Shown: one piece after another, positions 1-41,155 of the stretch
Numbering within the stretch: the stretch's first letter is position 1
Layout of the letters: the number at the start of each line of letters is the position of its first letter
Virus record (IMG/VR): IMGVR_UViG_3300029619_000017
Origin: a virus
Strand: one strand, 5' to 3'
DNA length: 41,155 nt
Made by a program: the position numbers and the translations under genes
Notes under the pieces: generated by a model
Seen by the model: the letters and a program-made list of their open reading frames with translations, nothing else
What the model was told of the DNA's origin: nothing
The model's database searches: none

Positions 1-99
1 GGCCTCCCGCCGGGAGCAGCTGAACCGCACAACGGTGAAAAATGCACTTTCGGAGCTTTACGACGCATACAGACAGCTTAAAAAATCAAAATCCCAGTA
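1..99. repeat. Terminal direct repeat, copy 1 (identical to 41057-41155)
   Basis: Read by eye: 99/99 identical bases at both window ends. Confidence 0.97.
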
Positions 100-2830
100 T
101 ATACAGGGGGTTTATAGTGAAACGGTAGAAAACCGTATTGAGGTAATTAAGGACACCTTGGGCGGAAAAACGGTTTCGGAAATGTCAAATTCCGAGCTTG
201 AACAGTTTTACGATGTTTATAAAATGCTCTATTCTTCGGTAACGGGTGCAAACAAAATCTTCGAAAGCGGAAAGAAAGCAACGGTTGAGGAAATGTCTCT
301 TGCGGTTATGGAGGAAATCGAAAAGGTCGGGAAAAACGACTCCTTGATTTCGGGCAAGCAGGCAGGAGACAGAAACCTTGCGACACAAAAGGCGATTGAC
401 GCAAAGCGAGGCATTGAATGGGAAATGCTCCAGCCTCTTACGGCCTTTTACAAGACCGGGTCTAAGACCTTCCGTGAGCTTTACAACCAGGCACTTGAGG
501 GACAGGACAAATGGGCGCGGCTTGTGGCGGAATTTAAAGCTTTTGCCACAGGAAAACGCAGACAACACGGCGTTTGGAGCATTGACGAGAGCATGGTCAC
601 GGAATATACCCTTGAAAGCGGAGAGCGGATAAAGCTGACCGTGCCTGAGCTTATGTCGGTATATGCCCTGTCAAGACGAGATCAGGGCAGAAAGCACCTT
701 TTGGTGGGCGGCATAACCCTTGCCGAGAACGAAATAAAAACGGGAGAAAAGGTGCTCGGAGTTGTCGACAAACGATACGGCAGAGACACGGCAAGGGCGT
801 ATCATCTGACCGAAGGAGATTTAAGCTTTCTTGCTGAAAGGCTTGACGGCAATCTGAGAAAATATGTTGAGGAAATGCAGGAATATCTTTCAACCGTCGT
901 TGCGGAAAAGGGTAACGAAGTGGCAAGGGTACTGTACGGTATCGACATATTCGGCGAGGCAAATTACTTCCCGATAAGTTCAGACAGACGGTTCCTTTTC
1001 TCTTCAAACAAAGCGGTTGACGCAGTTTCGCTGAAAAACATCGGAATGACAAAGAACACTGTTCCGAATGCGGCAAACCCTGTGGTAATTGCCTCCTTTG
1101 ACAAGGTTTGGAACGATCACACGGCAAAAATGGCTCTTTACAGTTCAATGGTGCTGCCTATCGAGAATATGAACAGGGTGCTTAATTTTACCTCCTACCT
1201 TTCGGAGGCGGATAGCTCGGCATATTCACGGTCGGTAAGGACGGTGCTTGAAGAAAATTTCGGAAAATCGGCGTCAAAATATTTTGAACAGTTTGTTATT
1301 GACCTTAACGGAGGCATTACGGGAGCAAAGGGCGGATTTTGGGAACGAGCCGTTTCAAATATGAAAAAGACGGCGGTGGCGGCAAGCCTTTCGGTTATCG
1401 TACAGCAGCCGACGGCCATTATTCGTGCTTTTGCTCTTATTAACCCGAAATACTTCGCCGGACTTAAAACTCAAAAGGAGATTGCAGGAACTTCACGCTA
1501 TGAGGAAATCAAACGCTGGGCACCGATTGCAATTGTCAAGGAAATAGGCGGTTTTGACACCGGGAGCGGCCGTGCGGCCACCGATTATATCGGGGCGAAG
1601 GAATACAGCGGAGCAAAAAACATTGTCAAAGGATTTTTCACCGACAAATATTACCGTGACGAAAAATTTATGGTCGGAGCGGCAAAGGCCGATGAGCTTG
1701 GCTGGGGAATGATTTGGGACGCAGTAAAGAGAGAGATCAGGGACACTACCAATCTTGAATTTAACTCGAAGGAATTCCTTGAGGCTTGCGGAAAACGGTT
1801 TACCGATGTAATCGTACAAACACAGGTTTACGATTCCACCCTTTCACGCTCTTCGATAATGCGAAACAAAAGCGATATTGCAAAAATGGCAACATCGTTT
1901 ATGGGTGAACCGATGACATCTTATAATATGCTTTACCGTGCCGCTCTTGATGTCAACAGGAGCAAGGGAAAGGCTATCGGGACTTCCGCCCGAGCGGTTG
2001 CGGCGGTTATCGGTTCGATGGTTGCCGGAGCGATTGTAAAAGCCTTAATTTCCGCAGGCCGTGACGATGATGATGACGAAAGCTATGCCGACAAATACTT
2101 TCAGGCCGTCGGCGGAGGACTTGTGGACGAGCTTAATCCCCTTAATCTTATTCCCTTTGCAAGAGATTTGGTTACGATTATTCAAGGCTACGACATTGAC
2201 CGAGCCGATATGACCCTTTTCAAGGATCTTTGGGACGCAATCACCAAGCTTGACAGCGACAAGATCAGCGATTACAGAAAGGTTGAAAATGTGGTCGGGT
2301 CCATATGTAACATTTTCGGATTGCCCGTGAGAAACATTATGCGTGATGTCAGAACGGCTTATAACTCGGCCGTATCTGCATTCCGTCCCTCTTCACGAAG
2401 TGTCGGCGAAGCTTTAACCGAAGGTATTACCGGCAAGGAAATAACCGAACTCGACAGATATGAGGCTCTTTACGACAAGGAGGACTTACAGGGAACAAAG
2501 GACTTGATTAAACAGATGATTGAGAAGGAGCGGGAAAAGCTTCTTTTAAAGGGAGAGGATCAATATGAGGTGAATTCCAAAGGTCAGAACAAGGTCAATA
2601 CCACCGCAAGGGCAAATGTCCGCAACAAATTCAGCAACAGATACCGTGACGAATACAAGGCGGCATATAAAAACAAGGACACGGTGACGGTTGCGAAAAT
2701 AAAAACACGGCTGAGTCTTACCGGGCTTTACGACGATCTTGATAAAATTCTTGAAGATTGGAGAAATGCGGCCGACGAGGAGGTGAAGAAGGAAAAAAGA
2801 GCCAAGGAATATGCCGAAAAAAACAAATAA
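2..2830 (+). CDS. C-terminal 942 aa of the giant polyvalent virion protein (continuation of 32952..41155 across the circular junction)
   Basis: The frame is open from the first base of the window. Position 35 maps to 41091, which is in the same frame as ATG 32952. The GTG at 35 has no RBS context. Stop is TAA at 2828-2830. Confidence 0.85.
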   Translation, partial: ASRREQLNRTTVKNALSELYDAYRQLKKSKSQYIQGVYSETVENRIEVIKDTLGGKTVSEMSNSELEQFYDVYKMLYSSVTGANKIFESGKKATVEEMSLAVMEEIEKVGKNDSLISGKQAGDRNLATQKAIDAKRGIEWEMLQPLTAFYKTGSKTFRELYNQALEGQDKWARLVAEFKAFATGKRRQHGVWSIDESMVTEYTLESGERIKLTVPELMSVYALSRRDQGRKHLLVGGITLAENEIKTGEKVLGVVDKRYGRDTARAYHLTEGDLSFLAERLDGNLRKYVEEMQEYLSTVVAEKGNEVARVLYGIDIFGEANYFPISSDRRFLFSSNKAVDAVSLKNIGMTKNTVPNAANPVVIASFDKVWNDHTAKMALYSSMVLPIENMNRVLNFTSYLSEADSSAYSRSVRTVLEENFGKSASKYFEQFVIDLNGGITGAKGGFWERAVSNMKKTAVAASLSVIVQQPTAIIRAFALINPKYFAGLKTQKEIAGTSRYEEIKRWAPIAIVKEIGGFDTGSGRAATDYIGAKEYSGAKNIVKGFFTDKYYRDEKFMVGAAKADELGWGMIWDAVKREIRDTTNLEFNSKEFLEACGKRFTDVIVQTQVYDSTLSRSSIMRNKSDIAKMATSFMGEPMTSYNMLYRAALDVNRSKGKAIGTSARAVAAVIGSMVAGAIVKALISAGRDDDDDESYADKYFQAVGGGLVDELNPLNLIPFARDLVTIIQGYDIDRADMTLFKDLWDAITKLDSDKISDYRKVENVVGSICNIFGLPVRNIMRDVRTAYNSAVSAFRPSSRSVGEALTEGITGKEITELDRYEALYDKEDLQGTKDLIKQMIEKEREKLLLKGEDQYEVNSKGQNKVNTTARANVRNKFSNRYRDEYKAAYKNKDTVTVAKIKTRLSLTGLYDDLDKILEDWRNAADEEVKKEKRAKEYAEKNK

Positions 2831-2881
2831 TCCGAAAAGGGAGTCTTTTTTAAAGGCTCCATTAAAAATTGAGGTGATTTT

Positions 2882-4063
2882 ATGGAAGAAGAAAAAAAGG
2901 TCATATATCGGTTTGACGTGGATTTCAGCGGTACGGCAAGTACATCTCCCGCAATAAAAATTTGCGCCACCGATGTAAATAGCAGGATGTTCATTATGAC
3001 ACCAAAATCGGGAGGAGTTGAGATTGACCTACCCGAAGACACAAACGTCCTGTTGACTCTTACCAAAACAGCGAACAAGGTGACCTCCGTCATCGGTACC
3101 GTCGTTTGCACATATGTCAACAAAAAAATTGTCGCTGATGTGCCCTCGTTCTCGATTTCAGACAGTGACACGATTCAAGGCACGGTAATGTATTACAAAA
3201 AATACACCGACAGCAAGGAATACAAGCTGCAATCCGTCCCATTTTACATCGGAGTTGTGTCGAGTAACCAAAGCCCCGGCACTATAACCGCAGCGGACGA
3301 ATTTAAAGCCCTTGCAGATATAGCGGCAATTAAGCGGGGTGCTTATTATGACATTAACACAAGTTCGGAATCTCCAACGGCCAGTGAAAACGATCTTAAA
3401 ATCGAGGTTGACAATCTCAATCCGTACATAGGAACAATCATTGATGTTATTCCCGCAAAGAAAAAGGGCGTCTCCCCTCTTAAAACAGGCAGAATGTACT
3501 TGCTCAATCAAAATGAGACGATACACGGCGTGGATTCAGGGCTGCCTATATGCGTTATTGACCCCGACACCGGAAACGCCGTAATGGGAGACAAAGAACA
3601 TTACAATCCATATGCCGTACCTATGAATTGCAAGTCTACCATGCGCCTGTTTATTCGTCAGGGATACGCAATATGGCTTAACCCTCCGTATTACTATGCC
3701 ATTGATGCAGACGAATATCTCGGTAAAAACCTTGTCGCTTATGATGACGTCGACTGGAAGTGTAAAATAATCCGTGGAAACGGTTTTGCAACGGTGCAGG
3801 GTGTACTTCGAGCGAATACGGCGATAAAGCCCGGAACCGCAGGAGAACGAACACTTATAGAAAAATTGCCGTTCAGACCTATGACGCATACGCTTGTACG
3901 GTGCACAACGAGCTTTACTTCAACATCCGTAAGTGCCGACAGCTGGGTTTGTCAGATTGACGGGTCGGACGGCTCAATTTGGGTTGAAAAAGGAGCGACA
4001 CTTACAGGAACGGACGATTTTTGCATAAACGTCACATTCCCGGTCTATTCACGAAAGGAGTAA
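2882..4063 (+). CDS. Putative receptor-binding / tail fibre protein (BppU-N-like Ig domain at the N-terminus)
   Basis: 393-aa ORF preceded by a GAGGTGA RBS. The N-terminal pattern DVNSRMFIMTPKSGGVEIDLPEDTNV resembles the baseplate upper protein N-domain. It is the last structural gene before the lysis genes. Confidence 0.45.
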   Translation: MEEEKKVIYRFDVDFSGTASTSPAIKICATDVNSRMFIMTPKSGGVEIDLPEDTNVLLTLTKTANKVTSVIGTVVCTYVNKKIVADVPSFSISDSDTIQGTVMYYKKYTDSKEYKLQSVPFYIGVVSSNQSPGTITAADEFKALADIAAIKRGAYYDINTSSESPTASENDLKIEVDNLNPYIGTIIDVIPAKKKGVSPLKTGRMYLLNQNETIHGVDSGLPICVIDPDTGNAVMGDKEHYNPYAVPMNCKSTMRLFIRQGYAIWLNPPYYYAIDADEYLGKNLVAYDDVDWKCKIIRGNGFATVQGVLRANTAIKPGTAGERTLIEKLPFRPMTHTLVRCTTSFTSTSVSADSWVCQIDGSDGSIWVEKGATLTGTDDFCINVTFPVYSRKE

Positions 4064-4068
4064 TTATA

Positions 4069-4998
4069 ATGGCAGTATATGAATTTTCAAAATCAAAGCA
4101 GGGACAAAACAAGGTAACCGAGCATTTTACTGTGTCGGAATTTGCTTGCCATGACGGCAGCGACTATGTACCTATTGACGTTGACCTTGCATTTAAGCTT
4201 GAGGACATCAGACAGCACTTCGGCAAGCCGATTACAATTACATCCGCCTATCGAACCCCGAGCTATAACAAGAAAATCGGCGGAACCTCCGATTCCTATC
4301 ATGTTAAGGGACAGGCCTTTGACATTGTAGTAAGCGGGGTTTCACCCTATGATGTGGCTCACTATGCACAGGGGCTTTGGATAAACGGTATCGGCTGTTA
4401 TTATGACAGCGGCTTTGTACACATTGACGGAAGAAAGAAGCCATATTATTGGAAAAATCAAAGCGTAACATCGGTCGGCACCTTTGATAATCTCCCCTCC
4501 TGCGTGTGCAATGTTCGGAATGTACGTCTTGCACACATGGCCGACGGTTGGAGTTTCCCTCAATACGGCCTCACATGGGACGGCAATGACGATGAATTCA
4601 GATATGTTATTAAAAATTCCGTCGTGAAAGAGTCGGCAGACTATTCAAATGTTGCAAAAATTGTTCAATACACTGTCGGAGCGGACACGGACGGCATTTT
4701 CGGAAAAAGCACTACCGAGAAGGTCAAGCAATGGCAAAAAAGTCACAGTCTTACGGTTGACGGCGTTTGGGGTGAAAGCTGTTGGCTCAAAGCTCTCGGA
4801 ATGGACAAGAAGGAAGAACCGACACCCACACCGGAAGCGCCGAAGCGACTCACCGTTGCCGACGCACTTAAAGTCTTGCAGGCGAGTGTGGAACAGGTTG
4901 AGCTTTCGGCCGATGAAATAAACAGGCTTGATTGTGACGGTGACGGAAAGCTAACGGTTACCGACGCGCTTATAATTCTTCAGGAAACAATCAAATGA
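4069..4998 (+). CDS. Endolysin: peptidase M15 (D-Ala-D-Ala carboxypeptidase-like) + PG_binding_1-like repeat + half-dockerin tail
   Basis: AAGGAG RBS, then ATG 4069. Zn-ligand motifs SYHVKGQAFD and FVHID. DGIFGKSTTEKVKQWQ...LTVDGVWG peptidoglycan-binding pattern. C-terminal DCDGDGKLTVTDALIILQ. Confidence 0.85.
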   Translation: MAVYEFSKSKQGQNKVTEHFTVSEFACHDGSDYVPIDVDLAFKLEDIRQHFGKPITITSAYRTPSYNKKIGGTSDSYHVKGQAFDIVVSGVSPYDVAHYAQGLWINGIGCYYDSGFVHIDGRKKPYYWKNQSVTSVGTFDNLPSCVCNVRNVRLAHMADGWSFPQYGLTWDGNDDEFRYVIKNSVVKESADYSNVAKIVQYTVGADTDGIFGKSTTEKVKQWQKSHSLTVDGVWGESCWLKALGMDKKEEPTPTPEAPKRLTVADALKVLQASVEQVELSADEINRLDCDGDGKLTVTDALIILQETIK

Positions 4999-5008
4999 GG
5001 TGTAAATC

Positions 5009-5335
5009 ATGCAAATAATCAGGTTAATTTTTGAAGTTTGCTCCGGTATTCTCGGCATTGCCAGCTTGATAGCCGGTCTATATGTCATTTTTAAGTGGAT
5101 AACCGATGTCAAACGAAAAGATGATAAGGCTTCGGCCGACATTGAGGAACTACGCCGACACACCGAATCGGAGTTCTTGTCAATCAAGGAAGAAAATACG
5201 CTCATTTGCTACGGCCTTTCGGCCTGCCTCGACGGTCTTATACAGCAGGGATGTAATCATACCGTACCCCTTGCAAAAGAAAAACTCGATAAACATCTCA
5301 ACCTAAAGGCGCACGAACAAAAGAAAGGAGCATAA
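5009..5335 (+). CDS. Lysis-associated membrane protein (single N-terminal TM, BhlA/UviB-like architecture), possible holin
   Basis: 108-aa ORF. Hydrophobic segment ILGIASLIAGLYVIFKWI followed by a charged helical tail. Lies between the endolysin and a recognisable holin. Confidence 0.4.
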   Translation: MQIIRLIFEVCSGILGIASLIAGLYVIFKWITDVKRKDDKASADIEELRRHTESEFLSIKEENTLICYGLSACLDGLIQQGCNHTVPLAKEKLDKHLNLKAHEQKKGA

Positions 5336-5338
5336 ATT

Positions 5339-5620
5339 ATGAAAATCAATTGGAAGGTTAGATTCAAAAATCCGCAGTGGTGGTTCTCGGTTATTCTCGC
5401 TGTGGCCGTTCCTATCGGGGCATACTATGGCATAACCGGCTCGGACATAACATCGTGGGGATTGTTCTTTTCTACCCTCAAATCTGCCGTGCTTAACCCT
5501 TATGTGGTGTTCTCGGTGCTGGCAAGCGTGTGGAACGCTGTTATCGACCCCACCACCTCCGGCATTTCCGACAGTGTTAACGCCCTTACATACAAAAAGC
5601 CGAAATGCAACGGACAGTAA
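5339..5620 (+). CDS. Holin, phage_holin_1 (LL-H/phiLC3) type
   Basis: N-terminus MKINWKVRFKNPQWW, two or three hydrophobic spans, and the DPTTSGISDS motif typical of this holin family. Confidence 0.8.
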   Translation: MKINWKVRFKNPQWWFSVILAVAVPIGAYYGITGSDITSWGLFFSTLKSAVLNPYVVFSVLASVWNAVIDPTTSGISDSVNALTYKKPKCNGQ

Positions 5621-5638
5621 TTTCTGGAGGTGTGACAG

Positions 5639-5839
5639 GTGCTTCGGTTTTATAACAGCGAATGGGAAAAATACATATCTCTTTGCGGTTTTACCGATGA
5701 TGAGCTTGAAATAATCAAATTTTTAAGGAGAGGGTGGGCGCAAGCCGATATTGCGGCGGAGCTGTGTGTTTCCCTGTCTACGCTAAAAAGACGAATTAAG
5801 CGCATTTATTTGAAAATAATCGACTGCATTTATAATTGA
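5639..5839 (+). CDS. Small sigma-70 region 4 / LuxR-type HTH protein
   Basis: 66 aa with a GTG start. ...RGWAQADIAAELCVSLSTLKRRIKRIY is a typical region-4 HTH. Confidence 0.55.
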   Translation: MLRFYNSEWEKYISLCGFTDDELEIIKFLRRGWAQADIAAELCVSLSTLKRRIKRIYLKIIDCIYN

Positions 5840-6014
5840 ACACCGAATTTATAATTTATCCGTCCTCATTTTTTGGGGACGGATATTTTTTTTGACCTTT
5901 TTTTGAGCCGTAAAAGAACCACAAGAACATCTTTTGTATTGTATGATAATCACAGAATATAAATTGCTTTCGGTGCACAGAGAGCGATTTATAAATATAA
6001 TTAAGGAGATTGTT

Positions 6015-6509
6015 ATGGAATACGAAAACAGATACGCATCTAAAGGGATTGCCGGTACCGGGCTTGGACTCGGAATTGCCGGAACAGCGCTTGGAGTGCT
6101 TGCCGGAGGTCTTAACGGCAACGGCCTTTTCGGCCGAACGGCAAACGGCACTTGCAGTGAGGACCACTTTGTCAGCAGATACGAATCCGAGCAGTCGGCA
6201 AGAATAGCCGAGCTTGAAACCGAAGTAAAGCTGAGAGACGCAAACACCTATACCGATCAGAAAATGCTTGATATGTACAAGTACGTTGACGGAAAGTTTA
6301 ATACGGTTGAAGCACAGCTCTGTCAGCAGAGTGTTGTCAATGCTCAGGTTGCGGCAAATCTTTCCTGTATGCAAAACACCGTTGCAGCTCTTCAGGGACT
6401 TACAAAAACGGTCATTCCGATCGACAATGTTTGCCCCGAACCGATGAAGCGTTACAACAGCTGGACAGCTCCCACAGCGGCAGCCGCTCAGGCGGTTAAT
6501 GCAAAATGA
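6015..6509 (+). CDS. Hypothetical protein: glycine-rich hydrophobic N-terminus plus coiled coil
   Basis: AAGGAG RBS then ATG 6015. GIAGTGLGLGIAGTALGVLAGGLNG followed by heptad-like sequence. Function unknown. Confidence 0.5.
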   Translation: MEYENRYASKGIAGTGLGLGIAGTALGVLAGGLNGNGLFGRTANGTCSEDHFVSRYESEQSARIAELETEVKLRDANTYTDQKMLDMYKYVDGKFNTVEAQLCQQSVVNAQVAANLSCMQNTVAALQGLTKTVIPIDNVCPEPMKRYNSWTAPTAAAAQAVNAK

Positions 6510-6514
6510 CAAAG

Positions 6515-6545
6515 AGGGGCGGCAATCGCTGCCCCTTGATTTTTG
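6515..6545 (+). terminator. Rho-independent terminator
   Basis: 9-bp stem (aggggcggc/gctgcccct), 4-nt loop, then a T-rich tract, 6 nt after the stop at 6509. Confidence 0.8.
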
Positions 6546-6558
6546 AAAGGAAATTTAT

Positions 6559-6894
6559 ATGGAATTTGAAAGAGTGCTCAACGGTATTTTAAAATATATA
6601 GAAAAAGAAGTTTACTCAAGGATGAACGGTTGGCAGGAAGTAGCCGCCCGAATCGCTGTGGCAAGAATGATGAGAAACAGTGATAAATTCAAAAAGGCTC
6701 TGTGTGAAAACACATTTATTCGCAGTTTTGCCATATCTGATGAAAACGGAATAATCGATGTCAACGGCCTGTATTCGGATTTGAAAGAACAAATCGCAAA
6801 CAAGGGAAAAATTGAGGTAAATTTGCCTTTGTTCGGAACATTTAAGTTTTCACCGTCCGATGTTGACAATCTCTATTCCACAATAATGGAGTGA
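6559..6894 (+). CDS. Hypothetical protein (post-lysis cargo)
   Basis: 111-aa ORF downstream of its own terminator-bounded gap. No recognisable motif. Confidence 0.5.
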   Translation: MEFERVLNGILKYIEKEVYSRMNGWQEVAARIAVARMMRNSDKFKKALCENTFIRSFAISDENGIIDVNGLYSDLKEQIANKGKIEVNLPLFGTFKFSPSDVDNLYSTIME

Positions 6895-6898
6895 GCCT

Positions 6899-7198
6899 AT
6901 GAAATTGATTAAAGCTTATGTTGACAGAATGGTTGAAGAGGTCGAAGACGCAAAAACTTACGCAGAATGCTATATCGAGCAAAAAGCAAAAGGCAATATG
7001 GCAGAAGCAAATAAGTACAGGGAGATGTCCGGGGACGAGTTGAAACACGCTTCATATATACACGAATTTGCCGTAAAAGACATTGCAGAGCTTGAAAAAG
7101 TATATACCCCACCTGTGGAAATGCTCGACAAGTGGGATCACGCTCATAAAGAATATGTCGAGCGGGCGGCGTGGGTAAGACAAATGCTGTCGATGTAG
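6899..7198 (+). CDS. Hypothetical helical protein (post-lysis cargo)
   Basis: 99-aa ORF tightly coupled to the previous ORF. Helix-rich acidic sequence with no recognisable motif. Confidence 0.5.
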   Translation: MKLIKAYVDRMVEEVEDAKTYAECYIEQKAKGNMAEANKYREMSGDELKHASYIHEFAVKDIAELEKVYTPPVEMLDKWDHAHKEYVERAAWVRQMLSM

Positions 7199-7204
7199 TG
7201 TGAA

Positions 7205-7228
7205 ATTCGTGTGCATTTTCGTGTGCAT
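7205..7228. repeat. Tandem 12-bp repeats (ATTCGTGTGCAT/TTTCGTGTGCAT), candidate integrase arm-type sites (P arm)
   Basis: Two adjacent copies plus a degenerate third (ttatgtgtgca, 7237-7247). The same TTCGTGTG core is repeated at 7414-7437 on the other side of the tRNA fragment. Confidence 0.55.
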
Positions 7229-7313
7229 TTTTTCTTTTATGTGTGCAATAATCGTATTGTTTTAGCAATATAATTTAGACTTTGAAAACCACTTAAACCC
7301 GCATAAACAAAAG

Positions 7314-7338
7314 AAAAGCCGCTGTTTTAGCGGCTTTT
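7314..7338 (+). terminator. Rho-independent terminator (A-tract/T-tract flanked, potentially bidirectional)
   Basis: Perfect 10-bp stem AAAAGCCGCT/AGCGGCTTTT with a 5-nt loop. Confidence 0.75.
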
Positions 7339-7342
7339 CAAA

Positions 7343-7369
7343 TGGCGGAGAAGGAGAGACTCGAACTCT
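7343..7369 (-). other. tRNA 3' fragment (T-arm + acceptor + CCA) = probable attP core
   Basis: The minus strand reads AGAGTTCGAGTCTCTCCTTCTCCGCCA: T-loop TTCGAGT, acceptor strand CTTCTCC, discriminator G, CCA. No matching 5' half is present. It lies 75 bp from the integrase gene. Confidence 0.6.
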
Positions 7370-7413
7370 TTGTGAAACCTCCAAAATCCCTTGTTTTATG
7401 CGGGTCTTCTGAA

Positions 7414-7437
7414 TTTCGTGTGAAATTTCGTGTGAAA
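7414..7437. repeat. Tandem 12-bp repeats (TTTCGTGTGAAA x2), candidate integrase arm-type sites (P' arm)
   Basis: Two perfect adjacent copies sharing the TTCGTGTG core with 7205-7228, in the same orientation. Confidence 0.55.
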
Positions 7438-7443
7438 AATATT

Positions 7444-8505
7444 TTAATTTTTGTTTTCATGCATTTCTTCGGGGTGTAAATCTTCACTGTGCGAAGACAC
7501 CTGCGTAAAGAAATCGCTTAAGGTTTTTGAGAAAGCAAGCTCCTCTTTTGTGAAGGTCTGCTGATATACCGAGCGAAGCACATCGGGGCTGTCCCAGCCG
7601 CCGATTTTCATTGCATATCTGTCCGGGATATTCAACAATGCCATTGCCGAAGCGGTGGCGTGACGGAGGTCGTGGAACCGGCAATGCGGTATTTTATTTT
7701 TTGCAAGCACTCGGCGGAACATATCCTCAATAGCCTTTGCGGATTTTTGTACAACATAATCATTGTCCTTCGGCTGCTTTTCTATCAGTTCCTTTATGTC
7801 CGGCGGCAAGGGAATTTTTCTGTTGCCGGCTGCGGATTTCGGAGGCTTTTCGTATTGTTCTTTTCCGTAGGTCACAATAACATTGTCGATGACGATATAA
7901 TCATCGTGTACGGCAGACCATTTCAGGCCGCAGACTTCGGATATTCTCAATCCCATACGGAGCGCAAGTGTGACCGGCAGTTCAATTTCCGTGCCTTTAC
8001 AGGCCGAAAGAATTTTTAACGATACGGACAAATCGGGGGTAGAATATATCTTTTTTTGCTTTTTGGGCAATGTTACGGTAATACTCTCCCCTGTGGCGTG
8101 CTTAATTGAGGCCGTAATCAGCCCCCAAATGCTCCGAACGCTCTTGGGTGACAGTCTACCGCTCAATGCGTTAATCTCGGCTTGCAGGGCGTTCTGATTG
8201 ATATTTGAAAGCTTTTTCCCTTGAAGGTTATGAAAATAATTTCGTGCAATCTTTTCATATGTTGCAATGCTCACCGGGGAAAGAATGTTTCGGCGGCTGT
8301 CTATATAATCCGCTATTGCTTCTTTAAGGGTCAATTCGGAAGGATTATTTTTATATTTGAATATTTGGTTTTGCCAATCGATAGCGGCCTTTTCTGCCTG
8401 CTTTTTATCGGGATATGTAAAGGAGCGACGGACGGTCTTTCCGTCAATAGTTGCGCTTGCCTGAACTCTCCAGTTACCGCTGGGGAGTTTTTTCGCTTTT
8501 GCCAT
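7444..8505 (-). CDS. int: Tyrosine recombinase / phage integrase
   Basis: 353 aa. SAM-like N-domain, and a catalytic region with ...GLRISEV..., HDLRHATAS and a C-terminal ...LRSVYQ tyrosine context. Adjacent to the tRNA fragment. Confidence 0.95.
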   Translation of the reverse strand: MAKAKKLPSGNWRVQASATIDGKTVRRSFTYPDKKQAEKAAIDWQNQIFKYKNNPSELTLKEAIADYIDSRRNILSPVSIATYEKIARNYFHNLQGKKLSNINQNALQAEINALSGRLSPKSVRSIWGLITASIKHATGESITVTLPKKQKKIYSTPDLSVSLKILSACKGTEIELPVTLALRMGLRISEVCGLKWSAVHDDYIVIDNVIVTYGKEQYEKPPKSAAGNRKIPLPPDIKELIEKQPKDNDYVVQKSAKAIEDMFRRVLAKNKIPHCRFHDLRHATASAMALLNIPDRYAMKIGGWDSPDVLRSVYQQTFTKEELAFSKTLSDFFTQVSSHSEDLHPEEMHENKN

Positions 8506-8517
8506 TCTGACTGCTCC

Positions 8518-8835
8518 TCATCTGTTAAAGATTCTTAGGATTGACGAAACAAGAGAAAATATCACAGGAATAGCAATGATCGCCGCAAAAAGCACAATGT
8601 ATATAATAGATAATGTGGTAATCGGGGACATCAATACAACAATCAGCGCCCATACCCATAGTATAATACTCAAAGGGGGAAACATTTGTATTAAAAAGAG
8701 GGAAACAATATCAAAAATCAGAGATTTATCCAGAACAACAAGCGGTGCTATGCCTATAAATAAAAGCAAGATATAATATAAAACAACGCCGAATGTACCT
8801 AAAGCTGCTTGAAATTTTTCTTTTATCGCATTCAT
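8518..8835 (-). CDS. Small polytopic membrane protein (AT-rich island)
   Basis: 105 aa, almost entirely hydrophobic (3-4 predicted spans). Hand count 22/60 G+C at 8641-8700. Confidence 0.6.
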   Translation of the reverse strand: MNAIKEKFQAALGTFGVVLYYILLLFIGIAPLVVLDKSLIFDIVSLFLIQMFPPLSIILWVWALIVVLMSPITTLSIIYIVLFAAIIAIPVIFSLVSSILRIFNR

Positions 8836-8847
8836 GCAATATTCCCC

Positions 8848-10185
8848 TCATATTTTTGATATAAATTCAACAAAGGTGGGTAAAACAGTGTTTACATAAT
8901 GTTCACTCCACCTGAGTTTATATTCGAATCCATACAACTCCAGCGGTGTTGAATCATAATCATAATAATTATCTTCATCAAAAAGAATATCTCCTAACAC
9001 GCAAAATACAACTGTAATTGCGTTATCCATGTTGCAGTCTGAAATAGACCAGGAATTTTTTACATCAACTAAACCACGAATTGCTCTTCCATATAAATTA
9101 ACAAGTGAATCAAACTCGTGCCTTTTGCTTTTCGGAATAATACTATCAAGAATAAAATCAATCAAGCCTGTACTTTTTTCAAATCGATTGCCTCCGGAGC
9201 AAAAAAAACTATAATCACAAATGACATAACACGCCGAACAAATTGCAATTTTGGTTTTCAGAAAATCTGTGTCAGCATAACCTTTCATCGATATTAAGCA
9301 ACTACTTACACATTGTTCGAAAGCGTTGGCTAAAGATGTCTTTACTACTGTTTTTTGCTGTGGATGATTGATTCTATTATATTTAGCTTCTAACGAGTAA
9401 TATGATGAAACCTTTTTGCGGAACTCTTCTTTTTTCAAAGAAGAAGAAATAACATTATGAAAAAAAGAATATAATGCGCCGTTTTCCCCATTCATTATAG
9501 TTTGGCTAACAATTTGTGCCATTTTATTGTCGTTTTTGTTAATACACTCATTTGTAATTTCAGAATTGTGAGCGGATACAATTTGTTCAATTTTCTTTAT
9601 TAAAGTACGAAGATTTTGATTTTTTTCTGTAGGGTGCTTCTCTCTTGATTTGCTGATCAAAAGGACAATCTTTTCATCTGAAACATTATTATTTTCTTTA
9701 ACATCACGGAAATATATGAGAGACGTAGCAAATAATATTTCCGCATCAGACGGTTTTTCAATAAAGTGAGATTTTTTTACTATGTAATAAATTACTGCAA
9801 TTTCTTCTGCCATATGTAAATATTCTAAAGAACATATTGACAAATCCTTTTCTCGTTGTTTCTTTTTGATTGCCGTTGCATTACTTTTGCCCTCCGTTCC
9901 TTTTTGCGAGAGATCTTGAGTGTGGTCAGTTTTGTAAAAATAGGCTCTTATCCTATTTCGATTGAGCCACATCACAACGGCGATCGGCACAAATACAAGC
10001 AAGAAAGTTCCAAACACATAGTTTTCTTTGGTAAAAGACATTGCACAACCTACCAACCAAAGAATCGGGCCAAATCCAAGAAGTATAAAAGACAGCGTCG
10101 GGTGTGCTTCTATGTCCTTGTCAAATTGACTTTTTGCTGTTTTAACATCTTTTTTGTGATTTTTAGGATGTCCATTAACCTGCAA
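8848..10185 (-). CDS. Unknown 445-aa protein with two N-terminal TM helices and a large helical cytoplasmic domain (AT-rich island); candidate exclusion/defence protein
   Basis: Long ORF with a 12-nt gap to the next gene. Hydrophobic spans LSFILLGFGPILWLVGCAM and FGTFLLVFVPIAVVMWL. No motif I recognise. Hand count 21/60 G+C at 9001-9060. Confidence 0.6.
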   Translation of the reverse strand: MQVNGHPKNHKKDVKTAKSQFDKDIEAHPTLSFILLGFGPILWLVGCAMSFTKENYVFGTFLLVFVPIAVVMWLNRNRIRAYFYKTDHTQDLSQKGTEGKSNATAIKKKQREKDLSICSLEYLHMAEEIAVIYYIVKKSHFIEKPSDAEILFATSLIYFRDVKENNNVSDEKIVLLISKSREKHPTEKNQNLRTLIKKIEQIVSAHNSEITNECINKNDNKMAQIVSQTIMNGENGALYSFFHNVISSSLKKEEFRKKVSSYYSLEAKYNRINHPQQKTVVKTSLANAFEQCVSSCLISMKGYADTDFLKTKIAICSACYVICDYSFFCSGGNRFEKSTGLIDFILDSIIPKSKRHEFDSLVNLYGRAIRGLVDVKNSWSISDCNMDNAITVVFCVLGDILFDEDNYYDYDSTPLELYGFEYKLRWSEHYVNTVLPTFVEFISKI

Positions 10186-10203
10186 AATACACTCACCTCA
10201 TTT

Positions 10204-10602
10204 TTATTTATAAACAATCCAGCCTTTGAAGCCGATGAGAATATCAACGACAAAAAAGCCGAGAAGAATAAGCACGAGTGCGCCGACGGTTATCATATAA
10301 ATCCGCTTGTCACGGATGACCGCCTTTATACGCTCGTCCTTGTCCTTTAAACGCTGTTCGTACAATTCTATGACCGATTCGGACGTATTTTGTTCTTCGG
10401 GCTTTATCCCCTCCCCTATTTCGTCAAGACTGCCGCCCAAAGCGTTGACTATGCTCGTTACGGTACTGAGTCTCGGGTCGGGTGTTTTACCCCCGATAAT
10501 ACTTCTTACCGTCTCGGAAGGCAGGCCACAACGGTCGGCAATGTCCTTTGTGGACATCTGTCGGCTCTTTTTAAGCCCTTGAAGATATTCGCACAAAAGC
10601 AA
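10204..10602 (-). CDS. XRE-family HTH protein with a C-terminal transmembrane anchor
   Basis: N-terminal ...MSTKDIADRCGLPSETVRSIIGGKT... HTH_3 pattern. C-terminal ITVGALVLILLGFFVVDILIGF span. TTG start after a GGGGAG RBS. Confidence 0.7.
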   Translation of the reverse strand: MLLCEYLQGLKKSRQMSTKDIADRCGLPSETVRSIIGGKTPDPRLSTVTSIVNALGGSLDEIGEGIKPEEQNTSESVIELYEQRLKDKDERIKAVIRDKRIYMITVGALVLILLGFFVVDILIGFKGWIVYK

Positions 10603-10878
10603 AATTACTACTCCCCTTCAAACCGCTTGTCACGGCGGTTTTTGTTATATTTTAACAGAATAATCGGGACGAAAGCAAACAATAAAAACAGAAGGCTTAC
10701 AGGACAAACAAAAATCTGCACAATGGTCAACAGGGTGAAAATGTGTTATGGTTTACACAATCTACCAAGGGTAGAAAAAAGGAGAGTGTAACCGTAATGG
10801 AAAAGAAAATGTCAAAAAAGGAATTTATGGGACGAATGGACAAGCTGTCGAGGCTTAAAAGGGACGAGTACAGAAAAA

Positions 10879-11475
10879 TCAAAGACCTTTTGAAAGACTG
10901 CGAATCAGGTCGGCAATGCTTTTCTGCTGATCCTCCGGGAGGGAGGAAAAAATCCTAAACAGCTCCTCATTTTCGGACAGCTCCCGTTCTTCGGGGGCTG
11001 TCTGCTCTTCTTCGGTGAAATATTCGATAGGTACGCCGAAAAGGTTTGCGATTTTTTGAATGTTAGTGTCGCTCGGAACAGCACCTTTTTTCCACCCGGT
11101 GGCACTTGCACGAGTAACACCTATTTTTTCAGCAACGGTACTCGGAGATAAATCTTTGTCTTCATTCAGGGCACATAAATCTAATAGTTTCGTATAAAAA
11201 TCAACAACTTTGAATTCTTTCTTCGGCGTTTCGTTGTCTATTTTTTTTTCTTCTTTCGGAAAGTAATCGACACTTACCCCGAAATAATCGGCCAGCTTTT
11301 GAAGGTTTATATCGGTAGGTATATATCCCCTCTTCCAACGGCTTACAGATGTCTTGGAAATACCCACATCAAGAGCGGCCTTTGACGGAGTTATCTTCTT
11401 GTCTCTGCACAGTTGCAAATAAGTGTTGTAGAAGTTAGACAAAAAATCACCTCTCAAATTGTTCAGGATTGCCAA
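10879..11475 (-). CDS. Tandem double-HTH XRE-family repressor
   Basis: Two HTH_3 units (...ITPSKAALDVGISKTSVSRWKRGYIPTDINLQKLADYFGVSVDYF and ...LSPSTVAEKIGVTRASATGWKKGAVPSDTNIQKIANLFGVPIEYF). Divergent from a consensus promoter. Confidence 0.8.
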   Translation of the reverse strand: MAILNNLRGDFLSNFYNTYLQLCRDKKITPSKAALDVGISKTSVSRWKRGYIPTDINLQKLADYFGVSVDYFPKEEKKIDNETPKKEFKVVDFYTKLLDLCALNEDKDLSPSTVAEKIGVTRASATGWKKGAVPSDTNIQKIANLFGVPIEYFTEEEQTAPEERELSENEELFRIFSSLPEDQQKSIADLIRSLSKGL

Positions 11476-11501
11476 ACCTGCGAAAAATAACTAAAATCAA
11501 C

Positions 11502-11530
11502 TTGACACAGTTGCCTGTTTTTATTATTAT
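11502..11530 (+). promoter_or_regulatory. Sigma-70-type promoter TTGACA-17-TATTAT
   Basis: Exact -35 consensus, 17-nt spacer and a near-consensus -10, about 100 nt upstream of ATG 11628. Confidence 0.7.
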
Positions 11531-11554
11531 GTACTTACGAAGTAACCTTTGTGA

Positions 11555-11584
11555 CTTAACTTAACTTAACTAAACTTAACTAAA
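11555..11584. repeat. Pentanucleotide tandem repeat (CTTAA/CTAAA) x6 in the 5' leader
   Basis: cttaa cttaa cttaa ctaaa cttaa ctaaa read directly. Related TAACTAAAA words occur at 11488 and 11598. Confidence 0.85.
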
Positions 11585-11627
11585 AACAACAAAACATAAC
11601 TAAAAAAACACAAAGAGAGGTGAGGAA

Positions 11628-11930
11628 ATGCACGGTGTAGAAATAATCAAGGTTATAAAGACACTGGAAATCGGCGGACGATGTGAGGACGAGCCCGAAA
11701 TGTTCCACGCAATGTATCAATATTGGACGGAAGAAGGAGATTTGCTCTTTACCAAGCTTGACCGTATCAAGTTTAATCCGAAGGTCAACGGCCGTCTTCC
11801 GACAACGGATCGTGAGGGCAAGAGGGTTGACGAACGTCAGAAACCGAGAAAATATACTGGTGTCGGTGATGACCCACTACTTGATCCGAATTATGAATGG
11901 AACTCTTTTTTAAAAGACAAAGGGAGGTGA
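11628..11930 (+). CDS. Hypothetical early protein
   Basis: 100-aa ORF with a GAGAGGTGAGG RBS. No recognisable motif. Confidence 0.55.
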   Translation: MHGVEIIKVIKTLEIGGRCEDEPEMFHAMYQYWTEEGDLLFTKLDRIKFNPKVNGRLPTTDREGKRVDERQKPRKYTGVGDDPLLDPNYEWNSFLKDKGR

Positions 11931-11934
11931 GGAA

Positions 11935-12180
11935 ATGAAGGACAATATCCGAAATGCCTGTTTTGATACTATTGATGACTTCTTTGCATTGTGTCTTAAA
12001 TCGTGCGGAGCGGACATAACCGAAAGAATCGGTAAGGCAATTACAGAAGTTCTTCCAAAGTATGAGCCGGGGACGGAAAAGCACCGGGCAACACTTGAAG
12101 AAATCGACCTTTTATCAAACGAGCTTGTGAAGTATGCGGAAGCATTACAGAAGCTGCATAAAAAGGGAAAAAAGAGATAA
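11935..12180 (+). CDS. Hypothetical early protein
   Basis: 81-aa ORF with a GGGAGGTGAGG RBS. Helical and lysine-rich at the C-terminus. Confidence 0.55.
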   Translation: MKDNIRNACFDTIDDFFALCLKSCGADITERIGKAITEVLPKYEPGTEKHRATLEEIDLLSNELVKYAEALQKLHKKGKKR

Positions 12181-12432
12181 CAGAAGGGCGATTACCGAAA
12201 CGGTTCTTGTAAAGATACGGTCGAAACGGTTTTGCCGCTCCTCATAAAGAGCCGACCTTCCTCTTTCGATGATATAAGGTTCACAGTAATAATCACCCGG
12301 TTTGTCAACCTGTGTCATCTCAATGTAACCGAGAGAGTAAAGGTAATCCAAGTCCTCGTTGTTTTTATCTATCCGAATGATTTTTCGGTTTGAAATTGAT
12401 TTTAGGAGTTTCAATTGAGTGTTGCTCAACAC
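12145..12432 (-). CDS. Small protein with wHTH-like N-terminus and a C-terminal TM anchor
   Basis: 95 aa. C-terminal VSVIALLLSLFSLFMQLL. Its 3' end overlaps the convergent 11935..12180 gene by 36 nt. Confidence 0.5.
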   Translation of the reverse strand: MLSNTQLKLLKSISNRKIIRIDKNNEDLDYLYSLGYIEMTQVDKPGDYYCEPYIIERGRSALYEERQNRFDRIFTRTVSVIALLLSLFSLFMQLL

Positions 12433-12444
12433 AGCCTATCTCCC

Positions 12445-12768
12445 CTACTTTCTGCTTGCAATCAGACCTTGAGCGAAAAGCTCTATCTTATCCCACTCCT
12501 CTTTGGTCAGTTCCGGGAGGCGGGAGGACATATCGGGGTTGTTGGTTCGGCCTAAAAGGTAGTCGACCGAACAGTTGAGGTAATCGGCGATTTTTGCAAG
12601 ATTGTCCGCTTTGGGCATTGAGCTTTTCATATTCGACATAGTATTAAGCCCTAAATTTACATCGCCGAGCATTTTTTTAACCGGCACATTTTTGGATTTG
12701 CATAATTGTTTTATTCTCTCGGAAACATTGTTCGATGTATACAAATTTATGCCTCCTTTTTTGTGCAA
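12445..12768 (-). CDS. XRE-family (CI-like) repressor
   Basis: 107 aa. ...VSERIKQLCKSKNVPVKKMLGDVNLGLNTMSNMKSSMPKADNLAKIADYLNCSVDYLLGR is a complete HTH_3. Divergent from a consensus promoter. Confidence 0.8.
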   Translation of the reverse strand: MHKKGGINLYTSNNVSERIKQLCKSKNVPVKKMLGDVNLGLNTMSNMKSSMPKADNLAKIADYLNCSVDYLLGRTNNPDMSSRLPELTKEEWDKIELFAQGLIASRK

Positions 12769-12802
12769 CTACCCAAATTATCTAAAGTTAAGTGAATTTT
12801 AG

Positions 12803-12831
12803 TTGACTTTACCTAAGTTTAGAGATATACT
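12803..12831 (+). promoter_or_regulatory. Sigma-70-type early rightward promoter TTGACT-17-TATACT
   Basis: Read directly. It faces the long + strand early operon and overlaps A/T-rich operator-like words. Confidence 0.7.
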
Positions 12832-12960
12832 AAACTCAACACAACAGAGAAACGGTCGATCAGAGAGGTCAATATATTCTGTTGTTTTTCTATTGCACTT
12901 GCATAATAACACTAAACGCAACAAAAATCAACCAAAAATAAGAAAAAAGGAGGCGATATT

Positions 12961-13137
12961 TTGAAAAAATGGAATAAGTGCGACGAGGTGGCACGCCTGT
13001 TTAATGTGAAGAGGGCTACGGTGTGGAGATGGATACGCACCGGGAAGCTCGAGGCGGTCAGACTCGGTAAAAATTATCGAATTGAGGACACGGCTCTCAA
13101 GAAATTTATTGACGATAGCTTTGCAAGTAAGGAGTGA
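12961..13137 (+). CDS. Excisionase-family (MerR-type) HTH DNA-binding protein; Cro/Xis candidate
   Basis: 58 aa, below the ORF-track cutoff. AAGGAGG RBS then TTG 12961. ...VARLFNVKRATVWRWIRTGKLEAVRLGKNYRIEDTAL matches the excisionase-type HTH. Confidence 0.7.
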   Translation: MKKWNKCDEVARLFNVKRATVWRWIRTGKLEAVRLGKNYRIEDTALKKFIDDSFASKE

Positions 13138-13142
13138 GATGT

Positions 13143-13421
13143 ATGCCGAAAATTTATATGTCGCTTGCAGAAAAACGACAGGCGGCTATCGAACGGGAGT
13201 TTCGCAACCAGGAACGAACGCTTCGTGCGGTAATTCAGGAAAAATGGGCAGAAAACCATTTTAAAGACCTTGAATTTAAAGACAAAGCAAAGGTCGGGAT
13301 AAATACCGTTACGGCATTTAAAAAGCGTCCGTTTTCGCTTAAATGCGAGAATCTTATCAAATGCTGCGTTGCGGCGGGTATCGTTATCGGCGTTGTCGAA
13401 ACGGACAAGTTTAAAAATTAA
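13143..13421 (+). CDS. Hypothetical early protein
   Basis: ORF with an AAGGAG RBS upstream of ATG 13143. No confident motif. Confidence 0.5.
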   Translation: MPKIYMSLAEKRQAAIEREFRNQERTLRAVIQEKWAENHFKDLEFKDKAKVGINTVTAFKKRPFSLKCENLIKCCVAAGIVIGVVETDKFKN

Positions 13422-13433
13422 GGAGGGAACATA

Positions 13434-13661
13434 ATGAGCATGGAAACCGCTTTTATCGTATGCGCGTTCGGAGGACTTATCGTCGGCGGGGGTGTCGGCG
13501 AGATTGCCGAAAAAATCAAGGCAAAGAAAAAAGCCCGGCGCAGAGCCGAGCTGAGGAGACTTCGGAGGAATTCAATCGAAAGCTTTATGACCGCCGCTCT
13601 TTACGAGCCGTCGGACGAAAAGGTCAATTATATTTTTGAAGAAATCGAGGTGGAGATATAA
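13434..13661 (+). CDS. Small membrane-anchored hypothetical protein
   Basis: 75 aa with a GGAGGG RBS. N-terminal hydrophobic segment, then a basic stretch. Confidence 0.5.
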   Translation: MSMETAFIVCAFGGLIVGGGVGEIAEKIKAKKKARRRAELRRLRRNSIESFMTAALYEPSDEKVNYIFEEIEVEI

Positions 13662-13746
13662 AAAGTGCCCACCGGCGAGGAGACGCACGGAAGGGCACAG
13701 AAAATAACATTACAGTTAGTATACACGAAAGGAAGAAAAAAGTCAA

Positions 13747-14031
13747 GTGGAAAGATACACAAACATATGCCCGGTGTGCGGGGAGCGCAACGCCGATGAA
13801 TACAGCTGCTTTAATGTCGTTTGCGAGAAGTGCCGCGACAACCTTTGTGAGGAATTCACAACAGCTCTCGACACGGTGCTTTCGACATACTCCTTTAACT
13901 CGGATGAGCTCGAGGCGCTTAAGTGCATTATTTTTGAAACAAAAGACCTTGTCCCCGAAATGGAGGAGGTTTTCGCAAAGGCGGTAAAAGAGCAAAGGGA
14001 GCTTGAAGAGGCGGAGAAGGTGTTCGAATGA
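13747..14031 (+). CDS. Zinc-ribbon hypothetical protein
   Basis: 94 aa with a GTG start. CPVCG...C..C cysteine pairs. Confidence 0.5.
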   Translation: MERYTNICPVCGERNADEYSCFNVVCEKCRDNLCEEFTTALDTVLSTYSFNSDELEALKCIIFETKDLVPEMEEVFAKAVKEQRELEEAEKVFE

Positions 14032-14136
14032 TTTGCGAACAACTGTACCGTTTTATCCCGGACGAAGAACAAGTGACAACAGGCGTTCTCGGACACCCGT
14101 GCGAGGAGCTTTATTCAAACAAGGAGGACACAGAAA

Positions 14137-14625
14137 ATGACATTGTACGAAATCAACAAGGAAATGGACGAGGTTCTGTCGAGGATTATCGACCCGGAAA
14201 CGGGAGAGATAACCGACATAGAGGCCTTGGCCGAAATTCAGCTCAAACGGGATGAAAAGCTTGAAGCCATTGCTTTGGTCATCAAAAACAAAACGGCCGA
14301 AGCGGCGCTCATCCGGGCGGAGGAAAAGGAGCTTGCCGAGCGTCGTCGCAGACACGAAAGGACGGCCGAGCGGCTCAAAAAAGTGCTCGAAAGCGAGCTT
14401 GCGGGACAAGCTTTTGAAACGGCAAAATGCAGCTGCTCTTTCCGAAAGTCAACGGGCGTTATTATCGACGCGGCCGCCTTTAACGATTGGGCGAAAAGGC
14501 ACAAGGAATATGTTATTCCAAAAGACCCCGTCCCCGACCGTTCGGCAATCAAAGCGGCGCTTATGGACGGCAAGAAAATCCCCTGCGCAGAGCTCGAGGA
14601 ACGAATCAACATGACGGTTAAGTAA
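14137..14625 (+). CDS. Siphovirus Gp157-like protein
   Basis: AAGGAGG RBS. The N-terminus MTLYEINKEMDEVLSRIIDPETGEI and its position directly upstream of an annealase are typical of the Gp157 family. Confidence 0.65.
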   Translation: MTLYEINKEMDEVLSRIIDPETGEITDIEALAEIQLKRDEKLEAIALVIKNKTAEAALIRAEEKELAERRRRHERTAERLKKVLESELAGQAFETAKCSCSFRKSTGVIIDAAAFNDWAKRHKEYVIPKDPVPDRSAIKAALMDGKKIPCAELEERINMTVK

Positions 14626-14637
14626 GGAGTGGAAAAT

Positions 14638-15279
14638 ATGAGCAAAGAGGAAAACATGGAGATATACAACGCTCTCCGTTCCGTCCCGGAAAGTGCCAAG
14701 AGGAAAATCGCAGCCGGGCGGCTTAAAGGCTTCACCAACATCAACACCATGTGGCGCATCAAGGCTTTGACCGAGCAATTCGGGCCCTGCGGGATTGGGT
14801 GGAAAACGGTAGTCACAAAAGAGTGGCTTGAACAGGGTGCCGACGGCGCAGTAACAGCGCATAGCAACCTCAATCTGTACATCCGTGTTGGCGGAGAGTG
14901 GAGCGAGGCCATAGAGGGCTGCGGAGGAGCTGCTTATGTGTCGCTCGAGAGGAGCGGAAAGTACACATCGGATGAGGCCTTTAAAATGGCAAGATCGGAC
15001 GCGCTGTCTTACGCTTGCAAAAACATCGGAGTTGCTGCCGATGTGTATTTTGAAGAAGATGCCGACAACAAGTATGCCGAGCGCAACTTTGAAACGCCCA
15101 CACAGAGCCAAAGACCGGCGCAGAAAGCCCCCTCCCCTACCCCGGTTCCCTGCGCCATGTGCGGAAAACCACTTGGCCCGGATTTCGCCGCCAAGTCAAA
15201 GAACAAATACGGCGTAGCAGTTTGCTCGGGAGAGTGCCTTGCCGGGTGGCAAGTCGCAAAGGGCGTAAACAATGGATAA
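14638..15279 (+). CDS. Rad52/Sak-like single-strand annealing protein with a C-terminal zinc ribbon
   Basis: AAGGAG RBS then ATG 14638. ...LTEQFGPCGIGW... and ...SDEAFKMARSDALSYACKNIGVAADVY resemble the Rad52-type annealase signature. CAMCG...CSGEC at the tail. Confidence 0.6.
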   Translation: MSKEENMEIYNALRSVPESAKRKIAAGRLKGFTNINTMWRIKALTEQFGPCGIGWKTVVTKEWLEQGADGAVTAHSNLNLYIRVGGEWSEAIEGCGGAAYVSLERSGKYTSDEAFKMARSDALSYACKNIGVAADVYFEEDADNKYAERNFETPTQSQRPAQKAPSPTPVPCAMCGKPLGPDFAAKSKNKYGVAVCSGECLAGWQVAKGVNNG

Positions 15280-15805
15280 GCTTTCCTTTACGTCGGCCAA
15301 ATGGCAAACTGACAGCGCCGGTGAATGGCTCATGATCAACGTCAAGGACGGAGAGGCAAAAAAGCTTTGCGAAAAGCTTTTGCAGAACAAAAAATATGAC
15401 CTCACTGTCAAGCAGCACCGAGAGCATAGGAGCCTTGATGCGAATGCCTACGCATGGGTACTCATAGACAAGCTGTCGGCGGCTCTGCACAAGAAGAAAA
15501 GCGAGATTTACAGAAACGCCATAAAAAACATAGGCGGTGTGTCGGAAAGCTTCTGCCTGCCCACAAAGGCCGCTGTAAGGCTTGCCGAGAGTTGGGACGA
15601 CGGAAGTCATCTCGGCCGACAGGCGATTATGGAGGACGCTTTATTTGAGGGCTGCTCAAATCTTACGCTCTTTTTTGGCTCGTCCGAATACGACACAAAG
15701 CAAATGAGCGCCCTTATCGACAGCATAATTGAAGATTGCAAGGCGGTGGGGATTGAGACCCTGCCGCCCGAGAAATTGGCACTTTTGAAAGAAGAATGGA
15801 GGTAA
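15272..15805 (+). CDS. NinB/Orf-like or HNHc_6-like recombination protein
   Basis: ...QHREHRSLDANAYAWVLIDKLS parallels the lambda NinB ...ERNRSLDQNRKLWACLGDVS segment. Confidence 0.45.
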   Translation: MDKLSFTSAKWQTDSAGEWLMINVKDGEAKKLCEKLLQNKKYDLTVKQHREHRSLDANAYAWVLIDKLSAALHKKKSEIYRNAIKNIGGVSESFCLPTKAAVRLAESWDDGSHLGRQAIMEDALFEGCSNLTLFFGSSEYDTKQMSALIDSIIEDCKAVGIETLPPEKLALLKEEWR

Positions 15806-15809
15806 TGAC

Positions 15810-16133
15810 ATGACGGAAAAGGCACAAAGACTCCTTAAGTTTGTGGGAGTTGGTGAAAAAAACGCCGTTTCGGCAAAGAAGATACAAGCGGCACTCGGCT
15901 TTTCTCCCCGAATTACACGGCTGCTTAAAGCCGAGACGAGAGAGGGCGCAGACCCTTATAAAATGATAATCTCATCAAACAAAGGCTATTTCGTGGCCGA
16001 GAACATCCACGAGCTTGAGCGATACGCAAGCAAAGAGTTTGCGAGGGCGCGGGAAAACCGAGAAAATGCAAGGGCCGCAGTCACGGCAAAACACAAAGTG
16101 ATTGCAAGCACTCCGAGAGGAGAGGGTTTATAA
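15810..16133 (+). CDS. Hypothetical (winged-helix-like) protein
   Basis: 107-aa ORF in the replication module. No confident motif. Confidence 0.45.
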   Translation: MTEKAQRLLKFVGVGEKNAVSAKKIQAALGFSPRITRLLKAETREGADPYKMIISSNKGYFVAENIHELERYASKEFARARENRENARAAVTAKHKVIASTPRGEGL

Positions 16134-16964
16134 ATGGCAGAGGTCAAATGGATAAAGGTGTGCACCGATATTTTCGATGACGATAAGATACTACTCATCG
16201 AAAGCATGCCGAAAGCCGATTCACTGCTTGTAATTTGGTTCAAGCTCCTTTGCATGGCGGGCAAACAAAACAATGACGGTGTGTTCATGCTTAACGAAAA
16301 AACGCCGTACACGGACAAAATGCTTGCCACAATCTTTCACAGACCCGTCAACAATGTGAAAAGCGCTCTTGAGGTCTTTGAACAGTTCGGAATGATTGAG
16401 GTTGTAAACGGAACATACACAATTCCAAATTGGGAAAAGCATCAGAACCTTGACCGATTGGAACAAGCAAGAGCAAAAACAAAACAGCGGGTTCAAAAGC
16501 ATAGAGAAAAGCAAAAATCAATATCGGATTTTAACGCTGATGTAACGCAATGTAACGCCGACTGTAACGTTACTTGTAACGCTGATGTAACGCAATGTAA
16601 CGCCGACAGAATAGAAAGAGAAGAAGAAGGAGAAATATTAACATATCAACTTATCGTTGATATGTTTAACGAAATTTGCGTTTCGTTCCCACATGTAACG
16701 GCCATATCGGAAAGGAGAAAGGCGGCAATAAAAGCCCGAATGAAGCAGTACAACGGGGAGCAGTTCAAAAGGCTGTTTGAGATTGCCGAATCATCAGACT
16801 TTCTAAAAGGCAAAAACAACAGGGATTGGGTGGCTAATTTCGATTGGCTCATGAAGGACAGTAACTTTGCAAAAGTTCTTGACGGTAACTACGGCGAGTA
16901 TTCGCAAAAGAACGAACCGAATAAATCCTACGACCTTAACAAGGTTAAGGAGATGCTGACATGA
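16134..16964 (+). CDS. Phage replisome organiser (N-terminal domain family)
   Basis: MAEVKWIKVCTDIFDDDKILLIESMPKADSLLVIWFKLLCMAGKQNNDGVF matches the replisome-organiser N-domain pattern. Contains internal DNA iterons. Confidence 0.8.
   Translation: MAEVKWIKVCTDIFDDDKILLIESMPKADSLLVIWFKLLCMAGKQNNDGVFMLNEKTPYTDKMLATIFHRPVNNVKSALEVFEQFGMIEVVNGTYTIPNWEKHQNLDRLEQARAKTKQRVQKHREKQKSISDFNADVTQCNADCNVTCNADVTQCNADRIEREEEGEILTYQLIVDMFNEICVSFPHVTAISERRKAAIKARMKQYNGEQFKRLFEIAESSDFLKGKNNRDWVANFDWLMKDSNFAKVLDGNYGEYSQKNEPNKSYDLNKVKEMLT
16533..16607. repeat. Iteron cluster: 30-bp unit x2 and six TGTAACG words at 10-12 bp spacing; putative origin of replication
   Basis: aacgctgatgtaacgcaatgtaacgccgac occurs at 16533-16562 and 16578-16607. 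TGTAACG starts at 16541, 16551, 16563, 16575, 16586 and 16596, with a seventh at 16694. Confidence 0.6.
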
Positions 16965-17191
16965 GCAGCGAAGAAATAATCCGCGCCATTCGGTTGAGAC
17001 TTCCCATAACGGCGGAGGTCACATCCGGCGGACAGGTGTCAACGGTCAAATGTGACCGCATAACAGCTTATGTGCTGTGGATCGACCGCTATAACGAGCT
17101 GAGAAAATCGGTCGATGTTATCGAGAGCAAAACAAAGACCCTTATTCGGACCAATGCGGATAAGGTTGAACTTACAGGAGGATTTATATGA
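16961..17191 (+). CDS. Hypothetical protein
   Basis: 76-aa ORF with ATGA overlap to the upstream gene. Confidence 0.45.
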   Translation: MSSEEIIRAIRLRLPITAEVTSGGQVSTVKCDRITAYVLWIDRYNELRKSVDVIESKTKTLIRTNADKVELTGGFI

Positions 17192-17487
17192 CAGAACAGG
17201 ACAGAGGAAACTTTGAAACAATAATCGAGGCTTTCGGAAAAGAGGCACAGATGATTGTTGCCATGGAGGAACTTGCCGAGCTTCAAAAGGAGATTACCAA
17301 AAAGCTGCGGCAGAAAAAAGGAAACATATTCGGCCTTGTGGAAGAAATGGCCGATGCCGAAATAATGATTGACCAGCTGAAGGTTATGTTTAATATCGGC
17401 GACAAGGAACTTGCCACCGAGCGGAACTACAAGATAAACCGCACACTTGAAAAAATCAAAAAAGCAAAGGAGAAAAAGAACAAATGA
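17188..17487 (+). CDS. MazG-like all-alpha NTP pyrophosphohydrolase
   Basis: ...AMEELAELQKEITK...LVEEMADAEIMIDQL carries the paired EExxE/D helices of the MazG fold. Confidence 0.6.
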   Translation: MTEQDRGNFETIIEAFGKEAQMIVAMEELAELQKEITKKLRQKKGNIFGLVEEMADAEIMIDQLKVMFNIGDKELATERNYKINRTLEKIKKAKEKKNK

Positions 17488-17912
17488 ACAGTGTAAATTT
17501 AATCGGCAGACTTACCGAAAATCCCGAAATGAGACAAACACAAGGCGGCACGGCGGTCGTAAACTTCTCTATTGCCGTTCCCCGTGATTACAAGGACCAA
17601 AACGGCGAATATCCCACCGACTTTATTCAGATACAGGCATGGAGACACACAGCCGAGTTTGTGTGCAAATACTTTGTGAAGGGCGCCAGGGTTGGCATTA
17701 CCGGGCAGATACAGACCTCCAAATTCAAAGACCGAGACGGCAACAATCGCACATCGGTTTATGTCATCGCAAGCGGGGTGGATTTTGCCGACGCCAAAAA
17801 GGACAGCTACGGCGGAGCACCTTCGGCGCCGCAGTACGAAGCACCGCAGGCGGCCGATGCGAGCTATTCGAATTTCAACGAGCCCGCAGACGATGACGAT
17901 CTGCCGTTTTAA
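17484..17912 (+). CDS. ssb: Single-stranded DNA-binding protein
   Basis: MNSVNLIGRLTENPEMRQTQGGTAVVNFSIAV... OB fold and an acidic tail ending DDDLPF. Confidence 0.95.
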   Translation: MNSVNLIGRLTENPEMRQTQGGTAVVNFSIAVPRDYKDQNGEYPTDFIQIQAWRHTAEFVCKYFVKGARVGITGQIQTSKFKDRDGNNRTSVYVIASGVDFADAKKDSYGGAPSAPQYEAPQAADASYSNFNEPADDDDLPF

Positions 17913-17921
17913 GGAGGCAAT

Positions 17922-18284
17922 ATGAGCATACAGCACGAAGCACGGGAGCAGGAAGCACTTTTCCGGTGGGCGAACTTTGCGGCCGGAACAATGCCCGAGC
18001 TTAATCTCCTATACCACATTCCGAACGGCGGCAGCAGGAACAAGGCGGAGGCAGCGAACCTTAAACGGCAGGGAGTTAAAGCGGGTGTGCCCGACCTTTT
18101 TCTGCCCGTAGCACGGGGCGGATACCACGGACTTTACATAGAGCTTAAATTCGGAAAAAACAAAACATCGAAAAATCAGGATAAATGGCTGTCGGCAGTG
18201 TCAAAGCAGGGGTACTGCGCTATGGTATGCTATGGCTGGGTTGAGGCAAAGAAAGCGATTTGCGAATATTTGAAAGGAGAATGA
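17922..18284 (+). CDS. VRR-NUC domain nuclease (PD-(D/E)xK)
   Basis: ...GVKAGVPDLFLPVARGGYHGLYIELKFGKNKTSKNQDKWL... is the VRR-NUC core. Confidence 0.85.
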   Translation: MSIQHEAREQEALFRWANFAAGTMPELNLLYHIPNGGSRNKAEAANLKRQGVKAGVPDLFLPVARGGYHGLYIELKFGKNKTSKNQDKWLSAVSKQGYCAMVCYGWVEAKKAICEYLKGE

Positions 18285-18285
18285 A

Positions 18286-18552
18286 ATGAGTAAATACATA
18301 AACGCAGAAACGCTGATAGAAATGCTCAACGCAAAAGCGGATATGGCGTTGGGAACGCCGAAAGCGGTGTTTGGTAATGTCATAAAAATGATTGACCTTT
18401 TACCTCCTGCCGATGTGGTGACTGTTGTCCGTTGTAAAGATTGCAAGCACCTTATGTTTTCGGATATGTATGGTGAATGTTCACAAGCACATATGGGAAT
18501 TGTCAGACCTGACGATTTTTGCAGTTACGGAGAAAGGAAAGACGAGGAATGA
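18286..18552 (+). CDS. Cysteine-containing hypothetical protein
   Basis: 88 aa. VRCKDCKH...C...FCSYGER pattern. Confidence 0.5.
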   Translation: MSKYINAETLIEMLNAKADMALGTPKAVFGNVIKMIDLLPPADVVTVVRCKDCKHLMFSDMYGECSQAHMGIVRPDDFCSYGERKDEE

Positions 18553-18968
18553 CCGATAAGAAATTTACTGATGAGGAAATTATACAGGCATTAGAGTGCC
18601 ACATAAACGCAGAGGATTGTGTGAGTTGTGAAATGTTCGGTTGGTGTGATGAAATTATTCTTACCAAATTGGTTCTTGACCTTATCAACCGTCAAAAGGC
18701 TGAGATTGAGAAACTGAAAAAGGAAAACGAGATACTTTCCCGTAATGCTGACAATGCATTTCAAGAGGGGTTAAATGAGTGTCGGGAGCTTTTTGAACCC
18801 GAAATCAAATCCGAAGCACTCAAAGAGTTTGCGGAGAGAATAAAAATGTCTATTAAGGCAAATGTTGTTGAAACTCTGTGTAACGATGTAAAAGGTGTTT
18901 ATAACGCCGAGTACGTTATTGATGATATTGACAATCTCTTAAAAGAAATGGTAGGTGAGGAAAAATAA
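18549..18968 (+). CDS. Hypothetical protein (Cys cluster + coiled coil)
   Basis: ATGA-coupled start at 18549. CHINAEDCVSCEMFGWC, then heptad-like sequence. Confidence 0.5.
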   Translation: MTDKKFTDEEIIQALECHINAEDCVSCEMFGWCDEIILTKLVLDLINRQKAEIEKLKKENEILSRNADNAFQEGLNECRELFEPEIKSEALKEFAERIKMSIKANVVETLCNDVKGVYNAEYVIDDIDNLLKEMVGEEK

Positions 18969-19051
18969 AATATTTAAAATATTGGCAAAGAAACGGAACA
19001 AGGCGACCGTTTCCGTCTTTAGGAGAAGCAAGCGAAAAATGGGGCCAAAGG

Positions 19052-19426
19052 GTGTTTTATCCTCAACCAAACTATGTCAAGAAAAAACATTGTAGGTGGT
19101 GTGGTAAAGAATTAAGTGGTAGAAGAACTTCTTTTTGCTCGGACGAGTGCAGTAGATTATTCAATAATATGACTGTATGGAACAGAGGGCGTGACAGTTA
19201 TTCTTTGCGAATACTTTACCGTGATAACTTTACTTGTCAAGACTGCGGAGAGTTTAACGCCTTTAAAAATGAACACGGCATTTACATACCTATAGACAAC
19301 GGAAACCTTAATGTTCATCATATTCAATTTGTATGTAACGGCGGCGGAGACGAACCTGAAAACCTTGTTACATTGTGCAAAAATTGTCATAGAAAAAGAC
19401 ACAAAATAAAGGAAGCTGATAAATAA
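19052..19426 (+). CDS. HNH endonuclease
   Basis: CxxC pairs and ...NVHHIQFVCNGGGDEPENLVTLCKNCHRKRH. Confidence 0.9.
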   Translation: MFYPQPNYVKKKHCRWCGKELSGRRTSFCSDECSRLFNNMTVWNRGRDSYSLRILYRDNFTCQDCGEFNAFKNEHGIYIPIDNGNLNVHHIQFVCNGGGDEPENLVTLCKNCHRKRHKIKEADK

Positions 19427-19659
19427 TGAAATGCTATTCAACCAAAAAGGCACGGGAAAGAGCCATTGAGGATATGGCGCAGGTTATGTATGTGGCGGTT
19501 GCAAATGTGCTGACCGACAAGCTCCATTTCGGAAAGGTGAAAGTACAGCAGACCTTACGGCAGATTGAAAAGGTGTTTGATATGCTGGCCGAAGGGCGGA
19601 TGTCCCTTGACGACTGCAAAGAGGTACTTTGTCAGGAATACGGGGTGACGATCAGATGA
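19426..19659 (+). CDS. Hypothetical protein
   Basis: 77-aa ORF, translationally coupled. Confidence 0.45.
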   Translation: MKCYSTKKARERAIEDMAQVMYVAVANVLTDKLHFGKVKVQQTLRQIEKVFDMLAEGRMSLDDCKEVLCQEYGVTIR

Positions 19660-19811
19660 AACGGCGAAAGCACAAACACCCTTGCGAAAGGTGCTCGATG
19701 AGAGACAGGAGTTGTCAATACAACGCCTGCGGTCCGTGGAAAGAGTGGTTTTCTAAAGAGTGGAACGATATAAGAAAAATATACAGGAACATAAAGGAGA
19801 ACAAAAAATGA
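19656..19811 (+). CDS. Small basic Cys-rich hypothetical protein
   Basis: ATGA-coupled start at 19656. 51 aa. Confidence 0.4.
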   Translation: MKRRKHKHPCERCSMRDRSCQYNACGPWKEWFSKEWNDIRKIYRNIKENKK

Positions 19812-19978
19812 AAAAGAGTAAATTGATTCAGCTTATTTTCGGCTTTGTGGTTTGCGGAATGTCCGGCTTTGTCATTTCACAGGGGTTTATTTACATAAGC
19901 GCTTTTAAATTCATAATAGGAATGCTGCTTCTTGCCGCAGGGCTTTTCTTTGTGGTCAAGGGATCGTATGTTGAATAA
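19808..19978 (+). CDS. Small two-span membrane protein
   Basis: ATGA-coupled start at 19808. LIFGFVVCGMSGFVI and IIGMLLLAAGLFFVV spans. Confidence 0.45.
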   Translation: MKKSKLIQLIFGFVVCGMSGFVISQGFIYISAFKFIIGMLLLAAGLFFVVKGSYVE

Positions 19979-20008
19979 AAAACAGGAGGATAGTAAAGAG
20001 AAAAAGAT

Positions 20009-20653
20009 ATGAAGCACCTTGGAGATATAACGAAGATAAACGGAGCTGCCGTTCCCGCTGTCGATGTCATCATTGGCGGCAGTCCGTGCCAGGATCTCTC
20101 TGTTGCGGGTAAGCAGGCAGGGCTTGCCGGTGAACGGTCCGGGCTCTTTATGGAGCAATTACGGATAATAAAAGAAATGAGGAGGGCTGACCTTGAACGA
20201 GGCAGAACAAATGAGTCTGTTCGACCGAGATATATGGTGTGGGAAAATGTGCCCGGAGCTTTCAGCTCCAACAAAGGAGCCGATTTCAGCATCGTGCTCC
20301 AAGAAACCGCAAAAGTGGCCTGCGAACAAGCCCCCGCTGTTCCTATCCCTAAAAACGGATGGCCTCCAGCCGGATGCCTTACCGATGTGGGAGGACAATG
20401 GAGCATTGCGTGGCGAGTATTTGATGCACAGTTTTGGGGTGTGCCCCAAAGACGAAAACGCATCGCACTTGTCGCAGATTTTGGAGGCCTCACCGCACCC
20501 GAAATACTATTTGAGCGCAAGGGCGTGCCGGGGTATATTAAACCGAGCGGAAAAGAGGGGCAAGCAGCTCCCGGAAATATTGAAACTTGCTTTAATACAG
20601 CAGGTCTGGCAAGACGGAAAAGCACCGGCTTTGAGAGCGCAAAGCGGCGATAA
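20009..20653 (+). CDS. C5 cytosine DNA methyltransferase fragment: motifs IV (PCQ), VI (ENV) and VIII (QxRxR) only; lacks motif I; frame ends prematurely
   Basis: GGSPCQDLSVAG (PCQ at 20084-20092), VWENVPGAFSS (ENV at 20243-20251), DAQFWGVPQRRKRIALVADFGG. It starts at MKHLGDITK, the point where homologues continue after motif II. Confidence 0.8.
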   Translation: MKHLGDITKINGAAVPAVDVIIGGSPCQDLSVAGKQAGLAGERSGLFMEQLRIIKEMRRADLERGRTNESVRPRYMVWENVPGAFSSNKGADFSIVLQETAKVACEQAPAVPIPKNGWPPAGCLTDVGGQWSIAWRVFDAQFWGVPQRRKRIALVADFGGLTAPEILFERKGVPGYIKPSGKEGQAAPGNIETCFNTAGLARRKSTGFESAKRR

Positions 20654-20885
20654 CCAGCCCGCCATAGCACTTGAAAACCATCCGGCTGACGGCAGGGTTA
20701 AAATAGCAGAAGACAAAATAGTGCAAACACTCAGTGCCCGAATGGGCACCGGAGGTGGAAATGTACCTCTTGTTATGAGTCCTTATCAAAAGGTTATAGG
20801 GAGCCTTTGTGCGAGGGATAGCCATGGGGTCTGCAACCAATATGTGCAGGAGGATAAGCTAATCGTTGCGAGGGAACAAAAGTGA
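20193..20885 (+). CDS. Frame-0 ORF. The 3' part (from about 20620) is the methyltransferase target-recognition modules. The 5' part overlaps the catalytic fragment in the +1 frame.
   Basis: AGGAGG at 20180-20185, then TTG 20193 (ATG at 20211). ...AIALENHPADGRVKI...QTLSARMGTGGGNVPLVM...SLCARDSHGVCNQYVQEDKLIV. Ends in three consecutive stops, TGA TGA TAA. Confidence 0.55.
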   Translation: MNEAEQMSLFDRDIWCGKMCPELSAPTKEPISASCSKKPQKWPANKPPLFLSLKTDGLQPDALPMWEDNGALRGEYLMHSFGVCPKDENASHLSQILEASPHPKYYLSARACRGILNRAEKRGKQLPEILKLALIQQVWQDGKAPALRAQSGDNQPAIALENHPADGRVKIAEDKIVQTLSARMGTGGGNVPLVMSPYQKVIGSLCARDSHGVCNQYVQEDKLIVAREQK

Positions 20886-20890
20886 TGATA

Positions 20891-21560
20891 ATGTTTGAAA
20901 ACTACCAATTTGCAAATTACCGCCCCGGTTGCGGAACGCTTAAAGCCAGCGGCGGCGATTACGGGGGGCTCGGAAAATTTGATCGTATACCAATACTGGA
21001 ACGGCGAACAAGTAACCGACACCCTCACGGCAAGTAATGCAGGAGGAGAACAACGGATGCCAGACAAACAAAACTTTAATTGTGTAGTGGGCATAGACGG
21101 ATACAATGCTGCTTTTACCGGAGATAAATCCGCAACGCTTGGCGTAAATTGCGGGCAATCCACAGGGCGCAACGGTGTATGTGAGGAACAAAGCCAGGCA
21201 CAGTACATTGTGCGGAGGCTTACACCGCTTGAATGTGAACGCCTGCAAGGCTTTCCGGACGGTTGGACGGATATAGGCGAATGGACGGACAGCAAAGGCA
21301 AAGTACATAAAGAGAGCACCGACAGCGCACGCTACAAAGCCCTTGGAAACAGCATAGCCATACCGCCTTGGAAGTTTGTCCTGCAAAAGCTTTCGAGTTT
21401 TTGCGGCGAAAATCCCACAATGGCAAGTCTATTCGACGGTATCGGCGGTTTTCCACTGATATGGGAAAGCCTTAACGGCAAACGCTCTTGTATATGGGCA
21501 AGTGAAATTGAGGAATTTCCTATTGCCGTAACAAAATATCACTTTCCGGAGGAGGAATGA
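20891..21560 (+). CDS. C5 methyltransferase C-terminal part (TRD module, motifs IX-X) fused to an N-terminal-type segment (motifs I-II); needs a frame correction at G6 20963-20968
   Basis: ATG 20891 reads MFENYQFANYRPGCGTLKASGGDYGG, then goes out of frame. The track ORF 20895..21560 continues ...GSENLIVYQ...YIVRRLTPLECERLQGFPDGW...ALGNSIAIP...MASLFDGIGGFPLIWESL...WASEIEEFPIAVTKYHFPEEE. Confidence 0.6.
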
Positions 21561-22036
21561 AGATGAAGTTTAACAAAAAACAGAACTTGGGGCTGGGATG
21601 TCTGGGGGAACAAGATGTGACAATGACTCTTAAAGAACTATCCCAGCTATACCACCTAAAACGGGAAATCGGGCACGACAGGGAACGGCTCGCAAGGCTC
21701 AGAGCACGGAGAGGGGCGGTGTCGTCTCCAAAGCTTAACGGTCTTCCCTCCTCTGCCGTCGGAGGTCAAAGCACAGTTGAAAACCTCGCCCTTGAGATTG
21801 CAGACCTCGAGGCCATTGTCGACAGCAAAATCACGCAATGCGTTCATGAGCAGAGCCGCTTGGAACGGTACATAGCCTCCATTCCCGACAGTAGGACGCG
21901 GATGATTATGTCTTTTCGGTTCGTTGACGGGTTCTCATGGGGAAAGGTCGCGTATAAAGTCGGCGGCGGAAACACGGCCGATTCGGTTAAAAAAACTTGC
22001 TATCGTTATTTAAAAAAGGAAAAAGAGCTCTCTTAG
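21557..22036 (+). CDS. Late-gene transcriptional regulator, sigma-70 region-4-like (DUF1492/RinA/ArpU-type)
   Basis: ...LKELSQLYHLKREI...LEAIVDSKITQCVHEQSRLERYIASIPDSRTRMIMSFRFVDGFSWGKVAYKVG... pattern, and position immediately upstream of terS. The true start may be ATG 21623. Confidence 0.6.
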   Translation: MKMKFNKKQNLGLGCLGEQDVTMTLKELSQLYHLKREIGHDRERLARLRARRGAVSSPKLNGLPSSAVGGQSTVENLALEIADLEAIVDSKITQCVHEQSRLERYIASIPDSRTRMIMSFRFVDGFSWGKVAYKVGGGNTADSVKKTCYRYLKKEKELS

Positions 22037-22053
22037 GAGGGCTCTTTGTTTCT
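22023..22053 (+). terminator. Rho-independent terminator
   Basis: 10-bp stem 22023-22032/22037-22046 (one G-U pair), 4-nt loop containing the stop codon, then tgtttct. Confidence 0.7.
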
Positions 22054-22219
22054 CAGAAAAGTAAACTTGTCCCTTTTGTCCCTTTTTTTGATTTAATATG
22101 ATAGTGGCGACAAGAAAAGAACGGCGGAACATTTCACTCGCCGCCGTACCTGCTGCCTGTCCTCCTATTTTAAGCCCCGGCGGTGGCATTGTAACCGCCT
22201 ATTTCTTTAAGTAGGGACA

Positions 22220-22240
22220 GACGCCGTGGAAAGACACGAG
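22220..22240 (+). promoter_or_regulatory. 21-nt motif GACGCCGTGGAAAGACACGAG (copy 1 of 3) in the terS leader
   Basis: Identical to the core of the tandem repeat at 26426-26473. Contains the dyad CGTG-N6-CACG. Ends 23 nt before ATG 22264. Confidence 0.6.
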
Positions 22241-22263
22241 TCCGATTTTCGGAGTAATTAAAA

Positions 22264-22725
22264 ATGACAGATTGGAAGAAACTCAGAAATGAATATATTA
22301 ACGGTAATATAAGCTATCGGGAAATGGCCGAAAAGTATGATGTTTCGTATTCGGCCGTGAAATATCATGCCCACCAGGAGCACTGGGGAGAGAAAAAACG
22401 AAAACAGGCTCCAAAGCTTGAGAAAATGTTAGCAGAAAAGACCGCCGAAAAAATCACGGAGCAGACGGCAAACGACTATGTTAATCGTCAGAAACGAATA
22501 TTTAAGCTTTCGGATAAATTAACCGAGAAAATCGAGCTGGCAATAAGTCAGCTCGATGTTTTTTTAACCGAAGACGGCGAAATGCACCAGACAGGATATG
22601 TAGACACGCAGAAGCTCCGGCAGATCGTTTCTTCCCTTAAGGATATAAAGGAGCTGACCACAGAAGAAAACACGGCCACCGAAATAAAGGTCGACTTTGG
22701 CGGCGGAGAGAATTATGCAAAGTAA
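22264..22725 (+). CDS. terS: Terminase small subunit
   Basis: 153 aa. N-terminal HTH (...ISYREMAEKYDVSYSAVKYHA...). Overlaps the large subunit gene. Confidence 0.7.
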   Translation: MTDWKKLRNEYINGNISYREMAEKYDVSYSAVKYHAHQEHWGEKKRKQAPKLEKMLAEKTAEKITEQTANDYVNRQKRIFKLSDKLTEKIELAISQLDVFLTEDGEMHQTGYVDTQKLRQIVSSLKDIKELTTEENTATEIKVDFGGGENYAK

Positions 22726-24127
22726 TAAAAGCAATTACAATATCCTTTCGATACCGTACATAAACGAAAAGCAAAAACAGTTTTTGAAATCAGAAAAGAA
22801 ATATACCGGCTACGGCGGTGCTCGCGGCGGTGGAAAATCGTGGGCGGTAAGAACAAAGGCAAAGCTTTTGTGTCTGCGTTACGCAGGAATAAAAGTACTT
22901 ATTGTCAGAAGAAGCTATCCCGAGCTTACGGCGAATCATATTGATGTGCTTCGTCCCGAGCTTGCGGGCATAGCAAAATATAATAAGCAGGAAAAGATGT
23001 TCACATTCGCAAACGGCAGCACCATTTCATTCAGATATTGTGCCAAAGACAGCGATCTTGATAATTTTCAAGGTTCGGAATATGACTGTATCTTTCTCGA
23101 CGAGGCAACACAGCTTTCGGAACATCAGTTTGAAGTGCTTCGTGCCTGCCTTCGTGGTGTCAACAATTTCCCCAAGCGAATGTATCTGACCTGCAACCCC
23201 GGCGGACAGGGTCATGCATGGGTCAAGAGGCTTTTTATCGACAGGCGTTTTAAGGAGACCGAAAACCCCGATGATTATGTTTTTATTCAGGCTCTTGTTC
23301 AGGATAATAAACCGCTTATGAAAAACCAACCCGATTATGTGCAGCAGCTTGAAGGACTGACGGGAAAGCTGAAAAAAGCGTGGCTTTACGGCGATTGGAA
23401 TATCTTTGAGGGACAGTTCTTTGAAGATTTTGTAGACGATCCCGGCCACTATGAGGACAGGACATTCACAAATGTCATTAAGGCCTTTGAGCCGCCCGAA
23501 GGGTGGACGATATATCGGTCTTACGACTTCGGTTATTCAGACCCTTTCTCCTGCGGGTGGTGGGCTGTGGACTACGAAGGACGGCTATACCGTATCCTTG
23601 AATGCTACGGTTGCAAGCCAAATGAGCCGGACACGGGCGTTAAATGGACCCCCGATGAGCAGTTTGCGGAAATTTCCCGAATCGAGCGGGAGCACCCGTG
23701 GCTCAAGGGCAAGAAAATACACGGTGTTGCCGATCCGTCCATTTGGGACGGTTCCAAAGGCGTTTCCACGGCCGACACGGCACGAAGATACGGCATATAT
23801 TTTGAACCGGGTATCAATGCCCGTATTCCGGGGTGGATGCAGATGCATTACAGATTTGCTTTTGACGAAAACGGCTATCCGATGATGTATATCTTTGACA
23901 CTTGCAAGGATTTCATAAGGACGATACCCACCCTTATATATTCCGAGACAAAGCCCGAAGACCTTGACACCGAGCTTGAGGATCATATAGCAGATGAGAC
24001 AAGATATATGTGTATGGCTCGGCCTATCAAACCCACAAAAAGAACTGCAAAAGAGCCTGTCTTTGATGACCCGCTCGAACTACAGCCGGACAAGGATAAG
24101 TATTATCGCAAAATTGAGGTGTTTTAA
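22715..24127 (+). CDS. terL: Terminase large subunit
   Basis: GGAGAG RBS then ATG 22715. Walker A YGGARGGGKSW, Walker B-like CIFLDEAT, and a C-terminal nuclease region with acidic residues. Confidence 0.9.
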   Translation: MQSNKSNYNILSIPYINEKQKQFLKSEKKYTGYGGARGGGKSWAVRTKAKLLCLRYAGIKVLIVRRSYPELTANHIDVLRPELAGIAKYNKQEKMFTFANGSTISFRYCAKDSDLDNFQGSEYDCIFLDEATQLSEHQFEVLRACLRGVNNFPKRMYLTCNPGGQGHAWVKRLFIDRRFKETENPDDYVFIQALVQDNKPLMKNQPDYVQQLEGLTGKLKKAWLYGDWNIFEGQFFEDFVDDPGHYEDRTFTNVIKAFEPPEGWTIYRSYDFGYSDPFSCGWWAVDYEGRLYRILECYGCKPNEPDTGVKWTPDEQFAEISRIEREHPWLKGKKIHGVADPSIWDGSKGVSTADTARRYGIYFEPGINARIPGWMQMHYRFAFDENGYPMMYIFDTCKDFIRTIPTLIYSETKPEDLDTELEDHIADETRYMCMARPIKPTKRTAKEPVFDDPLELQPDKDKYYRKIEVF

Positions 24128-26067
24128 TGGCATTTTTAGATTTATTTAAGAAAAAGGGTGGACAAACGCCCGAAGAGACAGAAGTAACAAGCGCAGACGA
24201 AGCAGTCGAGGCCGAAAAAGTGGTTGACAAGATAGGCCCCGAACAGGTCAGAGCGGCACGACAGAGGCTTGAAAAGTATCGTCAAGGCAAAGCACAAATC
24301 GAAAATCGAATAATTGAAAATGAGAAATGGTGGAGACTCAGGCACAGTCACACGGGAGATGACGATCAGATGTCAAATTCTGCGTGGCTTTTTAACTGTA
24401 TTATATCAAAACATGCCGACGCTATGGACTCATATCCCGAATTTAACATACGCCCTCACGAAGAAGGAGACAAGCAGGAGGCCACCGTGCTTACCTCTAT
24501 TATGCCGACTCTCCTTGACCAAAACGATTTCGAGGACACATATTCGGCCGCATGGGACTATAAGCTTAAAAACGGCTTGACCTGCTACGGTATCTTTTGG
24601 GGCTCTGAAAAACATAATGGTCTCGGCGATGTGGCTATATCAAAAGTAGATATACTCAATCTTTTTTGGGAGCCGGGCATAACCGATTTGCAAAACAGCC
24701 GTGATATTTTTGTAGTGAATCTTGTTGACAACGACTTATTGTCTCAGCAATACCCCGAGCTCGTTGGAAACCTCTCCTCCCCTGCTATCACCGTGAAGCA
24801 ATATGCGCATGATGACAGTATTGACACTTCCGACAAAACGGCGGTGGTTGATTGGTATTATAAAACCGTCGTGGACGGCAAAACCCTATTGCACTATTGC
24901 AAATTTGCAAACGACATTGTTTTGTACGCCACCGAAAACGAGACGGAACCTATCGTCGATGAGCAAGGAAATATCATTCGGGAAGCTCCCGCCGCGGCGG
25001 GTCTTTATGCCGACGGAGATTATCCTTTTGAGCTTGACCGTCTATTTTGCGAAGAGGGAACGCTTGACGCATTCGGTTATGTGGATGTTTGCAAAAATCC
25101 GCAAAGATATATCGACCTTATGAATAAAGCGATTGCCAACAACACGGTTATGGCTGCCACTCCGAGATTTTTTATTCGAGAGGACGGACAGATAAGCGAG
25201 GAGGAGTTCAGAGACTGGACAAAGCCCTTTGTGCACACGGCCTCCGGCCTATCGGATGACGATTTAAGACAATTCACCGTTTCCCCTATCGGGGGGAATG
25301 TGCTTAACGCACTGAGTCAGCGCATAGACGAACTCAAAGAGACCTCCGGCAATCGTGATGTGAACAATGGCGGAAGCGTTTCGGGCGTGACGGCTGCTTC
25401 AGGTATCGCCGCATTACAAGAGCAGGGCGGCAAGCTTTCAAGAGATATGATAAAAGCGTCGTATCGAGTGTATAAGCGCATTATTCAAAAATGCATTGAA
25501 CGCATCAGACAATTTTATGATATTCCGAGAACATTTCGAATCGTGGGAGAAATGGGAGCGGAGGAATTCGTACAATACAGCAATGCGAATTTGGCCGCAC
25601 AAAGCTTTGAAATGGGCTTCGGGGGCGGTCAAGGCTACCGTGTGCCTGAATTTGACATCGAGGTCACAGCCGAAAAAGCCTCTCCTTATACAAAACTGGC
25701 CAACAATGAGCTTATGCTCCAGCTTTTTCAACTGGGTGTGCTCAATCCTCAAATGGCCGACCAGTCACTGGCACTGCTTGATGTTATGGACTTTTCCCAC
25801 AAAGACTCTCTCATGCAGAAGATACAGCAGAACGGCCTTATGTATCAAAAAATACAAGTCCTTCAGCAACAGCTCCTCAGCCTTGCACAGTTTACCGACG
25901 GAGAGCTTGGCACAAACTATCTCGGCACAATTGCACAGCAATTTGGCATCGAGGAACAGCCAATGCCGTCGGGTAACACGAATATAGACCTTAACGGCGT
26001 AAGCGCAGAAAATTCACAGGTAAAAAAAGCGAGGCAGAGAGCAAACGACGCTTCAAGTCCCGCATAA
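24127..26067 (+). CDS. Portal protein
   Basis: 646 aa. The start overlaps the terL stop (TAATG). Size and position are typical, but I recognised no diagnostic motif by eye. Confidence 0.7.
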   Translation: MAFLDLFKKKGGQTPEETEVTSADEAVEAEKVVDKIGPEQVRAARQRLEKYRQGKAQIENRIIENEKWWRLRHSHTGDDDQMSNSAWLFNCIISKHADAMDSYPEFNIRPHEEGDKQEATVLTSIMPTLLDQNDFEDTYSAAWDYKLKNGLTCYGIFWGSEKHNGLGDVAISKVDILNLFWEPGITDLQNSRDIFVVNLVDNDLLSQQYPELVGNLSSPAITVKQYAHDDSIDTSDKTAVVDWYYKTVVDGKTLLHYCKFANDIVLYATENETEPIVDEQGNIIREAPAAAGLYADGDYPFELDRLFCEEGTLDAFGYVDVCKNPQRYIDLMNKAIANNTVMAATPRFFIREDGQISEEEFRDWTKPFVHTASGLSDDDLRQFTVSPIGGNVLNALSQRIDELKETSGNRDVNNGGSVSGVTAASGIAALQEQGGKLSRDMIKASYRVYKRIIQKCIERIRQFYDIPRTFRIVGEMGAEEFVQYSNANLAAQSFEMGFGGGQGYRVPEFDIEVTAEKASPYTKLANNELMLQLFQLGVLNPQMADQSLALLDVMDFSHKDSLMQKIQQNGLMYQKIQVLQQQLLSLAQFTDGELGTNYLGTIAQQFGIEEQPMPSGNTNIDLNGVSAENSQVKKARQRANDASSPA

Positions 26068-26076
26068 GGAGGACAT

Positions 26077-26406
26077 ATGATTAAGATTTATTCAAACATC
26101 GAAAAATGCACGGTAAAAGTGACAGGGCATGCTACAAACGGCGAGGGCAAAAATCCGCTTGTGTGTGCGGGAATATCCGCTCTTGTTTCGGGGCTTGCCC
26201 AAAATGTTATGTTTGCTCATGACATCAAGCAGCTAAAAGAAGTTCCTTGCGTAAAGCTTGAGGAGGGCAATGCGGAAATATCCTGCAAGCCAATAAAAGC
26301 GCACGAGGGAGCAATTCAGTATTTGTTTATGGCTTTTGACATTTGCTTTAGGCAAATGCAAAACCAGTTTTCTGATTTAATAGAATTTTGCGGAGATGAG
26401 GAATAA
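26077..26406 (+). CDS. prp: Prp-like cysteine protease (ribosomal-processing protease/DUF464 family)
   Basis: 109 aa. ...VKVTGHATNGEGKNPLVCAGISALVSGLAQNV carries the GHA histidine and VCA cysteine dyad of Prp. Confidence 0.75.
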   Translation: MIKIYSNIEKCTVKVTGHATNGEGKNPLVCAGISALVSGLAQNVMFAHDIKQLKEVPCVKLEEGNAEISCKPIKAHEGAIQYLFMAFDICFRQMQNQFSDLIEFCGDEE

Positions 26407-26425
26407 TCCTCACCTCCGTTTTAAT

Positions 26426-26473
26426 TTGACGCCGTGGAAAGACACGAGATTGACGCCGTGGAAAGACACGAGA
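26426..26473 (+). repeat. Perfect 24-bp tandem duplication TTGACGCCGTGGAAAGACACGAGA x2 in the scaffold-gene leader
   Basis: Copies at 26426-26449 and 26450-26473, read directly. The second copy ends 12 nt before ATG 26486. Confidence 0.9.
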
Positions 26474-26485
26474 AAGGAACAATTT

Positions 26486-27334
26486 ATGTTCGAATTTTTA
26501 TCTGTAATCCTTAACCTTTTTGACGGTGAAGGAGGCGACACCGGTGACGGTGGCGGAGACAATGGGAGCGAGACGGCGCAGACCTCCCCTGCGGACGGCG
26601 GTACGGCGGGTACCGACGAAACATTAAGAGCCGAGCAGTATTCCAAATTCAAGGCCGATTACAAAGATCTCTTTGACGCAGAAGTCAAGGGTCTGATCAA
26701 CGACAGGTTTAAGAAGTCCAAGGAAACCGAAAAGCAGCTGAAGGCCTTTTCAACGGTCGGACAGAGGCTTTCGGAAAAATACGGCGTGGACGGCAACGAT
26801 CCTGCCGCAATCCTTAAGGCACTTGATGAGGATGACAGCTTTTACGAAGCCGAAGCCCTCAAAAAGGGAATGCCGGTTGACGAGCTTAAAAAGTCAAAGG
26901 CTTTGCTTCGTGAAAACGAGGCGCTCAAGGGACAATTAGCCGAAAGAAACAGGCAGGAAACCATTGAAAAGCAAGTTTCGGAGTGGATGAAACAAGCGAA
27001 TGACGCCCAGCGTATATATCCGCAGTTAAATCTTGAAGCCGAGCTGCAAAACGAACGTTTCCGTTCACTGCTGCAAACGCCGGGGATAACAGTCAGAGAT
27101 GTGTACGAGATTATACATCGAGATGAGATTATGCCTGCGTATACGCAATTCGTGGAACAAAAAGCGCAAAAGGCCGTTGCCGACAGCGTAAAAGCCAACG
27201 GACAAAGGCCGAAGGAAAACGCCTTAAACAATTCGGCTCCCGCCAAGACAAAAAGCGACCCGTCCACATGGTCAAAATCTGAGCTTGAGGACGTGTCAAG
27301 ACGAGTACAACGGGGAGAAAAAATAAAACTTTAA
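26486..27334 (+). CDS. Scaffolding protein with an N-terminal Prp-type cleavage signal
   Basis: ATG 26486. MFEFLSVILNLFDGEGG..., acidic/glycine-rich then long K/E-rich helical sequence. Lies between portal/Prp and the capsid gene. Confidence 0.65.
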   Translation: MFEFLSVILNLFDGEGGDTGDGGGDNGSETAQTSPADGGTAGTDETLRAEQYSKFKADYKDLFDAEVKGLINDRFKKSKETEKQLKAFSTVGQRLSEKYGVDGNDPAAILKALDEDDSFYEAEALKKGMPVDELKKSKALLRENEALKGQLAERNRQETIEKQVSEWMKQANDAQRIYPQLNLEAELQNERFRSLLQTPGITVRDVYEIIHRDEIMPAYTQFVEQKAQKAVADSVKANGQRPKENALNNSAPAKTKSDPSTWSKSELEDVSRRVQRGEKIKL

Positions 27335-27367
27335 AGCTCTCCCCGAAAAGAAGGGAGAAAAAAACAA

Positions 27368-28621
27368 ATGAAACTATTAAAAATTATCCTCAATCTGTTT
27401 GACGGTTCCACCTCGCCCGACACCACCACCTCGCCCGGCATGTCCGCCGAGATGAAAACCTACTACGATAAGCAGCTGCTTACCAATGCCGAACCCCTGC
27501 TTATTCATGACCAGTTCGCCGACAAAAAACCCATTCCTCAGGGAAGCGGCAAGACCATAGAGTTCCGCCGCTTTGCTTCCCTACCTAAGGCTCTGACCGC
27601 CCTTACCGAAGCTGTAACTCCCAAGGGACAGAACATGAGCGTTTCGGCGATTACCGCAACCGTTAAGCAGTACGGCAACTGGATTCAGTCATCCGATCTT
27701 CTTCAGATGACCACCATTGACCCGGTGCTTGACGAAAGAACCAAAATTCTCGGCAGTCAGGCGGGACGAACCCTCGACACCATTACCCGAGAAATCGCAA
27801 ACGGCGGCACCAATGTTCAGTACGCACACAAGGTTTCGGGAGGCCAAAAAGCTCCGACTTACAGCCGCGGCGATCTGACGAAGGATTGTCACCTTACCCG
27901 CGACGAAATCTTCCGCGCGGCCGCAACCCTTAAAGCCAAGAATGCACCCACCATTGACGGCAAGTATGTTGCCATCATCCACCCCTACACCGCATACGAC
28001 ATAATGTCATCGGATGACTGGATAGATGTAAACAAATACAGCAACGCAACCAAGATTTTCAACGGCGAAATCGGCTCTCTCGGCGGGGTACGTTTTGTCG
28101 AAACCACCGAAGCTAAGGTGTTCCTTCCCGGTAAAATCTTCGGCGGCGGTGAAAGCTCGGCCGTGGTTGCGGCTGAAGCTGCTTCATCGACCACCACCAT
28201 TAAGGTCAGTGGCGTATTTACCAAGGCCTCGACCACCGTAAAGGTGTATGTTAACGGTACCGCAAATACCATTACCGCCGTTTCGGCAAACAGCTCCGAA
28301 GGCACGACCACACTTACTCTCGGCACGGCTCTTGCGGCGGCGGTTCCTGCCGGATCGGTCGTTTGCGGAACCGGAGCCTCAAAAAGTGCAGGCGCAGTAT
28401 TCAGTACCCTTGTACTCGGTGCTCATGCATATGCCACCACCGAGCTTTCGGGCGGCGGATTGCAGCACATCGTTAAGCAGCTCGGTTACGGAGATGACCC
28501 CCTCAATCAGAGGAGCTCGTCCGGCTGGAAAGCAACTAAGACCGCAGCCATTCTTAATCAGTTCTACATGGTGCGCATTGAGTCAATCAATGATTACAGT
28601 GCTGTGATCAGCGAAAATTAA
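27368..28621 (+). CDS. Major capsid protein with an N-terminal Prp-type cleavage signal and an internal insertion domain
   Basis: 417 aa. MKLLKIILNLFDGSTS.... Position after the scaffold gene. A T/S/A-rich beta-like insertion lies at about 28140-28390. Confidence 0.75.
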   Translation: MKLLKIILNLFDGSTSPDTTTSPGMSAEMKTYYDKQLLTNAEPLLIHDQFADKKPIPQGSGKTIEFRRFASLPKALTALTEAVTPKGQNMSVSAITATVKQYGNWIQSSDLLQMTTIDPVLDERTKILGSQAGRTLDTITREIANGGTNVQYAHKVSGGQKAPTYSRGDLTKDCHLTRDEIFRAAATLKAKNAPTIDGKYVAIIHPYTAYDIMSSDDWIDVNKYSNATKIFNGEIGSLGGVRFVETTEAKVFLPGKIFGGGESSAVVAAEAASSTTTIKVSGVFTKASTTVKVYVNGTANTITAVSANSSEGTTTLTLGTALAAAVPAGSVVCGTGASKSAGAVFSTLVLGAHAYATTELSGGGLQHIVKQLGYGDDPLNQRSSSGWKATKTAAILNQFYMVRIESINDYSAVISEN

Positions 28622-28634
28622 GGAGGAAATCCAA

Positions 28635-28868
28635 ATGGCAAAAGAAGTAAAGCTCGAAAATCCTATGCTTGAATTTGTCAATGTTAAAATTCCCGCCGAC
28701 CCGGTTCTTAAAAAGGAACCGATTCAGGTAGGAATCAACGGTAAAACATATTTTGTGCCGAGAGGTACAGAGTGTTCGATACCGAAGCCTGTCGCAGAAG
28801 TCATCGCAAACTCCTTCGCACAGCAGGAAGCTGCCGACGATTTTCTTGACAGCCTTGCACAGGATTAA
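28635..28868 (+). CDS. Small head-associated hypothetical protein
   Basis: 77-aa ORF with a GGAGGA RBS, followed by a strong terminator. Confidence 0.5.
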   Translation: MAKEVKLENPMLEFVNVKIPADPVLKKEPIQVGINGKTYFVPRGTECSIPKPVAEVIANSFAQQEAADDFLDSLAQD

Positions 28869-28876
28869 GGAACGTT

Positions 28877-28911
28877 ATAAGGCGGGAGTTCTCCTCTCGC
28901 CTTATTTTCTT
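28877..28911 (+). terminator. Rho-independent terminator after the capsid operon
   Basis: 12-bp stem 28877-28888/28894-28905 (one G-U pair), 5-nt loop, then tttctt. Confidence 0.8.
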
Positions 28912-28927
28912 AACGGAGGGAAAAGAA

Positions 28928-29299
28928 ATGACGGTACAAGACGCAATAGATAACGCAAAGCTTATGTGTGACGATCAATTCGACGATTCGGTCAAGTTTG
29001 TATGGATTCGCAACCTCGACCTTCAAATATACAATTCAATAATAAACACTCACAACGAAGATATGGAAGTCCCTGAGGAGTATTCGAGTGACACGGTTAT
29101 TATCATGCCTGCCCCCTACAATGAGGCTTACGGCTTTTATATTCAGGCACAGAGCTGTCTTGCGAATGCCGAAATAGACGAATACAACAACGCTATGTCG
29201 ATGTGTCAAAGCCTTATAGCGGATTTCCGTAATTTTTGGAACAGTAAGTACCCTTCTAAGACAACGGCTGAGGGGAAAAACAAGATGATACTATGGTAG
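28928..29299 (+). CDS. Putative head-tail adaptor
   Basis: 123-aa ORF, first gene after the capsid terminator. Called from position only. Confidence 0.4.
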   Translation: MTVQDAIDNAKLMCDDQFDDSVKFVWIRNLDLQIYNSIINTHNEDMEVPEEYSSDTVIIMPAPYNEAYGFYIQAQSCLANAEIDEYNNAMSMCQSLIADFRNFWNSKYPSKTTAEGKNKMILW

Positions 29300-29308
29300 G
29301 TGACATAT

Positions 29309-31402
29309 ATGAGCTATCCTATGCTGAATTCTCTCGGGAGAACACAGGAGTTTATACAGGAATTCAAGGGCTATAATCATAACTTACGTATAGGCTCATC
29401 GGAATTCTTTGACATGGAGAATTTGTCGTGTGATGACTATCCTATCATGACAACGAGAAAGAAAAGATACGAAATTGCTCAAACAAGAGCTTGTAGAGGA
29501 ATGGTGTCAAGAGGATTTGAGCATCCTATGTGGCTTGATGTTGACCCCTCCGATACTAAAGCCAATCCGAGCTTGTGGATATATGACAACGGCCAAAAGC
29601 AACAGACAACCGCCACAGGAGGTCTATTTATTCAAAGCACATCAAAAGCTGACAGACAAATGGTCAAGCTCGGAAGCAAGGTGTGTATATTTCCCGACAA
29701 AATATGGTTTGACAGCGAATGGGACTCGGCCGGAGAAGTCGACATAAAGAAAACATGGAACAAAATGGAGATATTTAACCCCGAGCTTCACACCGGACAG
29801 ACCACAAGCGCAGGTCATTACCGTACATTTATTGAATTTGTCCCTTGCGACGGAGACGGCAATGTTTATGTTCTTTCGTGGACACAGCATGACGAGCCGA
29901 GCAATGTAACAGAGAGCGATAACGGGAAATACTGGCTTTATACACCTGACAAAAACAATTCCGACAACAATAAAAAGTATGGAAGCTCGGCCGTGCTTTT
30001 CAAGCTTAGTTACCGAAACGAAAAAGCCTCATGGCTTCAAGTCTATGATTGGAAAACCGCTGTGAGAGACGATTTCGGAGCGTATTTATTCACCGGGCTT
30101 AAATCCGGAGACGTGGTTGACTTTTACTTCACGGACGATACAACCGCTAACGACACTCCACTCACCCGAGAAGACAACAACGATTATGCCGGAGATTTTC
30201 AAAAGGTCAATAAGACAACGTATACGGCGGCAACCGGCAAAAAAAGCTTTTACAAATATGCGTCTCGCGGCTACAAACTTACCGGAATGCTCAACGGCGA
30301 GGGCGGTATCATTCTTGACGTTCAGCTTGAGCCGTTTACATTTACGGTTACGGGTCCCGAGACAAATACCGACCAATACAACGTTAATTTTCTGAGTTTT
30401 GCAATATGCCGCAGAGTTCCCGATTTGGCATATGTGACCGAATATAACAACCGTCTTTGGGGATGTTCAAAGGACGGTCACGAAATTTATTGTACAAAGC
30501 TCGGAGACCCCGATAACTGGTATGCGTATGAAGGAATAAGCACCGACGCAGAGGCAATAACGGTCGGCACTGACGGCCTTTTCACCGGGTGTACTGCTTG
30601 GAACGGTCAAATTTTGTTTTTCAAAGAAAATTGCATACATAAGGTGTATGGAGACTACACTCCTTTCACGGCGGTTACCCTTGACGTCAAGGGCGTACAA
30701 AAAGGCAGTTATCGAGGCATTGCCATAATCGACGGCGTTTTATACTACAAGGCCATTGACGGCATATATGCCTATACGGGCAGTATACCTCAAAAAATTT
30801 CTCAAAATCTCGGGAATATGCTTTACACCGACGCCGTTTTCGGCACACTTGACAAGAAGCTTTACTGTTCCATGACAGACGAACGCGGAGACCATAAGCT
30901 TTTTGTCTATGATACGTCATACGGCATATGGACGAGAGAGCAGGATACCTATATGCGATTTTGCTGTGAATGTGACGGCGATATGTTTTATCTCGACGGA
31001 ACCGACGGCAAAATTAAGACTGTTGGAGGAACAGCCGGAAATCTTAATCTTACCGATACAAACCTTTCGAAAAACCCGTTTATACCGACAGAGGAACGGT
31101 CATTTAATTGGTTTTTTGAGTCGGGAAAGCTCGGGCTTGAAGACCCCAACAAGAAGTCCATATCCCGAATTATGATGAGACTCAAGTTTGAAAAAGGAGC
31201 GAGTCTCACGGTGTCATTGATGTATGATTCATCAGGAACATGGCAGACATACAGAACCGTATCGGCGGCAGAAAAGATGATGACCGTTAATATACCTATT
31301 GTTCCGAGACGGTGTGACCATTTGAAAATCAAGGTATCGGGCAAGGGCGGTTTTTACCTTTTCGGTCTTTCCAAAATGTACAAATCGGGGAGCAGACGAT
31401 GA
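29309..31402 (+). CDS. Putative tail tubular/nozzle protein with beta-propeller-like repeats
   Basis: About 697 aa, with AGGTG then ATG 29309. Recurrent DG.(L/I/F)YY / W.G...FF blade-like motifs in the C-terminal half. Occupies the T7 gp12-equivalent position. Confidence 0.4.
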   Translation: MSYPMLNSLGRTQEFIQEFKGYNHNLRIGSSEFFDMENLSCDDYPIMTTRKKRYEIAQTRACRGMVSRGFEHPMWLDVDPSDTKANPSLWIYDNGQKQQTTATGGLFIQSTSKADRQMVKLGSKVCIFPDKIWFDSEWDSAGEVDIKKTWNKMEIFNPELHTGQTTSAGHYRTFIEFVPCDGDGNVYVLSWTQHDEPSNVTESDNGKYWLYTPDKNNSDNNKKYGSSAVLFKLSYRNEKASWLQVYDWKTAVRDDFGAYLFTGLKSGDVVDFYFTDDTTANDTPLTREDNNDYAGDFQKVNKTTYTAATGKKSFYKYASRGYKLTGMLNGEGGIILDVQLEPFTFTVTGPETNTDQYNVNFLSFAICRRVPDLAYVTEYNNRLWGCSKDGHEIYCTKLGDPDNWYAYEGISTDAEAITVGTDGLFTGCTAWNGQILFFKENCIHKVYGDYTPFTAVTLDVKGVQKGSYRGIAIIDGVLYYKAIDGIYAYTGSIPQKISQNLGNMLYTDAVFGTLDKKLYCSMTDERGDHKLFVYDTSYGIWTREQDTYMRFCCECDGDMFYLDGTDGKIKTVGGTAGNLNLTDTNLSKNPFIPTEERSFNWFFESGKLGLEDPNKKSISRIMMRLKFEKGASLTVSLMYDSSGTWQTYRTVSAAEKMMTVNIPIVPRRCDHLKIKVSGKGGFYLFGLSKMYKSGSRR

Positions 31403-31977
31403 GTAACAAATACAACTATGAATTCCCCCCGACTCTTTCGGGAAATTCTTATCAGCAGATAGGACAGGTCAATGAATATCTATACAAGCTTGTTGATTTG
31501 ATGAGGGCAAAAGAGGCGATTGAATACAACACCGAAGACGGAATTCCCGAAATAAAGGCAGAGCAAAAGACGGCGGGAGTGTTGTTACTGAAAATCGGGA
31601 GCACACTTATCCAAAGCGGGCGTATGAACATCGGATTCAGTGACCTATCAAGTTCCGACTGGTCACTCCCTAAAACCATATCGGTGACAAAACGCACGAG
31701 CGCAGAAACCGAAGTCGGTACTTTTGCTCTCAGGCAGCTTGTATACACCTCTCCCGAAGTGTCTTTCCCCACCGAATACAAGACTATACCGCAGATATTT
31801 ATTGCACCTTCCGACTATATACGAAGCAAAACAGACTATTGCCTTTATGATTTTTCTGTTTGTGACCCAAAAAAAGAAGGTTTTTATGTCAAAAGCAGAA
31901 TAATGTCGGTCGGTTTCTTAATCGAAGATAACGATTTTTCCGTCCCTATTTCATGGCTTTCGATAGGGACGGTTTAA
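31399..31977 (+). CDS. Structural protein; the C-terminal half resembles an H-type-lectin-like beta sandwich
   Basis: 192 aa, ATGA-coupled. ...VSFPTEYKTIPQIFIAPSD...GFYVKS...ISWLSIG pattern. Weak call. Confidence 0.3.
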   Translation: MSNKYNYEFPPTLSGNSYQQIGQVNEYLYKLVDLMRAKEAIEYNTEDGIPEIKAEQKTAGVLLLKIGSTLIQSGRMNIGFSDLSSSDWSLPKTISVTKRTSAETEVGTFALRQLVYTSPEVSFPTEYKTIPQIFIAPSDYIRSKTDYCLYDFSVCDPKKEGFYVKSRIMSVGFLIEDNDFSVPISWLSIGTV

Positions 31978-31993
31978 GAGAGGAGTTTTTTTA

Positions 31994-32947
31994 ATGGCAA
32001 TCAGTTTTAATCCAATCAGTTATAACTTTTCGGAGTCTGACGAGGCAAAAAAGAAAAAGCAGCTTGCGGATCAGCAGTACGAAAGGCTTTTAAATTACGG
32101 CTCATACAACAGCAAGTACAACAATGACCTTGCGGCGGCGGTTGACGCCATAAAAAACAGGGAAAAATTTTCGTATAACGCCGCTGAGGACAATCTTTAT
32201 AACATCTATAAGGAGCAGGCCACCCGAGCGGGAAAACAGGCTATGGAGGACACTCAGGGCAAGGCGGCGGCTCTTACGGGAGGTTACGGCTCTTCCTACG
32301 GTCAGACGGCGGGACAACAGGTCTATAACAACTATATGAACGACCTGAACAGCAAGATACCCGAGCTTGAACAGCTGGCATATCAGAGGTATCAGCAAGA
32401 GGGGCAGGATTTATACAATCTTGCAAGCCTTTACCAAAACCTTGACAACACCGACTATACACGGTGGGCAACAGGCTTTGACCAGCAGGGCACGCTGGCC
32501 AATATGGCGCAGAGTATGTATGACACCCTTTACAACCGTGAAAAGAACAATTACGACAGCCACATTCAGAACGACTGGAACAATGCTAATGCCAAACTGA
32601 CCGCCGACGAGTATAACGACAAAATGGCCTATCAACGAGAGCGTGACAGCGTTTCGGACGCACAGTGGCGGGAGCAGATGAACGAAACCAAGAAAAACAA
32701 CGACCAGTCGGCGGCGATATCGAGCCTTAAGGCACAGCTTGAGGCCAAGGACAGCCAGTGGGTAGATAAAGAGTATTCCACCGTTTCAAACGGTGTCAAG
32801 TCAATTTATGAGAGATATAAAGGTGACACAAATAAATTGAGGAATGCCTTGATAAAATTTATGGAGGGTTTGCCTGAAAGCTATTCGCAATATCTTGCTT
32901 CGGCAGTAGGCGAATACGGAATTACGCTTGATAATATTTTGAGGTGA
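31994..32947 (+). CDS. Q/N/Y-rich structural (internal virion?) protein
   Basis: 317 aa. Strongly biased towards Q, N, Y, D and A with no hydrophobic core pattern. Lies immediately upstream of the giant ORF. Confidence 0.4.
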   Translation: MAISFNPISYNFSESDEAKKKKQLADQQYERLLNYGSYNSKYNNDLAAAVDAIKNREKFSYNAAEDNLYNIYKEQATRAGKQAMEDTQGKAAALTGGYGSSYGQTAGQQVYNNYMNDLNSKIPELEQLAYQRYQQEGQDLYNLASLYQNLDNTDYTRWATGFDQQGTLANMAQSMYDTLYNREKNNYDSHIQNDWNNANAKLTADEYNDKMAYQRERDSVSDAQWREQMNETKKNNDQSAAISSLKAQLEAKDSQWVDKEYSTVSNGVKSIYERYKGDTNKLRNALIKFMEGLPESYSQYLASAVGEYGITLDNILR

Positions 32948-32951
32948 AAAT

Positions 32952-35900
32952 ATGAACGCATTAGACGCATATAAGAAGAAAAAAGAGCAAAGCAGCGGAA
33001 GTGCTTACACCGTACTTATGGCAGATAGAATCAAATCGGGCAAGGACACCCTTTTTGACGATATTATGTCCTTCGGCAAAAGCTCAATGGGAGATAATGC
33101 GTACAGCAACTATTACAAGGGCGGTTTTAAAACTCCCGACGATTACACGGCGGCAAGCGATTTCCTGACAAGCTCCGTTGATACGGTGAACGGATATAAG
33201 GAACGGCTTGAAAAGAACCGTGCGGCATATGAGCGGGTGTACGGTGCAGAGGCGGTCAAAAAGCAGGAAGAAAGCCTGAATCAAATGCTGTCTCTATATA
33301 ACAGTCAAGACCTTTGGGACAGCATTAACAGCCGCAGAGATGTCTTTGCACAGTACAAGGATGCCGATGAGTATAATTCCCTTAACGATATGACAGCCGG
33401 ACAGGGAAAAACACTCGACGATAAGATTTCAGCGGCACAGGAAGAGTATAACAATGCTCTTTCCCTGCTGTCTAAGGCAAAAAAAGGAAAATACATCAGT
33501 CGGGTTAAACTGCCCGATTCGGAAAATCAGAATATTGATATAGAATCGGCAAAGGATAAAGAAAGCTTTGCAAAAGCCGAGCTTGAACGGCTTAAACAGT
33601 TGAAGCTTGATTGGGAAAAGGCAAGAGCGCAGTACGATGACGAGGGCACTCCTTTTTCGGAAAAGTATAACGGATATGACTATAAGGGAGTCGGGCTTGC
33701 GATAAATGCGCTTGCTTCAAAGGAATATGCGCTGTCGGACAGCCAAAAAAGAGAGCTTGAATGGCTTAGAGACAATCAAATAAGCTATGCAAACGACGAA
33801 GAGCTGAAAAATGCCCTTGCGCTTGCAAAGGGTCAGGCCGAGAATGCAAGGGAAAAAACAAACCAAATGCATTTTGCGGCAACATATGATATCAATAATC
33901 CCGATCCTTTCACCGAAGAACAAAAAAATCTTGCGGAAGAAGAGGCTGCAAGGTACCAAGCCAAGGCGGCCACGCTTGAAAACTACTACAACGAGCGCAA
34001 GGAAAATGAACGACTTGCGGCAATCGAAAAAGAAGTTCACGACAAATATATGCCTCTTCTTGATGATGAGGAATTTGCGAAACACACAACTGTCGAAAGT
34101 GACAAAAAGTCAAGTGTGTACTTGGGGTCAGACCGCACGACAGATGTTTATAATAATATTGCAAATGTGTACAATGCGAAAATGACTGATGACGAACGAA
34201 AAGTGTTTTATGGATTGTACAATACCGATAAAGAAAAAGCAACAAAGTACCTTGATGAGCTGGAACCGATTTTGAATAAAAGGACAACTGACGCTTGGGT
34301 GAAAGTTGCTCAAGAAGGGGCAGAAGAAAACCCAGTCCTTAACAGTGTTTTGGCAATAGCGACCAACCTTGCAAGCGGTATAGGCTCCGCCGACGCTCTT
34401 CTAAGAAAAGCCACGGGAAAGGAGATCGACACAAATTCCCCAGCAAATATTATGGCACACTATTCGAGCACGGCAAGAGGCACGACCTCACAAATGCTTA
34501 TCGATTACCTCAGAAAAAATCCCGACAGCTTTTGGAATACCAAAAGTTCGCTCTTCGGACGGGATGAGGACGGCAACGCCCGGGCATTCGGCCTTTTTGC
34601 AAAGGAAACGACCGAAAGTATGCTTGACAATCTTGCGAGAATTGCAGTTTCAAAGGGAATCGGGACAGGACTCAGTGAAAAGGCTCTGGAAACGATTGAT
34701 TTTGCCCTTATGGGAAGTCAGGTAGCCACACAAACCATTATAGACGCAAAGAAAAAAGGTCTTTCGGACGGTAAGGCTCTTGCAATGGGCTTTACTTCGG
34801 GCGCAATCGAGGCAATAACCGAAGTATGGAGCGTTGAAAGAATTCTCGGAAACCCGAAAAGCTTTATTACCACTCTCGGCAAATCTCTTGTTGCCGAAGG
34901 GAGCGAGGAAATCGCTTCTAACATTCTCAACCGTGCGGTTGATGTGCTTGTAAATGCCGACCAGTCGGAAGTGATGCAGGAATATTACGGCTATATTAAC
35001 GAGGGGTTATCTCCTTCGGAGGCTTCGGCCAAGACGGTTTCGGGCATTCTCGGAGACGATCTTTCGGCGGGACTGGGCGGCGCACTTTCGGGCGTTATGA
35101 TGAGCAGAGCAAACTACGGCATTGCCAAGAGCTATGCAAAGGCCGAGAATGTCAAAAACGGAGTCAGACAAATAAAGGTCGGCCGAGAATTAAAATCGGC
35201 AGACAGCGTTATAACCTCCCTTGACGAGATTATCGCCGCAAATCCCGACAATAAGGAAGTAGTGACGGCAAGGGAAGCCATTGAAAAGGGCGAAAAGGTA
35301 TCGGCAAGGCGGCTTGGAAAGCTGCTTACGGACGAATTTTCGGCACAGTACGAAAAGGCCGTGACGGATGTGGACAGCACGGAGGTCAAGGCAAAGTTGG
35401 AGCAAAAGGGCGTAAAGAACGCCGATGCGCTTTCAAAGACCATTGCAAAGGCCTTTAACGAGGGATATGATTCGGTCAAGGGGCAGGAGCGAACCGAGCT
35501 TACTCACAACTCGGAGGCAATGGAGGTATACAAAGAATACCAAACCGAGAGAGAAAATGCGGCCGAAAACAGCGGCAGACTTTTCAGGGTGTATTCTGAT
35601 GTTGACCGTTCCGAGCTTGTTTCCTATGCGAAGGAGCAGGGTAAAAATAACAGCTTTATCCGGGAGGCCTCCGACCTTGCGGAGGGAAAAACCGACCTTG
35701 ATTCTCTTGATAATCTGCAAGAGGCGGTATTTTCCGAGATTACCGATCAGTTTTTGTCGGCCGATACGGTAGAAGAGGCACGGACGGTTTATAAGGAGCT
35801 TGCAAAAGGAGCCGGAAAGGGCATAAAATCACTGCTTGACATGGCTCTTGACAACCGCACCGAAGAAATCACGGCCGCAAACAGCTATGACACGGTGGAA

Positions 35901-38900
35901 AGCGTTTCCTTCAACGACACAAAAGACGGTGTCGAGGCGGTTGTTTCCACCGCAAAGGGAAAGAACCTCTCCCCTCTTTCGGCGAATATCGGATATGAGG
36001 CAGCCGCAGTCATAAACAATGCCGCGGACCGACCGACCGCCGTGAGAAATCTCTATGCAAACGAATATCTCGAAAGCAACCGCCACCTTGTTGCCTCGAC
36101 CTATAACGCTTCTTTTGAAAAATATTATAAGGCCGGAGAAAAGGGGCAGAGCTTTTCCGACATTAAACGCACATCGAGAGACATAAAACCGTCGAGTGCC
36201 CGCAGAATATACGAAGCAGGCAGAGCACAGGCGGGAGCCGAACGAAACAGACAGGAGCAGTATAAACAGTCGGACGAGTACAAAAACCGCTCAAAGGAGC
36301 GCACAGAGCAAAATGCGGCCGCAAAAAAGCAGGGCGGCGTTGTGCGGGAATATTCGGCAAGCAAAAAAGTGAACAGGAAGCTGAGGGGACAGCTCCGACT
36401 GCTCGATGTTTGGGCAAAGGAAAAGGGCGTTGTTATCCGTGTAGTTTCGAGCCTTGCCGAGAAATATAATCTTGAAGGAAAGATTATAAACGGGCAGTAT
36501 GAGGGCGGAAACACGATTGTCATTGCCCTTGACGGTAAAAATGCGCTGACCTCCACGGCGGGGCACGAGATGTACCATATGATTGAAAATCTTTCGCCGG
36601 AGTATGCGCAGAGCTTCAGGGAATTTGTCATAGACCACCTTAAGGCGGCGGGAAAATATGATTCGGTTTTTGCGGACTATGAGAAAAGATACGGAAAGAC
36701 CTATGCAAGGGACGAGGACTTTAAGGCCAAAATCGACGAGGAAATCGTTGCCGACCACTGCTTTGAAGCACTGACCAACAAGGAGCAGTGGGACAGCTTT
36801 GCGGCCGAAAACAAAACGCTTTCCGACAAGATAATGGAATTTATCAAGGAATTTGTGGCAATGATAAACCGTGCCTTTGACAAATATTTCGTTCACGACA
36901 ACGCCGAAATCCGAAACGAGGTTTTGGGCGAGGTTGATTATATGAACGAAATTGCCCGGCGGCTTTCGGAGGGCGTGGACGAGGCGGTGGAGAATTACCG
37001 TTTCGGTGCCGGCACGGAGAGTGAGACAAGGTTTTCGATTGGATATACTTTGGATAACAAGGCTGTTGCAATTATTGAAGATGATATTCTTGCGGGTGTT
37101 CCAAAATCCGAATGGATAAAAACCGTCAAGGATACTATTTCCGGAAAGTTCTCAAGCGGCATTCCCGTAAGCGGTCGACTTATCAAGGTAAATCGTATTA
37201 CAAAAAACGAGTTTACGAACTCAAAAGATACAAAGAACTTGAAAAACAATAAGACTGTTTACAAAGACAAGCTTAAGTCCGCAAACAATCTTGACGATAT
37301 TGTCTTGGCTTCCACCAATTATATTAACGAGGATTTAAAGCACACTCGAAAGGACAATTTCAAGGAGTTTGCTCGTGGAGATGTTTCAATCCGAATCGGA
37401 AACAATGATTATTCGGCAAAGGTTATTGTGGGTTTCACATCGGGCGGAAACATGGTCTTATATGATATTATCAATTTTACCCCTACAAAATTTGTATTAA
37501 ATGAAAAAAAGAAGGCACGCAATACCGCTATGCATCAAAATGATGCAGGAAGCGATAGAACACGCGTACCTTCTGATACCATTATACGCACAAACGATAA
37601 AAAAAGTCAAGGGAAAATTTCCTCTTTTTCGATTTCGGACGAGGAATATATGTCTGCGGCGGAAAGCGGTGACACAAGACTTGCCCAAAGAATGGTAAAC
37701 GAGGCGGCGGGTGAAGCGGGGTATAATTCTCCCCTGCTCTATCACGGCACACAAAATTTCGGCTTTACCGAATTTGACCTTAACAAAATGGGTGACGGTC
37801 GGAGCATTTTCCTCACCTCGAGCAGGGAAATAGCCTCCACCTATTCGGGCGTCGGCGGAAAAAGGAATATCGAAGCTCCCAAAAGCTCGGCAAATATGAC
37901 GATTGACGAGGTGGCAAAGGCTCTTAACGAGGTTTCGAAAAGAGACAACGGCGACCTTGAGCTTTCATCCTATCGGGTCATGACCAAAAAAGACCTTACC
38001 ACTCTTGAAAGAAACGTCGACAAGGGTATCGAGGACTTGTATGACACGGTACAGAAGAAAATAGACCTTTACGGTGAAAAGCTTGCGAGGGACTTTAACG
38101 ATAAGGATGAAAAGACCTTAAATCAGCTTGTCGACCTTTCCGACCTTTTGGAGCATTATTCTTATGACAAGCTGTCCACTCCCCTTTATATGCTGCTCCA
38201 CCACTCCGATGCTTTTACCACGGAAAAGTTTGAGCTTTCCGACCTTGAGGCCGATGTGCGGCTTATGCAGCTGCTTAAAAAGAACGACCTTTCAAATGGC
38301 GTTGTCGTTGCCGAAGATAAGGACAGATATTACATTCGTGCTCTTGACCGGGAAAAGGCGGCGAAACTGCTTGACGAGCAAAACGCACAGGGAAACTATA
38401 CCCTCTTTGCAAAGCTGGGCAATTATCTCGAAATCGACGGCAAGGGAAAGAACTGGAACAAGATATTTGCCGTGCTTGAGCCGCAGGAGAAAACCACCTT
38501 TTCGGCGAAATACAACACCGACACAAATACTCTTGTGCTCAGCGACGAAAAAGGTACCTTTGCCGAAATAAAGAGAGATACTCTTGACGAAGCCACACCC
38601 GCCATGGCAAGAGCCATAACATACAGATACGGCAAATTCCTTGCGGCGACAGTGCTTTCACAGGCGAGAGATCAGCTTAAAAACAGTGCGACGGCCGAAG
38701 TGCAGGTCAGAGCCGTGGGAGACAGAAACACAAGGGAGATTGCCGAGTTTGCCGACGAGCAGGGCTATGACAGCGTTGTTTTCCGTGACCTTATGGACAA
38801 CGGCGGACAAAACAGCAAGGTCGGCAGCTCAACCACGGCCGACATTTATATCATCTTCGACCCAAACAATGTCAAATCTGCCGACCCGATAACCTATGAC

Positions 38901-41155
38901 AACGACGGCAACATTATTCCCCTTTCCGAACGGTTTAACGAGAACGAAAAGGATATAAGGTATCAAATATCGGACAACGCCGAAAAAGATGTTCAAGCTT
39001 TACTTGAAGGCAAGAAATTTACGGAGGACATTAAACTCACCGATTCCAGTCCTCGTATTATTTTGGGTCATAAGGGCGTTAAAAATCTTCCTATGCTGAT
39101 GAAGCCAAGTCATATCTTGGAAAACATTCTTACTACGGAGGAGGCCGAAAAGAGGGGTCTTAAAATAGATCCCGAAAAGATACATTATCACGGACTCGGC
39201 AAAACTCTGTTTCTTGATGTTATTCGAAGCCTTGACGATGTCAATCAGGCTTACAGGGGAACAAAAAACGCCGCTGACTCGTCACGGCGTGAAAATTATT
39301 TCCTGCTTATTTCTACTTTGAAAGATACCGAAGGCAATGTGATAAATGTCCCTGTTTATATTAACGAGCAAGGAAGATATAACCGTGTTTCAATAGATAC
39401 AAACAAGATTGGGACGGCTTTTGGAAGAGAGCAACTTCAAAGGTATATTCAGAAAGAAATCAAAAACGGTAATTTGGTGAGAATAAAAAAGAGAAGCTCC
39501 CTCGACAGTGGGCTGACAGGAGATAAAGTCCCTGACAGGCATAACGAAGCTACTTCTCGCGGAGGCTCCGAAGTTAGTGAGAAGCCGACAACAAAGGCCG
39601 ACGACTATTACAGCATTGCCTCTGATGATATTATACTCAACTCAACCGAAAAAAGTCAAGAAAAATTTTCGAAAATTTCGAAAAAACTTCTGACCGACGA
39701 GGTTAAAGCCTCAATATCCGATGCGGGAATGAGGCTGACCGATGACAAGGAGCTTTCCTCCCTACTGAGAGAACAGGCCTATAAGGAGGAGATAGACCGA
39801 CTCAAGGGCGAGCTTGTGAAATCCAAGCGAATGGGCGGCAAGGGCAAAAACCGCCTTATGAAGCAGGACATTAACCGCATTGCAAGGGATATCATTTCCG
39901 AATATTCAAGCAAAATAGACTCTTCAACGCTGAGGGACGAGCTTACTGGGCTTTATGAGTTTATGGACAACGCCGAAATGCAAAGCTCGGCGGACTATGC
40001 CGAGCTTGTGAAGCGGTCAACCGACATTGCAAAATCGGTTATTGCAAGCTCATATGTTGACATTACCGAACAAAGCGCAGAGGACTACAAGGCGGCAATG
40101 AGACACTACCGACTGACACCGAGCCTTAAGGATGTGGCCGAGCTTGAAGGAATGTTCGGCACCTTCGGAGCGGCATATAGGCAATACGGCCGAAAGCTCA
40201 ATATGCGGGCACAGGGAACGCCGGGGGCGTTACACATCGACGAGGTGTGGGACGAGCTTTGCAACAGCGTTCCGTTTCTTGACAGAGACGCCGTAAGCAC
40301 GCAGGATATGTGGCGAAATCTTATCGAGGTCAGAGACAGTCTCGACGAGAAAAACGGCTTTAATCCCTATATCACCGACGGAGATTTGACGGCAAATGAG
40401 GCGGCGGGTGCGCTGGGTGCGGACATACTCGAACGGTTTAACGAGGTCAGAGCCGACACGACCTTTGCCGACCGTGCACAGCAGCGGGTTGATTTGCGGG
40501 AGCGGAAAATATCCGAGCTTAAAGCCGAGAACAGAAGAAAACTTGCGGAGGCAAGAACACAGAGAGAACAGCGTATCGAGAGCCTAAAGCAAAGCTTCAG
40601 AGAGCAAAACCGCAAAAATCGGGAGCGAAGAAACGGCACCGACACCAAAAACAAGATAAGGCGGGTCGTTAAAAAACTCCGTTCGCTGTATCTGCACCCC
40701 ACCAAGGAGCGGAACATCAAAAAAGAGCTTAGGCCGATGATTGAAAAAACGCTGACCGCCTCCGAGTTCCTTTTTGCAAAGCAAAAGAGCGATTATGAAA
40801 TACTTATGGGAGTATCGCTTTCGGACGTTGGGAACAATACCAAGGCCGCCGAGTCTCTTGTAAAGCTTAACGAGACCTATCTTGCCTTTTCGGAGACAAA
40901 CGCCGAGATTTCACGGATAAAGGAGCAAATTGAATCTGCCGACGGACAGAACCTTTCGGAGCTTGAGCAGAGGTCGGAAGTGCTTACAAAGCAGAGGGAC
41001 AAACAGCGGGATTTGCTCAAAAGCATTGCGGCCGAAAACGGACTTGATAAGCTTGCGGCCTCCCGCCGGGAGCAGCTGAACCGCACAACGGTGAAAAATG
41101 CACTTTCGGAGCTTTACGACGCATACAGACAGCTTAAAAAATCAAAATCCCAGTA
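32952..41155 (+). CDS. N-terminal about 2,735 codons of the giant polyvalent virion protein (ORF runs off the window end and continues at 2..2830; total 3,644 aa)
   Basis: GAGGTG RBS then ATG 32952. My manual frame-0 translation met no stop up to 41155. The ORF track has no frame-0 + ORF over these 8.2 kb, as expected for an ORF lacking a stop inside the window. HEMYH at 36564-36578. YHGT...SSREIASTY ART-like segment from 37632. Confidence 0.85.
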   Translation, partial: MNALDAYKKKKEQSSGSAYTVLMADRIKSGKDTLFDDIMSFGKSSMGDNAYSNYYKGGFKTPDDYTAASDFLTSSVDTVNGYKERLEKNRAAYERVYGAEAVKKQEESLNQMLSLYNSQDLWDSINSRRDVFAQYKDADEYNSLNDMTAGQGKTLDDKISAAQEEYNNALSLLSKAKKGKYISRVKLPDSENQNIDIESAKDKESFAKAELERLKQLKLDWEKARAQYDDEGTPFSEKYNGYDYKGVGLAINALASKEYALSDSQKRELEWLRDNQISYANDEELKNALALAKGQAENAREKTNQMHFAATYDINNPDPFTEEQKNLAEEEAARYQAKAATLENYYNERKENERLAAIEKEVHDKYMPLLDDEEFAKHTTVESDKKSSVYLGSDRTTDVYNNIANVYNAKMTDDERKVFYGLYNTDKEKATKYLDELEPILNKRTTDAWVKVAQEGAEENPVLNSVLAIATNLASGIGSADALLRKATGKEIDTNSPANIMAHYSSTARGTTSQMLIDYLRKNPDSFWNTKSSLFGRDEDGNARAFGLFAKETTESMLDNLARIAVSKGIGTGLSEKALETIDFALMGSQVATQTIIDAKKKGLSDGKALAMGFTSGAIEAITEVWSVERILGNPKSFITTLGKSLVAEGSEEIASNILNRAVDVLVNADQSEVMQEYYGYINEGLSPSEASAKTVSGILGDDLSAGLGGALSGVMMSRANYGIAKSYAKAENVKNGVRQIKVGRELKSADSVITSLDEIIAANPDNKEVVTAREAIEKGEKVSARRLGKLLTDEFSAQYEKAVTDVDSTEVKAKLEQKGVKNADALSKTIAKAFNEGYDSVKGQERTELTHNSEAMEVYKEYQTERENAAENSGRLFRVYSDVDRSELVSYAKEQGKNNSFIREASDLAEGKTDLDSLDNLQEAVFSEITDQFLSADTVEEARTVYKELAKGAGKGIKSLLDMALDNRTEEITAANSYDTVESVSFNDTKDGVEAVVSTAKGKNLSPLSANIGYEAAAVINNAADRPTAVRNLYANEYLESNRHLVASTYNASFEKYYKAGEKGQSFSDIKRTSRDIKPSSARRIYEAGRAQAGAERNRQEQYKQSDEYKNRSKERTEQNAAAKKQGGVVREYSASKKVNRKLRGQLRLLDVWAKEKGVVIRVVSSLAEKYNLEGKIINGQYEGGNTIVIALDGKNALTSTAGHEMYHMIENLSPEYAQSFREFVIDHLKAAGKYDSVFADYEKRYGKTYARDEDFKAKIDEEIVADHCFEALTNKEQWDSFAAENKTLSDKIMEFIKEFVAMINRAFDKYFVHDNAEIRNEVLGEVDYMNEIARRLSEGVDEAVENYRFGAGTESETRFSIGYTLDNKAVAIIEDDILAGVPKSEWIKTVKDTISGKFSSGIPVSGRLIKVNRITKNEFTNSKDTKNLKNNKTVYKDKLKSANNLDDIVLASTNYINEDLKHTRKDNFKEFARGDVSIRIGNNDYSAKVIVGFTSGGNMVLYDIINFTPTKFVLNEKKKARNTAMHQNDAGSDRTRVPSDTIIRTNDKKSQGKISSFSISDEEYMSAAESGDTRLAQRMVNEAAGEAGYNSPLLYHGTQNFGFTEFDLNKMGDGRSIFLTSSREIASTYSGVGGKRNIEAPKSSANMTIDEVAKALNEVSKRDNGDLELSSYRVMTKKDLTTLERNVDKGIEDLYDTVQKKIDLYGEKLARDFNDKDEKTLNQLVDLSDLLEHYSYDKLSTPLYMLLHHSDAFTTEKFELSDLEADVRLMQLLKKNDLSNGVVVAEDKDRYYIRALDREKAAKLLDEQNAQGNYTLFAKLGNYLEIDGKGKNWNKIFAVLEPQEKTTFSAKYNTDTNTLVLSDEKGTFAEIKRDTLDEATPAMARAITYRYGKFLAATVLSQARDQLKNSATAEVQVRAVGDRNTREIAEFADEQGYDSVVFRDLMDNGGQNSKVGSSTTADIYIIFDPNNVKSADPITYDNDGNIIPLSERFNENEKDIRYQISDNAEKDVQALLEGKKFTEDIKLTDSSPRIILGHKGVKNLPMLMKPSHILENILTTEEAEKRGLKIDPEKIHYHGLGKTLFLDVIRSLDDVNQAYRGTKNAADSSRRENYFLLISTLKDTEGNVINVPVYINEQGRYNRVSIDTNKIGTAFGREQLQRYIQKEIKNGNLVRIKKRSSLDSGLTGDKVPDRHNEATSRGGSEVSEKPTTKADDYYSIASDDIILNSTEKSQEKFSKISKKLLTDEVKASISDAGMRLTDDKELSSLLREQAYKEEIDRLKGELVKSKRMGGKGKNRLMKQDINRIARDIISEYSSKIDSSTLRDELTGLYEFMDNAEMQSSADYAELVKRSTDIAKSVIASSYVDITEQSAEDYKAAMRHYRLTPSLKDVAELEGMFGTFGAAYRQYGRKLNMRAQGTPGALHIDEVWDELCNSVPFLDRDAVSTQDMWRNLIEVRDSLDEKNGFNPYITDGDLTANEAAGALGADILERFNEVRADTTFADRAQQRVDLRERKISELKAENRRKLAEARTQREQRIESLKQSFREQNRKNRERRNGTDTKNKIRRVVKKLRSLYLHPTKERNIKKELRPMIEKTLTASEFLFAKQKSDYEILMGVSLSDVGNNTKAAESLVKLNETYLAFSETNAEISRIKEQIESADGQNLSELEQRSEVLTKQRDKQRDLLKSIAAENGLDKLAASRREQLNRTTVKNALSELYDAYRQLKKSKSQ
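41057..41155. repeat. Terminal direct repeat, copy 2 (identical to 1-99)
   Basis: Read by eye: 99/99 identical bases at both window ends. Confidence 0.97.

Follow-up and report, generated by a model that had tools for sequence, protein, structure and literature searches.

An AT-rich, exchangeable pair of membrane-protein genes between regulator and integrase in a temperate gut phage

Gene organization of the locus

The window, i.e., the whole stretch of 41,155 nt that was analysed, represents the circular 41-kb genome of a temperate gut phage, in which a string of minus-strand genes runs in the order 198-aa double-HTH gene, XRE-TM gene, 445-aa gene, 105-aa gene, and int. The XRE-TM gene (10204–10602, minus strand), which forms one conserved flank of the pair described here, encodes a 132-aa XRE-type HTH protein with the HTH at aa 5–62 and a C-terminal membrane helix at approximately aa 102–125; its HTH scores below the Pfam thresholds and matches several HTH families. 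Downstream lie the gene for the 445-aa protein (8848–10185, minus strand), with a TTG start and the RBS GAGGTGA 8 nt upstream, and the gene for a 105-aa polytopic membrane protein (8518–8835, minus strand), identified from the ORF list and hydropathy; these two genes are hereafter referred to as the cassette. The other conserved flank is the tyrosine integrase gene int (7444–8505, minus strand; PF00589, E = 5.8e-15), the last gene of the string. The intergenic gaps from XRE-TM through the cassette to int are 18, 12, and 12 nt, a GAGG-type RBS precedes each of these genes, with stop codons overlapping the following RBS, and the terminator of the string is located only 3' of int, where a terminator-like hairpin with a T-run (7313–7339, minus strand) likely marks the transcript end. 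The arrangement of regulator, cassette, and int as a tightly spaced operon-like string on the lysogeny strand is supported. In the first-pass annotation, two co-oriented membrane-protein genes had been placed between the XRE gene and int with gaps of 12–18 nt; these coordinates proved exact, and the proposed position beside int on the lysogeny strand is borne out by the tight gene string and the terminator after int. The holin and endolysin genes of the phage were found at 4021–5620, away from the cassette, and an Rfam scan of the whole window returned 0 matches.

Architecture of the two proteins

The 445-aa protein is composed of four parts, namely a membrane hairpin, a deletable linker, domain A, and domain B. 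Hydropathy and charge analysis bore out the earlier description of two N-terminal TM helices and a large helical cytoplasmic part. The hydrophobic helices at aa 30–49 and 55–76 are flanked by K/R, suggesting that they form a hairpin and that the large C-terminal part is cytoplasmic; the hairpin module spans aa 18–85 (9931–10134, minus strand). It is followed by helical sub-domain A (aa 118–275; 9361–9834, minus strand), related to stand-alone proteins of ~180 aa (P0018, P0031, and P0049), and by helical sub-domain B (aa 281–445; 8851–9345, minus strand), for which the AlphaFold2 model reached a pLDDT of 93.6 and a pTM of 0.90. AlphaFold2 modelling of the full 445 aa from a 4-sequence alignment gave a pLDDT of 36, too low to be of use, so that the predicted fold concerns domain B alone. 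In domain B, residues D324, R334, R370, D399, and Y410 (full-length numbering) are invariant, and F358 and W379 are near-invariant. Foldseek searches with the domain B model revealed, among the matches listed, no match in PDB (best E = 1.5) or BFVD (best E = 1.3), with query-normalised TM-scores of at most 0.32 and 0.50, respectively. Domains A and B do not form a detectable duplication, as hhalign of A against B gave no relationship. Full-length relatives of the 445-aa protein include P0001 (93% identity), P0002 (91%, minus 27 linker aa), and P0003 (71%, with a longer N-terminus), the last of which has the hairpin and lacks an XRE-TM neighbour.

The 105-aa protein is hydrophobic across aa 10–103, carries K/R at both ends, and is compatible with four helices by hydropathy; it probably forms four helices with both termini in the cytoplasm. 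As far as searched, it occurs only in this phage group. The dN/dS values of ~0.30 for the 445-aa gene and 0.13 for the 105-aa gene indicate that both are real genes under purifying selection.

Base composition and cassette exchange among related phages

The GC content of positions 8518–10185 is 0.334 compared with a window mean of 0.455 (sd 0.034, windows of equal length). Equal-length windows with GC this low make up 0.15%, the global minimum begins at 8551, and the cassette is the most AT-rich 1.67 kb of the phage genome. GC3 amounts to 0.278 in the 445-aa gene, the lowest among 39 genes, and to 0.321 in the 105-aa gene, the remaining genes averaging 0.504 (sd 0.067). The first-pass annotation had noticed a composition shift from four hand counts of G+C (21, 22, 31, and 33 of 60), all of which were exact on recount, and windowed GC and GC3 both place the cassette lowest in the genome.

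Near-identical phages, with XRE-TM 94–98% and int up to 100% identical, differ in the slot between these two genes, which occurs in at least four states, being filled by the present pair, by an unrelated zinc-ribbon membrane-protein pair, by the small gene without the large one (L031), or by a remnant with a frameshift (L032). The XRE-TM identity remains at 94–98% in all relatives, independent of the cassette type. Homology to the phages with the alternative cassette breaks off at 10187, coinciding with the 445-aa start codon, and restarts at 8519, at the int RBS. The upstream junction (10186–10203, minus strand) is the shared sequence AAATGAGGTGAGTGTAT, which ends at the start codon, and the downstream junction (8506–8519, minus strand) is the int RBS GAGGAGCRGTCAGA-ATG, common to all relatives. 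Comparison of these phages shows that the cassette is, to judge from the genomes, dispensable and replaceable as a gene-precise unit. In addition, the co-occurrence of the two genes, which the first-pass annotation had treated as a pair, was checked in other phages and proved not to be obligate, with the large gene found without the small one in L005 and L006 and the small gene without the large one in L031.

Against locus L005, the large gene had a dS of 0.59 and the adjacent int one of 2.8, suggesting cassette transfer between diverged phages. The hairpin module, with a GC content of 0.38, is 52–62% identical at the aa level to that of the alternative cassette's large protein (P0004–P0008), and is kept across otherwise unrelated cassettes, all 3' of the conserved XRE-TM gene. 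The earlier proposal of a horizontally acquired island accordingly stands with regard to the gene-precise junctions, the alternative occupants, and the AT-richness, but does not extend in the same sense to the N-terminal hairpin, which is not foreign in the way the remainder appears to be. Taken together, the data support a cassette that is foreign and exchangeable, and it is proposed that the XRE-TM/int interval of the lysogeny operon may be a hot spot of recombination, with the cassette as a horizontally exchanged accessory.

Family searches and distribution of domains A and B

A Pfam-A hmmscan of the 445-aa protein at E <= 1 gave three chance-level matches and no DUF4747, and the 105-aa protein had no Pfam match at the same threshold. 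Against PADLOC-DB 2.0, the best match of the 445-aa protein was BrxB (E = 0.028, 12 bits), which is not significant, and none was found for the 105-aa protein or for the remote family members and their partners. In PHROGs, the 445-aa protein had no match below E = 0.05 and the 105-aa protein had none, and no credible family came from NCBIfam scans of both proteins, Pfam scans of the individual family members, or profile searches of PDB. PDB profile searches with the whole cytoplasmic part, A, and B produced chance-level matches only; a likeness to I-CreI (E = 0.004) was rejected, no stretch being significant by itself. Moreover, GenBank phages (50,697 records) and PLSDB plasmids were searched by tblastn and megablast, the queries being the window region, the large proteins of this and the alternative cassette, and one protein each with A and B; no match was obtained, nor did IMG/VR scans with the CADDYDNAP motif pattern or with an A-type protein yield any. 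The absence of a recognisable motif, as first read from the letters, is in line with PADLOC, Pfam, PHROGs, NCBIfam, PDB, and Foldseek (domain B model), none of which supplied a credible match, and no homology to a housekeeping membrane protein, which had been named as evidence against a cargo role, was found in Pfam, NCBIfam, or PDB. These searches show domains A and B to be, at the level of sequence comparison, putative protein families without described relatives.

The domain B family comprised 41 cluster representatives at E < 1e-3 out of 1.84 billion searched; one candidate member, P0035, is probably spurious, being a eukaryotic saposin repeat. The A/B family was seen only in gut Clostridia-type metagenome sequences, to which one JGI metagenome scan contributed two further loci only, and the context statistics given here are based on approximately ten independent loci. 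Most family members are soluble cytoplasmic proteins without a membrane segment, and at least eight have B fused to 1–3 membrane helices. In alignments, MAFFT misleadingly stacked A-type proteins onto B. Two prophages (L015 and L017), the integrases of which are only 30–33% identical to the int of this phage, carry stand-alone B in the interval from a CI-like double-HTH repressor to the integrase; in both, this repressor, encoded upstream of B, is that of the prophage itself and forms a pair with a divergent Cro-like gene. Stand-alone A (P0018) is located directly 3' of a CI-like repressor, and in a chromosomal islet (L024) B lies 3' of a gene read by eye as HTH-like, without a family search. 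A/B genes were repeatedly found 15–25 nt downstream of XRE-type or CI-type genes (the by-eye HTH-like gene in L024). In most loci the B genes are 6–16 GC points lower than their flanks, and several B loci are embedded among ordinary chromosomal genes (those for rubrerythrin and ferritin, or for Trk, LuxS, and SpoIIE).

A polytopic ~100-aa protein is encoded after B in four loci with differing flanks, and a two-helix membrane protein comes after B in L017. Between B subfamilies, the membrane partners showed no detectable homology (z = 1.9), and Smith-Waterman comparisons, scored against shuffles, of the 105-aa protein with the ~100-aa partners of a distant B subfamily and the alternative 98-aa protein gave z = 1.9, 1.0, and 1.4, which are not significant. 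The pairing of B with a membrane partner could be a coincidence, because membrane proteins are frequent neighbours.

Comparison with known exclusion and defence systems

Among phages that infect Gram-positive bacteria, the interval between int and the repressor is an established location of exclusion genes, as illustrated by Sie2009 and TP901-1 orf2/3, and the lactococcal Sie2009-type and TP901-1 orf2/orf3 proteins are membrane-associated, variable among related phages, and in one case active as a tandem pair (PMC7693887). The cassette genes likewise lie in the lysogeny module between repressor and int. However, Sie2009 is small with one hydrophobic N-terminus, whereas the cassette encodes a 445-aa protein with a two-domain cytoplasmic part and a very hydrophobic 105-aa protein, and no sequence relationship between Sie2009 and the cassette proteins was detected with PHROGs.

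RexAB and Sbash gp30/gp31 are prophage-expressed accessories encoded by adjacent genes, the larger protein having a cytoplasmic part for sensing and the smaller being a membrane protein of approximately four helices (PMC6426596). In lambda and Gordonia phage CarolAnn (gp44/gp43), such a pair is co-transcribed with the repressor, and DUF4747 is a feature common to RexA-type large components (PMC6426596). The string of regulator, 445 aa, 105 aa, and int is similar to this organization, the small protein being probably four-helix. In contrast, the large protein of the cassette lacks DUF4747 and is itself membrane-anchored, and the cassette genes occur separately in relatives and are known from sequence alone. 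An N-terminal membrane anchor with a cytoplasmic effector or sensor domain is also found in AbiP of Lactococcus and PdpSau of S. aureus prophages, of which the latter is a prophage accessory, changes places with other cargo, and affects membrane potential in infection (PMC10127798). These two proteins consist of one helix and an OB-fold-like nucleic-acid-binding domain, whereas the 445-aa protein combines a two-helix hairpin with all-helical domains and had no fold match (Foldseek on the domain B model); furthermore, PdpSau belongs to the lysis module, whereas the cassette adjoins int. With regard to exchange, conserved flanks enclose the variable defence hot spots of P2 and P4, in which unrelated cassettes interchange among otherwise similar elements (PMC9122126). 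The slot between XRE-TM and int resembles these in its at least four states within this phage lineage, and differs from them in phage lineage, host phylum, and occupants, which include no recognised defence system.

In summary, the cassette resembles RexAB, Sbash gp30/31, and AbiP/PdpSau in predicted layout and, as judged from sequence, belongs to none of those families. The architecture of a large cytoplasmic and a small four-helix protein has precedent; the protein families do not. The first-pass annotation had set the pairing of a large anchored with a small polytopic protein outside the named defence systems, which holds in that no family was matched and not for the layout, given RexAB and Sbash gp30/31.

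Putative function of the cassette

The reading that is tentatively favoured here, at somewhat less than even confidence, is that of a dispensable, horizontally exchanged cassette in the lysogeny operon, which would be expressed by the prophage and protect the lysogen against other phages at the membrane. By analogy with the above systems, the cassette probably serves an anti-phage function, either exclusion or abortive infection. Its products would be made in lysogens and shield them from other phages; the two-helix hairpin would hold the A–B protein at the cytoplasmic face of the membrane, where the A–B part may act as a sensor or interaction module. The output would be interference at the membrane level, with the 105-aa protein permeabilising or depolarising it in a Rex-style manner, or with genome entry being blocked. 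Several observations count against an anti-phage reading, namely the rarity of the A/B family, which is without a match in the GenBank phage records and PLSDB, the absence of similarity to PADLOC, Pfam, PHROGs, and NCBIfam families, at least as far as sequence can tell, and the B loci that look chromosomal rather than phage-derived. Moreover, since each gene occurs singly, the apparent separability of the two weakens the notion of a strict sensor-plus-effector pair.

That separability fits an unlikely but credible alternative, Sie-type exclusion, in which the membrane proteins, singly or jointly, would stop the ejection or translocation of incoming genomes with neither cell death nor a sensor–effector relation, so that either gene could act as an independent exclusion determinant. 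Both cassette proteins are membrane proteins, as are the two of the alternative cassette, and the regulator/int interval is the classic Sie2009-type site (PMC7693887). Nevertheless, nearly the whole mass of the 445-aa protein is cytoplasmic, most A/B family members are soluble, unlike known Sie proteins, and no PHROGs homology to any Sie family was found.

It is improbable that the cassette is host-fitness cargo unrelated to phages (e.g., a membrane stress tolerance or colonisation trait) parked at a permissive site. The B loci amid ordinary chromosomal genes, the limitation of the family to gut Clostridia-type sequences, and the lack of a defence signature in PADLOC would agree with such cargo, but it would leave aside the repeated placement in the repressor–integrase interval of unrelated prophages and the fast swapping and loss in sister phages, a pattern of anti-phage hot spots (PMC9122126). 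A shade less probable again is a lysogeny-regulatory accessory, in which the A–B protein, beside the membrane-tethered XRE protein, would sense the cell or envelope state and modulate the regulator, induction, or integration rather than respond to other phages. The short distance of A/B genes from XRE- or CI-type genes points in this direction, and the hairpin retained 3' of XRE-TM across unrelated cassettes would suit helix–helix contact. However, near-identical phages lack the large protein or the whole cassette (L031 and L032), and because others carry a cassette without an A or B domain, the cassette is apparently not core to the lysogeny switch; P0003 with its hairpin has no XRE-TM neighbour, and the AT-rich composition and the transfer between diverged phages suit cargo over core regulation. 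Finally, a prophage-stabilising toxin–antitoxin or addiction module, with the XRE or small membrane protein neutralising a toxic A–B protein or the reverse, is very improbable: an HTH gene lies tightly upstream of A/B genes, as is the case in type II modules whose antitoxin is of the XRE type (PMC2701414), and the genes are small, AT-rich, and mobile, but XRE-TM is conserved whatever comes after it and is no obligate dedicated antitoxin, the upstream HTH in L015 and L017 is the prophage's CI-like repressor, P0003 lacks an XRE-TM neighbour, and neither cassette gene is the obligate antidote of the other because each occurs singly.

Beyond the favoured reading of membrane-level protection of the lysogen, it is possible, if rather doubtful, that A and B constitute a new fold-level family of membrane-acting sensors in prophages and islands of gut Clostridia, which together with small polytopic partners would make up a class of abortive-infection or exclusion systems that is as yet undescribed, and that the XRE-TM/int interval is a defence hot spot like those of P2 and P4, in Gram-positive gut phages.

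Implications

Prophage hot spots are a productive source of new anti-phage systems, and to our knowledge those mapped come almost all from Proteobacteria, Actinobacteria, and a few lactic acid bacteria and staphylococci. For an uncultured lineage of gut Clostridia phages, the case described here offers a cleanly bounded hot spot in at least four allelic states, as well as two domains without family assignment, for one of which (domain B) a confident model has no known fold relative. Moreover, the near-isogenic natural set of phages with the pair, the small gene only, an empty or remnant slot, or the alternative pair would provide a direct means of testing the function. A protective cassette would represent a further membrane-associated system and bring a new domain family into searches; otherwise, the cassette would remain a well-documented case of gene-precise module exchange at common RBS sequences.

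Organization and base composition of the cassette

Both genes that the first-pass annotation had placed between int and the membrane-anchored XRE gene were confirmed at the exact coordinates, namely a 445-aa gene with a TTG start (8848-10185, minus strand) and a 105-aa ORF (8518-8835, minus strand). This cassette is flanked on the same strand by the 132-aa XRE-TM gene upstream (10204-10602) and by the tyrosine integrase gene int downstream (7444-8505; PF00589, E = 5.8e-15). The four genes are separated by gaps of 18, 12, and 12 nt and all have a GAGG-type ribosome-binding site; for both the 445-aa and the 105-aa gene, the stop codon is contained in an ATGAGG motif serving the next gene. The hairpin scan found no strong terminator-like hairpin on the minus strand from 10602 to 7444, with only two weak candidates (10235-10219 and 10284-10271) within the 3'-terminal part of the XRE-TM gene, and a terminator-like hairpin after int (7339-7313, minus strand); thus, the four genes look like one transcription unit. 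The earlier hand counts of G+C proved exactly right on recount, and windowed analysis bore out the AT-rich island, with the 1,668-nt interval 8518-10185 having a GC of 0.334, whereas equally sized windows average 0.455 (sd 0.034), and the global minimum of the window starting at 8551. Moreover, the GC3 of the 445-aa gene (0.278) was the lowest among 39 genes (mean 0.504, sd 0.067).

Exchange of the slot among related phages

For the 445-aa protein, a word-indexed search of 5.8 billion proteins recovered no more than three full-length relatives (93%, 91%, and 71% identity) and five further proteins matching only aa ~18-85, a stretch that covers its N-terminal membrane hairpin. The 105-aa protein had two close relatives and nothing else. 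The contigs carrying relatives of either protein or of the hairpin belonged to the same group of ~40-kb phages. For sister phages with different content in the slot between the XRE-TM gene and int, blastn homology stopped at 10187 and returned at 8519. At the base level, the common sequence ran through the upstream ribosome-binding site AAATGAGGTGAGTGTAT, ended at the start codon, and returned at the ribosome-binding site of int (GAGGAGCRGTCAGAATG).

With the conserved XRE-TM protein as the anchor in IMG/VR, together with the earlier loci, five states of the slot were distinguished: (i) a 445- or 418-aa gene plus the 105-aa gene, in the window and loci L001-L004 and L012/L030; (ii) only the small gene, the large one being cleanly removed between two ATGAGG boxes, in L031, whose int was 99.7% identical; (iii) the small gene reduced to a frameshifted remnant, in L032; (iv) a different, unrelated pair, in which a membrane protein of 304-355 aa with a terminal zinc ribbon accompanies a zinc-ribbon membrane protein of 98 aa, in L007-L011 and L013/L033; and (v) in a more distant phage (L005/L006), the large protein in a 624-aa version encoded immediately before int, without the small gene. 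The alternative pair of state (iv) was also found in the Hadza-gut Eubacteriales MAG described below, apart from any XRE-TM or int gene. Based on these slot states, the cassette is dispensable, exchangeable, and made of separable genes. The proposal that the lysogeny strand carries foreign, exchangeable cargo is well supported, the cassette being a gene-precise, AT-rich insert whose slot in the lysogeny gene string is variable. The two genes are less tightly paired than the first-pass annotation supposed, with the small gene alone in L031 and the large gene alone in L005/L006.

In locus L007 (5928-6000; compare L011 from 3646), an initial stretch of ~45 nt from the 355-aa alternative gene (MAKNQD…) was left upstream of the new 304-aa start, a scar that records an earlier exchange at this junction. 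In L005 (465-1714), a DUF3800 gene and a divergently oriented gene for an ImmA-like M78 peptidase replaced the XRE-TM gene directly upstream of the 624-aa version.

Compared with L005, dS was 0.59 for the large gene versus 2.8 for int, which indicates that the large gene moved between diverged phages. The large gene gave a dN/dS ratio of ~0.30 in three comparisons, against 0.13 for the small gene and 0.06-0.14 for the XRE-TM gene and int. Judged by these substitution rates, both cassette genes are real and constrained, with the large gene evolving faster than its neighbours.

Domain architecture of the cassette proteins

Hydropathy and charge analysis placed a two-helix hairpin at aa 30-49 and 55-76 of the 445-aa protein, with both ends cytoplasmic, and showed the 105-aa protein to be hydrophobic over aa 10-103, probably with four helices. 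The hairpin module (aa 18-85) was common to the 445-aa protein and the large protein of the alternative cassette (52-62% identity), and the related protein P0003 combined the N-terminal region of the alternative protein with the hairpin and the A-B part, so that the hairpin serves as a joint at which domains are shuffled. The following linker (aa ~90-117) was missing in the relative P0002.

An exhaustive profile search with aa 110-445 over 1.84 billion cluster representatives retrieved 41 proteins at E < 1e-3, which split the region into two helical sub-domains with no detectable relationship to each other: A (aa ~118-275), matched by three stand-alone proteins of ~180 aa, and B (aa ~281-445), matched by stand-alone proteins of ~170 aa and by end segments of longer ones. 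In an alignment of 18 B sequences (19-30% identical), D324, R334, R370, D399, and Y410 were invariant, and F358 and W379 nearly so. AlphaFold2 modelled B from this alignment as a bundle of six or seven helices (pLDDT 93.6, pTM 0.90). The full-length prediction was unusable (pLDDT 36), so that the fold model is confined to B. Foldseek with the B model gave no match with E below 1 from either PDB or BFVD, with maximal query-normalised TM-scores of 0.32 and 0.50, respectively, among the 50 matches listed per library, and member-by-member Pfam scans and PDB profile searches gave no credible match for the A/B family. Hence A and B appear to be two undescribed domain families, B with a confident predicted model and no known fold relative. 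In addition, the remote B proteins P0019, P0020, P0021, P0037, and P0045 had a common extra segment (…DDYGYS..NPI.TS…Y…L.T..GEK…W.R.GS…), which found no counterpart in Pfam and could represent another undescribed domain.

Genomic company of A and B

A and B domains were repeatedly found right after phage repressors, and also beside or fused to membrane segments. The genes for the stand-alone B proteins P0054 and P0044 were flanked by an integrase gene on one side and, on the other, by a 200-aa double-HTH CI-like repressor that has a small divergent HTH gene. These integrases were 30-33% identical to that of the window and the repressors were barely alignable, so the placement between repressor and integrase recurs in distant prophages. 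Similarly, the stand-alone A gene P0018 lay 15 nt after a 151-aa CI-like HTH gene, and P0011, the best remote B match, 24 nt after an HTH-like gene (by-eye reading) in a chromosomal setting.

In a distant B subfamily (P0051, P0053, and P0055), a polytopic 97-100-aa protein was encoded after B at four loci with different flanks, one copy being frameshifted, and at L017 B was followed by a ~175-aa protein with two membrane helices. At least eight family members have one to three membrane helices fused to B, which is joined elsewhere to zinc ribbons, CpXC, or BspA-type LRR. In most loci, the GC of B genes and partners was 6-16 points under that of the flanks. Since the membrane partners of the different B subfamilies had no detectable homology to the 105-aa protein, the recurrent pairing would be an analogy at best.

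Phage genome and lysogeny region

The window starts and finishes with the same 99 nt (1-99 and 41057-41155); thus, the assembly is circular (or terminally redundant), with a length of 41,056 bp. Its genes include those for a large terminase, a P22-like portal, a capsid protein, an M15 endolysin, and a holin, and no tRNA or Rfam family was found in it. A giant ORF of ~3,640 codons (plus strand) runs across the assembly junction, from 32943-41155 to 100-2830, and its weak ART-PolyVal, LPD3, and MuF_C matches suggest a 'polyvalent' virion or ejected protein; its relatives are annotated at 3,375-3,515 aa. Among GenBank phage records, the closest are human faecal contigs lacking annotation, with portal proteins <50% identical, and a Hadza-gut Eubacteriales MAG holds one related gene. 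Within a second AT-rich islet (18500-19500, plus strand, GC 0.37-0.39) lie a gene for an HNH endonuclease (19052-19426; PF01844, E = 9e-10) and an ORF of 149 aa to which no family matched.

For the XRE-TM protein, hydropathy and charge analysis gave a single C-terminal helix, and its HTH matches were sub-threshold in Pfam, yet consistent over several HTH families. The 198-aa double-HTH regulator upstream (10879-11475, minus strand) is also mosaic, with a homology break at 11040; relatives match only its 3' part from there and carry a 107-aa single-HTH gene instead. The gap between the XRE-TM gene and the 198-aa regulator gene contains a hairpin with a T-run (10620-10641), which resembles a terminator on the plus strand only, antisense to the lysogeny genes, and positions 11502-11555 contain a strong pair of divergent promoters. 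In the window, a 95-aa ORF directly after a 107-aa XRE gene (12145-12432, minus strand) had no Pfam match and ends in a hydrophobic tail (…VSVIALLLSLFSLFMQLL), apparently making its product a second tail-anchored protein of the lysogeny region.

Possible function of the cassette

From the position and dynamics of the cassette, we infer that a defence function is plausible. In phages of Gram-positive hosts, the interval between int and the repressor includes proven exclusion determinants (PMC7693887), and anti-phage systems are abundant in slots whose content swaps among similar elements (PMC9122126). Moreover, the RexAB and Sbash gp30/31 design pairs a larger protein with a cytoplasmic sensing part and a small four-helix membrane protein, both prophage-expressed (PMC6426596), and abortive infection by single membrane-anchored proteins with cytoplasmic domains is exemplified by AbiP and PdpSau (PMC10127798). 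Given these four precedents, an anti-phage role is tentatively rated the likeliest reading, somewhat short of an even chance, ahead of a regulatory accessory of the XRE-TM protein, cargo unrelated to phages, and a toxin-antitoxin pair. The anti-phage role stays provisional, the genes being separable and the independent loci few. Within it, a Rex-like action from the cytoplasmic face of the membrane would be favoured over a block of phage entry, because A and B lie in the cytoplasm and most members of their family are soluble.

Membership in RexAB was ruled out, as the cassette had neither DUF4747 nor any Pfam match, and so was membership in the Sie2009-type families, to which neither cassette protein matched in PHROGs. 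Consistent with the first-pass annotation, which recognised no named defence system, PADLOC returned no match for the cassette, the remote A/B relatives, or their partners. The cassette has position, layout, and evolutionary behaviour in common with these systems but differs from them in its protein families. In kind, it is accessory cargo of a prophage lysogeny module, and its protein families appear to be undescribed.

Follow-up and report, generated by a model that had tools for sequence, protein, structure and literature searches.

The stretch of viral DNA analyzed here (hereafter, the window) comprises 41,155 nucleotides of the IMG/VR record IMGVR_UViG_3300029619_000017. At its ends it carries an exact 99-bp direct repeat, with positions 1 to 99 identical to positions 41057 to 41155, which was the sole exact terminal repeat found. 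The unit genome is therefore 41,056 bp, and the repeat marks a circular or permuted assembly, not a gene boundary. On the plus strand, to which all coding coordinates given below also refer, an ATG at position 32952 opens a frame of 2,734 codons that reaches the window end without a stop (32952 to 41155, aa 1 to 2734, the final 99 nt duplicating positions 1 to 99). The closest in-frame stop upstream of this ATG lies at position 32940. A GAGGTG ribosome-binding site (32941 to 32946) is located 5 nt upstream of the ATG and overlaps the stop codon of a 317-aa gene (31994 to 32947), which ends 4 nt before the start codon. The phase is kept across the junction, since (41091 − 32952) mod 3 = 0 and position 35 equals position 41091, i.e., codon 2714. 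After removal of the duplicate 99 bp, the open reading frame (ORF) continues from position 1 to 2830, with its stop codon at 2828 to 2830. It thus spans 10,935 nt including the stop codon, encodes 3,644 aa (408.6 kDa), and takes up 26.6% of the 41,056-bp genome. The ORF listing shows only an ORF at 35 to 2830 (931 aa, GTG start) and short off-frame ORFs past 32952, because the lister leaves out ORFs running off an end. An initial annotation made from the sequence had already proposed this gene of 10,935 nt, 3,644 aa, and about 27% of the genome, behind a GAGGTG site and a 4-nt gap, with only off-frame ORFs listed after 32952 and ORF 35 to 2830 as its continuation. Translation, the upstream sequence and ORF table, the phase check together with intact relatives, and computation on the rejoined contig reproduced each of these points.

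Relatives of the window carry the gene in one piece. The IMG/VR contigs L001 and L002, which are linearized at other points and are 95 to 98% identical to the window in DNA, contain uninterrupted giant ORFs of 3,515 and 3,462 aa, respectively, with the same neighbors as in the window, the 317-aa gene upstream and a 393-aa gene downstream. L001 also has the same 4-nt spacing between the upstream gene and the giant gene. In more distant relatives, the uninterrupted ORF has 3,825 aa (L003, another IMG/VR contig) and 3,537 aa (L009, from a metagenome-assembled genome), and counterparts of the 317-aa gene with 36 to 49% identity are located directly upstream. The 317-aa gene accompanies the giant gene as a conserved partner in these distant relatives. 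Comparison with L001 and L002 gave dN/dS values of 0.05 to 0.21 in all 300-codon blocks of the conserved parts, with 0.16 to 0.19 in the block spanning the junction (aa 2646 to 2945). The giant gene is one real gene that is split merely by the linearization point of a circular contig.

The genes upstream are arranged in the order TerS, TerL, portal, Prp-like protease, major capsid protein, a 700-aa protein of an "internal virion protein" PHROG, and two small genes; downstream of the giant gene follow the 393-aa gene, an endolysin, and a holin. The portal matches P22_portal (110 bits), and the closest cultured relatives of the major capsid protein belong to the genus Pagevirus, i.e., to phage Page of Bacillus megaterium and its kin, the portal of Page being annotated as "podovirus-type." Judged by these genes, the genome looks podovirus-like, and the giant gene sits at the position of podovirus ejection proteins. 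No terminator-like site was found from the stop codon of the giant gene to position 5857, and the first such sites on the plus strand come after the lysis genes.

The N-terminal region of the giant protein (aa 1 to 399; 32952 to 34148) is charged (30 to 36% charged residues), coiled-coil-like, and poorly conserved, being detectable in 1 to 5% of 110 relatives. It is followed by a Gly/Ala/Ser-rich N-terminal scaffold (aa 400 to 850; 34149 to 35501) with invariant G, E, and S columns and a weakly hydrophobic segment at aa 466 to 484, for which profile searches returned no known family and no PDB match. Behind the central modules lies a helical, charged scaffold segment (aa 2219 to 2509; 39606 to 40478) that is 88 to 99% identical in close relatives. 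The C-terminal module begins at 40479 to 41056 (aa 2510 to 2702), runs on at window position 1, and extends to aa 3535 (1 to 2500). This conserved, all-alpha module of about 1,000 aa is the signature of the family. It harbors the strongest hydrophobic segment, a conserved transmembrane (TM)-like helix, AVAAVIGSMVAGAIVKALI (aa 3367 to 3385; 1994 to 2050; Kyte-Doolittle [KD] value of 2.17), with an invariant acidic run, RDDDDDE, behind it.

The giant protein matches phrog_22978 of PHROGs v4 (E = 1.4e-266, 889 bits), a profile of length 3,513 that carries no functional annotation; the best of three matched stretches aligns aa 2628 to 3495 with profile positions 2326 to 3154 and corresponds to the C-terminal quarter. 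An AF2 model of the C-terminal module (pLDDT 71, pTM 0.71) gave zero PDB fold matches at E ≤ 0.001, and a fold search of BFVD yielded 78 matches, every one of them a piece of a large phage protein. Chains of the cyanophage A4 pre-ejectosome appeared as fold matches at E of ~1 to 3 and were not taken as evidence. Searches of PDB sequences with both protein halves and with profiles of the C-terminal module, the HExxH domain, and the N-terminal region returned nothing meaningful, and neither PADLOC nor NCBIfam matched the giant protein. Weak Pfam matches to Tad8 (16.3 bits, in the charged C-terminal tail), DUF5623, DUF5798, YfbR-like, and BUD31 were put down to chance. About 60% of the protein, i.e., the N-terminal region, the HExxH domain, and the ~1,000-aa C-terminal module, is conserved scaffold without a Pfam, NCBIfam, or PDB match.

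The HExxH domain (aa 1040 to 1360; 36069 to 37031) is conserved and zincin-like. Its HEMYH motif (aa 1205 to 1209; nt 36564 to 36578) and a downstream Glu within EEIVAD (aa 1263 to 1268) are invariant across 13 to 15 relatives. Three of 15 relatives weakly matched MPTase-PolyVal (best E = 0.0032) and four of 15 weakly matched DUF6782 (best E = 0.0025), while the domain of the window itself matched neither family. In its structural model (pLDDT 71), a beta-sheet is followed by the HExxH helix and then by a Glu-bearing helix, which is the zincin-like order of elements; no PDB fold matched at E ≤ 0.001, the best candidate being YbeY (1oz9) with a probability of 0.25. A short linker motif, [RSY][FY][SQ]I, occurs at aa 1360, 1558, 2003, and 2219. 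The regular expression [RKSY][FY][SQ][ILV][SGADEN], a motif derived post hoc, was found four times, always at module borders, versus 0.67 ± 0.82 times in shuffled sequences. This exact expression was not enriched in distant relatives, and a related YSDR motif was enriched 6.7-fold in their centers.

Three modules occupy the center. The first, of LPD3 type (aa 1363 to 1557; 37038 to 37622; GC3 of 0.37), matches LPD3 (PF18798) at aa 1409 to 1500 with 22.9 bits, below the gathering threshold of 27; the score is 37.1 bits in L003 and 26.6 bits in L001. The LPD3 module of the window has a 98% identical counterpart in protein P0002 and is absent from L001 and L002. The second is a divergent ART-PolyVal module (aa 1561 to 2002; 37632 to 38957) whose match to PF18760 falls into two pieces, 26.2 bits at aa 1596 to 1636 and 16.2 bits at aa 1903 to 1978, both below the threshold of 31.2. 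The pieces correspond to profile positions 9 to 51 and 72 to 134 and are separated by an insertion of ~270 aa. By motif alignment, the predicted active site consists of H1598, F1620, and D1940, with Phe in place of the Tyr of the family motif G-x-G-F-Y-F-S (here GRSIFLTSS). This Phe is kept across the insertion-bearing subfamily (P0001, P0035, P0036, P0050, and P0120), and since it replaces the catalytic Tyr, altered activity or none is possible. We treat the module as a divergent relative of the H-Y-D ADP-ribosyltransferases and as a predicted enzyme. It is 95% identical to that of P0001, and in L001 ART-PolyVal scores 51 bits, above the cutoff.

The third module, MuF-C (aa 2006 to 2218; 38967 to 39605; GC3 of 0.41), is a predicted PBECR-type RNase according to the assignment of MuF-C in reference PMC5512222. 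It matches MuF_C (PF18819) at aa 2109 to 2178 with 24.4 bits (gathering threshold, 27.6) and is 92 to 93% identical in L001, P0002, and P0003. The 93% identical module of L001 scores 24.0 bits; L002 has another module in this position, which reaches 42.6 bits. All four effector and peptidase assignments in the window protein are under the curated thresholds. About 120 homologs of the center carry PF18760, PF18819, PF18798, PF18812, PF18814, or PF18838, with P0001 having both PF18760 and PF18819 on record, and 13 giant relatives include ART-PolyVal four times, LPD3 three times, PBECR5 twice, and MuF_C once. The MuF head domain PF04233 was not matched by the whole protein or by tiles at E values up to 1. 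The mosaic of coiled-coil-like, hydrophobic, HExxH, and ART-like modules described in the initial annotation could be mapped region by region, and the profile searches it had suggested retrieved the polyvalent families LPD3, ART-PolyVal, and MuF_C, all with subthreshold scores in the window. Its polyvalent-protein reading is supported by the predicted presence of LPD3, ART-PolyVal, MuF_C, and HExxH in one ORF and by relatives at the same locus that pass the cutoffs.

Comparison with the closest relatives revealed that the center is exchanged as a cassette. The stretch from 37035 to 38871 has no DNA counterpart in L001 or L004, both of which are 95 to 98% identical to the window in DNA on either side of it, and in L002 the replaced stretch corresponds to window positions 37040 to 39667. 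A central segment of 1.8 to 2.6 kb is hence replaced between phages with 95 to 98% DNA identity. Such a pattern would be expected of effectors in an arms race. The LPD3, ART, and MuF-C modules assort independently among relatives, and module GC3 ranges from 0.37 to 0.59. In a set of 110 relatives with lengths of 2,800 aa or more, the C-terminal module was present in 100% (they were retrieved by that module), the HExxH domain was detected in 50 to 62%, and the center in less than 15%, with center lengths of 275 to 2,069 aa. These data support an architecture in which a conserved chassis flanks a variable center. Homologs of the middle part also occur as stand-alone genes in chromosomes, where 10 kb to either side are free of prophage genes, so the modules can exist without a capsid as well. 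Introns were considered as the cause of the truncated homologs P0001, P0004, and P0007 and rejected, as these are stand-alone chromosomal genes.

An index-free search with the C-terminal module retrieved 3,941 representative clusters; a word-indexed search with the same query retrieved two proteins only. The top matches have a median length of 3,426 aa (mostly 3,000 to 4,650 aa) and carry the module at the protein end. Deposited phage genomes gave zero megablast matches to the window, and tblastn against them returned uncultured human-fecal contigs only; the N- and C-terminal modules have almost no counterpart there. The initial annotation had called the giant gene unusual, which was overstated in view of the 3,941 clusters, the median length of their top matches, and a published 8-kb ORF (PMC11318856). 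We rate the giant gene as a known kind of polyvalent protein with an uncharacterized scaffold.

For polyvalent proteins of phages, packaging into the capsid and processing by their own metallopeptidases have been predicted (Iyer et al. 2017, PMC5512222). These proteins share with the giant protein the combination, as predicted for the latter, of an ART of the H-Y-D clade, a MuF-C/PBECR nuclease, an LPD, and, putatively, a zincin-like peptidase in one polypeptide, the location beside virion genes of a portal-terminase phage, and the varying domain content of orthologs. The giant protein differs in its length of 3,644 aa, in domains that score below Pfam cutoffs, in lacking PF04233, and in its ~60% of unmatched scaffold. 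In Clostridium clostridioforme LM41, the prophages phi1 and phi4 contain an "unusually large (8 kb) ORF" of ~20% of the genome with similarity to LPD3, for which the authors suggested protection of incoming phage DNA (PMC11318856). By their published description, both are temperate elements of ~41 kb from a gut Clostridia host and predicted podoviruses, as here. Their ORFs differ in lying at the prophage 3′ end and in size (~8 kb versus 10.9 kb), and PMC11318856 includes no domain dissection or cassette analysis.

Another very large protein with LPD and MuF-C domains from a temperate podovirus is gp47 (vb_24B_48; 2,807 to 2,811 aa, with 2,811 aa in phi24B) of the Escherichia coli Stx2 podophage phi24B and of 933W-type phages. 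Mass spectrometry showed phi24B gp47 to be abundant in virions; the cryo-EM map does not reveal it, and its authors proposed that it is an ejection protein carried inside the capsid (bioRxiv 10.64898/2026.04.10.717836). It differs in its LPD1, LPD5, and LPD38 domains, its Gram-negative host, and the location of its gene at the far genome end, past the tail fiber genes and lom, and the C-terminal module shows no similarity to it (hhalign probability, 1%). The N4 virion RNA polymerase (vRNAP) shows that packaging into a capsid and ejection are feasible for a protein of ~3,500 aa (PMC13434306); it contains an MPTase domain that its encapsidation requires, and in some of its relatives a domain of the same ART clade is fused to it (PMC5512222). 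The vRNAPs of N4-like phages (schitoviruses) are similar in size to the giant protein, packaged in a podovirus capsid, and ejected into the host. N4 phages have a lytic lifestyle and genomes of 70 kb, their vRNAP is not homologous to the giant protein, and no RNA polymerase domain was matched in the latter by Pfam, PHROG, or PDB searches. With P22 gp7/gp16/gp20 and T7 gp14/gp15/gp16, the giant protein has in common a gene placed behind the podovirus head and tail genes (here with a P22-type portal), a membrane-active segment, and an expected role in envelope passage. The P22 and T7 proteins differ in being several separate proteins of 20 to 140 kDa versus one of 409 kDa and in lacking swappable enzyme cassettes, and the C-terminal module has no sequence or fold similarity to PDB entries, including ejectosome components. 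Furthermore, gp20 of Bacillus phage Page (1,679 aa, same relative position) gave no BLAST match and an hhalign probability of 16%, and profiles of the C- and N-terminal modules were not similar to the MuF-type head morphogenesis protein of Vibrio phage D65.

Gene position and these analogs make it likely that the giant protein is packaged in the virion and injected. The account that we consider probable, with moderate confidence, is that a temperate, podovirus-like phage infecting gut Ruminococcaceae/Oscillospiraceae encodes, as a late gene, a 409-kDa polyvalent protein made up of chassis and payload. The chassis would consist of the N-terminal Gly/Ala-rich region, the zincin-like HExxH...E peptidase domain, the helical linker, and the ~1,000-aa C-terminal module with its TM-like helix; the payload would comprise LPD3, an H-Y-D-clade ADP-ribosyltransferase that has H-F-D instead and contains a large insertion, and the MuF-C/PBECR predicted RNase. 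That the gene is transcribed together with those for head, tail, and lysis is shown by position, through the 4-nt gene gap and the lack of a terminator-like site before 5857. A few copies would be enclosed in the capsid at assembly and would leave with the DNA through the P22-type portal and short tail at infection, with the N- and C-terminal modules serving encapsidation and/or envelope passage. The zincin domain may then cleave the polypeptide at the conserved linkers (aa 1360, 1558, 2003, and 2219), and the freed enzymes may modify host proteins or RNA before phage gene expression, blunting defense or seizing the cell. Finally, as seen among the relatives, recombination between otherwise near-identical phages replaces the payload.

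A possible but less favored explanation is that the protein is mainly a structural ejection (pilot) protein forming a channel through the Gram-positive wall and membrane, with central modules that act on the envelope or aid DNA entry instead of counteracting defense. The gene occupies the position of P22-like ejection proteins (PMC10386132), the conserved parts are the nonenzymatic N- and C-terminal modules, including the TM-like helix, and a conduit and wall degradation role has been proposed for phi24B gp47 (bioRxiv 10.64898/2026.04.10.717836). However, the targets of ART and PBECR-type RNases are cytoplasmic in all described cases (PMC5512222), Pfam searches with the whole protein and tiles detected no lysozyme, transglycosylase, or amidase domain, and fast module swapping suits effectors better than channel parts. 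The two readings, pilot and effector delivery, are not mutually exclusive.

It is improbable that the gene is a nonvirion accessory or toxin gene (moron) whose product, synthesized in the lysogen or late during infection, acts, unpackaged, in the producing cell or is freed at lysis as in the polymorphic-toxin model. Although homologs of the middle part stand alone among ordinary chromosomal genes and the LM41 study filed the equivalent ORF under accessory genes (PMC11318856), the giant gene lies inside the late structural operon between tail and lysis genes, with the 4-nt gap upstream and no terminator-like site to 5857. It is syntenic with its upstream partner in distant relatives, the L001, L002, L003, and L009 loci share the window gene order, most of the top relatives are proteins of 3,000 to 4,650 aa that end with the C-terminal module, and neither a signal peptide nor a secretion domain was identified in the giant protein.

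That a long-tailed phage uses the giant protein as its tape measure or in another tail role is very improbable. The protein is very large and mostly helical, contains stretches that are Gly-rich or hydrophobic, and is encoded in the structural module, but no tape measure, tail tube, sheath, chaperone, or distal-tail (Dit/Tal) genes were found in the genome, the portal is P22-type, and the cultured relatives of the capsid protein are Pagevirus phages. Tape measures span ~0.15 nm per residue, and 3,644 residues would mean a tail of ~550 nm; the enzyme modules and variable center are also unlike tape measures. Assembly artefact, i.e., two genes fused by a false circular overlap or a chimeric contig, can practically be dismissed: assembler k-mer overlap yields just such a 99-bp terminal repeat, but the gene is intact on four independent contigs from other samples (L001, L002, L003, and L009), the junction block has the low dN/dS given above, and a public library protein, P0123 (3,514 aa), is 96% identical over the C-terminal module.

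Going beyond the favored reading of a packaged chassis with payload, we tentatively consider, as a rather unlikely extension, that the N- and C-terminal modules constitute a new, very widespread, single-polypeptide ejection device of short-tailed phages infecting Gram-positive gut bacteria and a plug-in delivery chassis, in which effector modules would lie between the short conserved linkers, the linkers would be both cleavage sites for the zincin peptidase of the protein and recombination junctions, and promoter-equipped chromosomal copies of the middle part would be a cassette reservoir or host decoys against the phage.

Unless circular contigs are rejoined, automatic pipelines will split the giant gene or overlook it, and a protein family that ranks among the largest and commonest in gut phages will be underreported. 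Phages with 95 to 98% identity that differ just in the enzyme modules within a fixed chassis offer a natural experiment, and matching module sets to host defense repertoires could reveal the targets of LPD3, the ART subfamily, and the MuF-C nuclease. The tolerance of the chassis for payloads between 275 and 2,069 aa in length hints at a way of delivering engineered proteins with phage particles. Since it has no solved or annotated relative, the chassis is also a candidate answer to how DNA and protein of short-tailed phages cross the wall of Gram-positive gut anaerobes.

The window carries an exact 99-bp direct repeat at its ends (1-99 and 41057-41155), and the unit genome is therefore 41,056 bp. 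An ATG at position 32952, which lies 4 nt past the stop of the preceding gene according to the sequence and the ORF table and downstream of a GAGGTG motif read from the sequence at 32941-32946, opens a plus-strand frame of 2,734 codons that reaches the window end without a stop. Position 41091 falls in the same frame as 32952 and, with the duplicate removed, the frame passes through a listed ORF at 35..2830 and terminates at 2828-2830. The joined giant gene (32952 to 41056 plus 1 to 2830) comprises 10,935 nt and encodes a protein of 3,644 amino acids with a computed mass of 408.6 kDa and pI of 5.7. It occupies 26.6% of the genome, confirming the initial annotation, which had regarded both frames as a single gene of 3,644 amino acids covering about 27% of the genome. 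The apparent ORF gap noted there arises because the ORF lister leaves out ORFs reaching past a window end.

Furthermore, two IMG/VR contigs of ~40.5 kb (L001 and L002), linearized elsewhere and with 95-98% DNA identity to the window, contain uninterrupted ORFs of 3,515 and 3,462 amino acids flanked by the same neighbors of 317 and 393 amino acids. The whole ORF is also present in two distant relatives, contigs L003 (3,825 amino acids) and L009 (Flemingiibacterium MAG; 3,537 amino acids), in both of which a homolog of the 317-aa gene is found directly upstream. In comparisons with L001 and L002, dN/dS lay between 0.05 and 0.21 for all 300-codon blocks of the conserved parts, the junction block among them. 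The giant gene is one gene under selection; dS between its blocks ranges from 0.005 to 0.55, a sign of mosaic ancestry inside the gene. Comparable large ORFs are already on record for Clostridium clostridioforme LM41, in whose podovirus-like prophages of 41 kb they span 8 kb, make up about 20% of the genome, and show similarity to LPD3 (PMC11318856).

The giant gene belongs to the late operon, and the genome is podovirus-like. Genes for TerS, TerL, the portal (P22_portal, 110 bits), a Prp-like cysteine protease, a 312-aa protein, and the major capsid protein (22264-28621) are followed by those for a 123-aa protein, a 700-aa protein matching an "internal virion protein" PHROG, and proteins of 192 and 317 amino acids (28928-32947). 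The giant gene (32952-2830, through the contig ends) comes next, and then a 393-aa protein, an endolysin, a 108-aa ORF without matches, and a holin (2882-5620); no terminator-like site was found between the giant gene and 5857. Integrase and CI-like repressors are encoded on the minus strand (7444-11475), and a Gam-like protein, an exonuclease, NinB, a DnaD-like loader, SSB, methyltransferases, and a late regulator are encoded at 14137-22036. Genes for a tape measure, tube, or sheath were not found in the genome. Among cultured phages, the capsid protein is closest to those of the genus Pagevirus, namely Bacillus megaterium phage Page and its relatives (38% identity), and the portal of phage Page is annotated as "podovirus-type." A contig with 94% identity over the C-terminal module of the giant protein comes from an uncultured human-gut Ruminococcaceae MAG. 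Based on gene content, capsid relatives, and this MAG match, the window therefore represents a podovirus-like temperate phage whose host belongs to the gut Clostridia. In P22-like phages, ejection proteins are encoded at the position equivalent to that of the giant gene (PMC10386132).

Several other loci of this genome showed individual features. The Prp-like cysteine protease (26077-26406, plus strand; PF04327, 35.8 bits), encoded between the portal gene and the 312-aa ORF (phrog_13908), is a candidate for processing head proteins and perhaps the giant protein as well, where it would be an alternative to the protein's own putative zincin domain. The major capsid protein (27368-28621, plus strand) aligns with that of Page in two pieces (aa 27-249 and 336-406), implying an ~85-aa insertion without counterpart in the Page protein. 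Two adjacent plus-strand ORFs at 20009-20653 and 20895-21560 match consecutive parts (255-392 and 414-489) of the DNA methyltransferase profile phrog_116 and are overlapped by a third ORF (20193-20885); the pair may represent one methyltransferase gene that has been split or frameshifted. In the lysogeny region, next to the integrase, a 445-aa ORF (8848-10185, minus strand) without a match in PHROGs, Pfam, or NCBIfam could be lysogen-expressed cargo.

Pfam matches in the giant protein were few and every one fell under its curated cut-off, yet they were mutually coherent: LPD3 at aa 1409-1500 (22.9 bits, cut-off 27), ART-PolyVal in two pieces at aa 1596-1636 and 1903-1978 (26.2 and 16.2 bits, cut-off 31.2), and MuF_C at aa 2109-2178 (24.4 bits, cut-off 27.6). 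Same-locus proteins of relatives exceed the Pfam cut-offs, and polyvalent-protein families occur in ~120 homologs of the central third. The earlier reading as a polyvalent protein is supported. The protein agrees with the definition of the class, although each individual domain fails its curated threshold, and it is best filed as a divergent polyvalent protein.

The clade of polyvalent ART domains is defined by His in strand 1, Tyr in strand 2, and Asp in strand 5 (Iyer et al., PMC5512222). His and Asp are present in the window module (H1598 and D1940), in line with the ART-like module of the initial annotation, but Tyr of the family motif G-x-G-F-Y-F-S is replaced by Phe (GRSIFLTSS) and the score remains under the ART-PolyVal cut-off. 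The module also carries an insertion of ~270 amino acids. The same Phe and insertion are kept in a subfamily of library proteins (P0001, P0035, P0036, P0050, and P0120), which argues for a constrained divergent variant rather than a decayed copy.

The C-terminal quarter is matched by phrog_22978 (function not annotated; E = 1.4e-266). An index-free search with aa 2714-3535 as query retrieved 3,941 representative clusters (50% identity) at E ≤ 0.001, with 2,749 at E ≤ 1e-30; in the best 149 of the 3,941, the median length is 3,426 amino acids and the module sits at the C-terminal end. Since relatives number in the thousands, giant size is the rule in the family with this module. When 110 relatives with lengths of 2,800 amino acids or more were aligned back to the window protein, aa 2700-3500 was detected in 100% of them (they were retrieved by this module), aa 2500-2600 in 60-70%, the HExxH domain (aa 1100-1350) in 50-62%, aa 600-800 in about 40%, the center (aa 1350-2250) mostly in under 15%, and aa 1-400 in under 5%. 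The spacing between the HExxH domain and the C-terminal module varies from 275 to 2,069 amino acids in relatives. Among 13 giant relatives, Pfam detected ART-PolyVal four times, LPD3 three times, PBECR5 twice, and MuF_C once, and no match in their scaffolds. The architecture is that of a chassis, consisting of the N-terminal region, HExxH domain, helical segment, and C-terminal module, with a payload of effector modules in between.

Many distant giant relatives share a further large central module (L003, ~aa 1300-1800 of 3,825, and the consensus of alignment A1) that lacks both a Pfam match and a counterpart in the window protein and contains the motifs ...CKKR..., G.E.AC..CFVES.R, GG.R.QSFSDF, AYTK, G.KINLS, and IPYH.S; it may represent an enzyme domain not yet described. 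The C-terminal tail of the window protein, which is highly charged (aa 3551-3592, nt ~2546-2671), weakly matches the Thoeris inhibitor Tad8 (PF25189, 16.3 bits, cut-off 27), a match that is probably compositional.

Exchange of effector modules is evident at the DNA level. Compared to L001 and the related contig L004, DNA identity is 95-98% up to 37034 and again from 38872, with 1.84 kb between them lacking a counterpart, and the stretch replaced relative to L002 is 37040-39667. The left breakpoint falls where the HExxH domain ends (~aa 1360), a point at which the alignments of most relatives also stop. The LPD3 module has a close match in P0002 (98%) and none in L001, L002, or P0001; the ART module has one in P0001 (95%), with partial matches at best in other relatives (33-57%); and the MuF_C module has close matches in L001, P0002, and P0003 (92-93%) and none in P0001. 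The scaffold segments show 81-99% identity in L001, L002, P0001, and P0003 and 65-91% in other close homologs. Taken singly, the three modules assort independently. GC3 is 0.37 for LPD3, 0.41 for MuF_C, 0.575 for ART, 0.586 for HExxH, and 0.52 for the C-terminal module; the low values of LPD3 (37038-37622) and MuF_C (38967-39605) suggest recent acquisition from lower-GC donors. An aromatic-Ser motif is found at each central-module border: RFSIG at aa 1360, SFSIS at 1558, RYQIS at 2003, and YYSIA at 2219 (nt ~37029, 37623, 38958, and 39606). This pattern, chosen after the data were seen, matches four times in 3,644 amino acids, always at module borders, versus 0.67 ± 0.82 times in shuffled sequences. 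Distant relatives show no enrichment of the exact pattern; in their variable centers, a related motif, ...DIRYSDR..., is 6.7-fold enriched. The linkers are candidate cleavage or recombination sites.

Some homologs correspond only to the middle part (aa ~1005-2516, comprising the HExxH domain, the modules, and the helical segment); these are stand-alone ORFs of 1,286-1,800 amino acids on large bacterial contigs (L006, 10001-14299; L013, 9962-13861). They are surrounded by ordinary chromosomal genes (for GH31 with dockerin, histidine kinases, and an ABC transporter), and no prophage gene lies less than 10 kb away. The copies are flanked by direct repeats, which in L006 measure 570 nt (9429-10001 and 14167-14737) and each contain a small antisense ORF. 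Several middle-part homologs (P0001, P0004, P0007, and others) have the same abrupt ends and different modules. The stand-alone copies might represent remnants or domesticated toxins, or serve as a reservoir of cassettes.

In the HExxH domain, alignments of 13 and 15 relatives show no variation at either His, at the Glu between them, or at a Glu ~58 residues further downstream (EEIVAD), bearing out the proposed HExxH module as a motif. Weak matches to MPTase-PolyVal (3 of 15 relatives, best E = 0.0032) and to the putative metallopeptidase family DUF6782 (4 of 15, best E = 0.0025) were obtained. In an AlphaFold2 model (pLDDT 70.8), the HExxH helix comes after a small beta-sheet and the Glu sits on a helix further along the chain, an order that we take to be the gluzincin arrangement; Foldseek revealed no significant match of this model in the PDB. 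The C-terminal module was modeled as all-alpha (pLDDT 71.2, pTM 0.71) and had no PDB match by structure, nor by profile against PDB sequences. It matched 78 BFVD models at E ≤ 0.001, with query-normalized TM-scores of 0.5-0.7 for most of the best 44 of these. All 78 are pieces of large phage proteins that take their names from other domains they carry (Nuclease, PolyVal ADP-ribosyltransferase, MuF C-terminal, LPD, N-acetyltransferase, and Type I restriction enzyme). The module contains the giant protein's strongest hydrophobic helix (aa 3367-3385), and the acidic run after it is invariant. The N-terminal region (aa 400-850) is rich in Gly, Ala, and Ser, with invariant Gly and Glu columns and no PDB relative. 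No relative of the scaffold was found in Pfam, NCBIfam, or the PDB, and among 50,697 deposited phage genomes it occurs in two uncultured fecal contigs only. What remains as the apparently undescribed part is thus the scaffold.

The best-supported reading of the giant protein is an encapsidated, injected polyvalent protein. Two main points weigh against it: proteins sharing the C-terminal module have no record of virion association, and this module is unrelated to phi24B gp47, which is abundant in virions and a proposed ejection protein (bioRxiv 10.64898/2026.04.10.717836). Packaging, ejection, processing, and the roles of the modules are proposed here on the basis of polyvalent proteins in general (Iyer et al., PMC5512222), phi24B gp47, and the N4 virion RNA polymerase (PMC13434306). 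As an encapsidated polyvalent protein, the giant protein would be packaged in the capsid and ejected along with the DNA, its N- and C-terminal modules may act in encapsidation or envelope passage, the putative zincin domain may process the protein itself, and the exchangeable modules would act on targets in the host.

Follow-up and report, generated by a model that had tools for sequence, protein, structure and literature searches.

The window (the whole stretch of viral DNA analyzed here, 41,155 nucleotides) ends inside a long reading frame on the plus strand, which is open without a stop from 32943 to the window end. Because the two ends of the window share a 99-nt terminal direct repeat, which gives a circular genome of 41,056 bp, this frame continues across the junction, and the joined frame ends in a single stop. 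Both the N-terminal part of the giant protein it encodes and the part encoded at window 35-2830 were matched by phrog_22978. Genes for the terminase, the portal, the major head protein and an internal virion protein (phrog_511) were found directly upstream, and the phage, which also carries an integrase, was called temperate and gut-like; a tRNA scan found no tRNA genes. Relatives of the major head protein were found on human-faecal contigs, at just 41-61% identity, with more distant ones in the Bacillus phage Page group. As for packaging context, the giant gene is positioned after the head and internal virion protein genes. The features of the giant frame that surround the ADP-ribosyltransferase (ART) module are the following.

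32952..41155, continuing in frame at window 100-2830, plus strand: giant polyvalent-type open reading frame, 3,644 aa, ATG at 32952
36564..36578, plus strand: HEMYH (HExxH) motif, giant aa 1205-1209, read from the sequence
37179..37451, plus strand: LPD3-like segment just upstream of the ART module (PF18798, 25.5 bits, E 1.6e-5, under the cut-off of 27)
39276..39485, plus strand: MuF-C-like segment just downstream of the ART module (PF18819 MuF_C, 25.2 bits, E 1.9e-5, under the cut-off of 27.6)

The original prediction had placed the ART module in a polyvalent protein, a setting that agrees with the presence of the HExxH motif and of the LPD3-like and MuF-C-like segments in one 3,644-aa protein adjoining the head genes. 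Precomputed annotation assigns PF18798 to two homologues (P0009 and P0020) and PF18819 to four others (P0001, P0012, P0035 and P0037). The 280 aa around HExxH gave no Pfam or PDB sequence match and it is therefore treated as a motif only, marking a candidate zincin metallopeptidase site.

The ART module lies centrally in the giant protein, at about aa 1561-2007. Translation of 37632-38972 on the plus strand yields 447 aa, identical to the peptide quoted in the original prediction, with motifs in the order DEEY..A..GD..AQRMVNEAAGEAGY, YHGT, SIFLTS..TYSG, DSVVFRD..DNGG, ADIYIIF and VKSADPITYDNDGNIIPLSERFN..DIRYQIS. The likeness to the ART of polyvalent proteins, initially proposed from such motifs, was recovered by a profile search, in which the segment matched Pfam ART-PolyVal (PF18760) in two stretches with 40.3 bits (E 6.8e-10; gathering score 31.2 bits), and reached the same 40.3 bits with its middle removed. 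Taken alone, the N-terminal piece scored 27.6 bits (profile 9-46) and the C-terminal piece 16.5 bits (profile 102-134), and the score on the 2,736-aa product was 20.8 bits; the domain falls under the Pfam cut-off in the full-length protein because it is split. A second, canonical-only profile, built from 10 insert-less family members and holding no member of the module's own subfamily, gave three collinear matches in the 3,644-aa protein and no others, and no second ART copy was found in the giant protein. The canonical order of YHGT, a helix ending in Tyr, 'YLK..NP', GYD(G/S) and '..Y..F....KSAD' is complete in the module. The match to ART-PolyVal is far above chance level, and the segment is very likely a genuine member of this family. 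A phmmer search of PDB sequences returned only chalcone-synthase matches at chance level, and a tblastn search of 50,697 GenBank phage records gave no match at 1e-5. The module is about three times the usual size of an ART-PolyVal domain, owing to two nested extra lobes, and it divides as follows.

37638..37715, plus strand: N-terminal helical hairpin, segment aa 3-28, DEEYMSAAESGDTRLAQRMVNEAAGEAG (AF2 helices 3-11 and 15-28)
37731..37856, plus strand: ART core piece 1, segment aa 34-75 (Pfam profile 9-46, 27.6 bits; canonical-only profile 24.2 bits)
37857..38387, plus strand: insert 1, segment aa 76-252, about 177 aa (not in canonical family members; pLDDT mostly >90)
38388..38477, plus strand: ART core piece 2, segment aa 253-282, strands 3 and 4, QGNYTLFAKLGNYLEIDGKGKNWNKIFAVL (canonical-only profile positions 35-81)
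38478..38726, plus strand: insert 2, segment aa 283-365, about 83 aa (secondary structure from the AF2 model)
38727..38888, plus strand: ART core piece 3, segment aa 366-419 (Pfam profile 102-134; canonical-only profile 33.9 bits)
38889..38972, plus strand: C-terminal tail or linker, segment aa 420-447, PITYDNDGNIIPLSERFNENEKDIRYQIS (conserved in the subfamily)

The original prediction had described one large insertion, with about 330 aa between the two halves that it quoted. The distance is 306 aa (residues 74-379), and it holds two insertions, of about 177 and 83 aa, around a conserved block of the core. This 30-aa block, GNYTLFAKLGNYLEIDGKGKNWN, which is core piece 2, matched the canonical-only profile with 5.8 bits (i-E 1.2e-3), collinear with pieces 1 and 3, and aligns to 'v..YLK..NP..i' of the insert-less members; its residues G254, N255, Y256, L266 and W275 are at least 97% conserved. 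Core piece 1 contains strand 1 (LLYHG, with His38), strand 2 (IFLT, with Phe60) and a helix ending in TYSG (Tyr71), while core piece 3 contains the helix TREIAEFADE, the strand SVVFRDLM, the DNGG loop (Asp389), the strand ADIYIIF (Asp404, Ile405) and the strand VKS. The ART core would thus be assembled from strands 1-2 (His38, Tyr71), strands 3-4, and a helix with strands 5-6 (Asp389, Asp404), in that order along the chain. The N-terminal hairpin lies outside the Pfam model, yet it is conserved in homologues, including insert-less ones with the same helix, and V22, A25, A26 and G30 are at least 90% conserved among the 32 subfamily members. The tail, in which T421, Y422, D423, G426, I429, P430, L431, S432, R434, F435, D441 and R443 are at least 94% conserved, also follows canonical ART-PolyVal copies; pLDDT drops toward its end.

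Insert 1 forms a helical lobe with a small sheet, with helices at 91-105, 119-153, 157-174, 178-191, 199-216 and 240-251 and strands at 113-117, 224-228 and 235-238 in the AlphaFold2 model. It is 170-186 aa long in 30 of the 32 subfamily members, and its conserved residues are mostly hydrophobic or aromatic. A phmmer search with insert 1 gave 36 matches among 1.84e9 (1.84 billion) representative proteins, mostly giant collinear phage proteins; 35 of these matches were new, with YHGT upstream in 31 and KSA(D/T) downstream in 31. Insert 1 was found only nested in this ART, between YHGT and KSAD, in 31 further representative clusters. Insert 2 is alpha/beta, with a beta-meander (289-295, 300-305, 308-314), a helical hairpin (318-351) and two further strands. 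It spans 60-87 aa in 29 of 32 subfamily members and 16-28 aa in two, is short or absent in three homologues (P0010, P0007 and P0008), and shows no column at 90% conservation; the version of its sequence seen here is common to only 8 of the 83 proteins collected. Searched alone against Pfam, neither insert gave anything significant. No intein junction residues (a Cys/Ser start, or a His-Asn plus Cys/Ser/Thr end) were found in the sequence at either insert boundary. An intein or mobile insertion was rejected on account of these junctions and of the strict nesting of insert 1.

AlphaFold2 predicted the full 447 aa as one confident body (pLDDT 93.3, pTM 0.85), in which the two nested lobes, conserved as a subfamily, are predicted to pack with the core. 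The core pieces appear to be in contact, as judged from the pTM and from their conserved collinearity. A search of the PDB with the full model (Foldseek) found no ART and only low-probability helical matches (best E 0.27), a result that we judged to say little, since 260 aa of inserts interrupt the core. Against BFVD, the same model matched ART-PolyVal-like viral proteins (best E 2.8e-35, TMq 0.68). A model of the core with the inserts deleted, an artificial spliced sequence, kept the secondary-structure order at moderate confidence (pLDDT 74), and the 50 PDB matches listed for it comprised 48 PARP-family catalytic domains, the ART-like toxin MbcT and one phage ejection protein. These matches are weak (E 5.9e-3 or worse, TMq 0.42-0.57), the best being PARP2 (prob 0.99), so that the models give moderate support to an ART-like fold. 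In addition, the family profile matched solved structures of PARP12 (E 0.002), PARP4, PARP10 and the diphtheria-like Chelona toxin with H, Y and Y aligned, the PARP12 alignment passing through FHGT / GSYFA / HHY, and two of its 6 matches in a protein database were PF00644 (PARP) proteins. The modelling thus moderately favors the single ART-like fold that the original prediction had proposed to look for, with two inserts in place of one of roughly 250 aa. Together with the Pfam score above cut-off and the canonical-only profile, the PARP matches, the insert-deleted core fold and the pTM of 0.85 uphold the assignment as a polyvalent-type ART module.

Our favored reading, which we hold to be fairly probable, is that of an ART-PolyVal module in an internal-virion-type giant protein, acting as a packaged and injected mono-ADP-ribosyltransferase with accessory lobes. 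That the module is indeed an active, injected transferase has a slightly better than even chance of being correct. Five residues (H38, F60, Y71, D389 and W275) do not vary among the 32 subfamily members, nor do G391 and G392 of the DNGG loop. His38, on predicted strand 36-40, is invariant in canonical members as well and aligns with the His of PARP12 FHGT; Tyr71 of TYSG would be the second pocket Tyr. Asp380 (of GYD) is Asp in 25 of 32 members. Asp404, on predicted strand 402-408 (ADIYIIF), is Asp in 28 members and Asn in the other four, including the closest homologue (P0001). Either Asp404 or the invariant Asp389 is a candidate catalytic acid. In the PARP4 alignment 'GYDSV...DDEFVVYKTNQVK', the PARP catalytic Glu falls opposite Ile405, a position that is always Ile or Val in the subfamily, and a mono-transferase or substrate-assisted mechanism, like that of H-Y-I PARPs, is therefore likelier than chain elongation.

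Several of these substitutions could also be read as signs that the module is an ART-derived pseudoenzyme, in which the fold was kept, catalysis was lost, and the domain now fills a structural or spacer role in the internal core or the ejection machinery. The strand-2 Tyr of canonical G(I/F)Y(F/L) is replaced by Phe60 (SIFLTS) in 32/32 members, the PARP catalytic-Glu position is occupied by Ile or Val throughout, Asp404 is lost in 4/32, the two lobes that enlarge the domain show hydrophobic conservation only, and a solved ejection protein, cyanophage A4 gp27 (9k3a_B), is weakly ART-core-like with no enzymatic role described. However, Phe can stand in for Tyr in nicotinamide stacking, and PARPs with an H-Y-I/L pocket are active as mono-transferases. 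Moreover, among representative clusters that share no more than 50% identity with each other, His38, Tyr71, Asp389-x-Gly-Gly, Trp275 and Arg368 vary little or not at all, as is typical of a maintained pocket, and we consider loss of catalysis unlikely.

The acceptor is not fixed by sequence, and ARTs are known to act on proteins, nucleic acids and nucleotides (PMC5512222), so that the module could be active on something other than protein, either as a nucleic-acid ADP-ribosyltransferase (as DarT, pierisin and CmdT) or as an NAD+ glycohydrolase or phosphorylase that changes the NAD+ pools of the host or defence signals made from NAD. Among the PDB matches listed for the core model, the highest TM-score (TMq 0.57) belonged to MbcT, whose fold is ART-like and which acts as an NAD+ phosphorylase. 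Against this, the nearest matches by sequence and by fold are protein-modifying PARPs, Iyer et al. place the family with protein-modifying ARTs (PMC5512222), and NAD+ depletion would presumably hurt the phage's own replication; this reading seems improbable. The notion that the halves are unrelated neighboring domains or a chance likeness of motifs, with an independent domain or mobile insertion (intein) between them, draws on the scores of each half alone under the Pfam cut-off (27.6 and 16.5 bits) and on the full model having no ART match in the PDB, and is so improbable as to be effectively refuted already by the combined score above cut-off, the three pieces collinear on a profile lacking any subfamily member and contiguous in insert-less homologues, insert 1 not being found outside this nesting, the pTM of 0.85 for the whole module, and the insert boundaries lacking intein junction residues.

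For the packaged and injected transferase, the course of events could be as follows. The giant protein would be synthesized late, would enter the capsid along with the other internal proteins, and would exit with the DNA on infection, whereupon the ART module would use host NAD+ to mono-ADP-ribosylate a host macromolecule. Iyer et al. 2017 (PMC5512222) give reasonable grounds for supposing that the protein is injected and modifies host components. The inserts have no conserved polar motifs themselves and may be lobes for target recognition, for gating of access, or for both, placed beside the active-site cleft. A more elaborate version, which we regard as quite a long shot, is that the nested lobes are a built-in regulatory and targeting device. 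In the producer cell and in the capsid they would shut the NAD+ cleft or keep the enzyme inactive. Once the protein had been ejected, or released by proteolysis at recurrent junction motifs of the form R/S-F/Y-S/Q, they would clamp on a specific host target. Such a device would be a phage analogue of PARP helical-domain autoinhibition that evolved by insertion within the catalytic domain, with the acid moved from strand 5 to the DNGG loop.

Of the host-modifying enzymes that travel in phage capsids, the ARTs of polyvalent proteins are predicted to be the most common, and this subfamily offers a well-delimited, confidently modelled module (pLDDT 93) with clear candidate catalytic residues. The two accessory lobes probably determine what gets modified. 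If the lobes do set target choice or gate activity, they would offer a way to track down what an injected ART modifies in the host. Since the domain is split and falls under the Pfam cut-off, inserted ARTs of this type will go undetected in gut-phage genomes.

The gene context resembles that of podophage core or ejection proteins (T7 gp14-16; cyanophage A4 gp26-29), as the giant frame follows a phrog_511 gene in the head module; no significant sequence similarity of these proteins to the window protein was found. Cyanophage A4 gp27 is a weak match to the ART core (E 0.04 by fold, 1.6 by sequence), and the paper on the A4 ejection proteins does not describe an ART (PMC12002296). T4 Alt is the functional model for an ART that is carried in the capsid, delivered with the DNA, and modifies host RNA polymerase and other proteins (PMC5512222). 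It belongs to the R-S-E Alt/VIP2 clade and is a single-domain protein, whereas the module here is placed with the H-Y-D/E type and lies inside a polyvalent giant; no sequence relationship between the two was detected.

PARPs (PARP12, PARP4, PARP10, PARP2 and PARP1) are the best solved-structure matches, PARP12 by profile and PARP2 by fold. The H-Y-Y pocket residues align, and a hydrophobic residue stands at the catalytic-Glu position as in mono-ART PARPs; identity to the module is just 14-17%, with weak Foldseek E-values. In PARP1-3 the ART is accompanied by a helical accessory domain. This domain is N-terminal, in contrast to the nested lobes of the module, and the inserts gave no match to it in the PDB search with the full model.

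The closest known system is ART-PolyVal itself, the ART of phage and conjugative-element polyvalent proteins, which is grouped with Tox-ART-HYD2 and the protein-modifying ARTs (PMC5512222) and is marked by a His in strand 1, a Tyr in strand 2 and an Asp in strand 5 (Iyer et al. 2017, PMC5512222). Among the modifying domains of polyvalent proteins, ART is the most frequent, and packaging and injection of these proteins were predicted on the model of T4 Alt (PMC5512222; PMC9503650); literature searches found no report of an experimentally characterized ART-PolyVal member. The module shares the pre-helix and the IPLSERF..DIRY tail with insert-less members. It differs from canonical members in that the strand-2 Tyr is Phe in its subfamily, the canonical 'nEYvvF' is 'D(I/V)YxxF', so that the acid is shifted by one residue, and the invariant DNGG loop is specific to the subfamily. 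The spacing from His to KSAD, which is 110-160 aa in canonical members, is 378 aa in the module because of the two nested lobes. The module is thus not a new system but a member of a family that is known already, set apart by its nested lobes.

The 447-aa segment lies within a much longer open reading frame, and the peptide originally quoted is the exact stop-free translation of window positions 37632-38972 (+). The surrounding frame (+) is free of stops from 32943 to the window end, with the first ATG at 32952. Since the two window ends share 99 identical nucleotides (1-99 and 41057-41155) and the frame runs across this junction, from 32952 to the window end and then from 100 to 2830, where it stops, the window represents a circularly closed 41,056-bp assembly. 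The product of this giant gene, which takes up approximately 27% of the genome, comprises 3,644 aa, with the segment corresponding to residues 1561-2007.

The segment is homologous to the ART-PolyVal family. It matched the Pfam profile PF18760 in two stretches with 40.3 bits (E 6.8e-10), above the Pfam cut-off of 31.2 bits. When searched by themselves, the N-terminal and C-terminal pieces scored 27.6 bits (profile 9-46) and 16.5 bits (profile 102-134), respectively; artificial fusion of the two pieces left the score unchanged at 40.3 bits and the middle part of the segment, searched alone, had no match in Pfam. Routine annotation could miss this split ART, because the score in the 2,736-aa product is only 20.8 bits and falls below the cut-off. 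An independent profile, built from only ten insert-less family members to avoid circularity, had three matches in the 3,644-aa protein, which lie in collinear order, and no others, in agreement with the family assignment made in the original prediction:
Giant protein aa 1596-1657, profile piece 1, 24.2 bits
Giant protein aa 1800-1846, profile piece 2, 5.8 bits
Giant protein aa 1905-1980, profile piece 3, 33.9 bits

Alignment with homologues and AF2 secondary structure gave the following order of elements (segment aa):
3-28, conserved helical hairpin
36-40, strand 1, LLYHG (His38)
59-62, strand 2, IFLT
65-72, helix with TYSG at its end (Tyr71)
76-252, insert 1, mostly helical
254-282, core strands GNYTLFA, YLEID and IFAVL
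283-365, insert 2, beta-meander and helical hairpin
367-376, helix TREIAEFADE
381-388, strand SVVFRDLM
around 389, DNGG loop
402-408, strand ADIYIIF
414-416, strand VKS
420-447, conserved tail PITYDxxGNxIPLSERF...DIRY

Inserted sequence is thus present as predicted, but the "roughly 250-aa insert" consists of two inserts, of approximately 177 and 83 aa, parted by a conserved core block. The spacing between the His and KSAD ranges from 110 to 378 aa among the ART domains collected and is largest in the window and in P0001, the closest homologue.

Only 36 of 1.84 billion representative proteins matched insert 1 in a phmmer search with this insert as the sole query (E-value of 1e-3 or below); one of the 36, the homologue P0006, was already in the first search. 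Among the 35 new matches, YHGT was found approximately 50 aa upstream of insert 1 in 31 and KSA(D/T) downstream, mostly about 150 aa away, also in 31; both motifs flank insert 1 in 29, the exceptions being truncated proteins or the weakest matches. As far as HMMER can see, insert 1 does not appear to be an independently mobile domain. Most proteins carrying it are 900-3,900 aa long; those at the long end align collinearly with the giant protein over most of their own length. This nested-insert subfamily is conserved: in the 32 aligned members, insert 1 measures 170-186 aa in 30, and insert 2, which is more variable in sequence, 60-87 aa in 29. Nine insert 1 positions are at least 90% conserved (L98, N99, Y114, L166, Y186, F195, Y233, A243 and L247); no insert 2 position reaches 90% in the aligned subfamily. 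Based on their conservation, lengths and nesting, the inserts look like structural or recognition lobes and not like a second enzyme.

The AF2 model of the segment, built on a 42-sequence alignment, argues for one body as opposed to loosely tethered domains, since the mean pLDDT of 93.3 and pTM of 0.85 cover all 447 residues. In Foldseek searches, the full model found nothing meaningful in the PDB (best E 0.27); among predicted viral structures it found A0A8S5TQX9, which has the same architecture (E 2.8e-35, TMq 0.68), as well as several proteins with an ART-PolyVal-like annotation (E 1e-12 to 1e-5). Removal of both inserts in silico left a 140-aa core that was modeled with unchanged secondary-structure order (pLDDT 74, pTM 0.72). 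Of its 50 listed PDB neighbors, 48 were PARP-family catalytic domains (PARP1, PARP2, PARP3, PARP4 and tankyrases) and two were the ART-like toxin MbcT and cyanophage A4 gp27, with probabilities up to 0.99 and E-values of 5.9e-3 or worse. The family sequence profile matched solved structures of PARP12 (E 0.002), PARP4, PARP10 and Chelona toxin, with the His, strand-2 Tyr and helix Tyr in register, and retrieved two PF00644 (PARP) proteins from a large protein database. The modeled core is therefore ART-like, and the module did not resolve into independent halves lacking an ART-fold match, the outcome named beforehand as counting against the prediction.

The giant gene is found in a late or structural gene context, in a genome that also encodes a replication module and methyltransferases:
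7444-8505 (-), integrase
10879-11475 (-), repressor
20009-20653 and 20895-21560, two adjacent DNA methyltransferase-like ORFs in the early region
22697-24127, large terminase
24127-26067, portal
27368-28621, major head protein
29300-31402, phrog_511 "internal virion protein"

The phrog_511 gene is followed by two small ORFs, the giant gene, a 393-aa ORF and the endolysin gene (4021-4998). No tape-measure-like gene was seen in the genome and the head protein is a distant relative of that of the Bacillus podophage Page group, so that the giant protein is plausibly among the internal core or ejection proteins. The nearest head proteins are from human faecal viromes, and a related protein is from an Oscillospiraceae MAG. 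The paired methyltransferase-like ORFs probably act against restriction. Adjoining the integrase is a low-GC stretch (8001-10185; 0.358 versus about 0.45 elsewhere) with a 445-aa ORF (8848-10185, -) and a 105-aa ORF (8518-8835, -), neither with a Pfam match and the former also without a PHROG match; this stretch looks like a prophage accessory cargo gene.

Within the giant protein, the ART is surrounded by an HExxH motif (aa 1205) and by LPD3-like and MuF-C-like segments, which score just under the Pfam cut-offs; homologues carry both annotations. The family phrog_22978 (unknown function) matches the N- and C-terminal thirds (32952-36560; 39760-41155 plus 100-2830), its listed best stretches (profile 66-1174 and 2420-3154) leaving the central LPD3-ART-MuF-C cassette uncovered, a pattern suggestive of a conserved scaffold around an exchangeable effector center. 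A motif, [RKS][FY][SQ][IK][SG], is found at the boundaries between the HExxH region and the LPD3-like, ART and MuF-C-like parts:
Window ~37029, giant protein aa 1360, ETRFSIG
Window ~37623, giant protein aa 1558, ISSFSIS
Window ~38958, giant protein aa 2003, DIRYQIS
Window ~39663, giant protein aa 2238, QEKFSKI

DIR[YF][SQ] closes ART modules in many homologues too. By number alone these motifs do not reach statistical significance; they could mark sites at which the putative HExxH peptidase processes the protein in cis. Cyanophage A4 gp27 (PDB 9k3a chain B), a solved podophage pre-ejectosome protein, weakly matched the ART core (Foldseek E 0.041, probability 0.85; profile E 1.6 at residues 1423-1458). 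An ART domain is not described in the paper reporting this structure (PMC12002296); if real, this match would be direct structural evidence of ART-like modules riding in ejection proteins.

The giant protein may be packaged in the virion and co-injected, with the ART module modifying a host target by NAD+-dependent mono-ADP-ribosylation and the lobes possibly serving in recognition or gating. Literature searches found no ART-PolyVal member that had been studied experimentally. Both the domain family and the concept of polyvalent proteins were already known (PF18760; PMC5512222). The original observation and its core interpretation hold; the novelty lies in a clearly delimited subfamily marked by a pair of nested lobes, replacement of the strand-2 Tyr by Phe, and a candidate acid displaced by one residue. 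ART-PolyVal was defined by a strand-1 His, a strand-2 Tyr and a strand-5 Asp (Iyer et al., PMC5512222), of which the His is present in the module (His38). His38, Asp55, Phe60, Tyr71, Trp275, Asp389-x-Gly-Gly and Asp418 are invariant in the subfamily, and Arg368 is kept in 31 of 32 members. While strand 2 reads G(I/F)Y(F/L) in canonical members, the subfamily always has Phe at the Tyr. Alignment of the last catalytic strand (canonical nEYvvF, PARP4 DDEFVVY, window ADIYIIF) places the PARP catalytic Glu position at Ile405, where subfamily members have only Ile or Val; one residue earlier is the candidate acid, Asp404 (Asn in 4 of 32 members). Mono-ADP-ribosylating PARPs carry a hydrophobic residue in place of this Glu, and because of this resemblance mono-transfer is the favored prediction. 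In diphtheria-type toxins, the loop just after the second pocket Tyr touches the substrate, and insert 1 presumably occupies this same substrate-contacting loop position.
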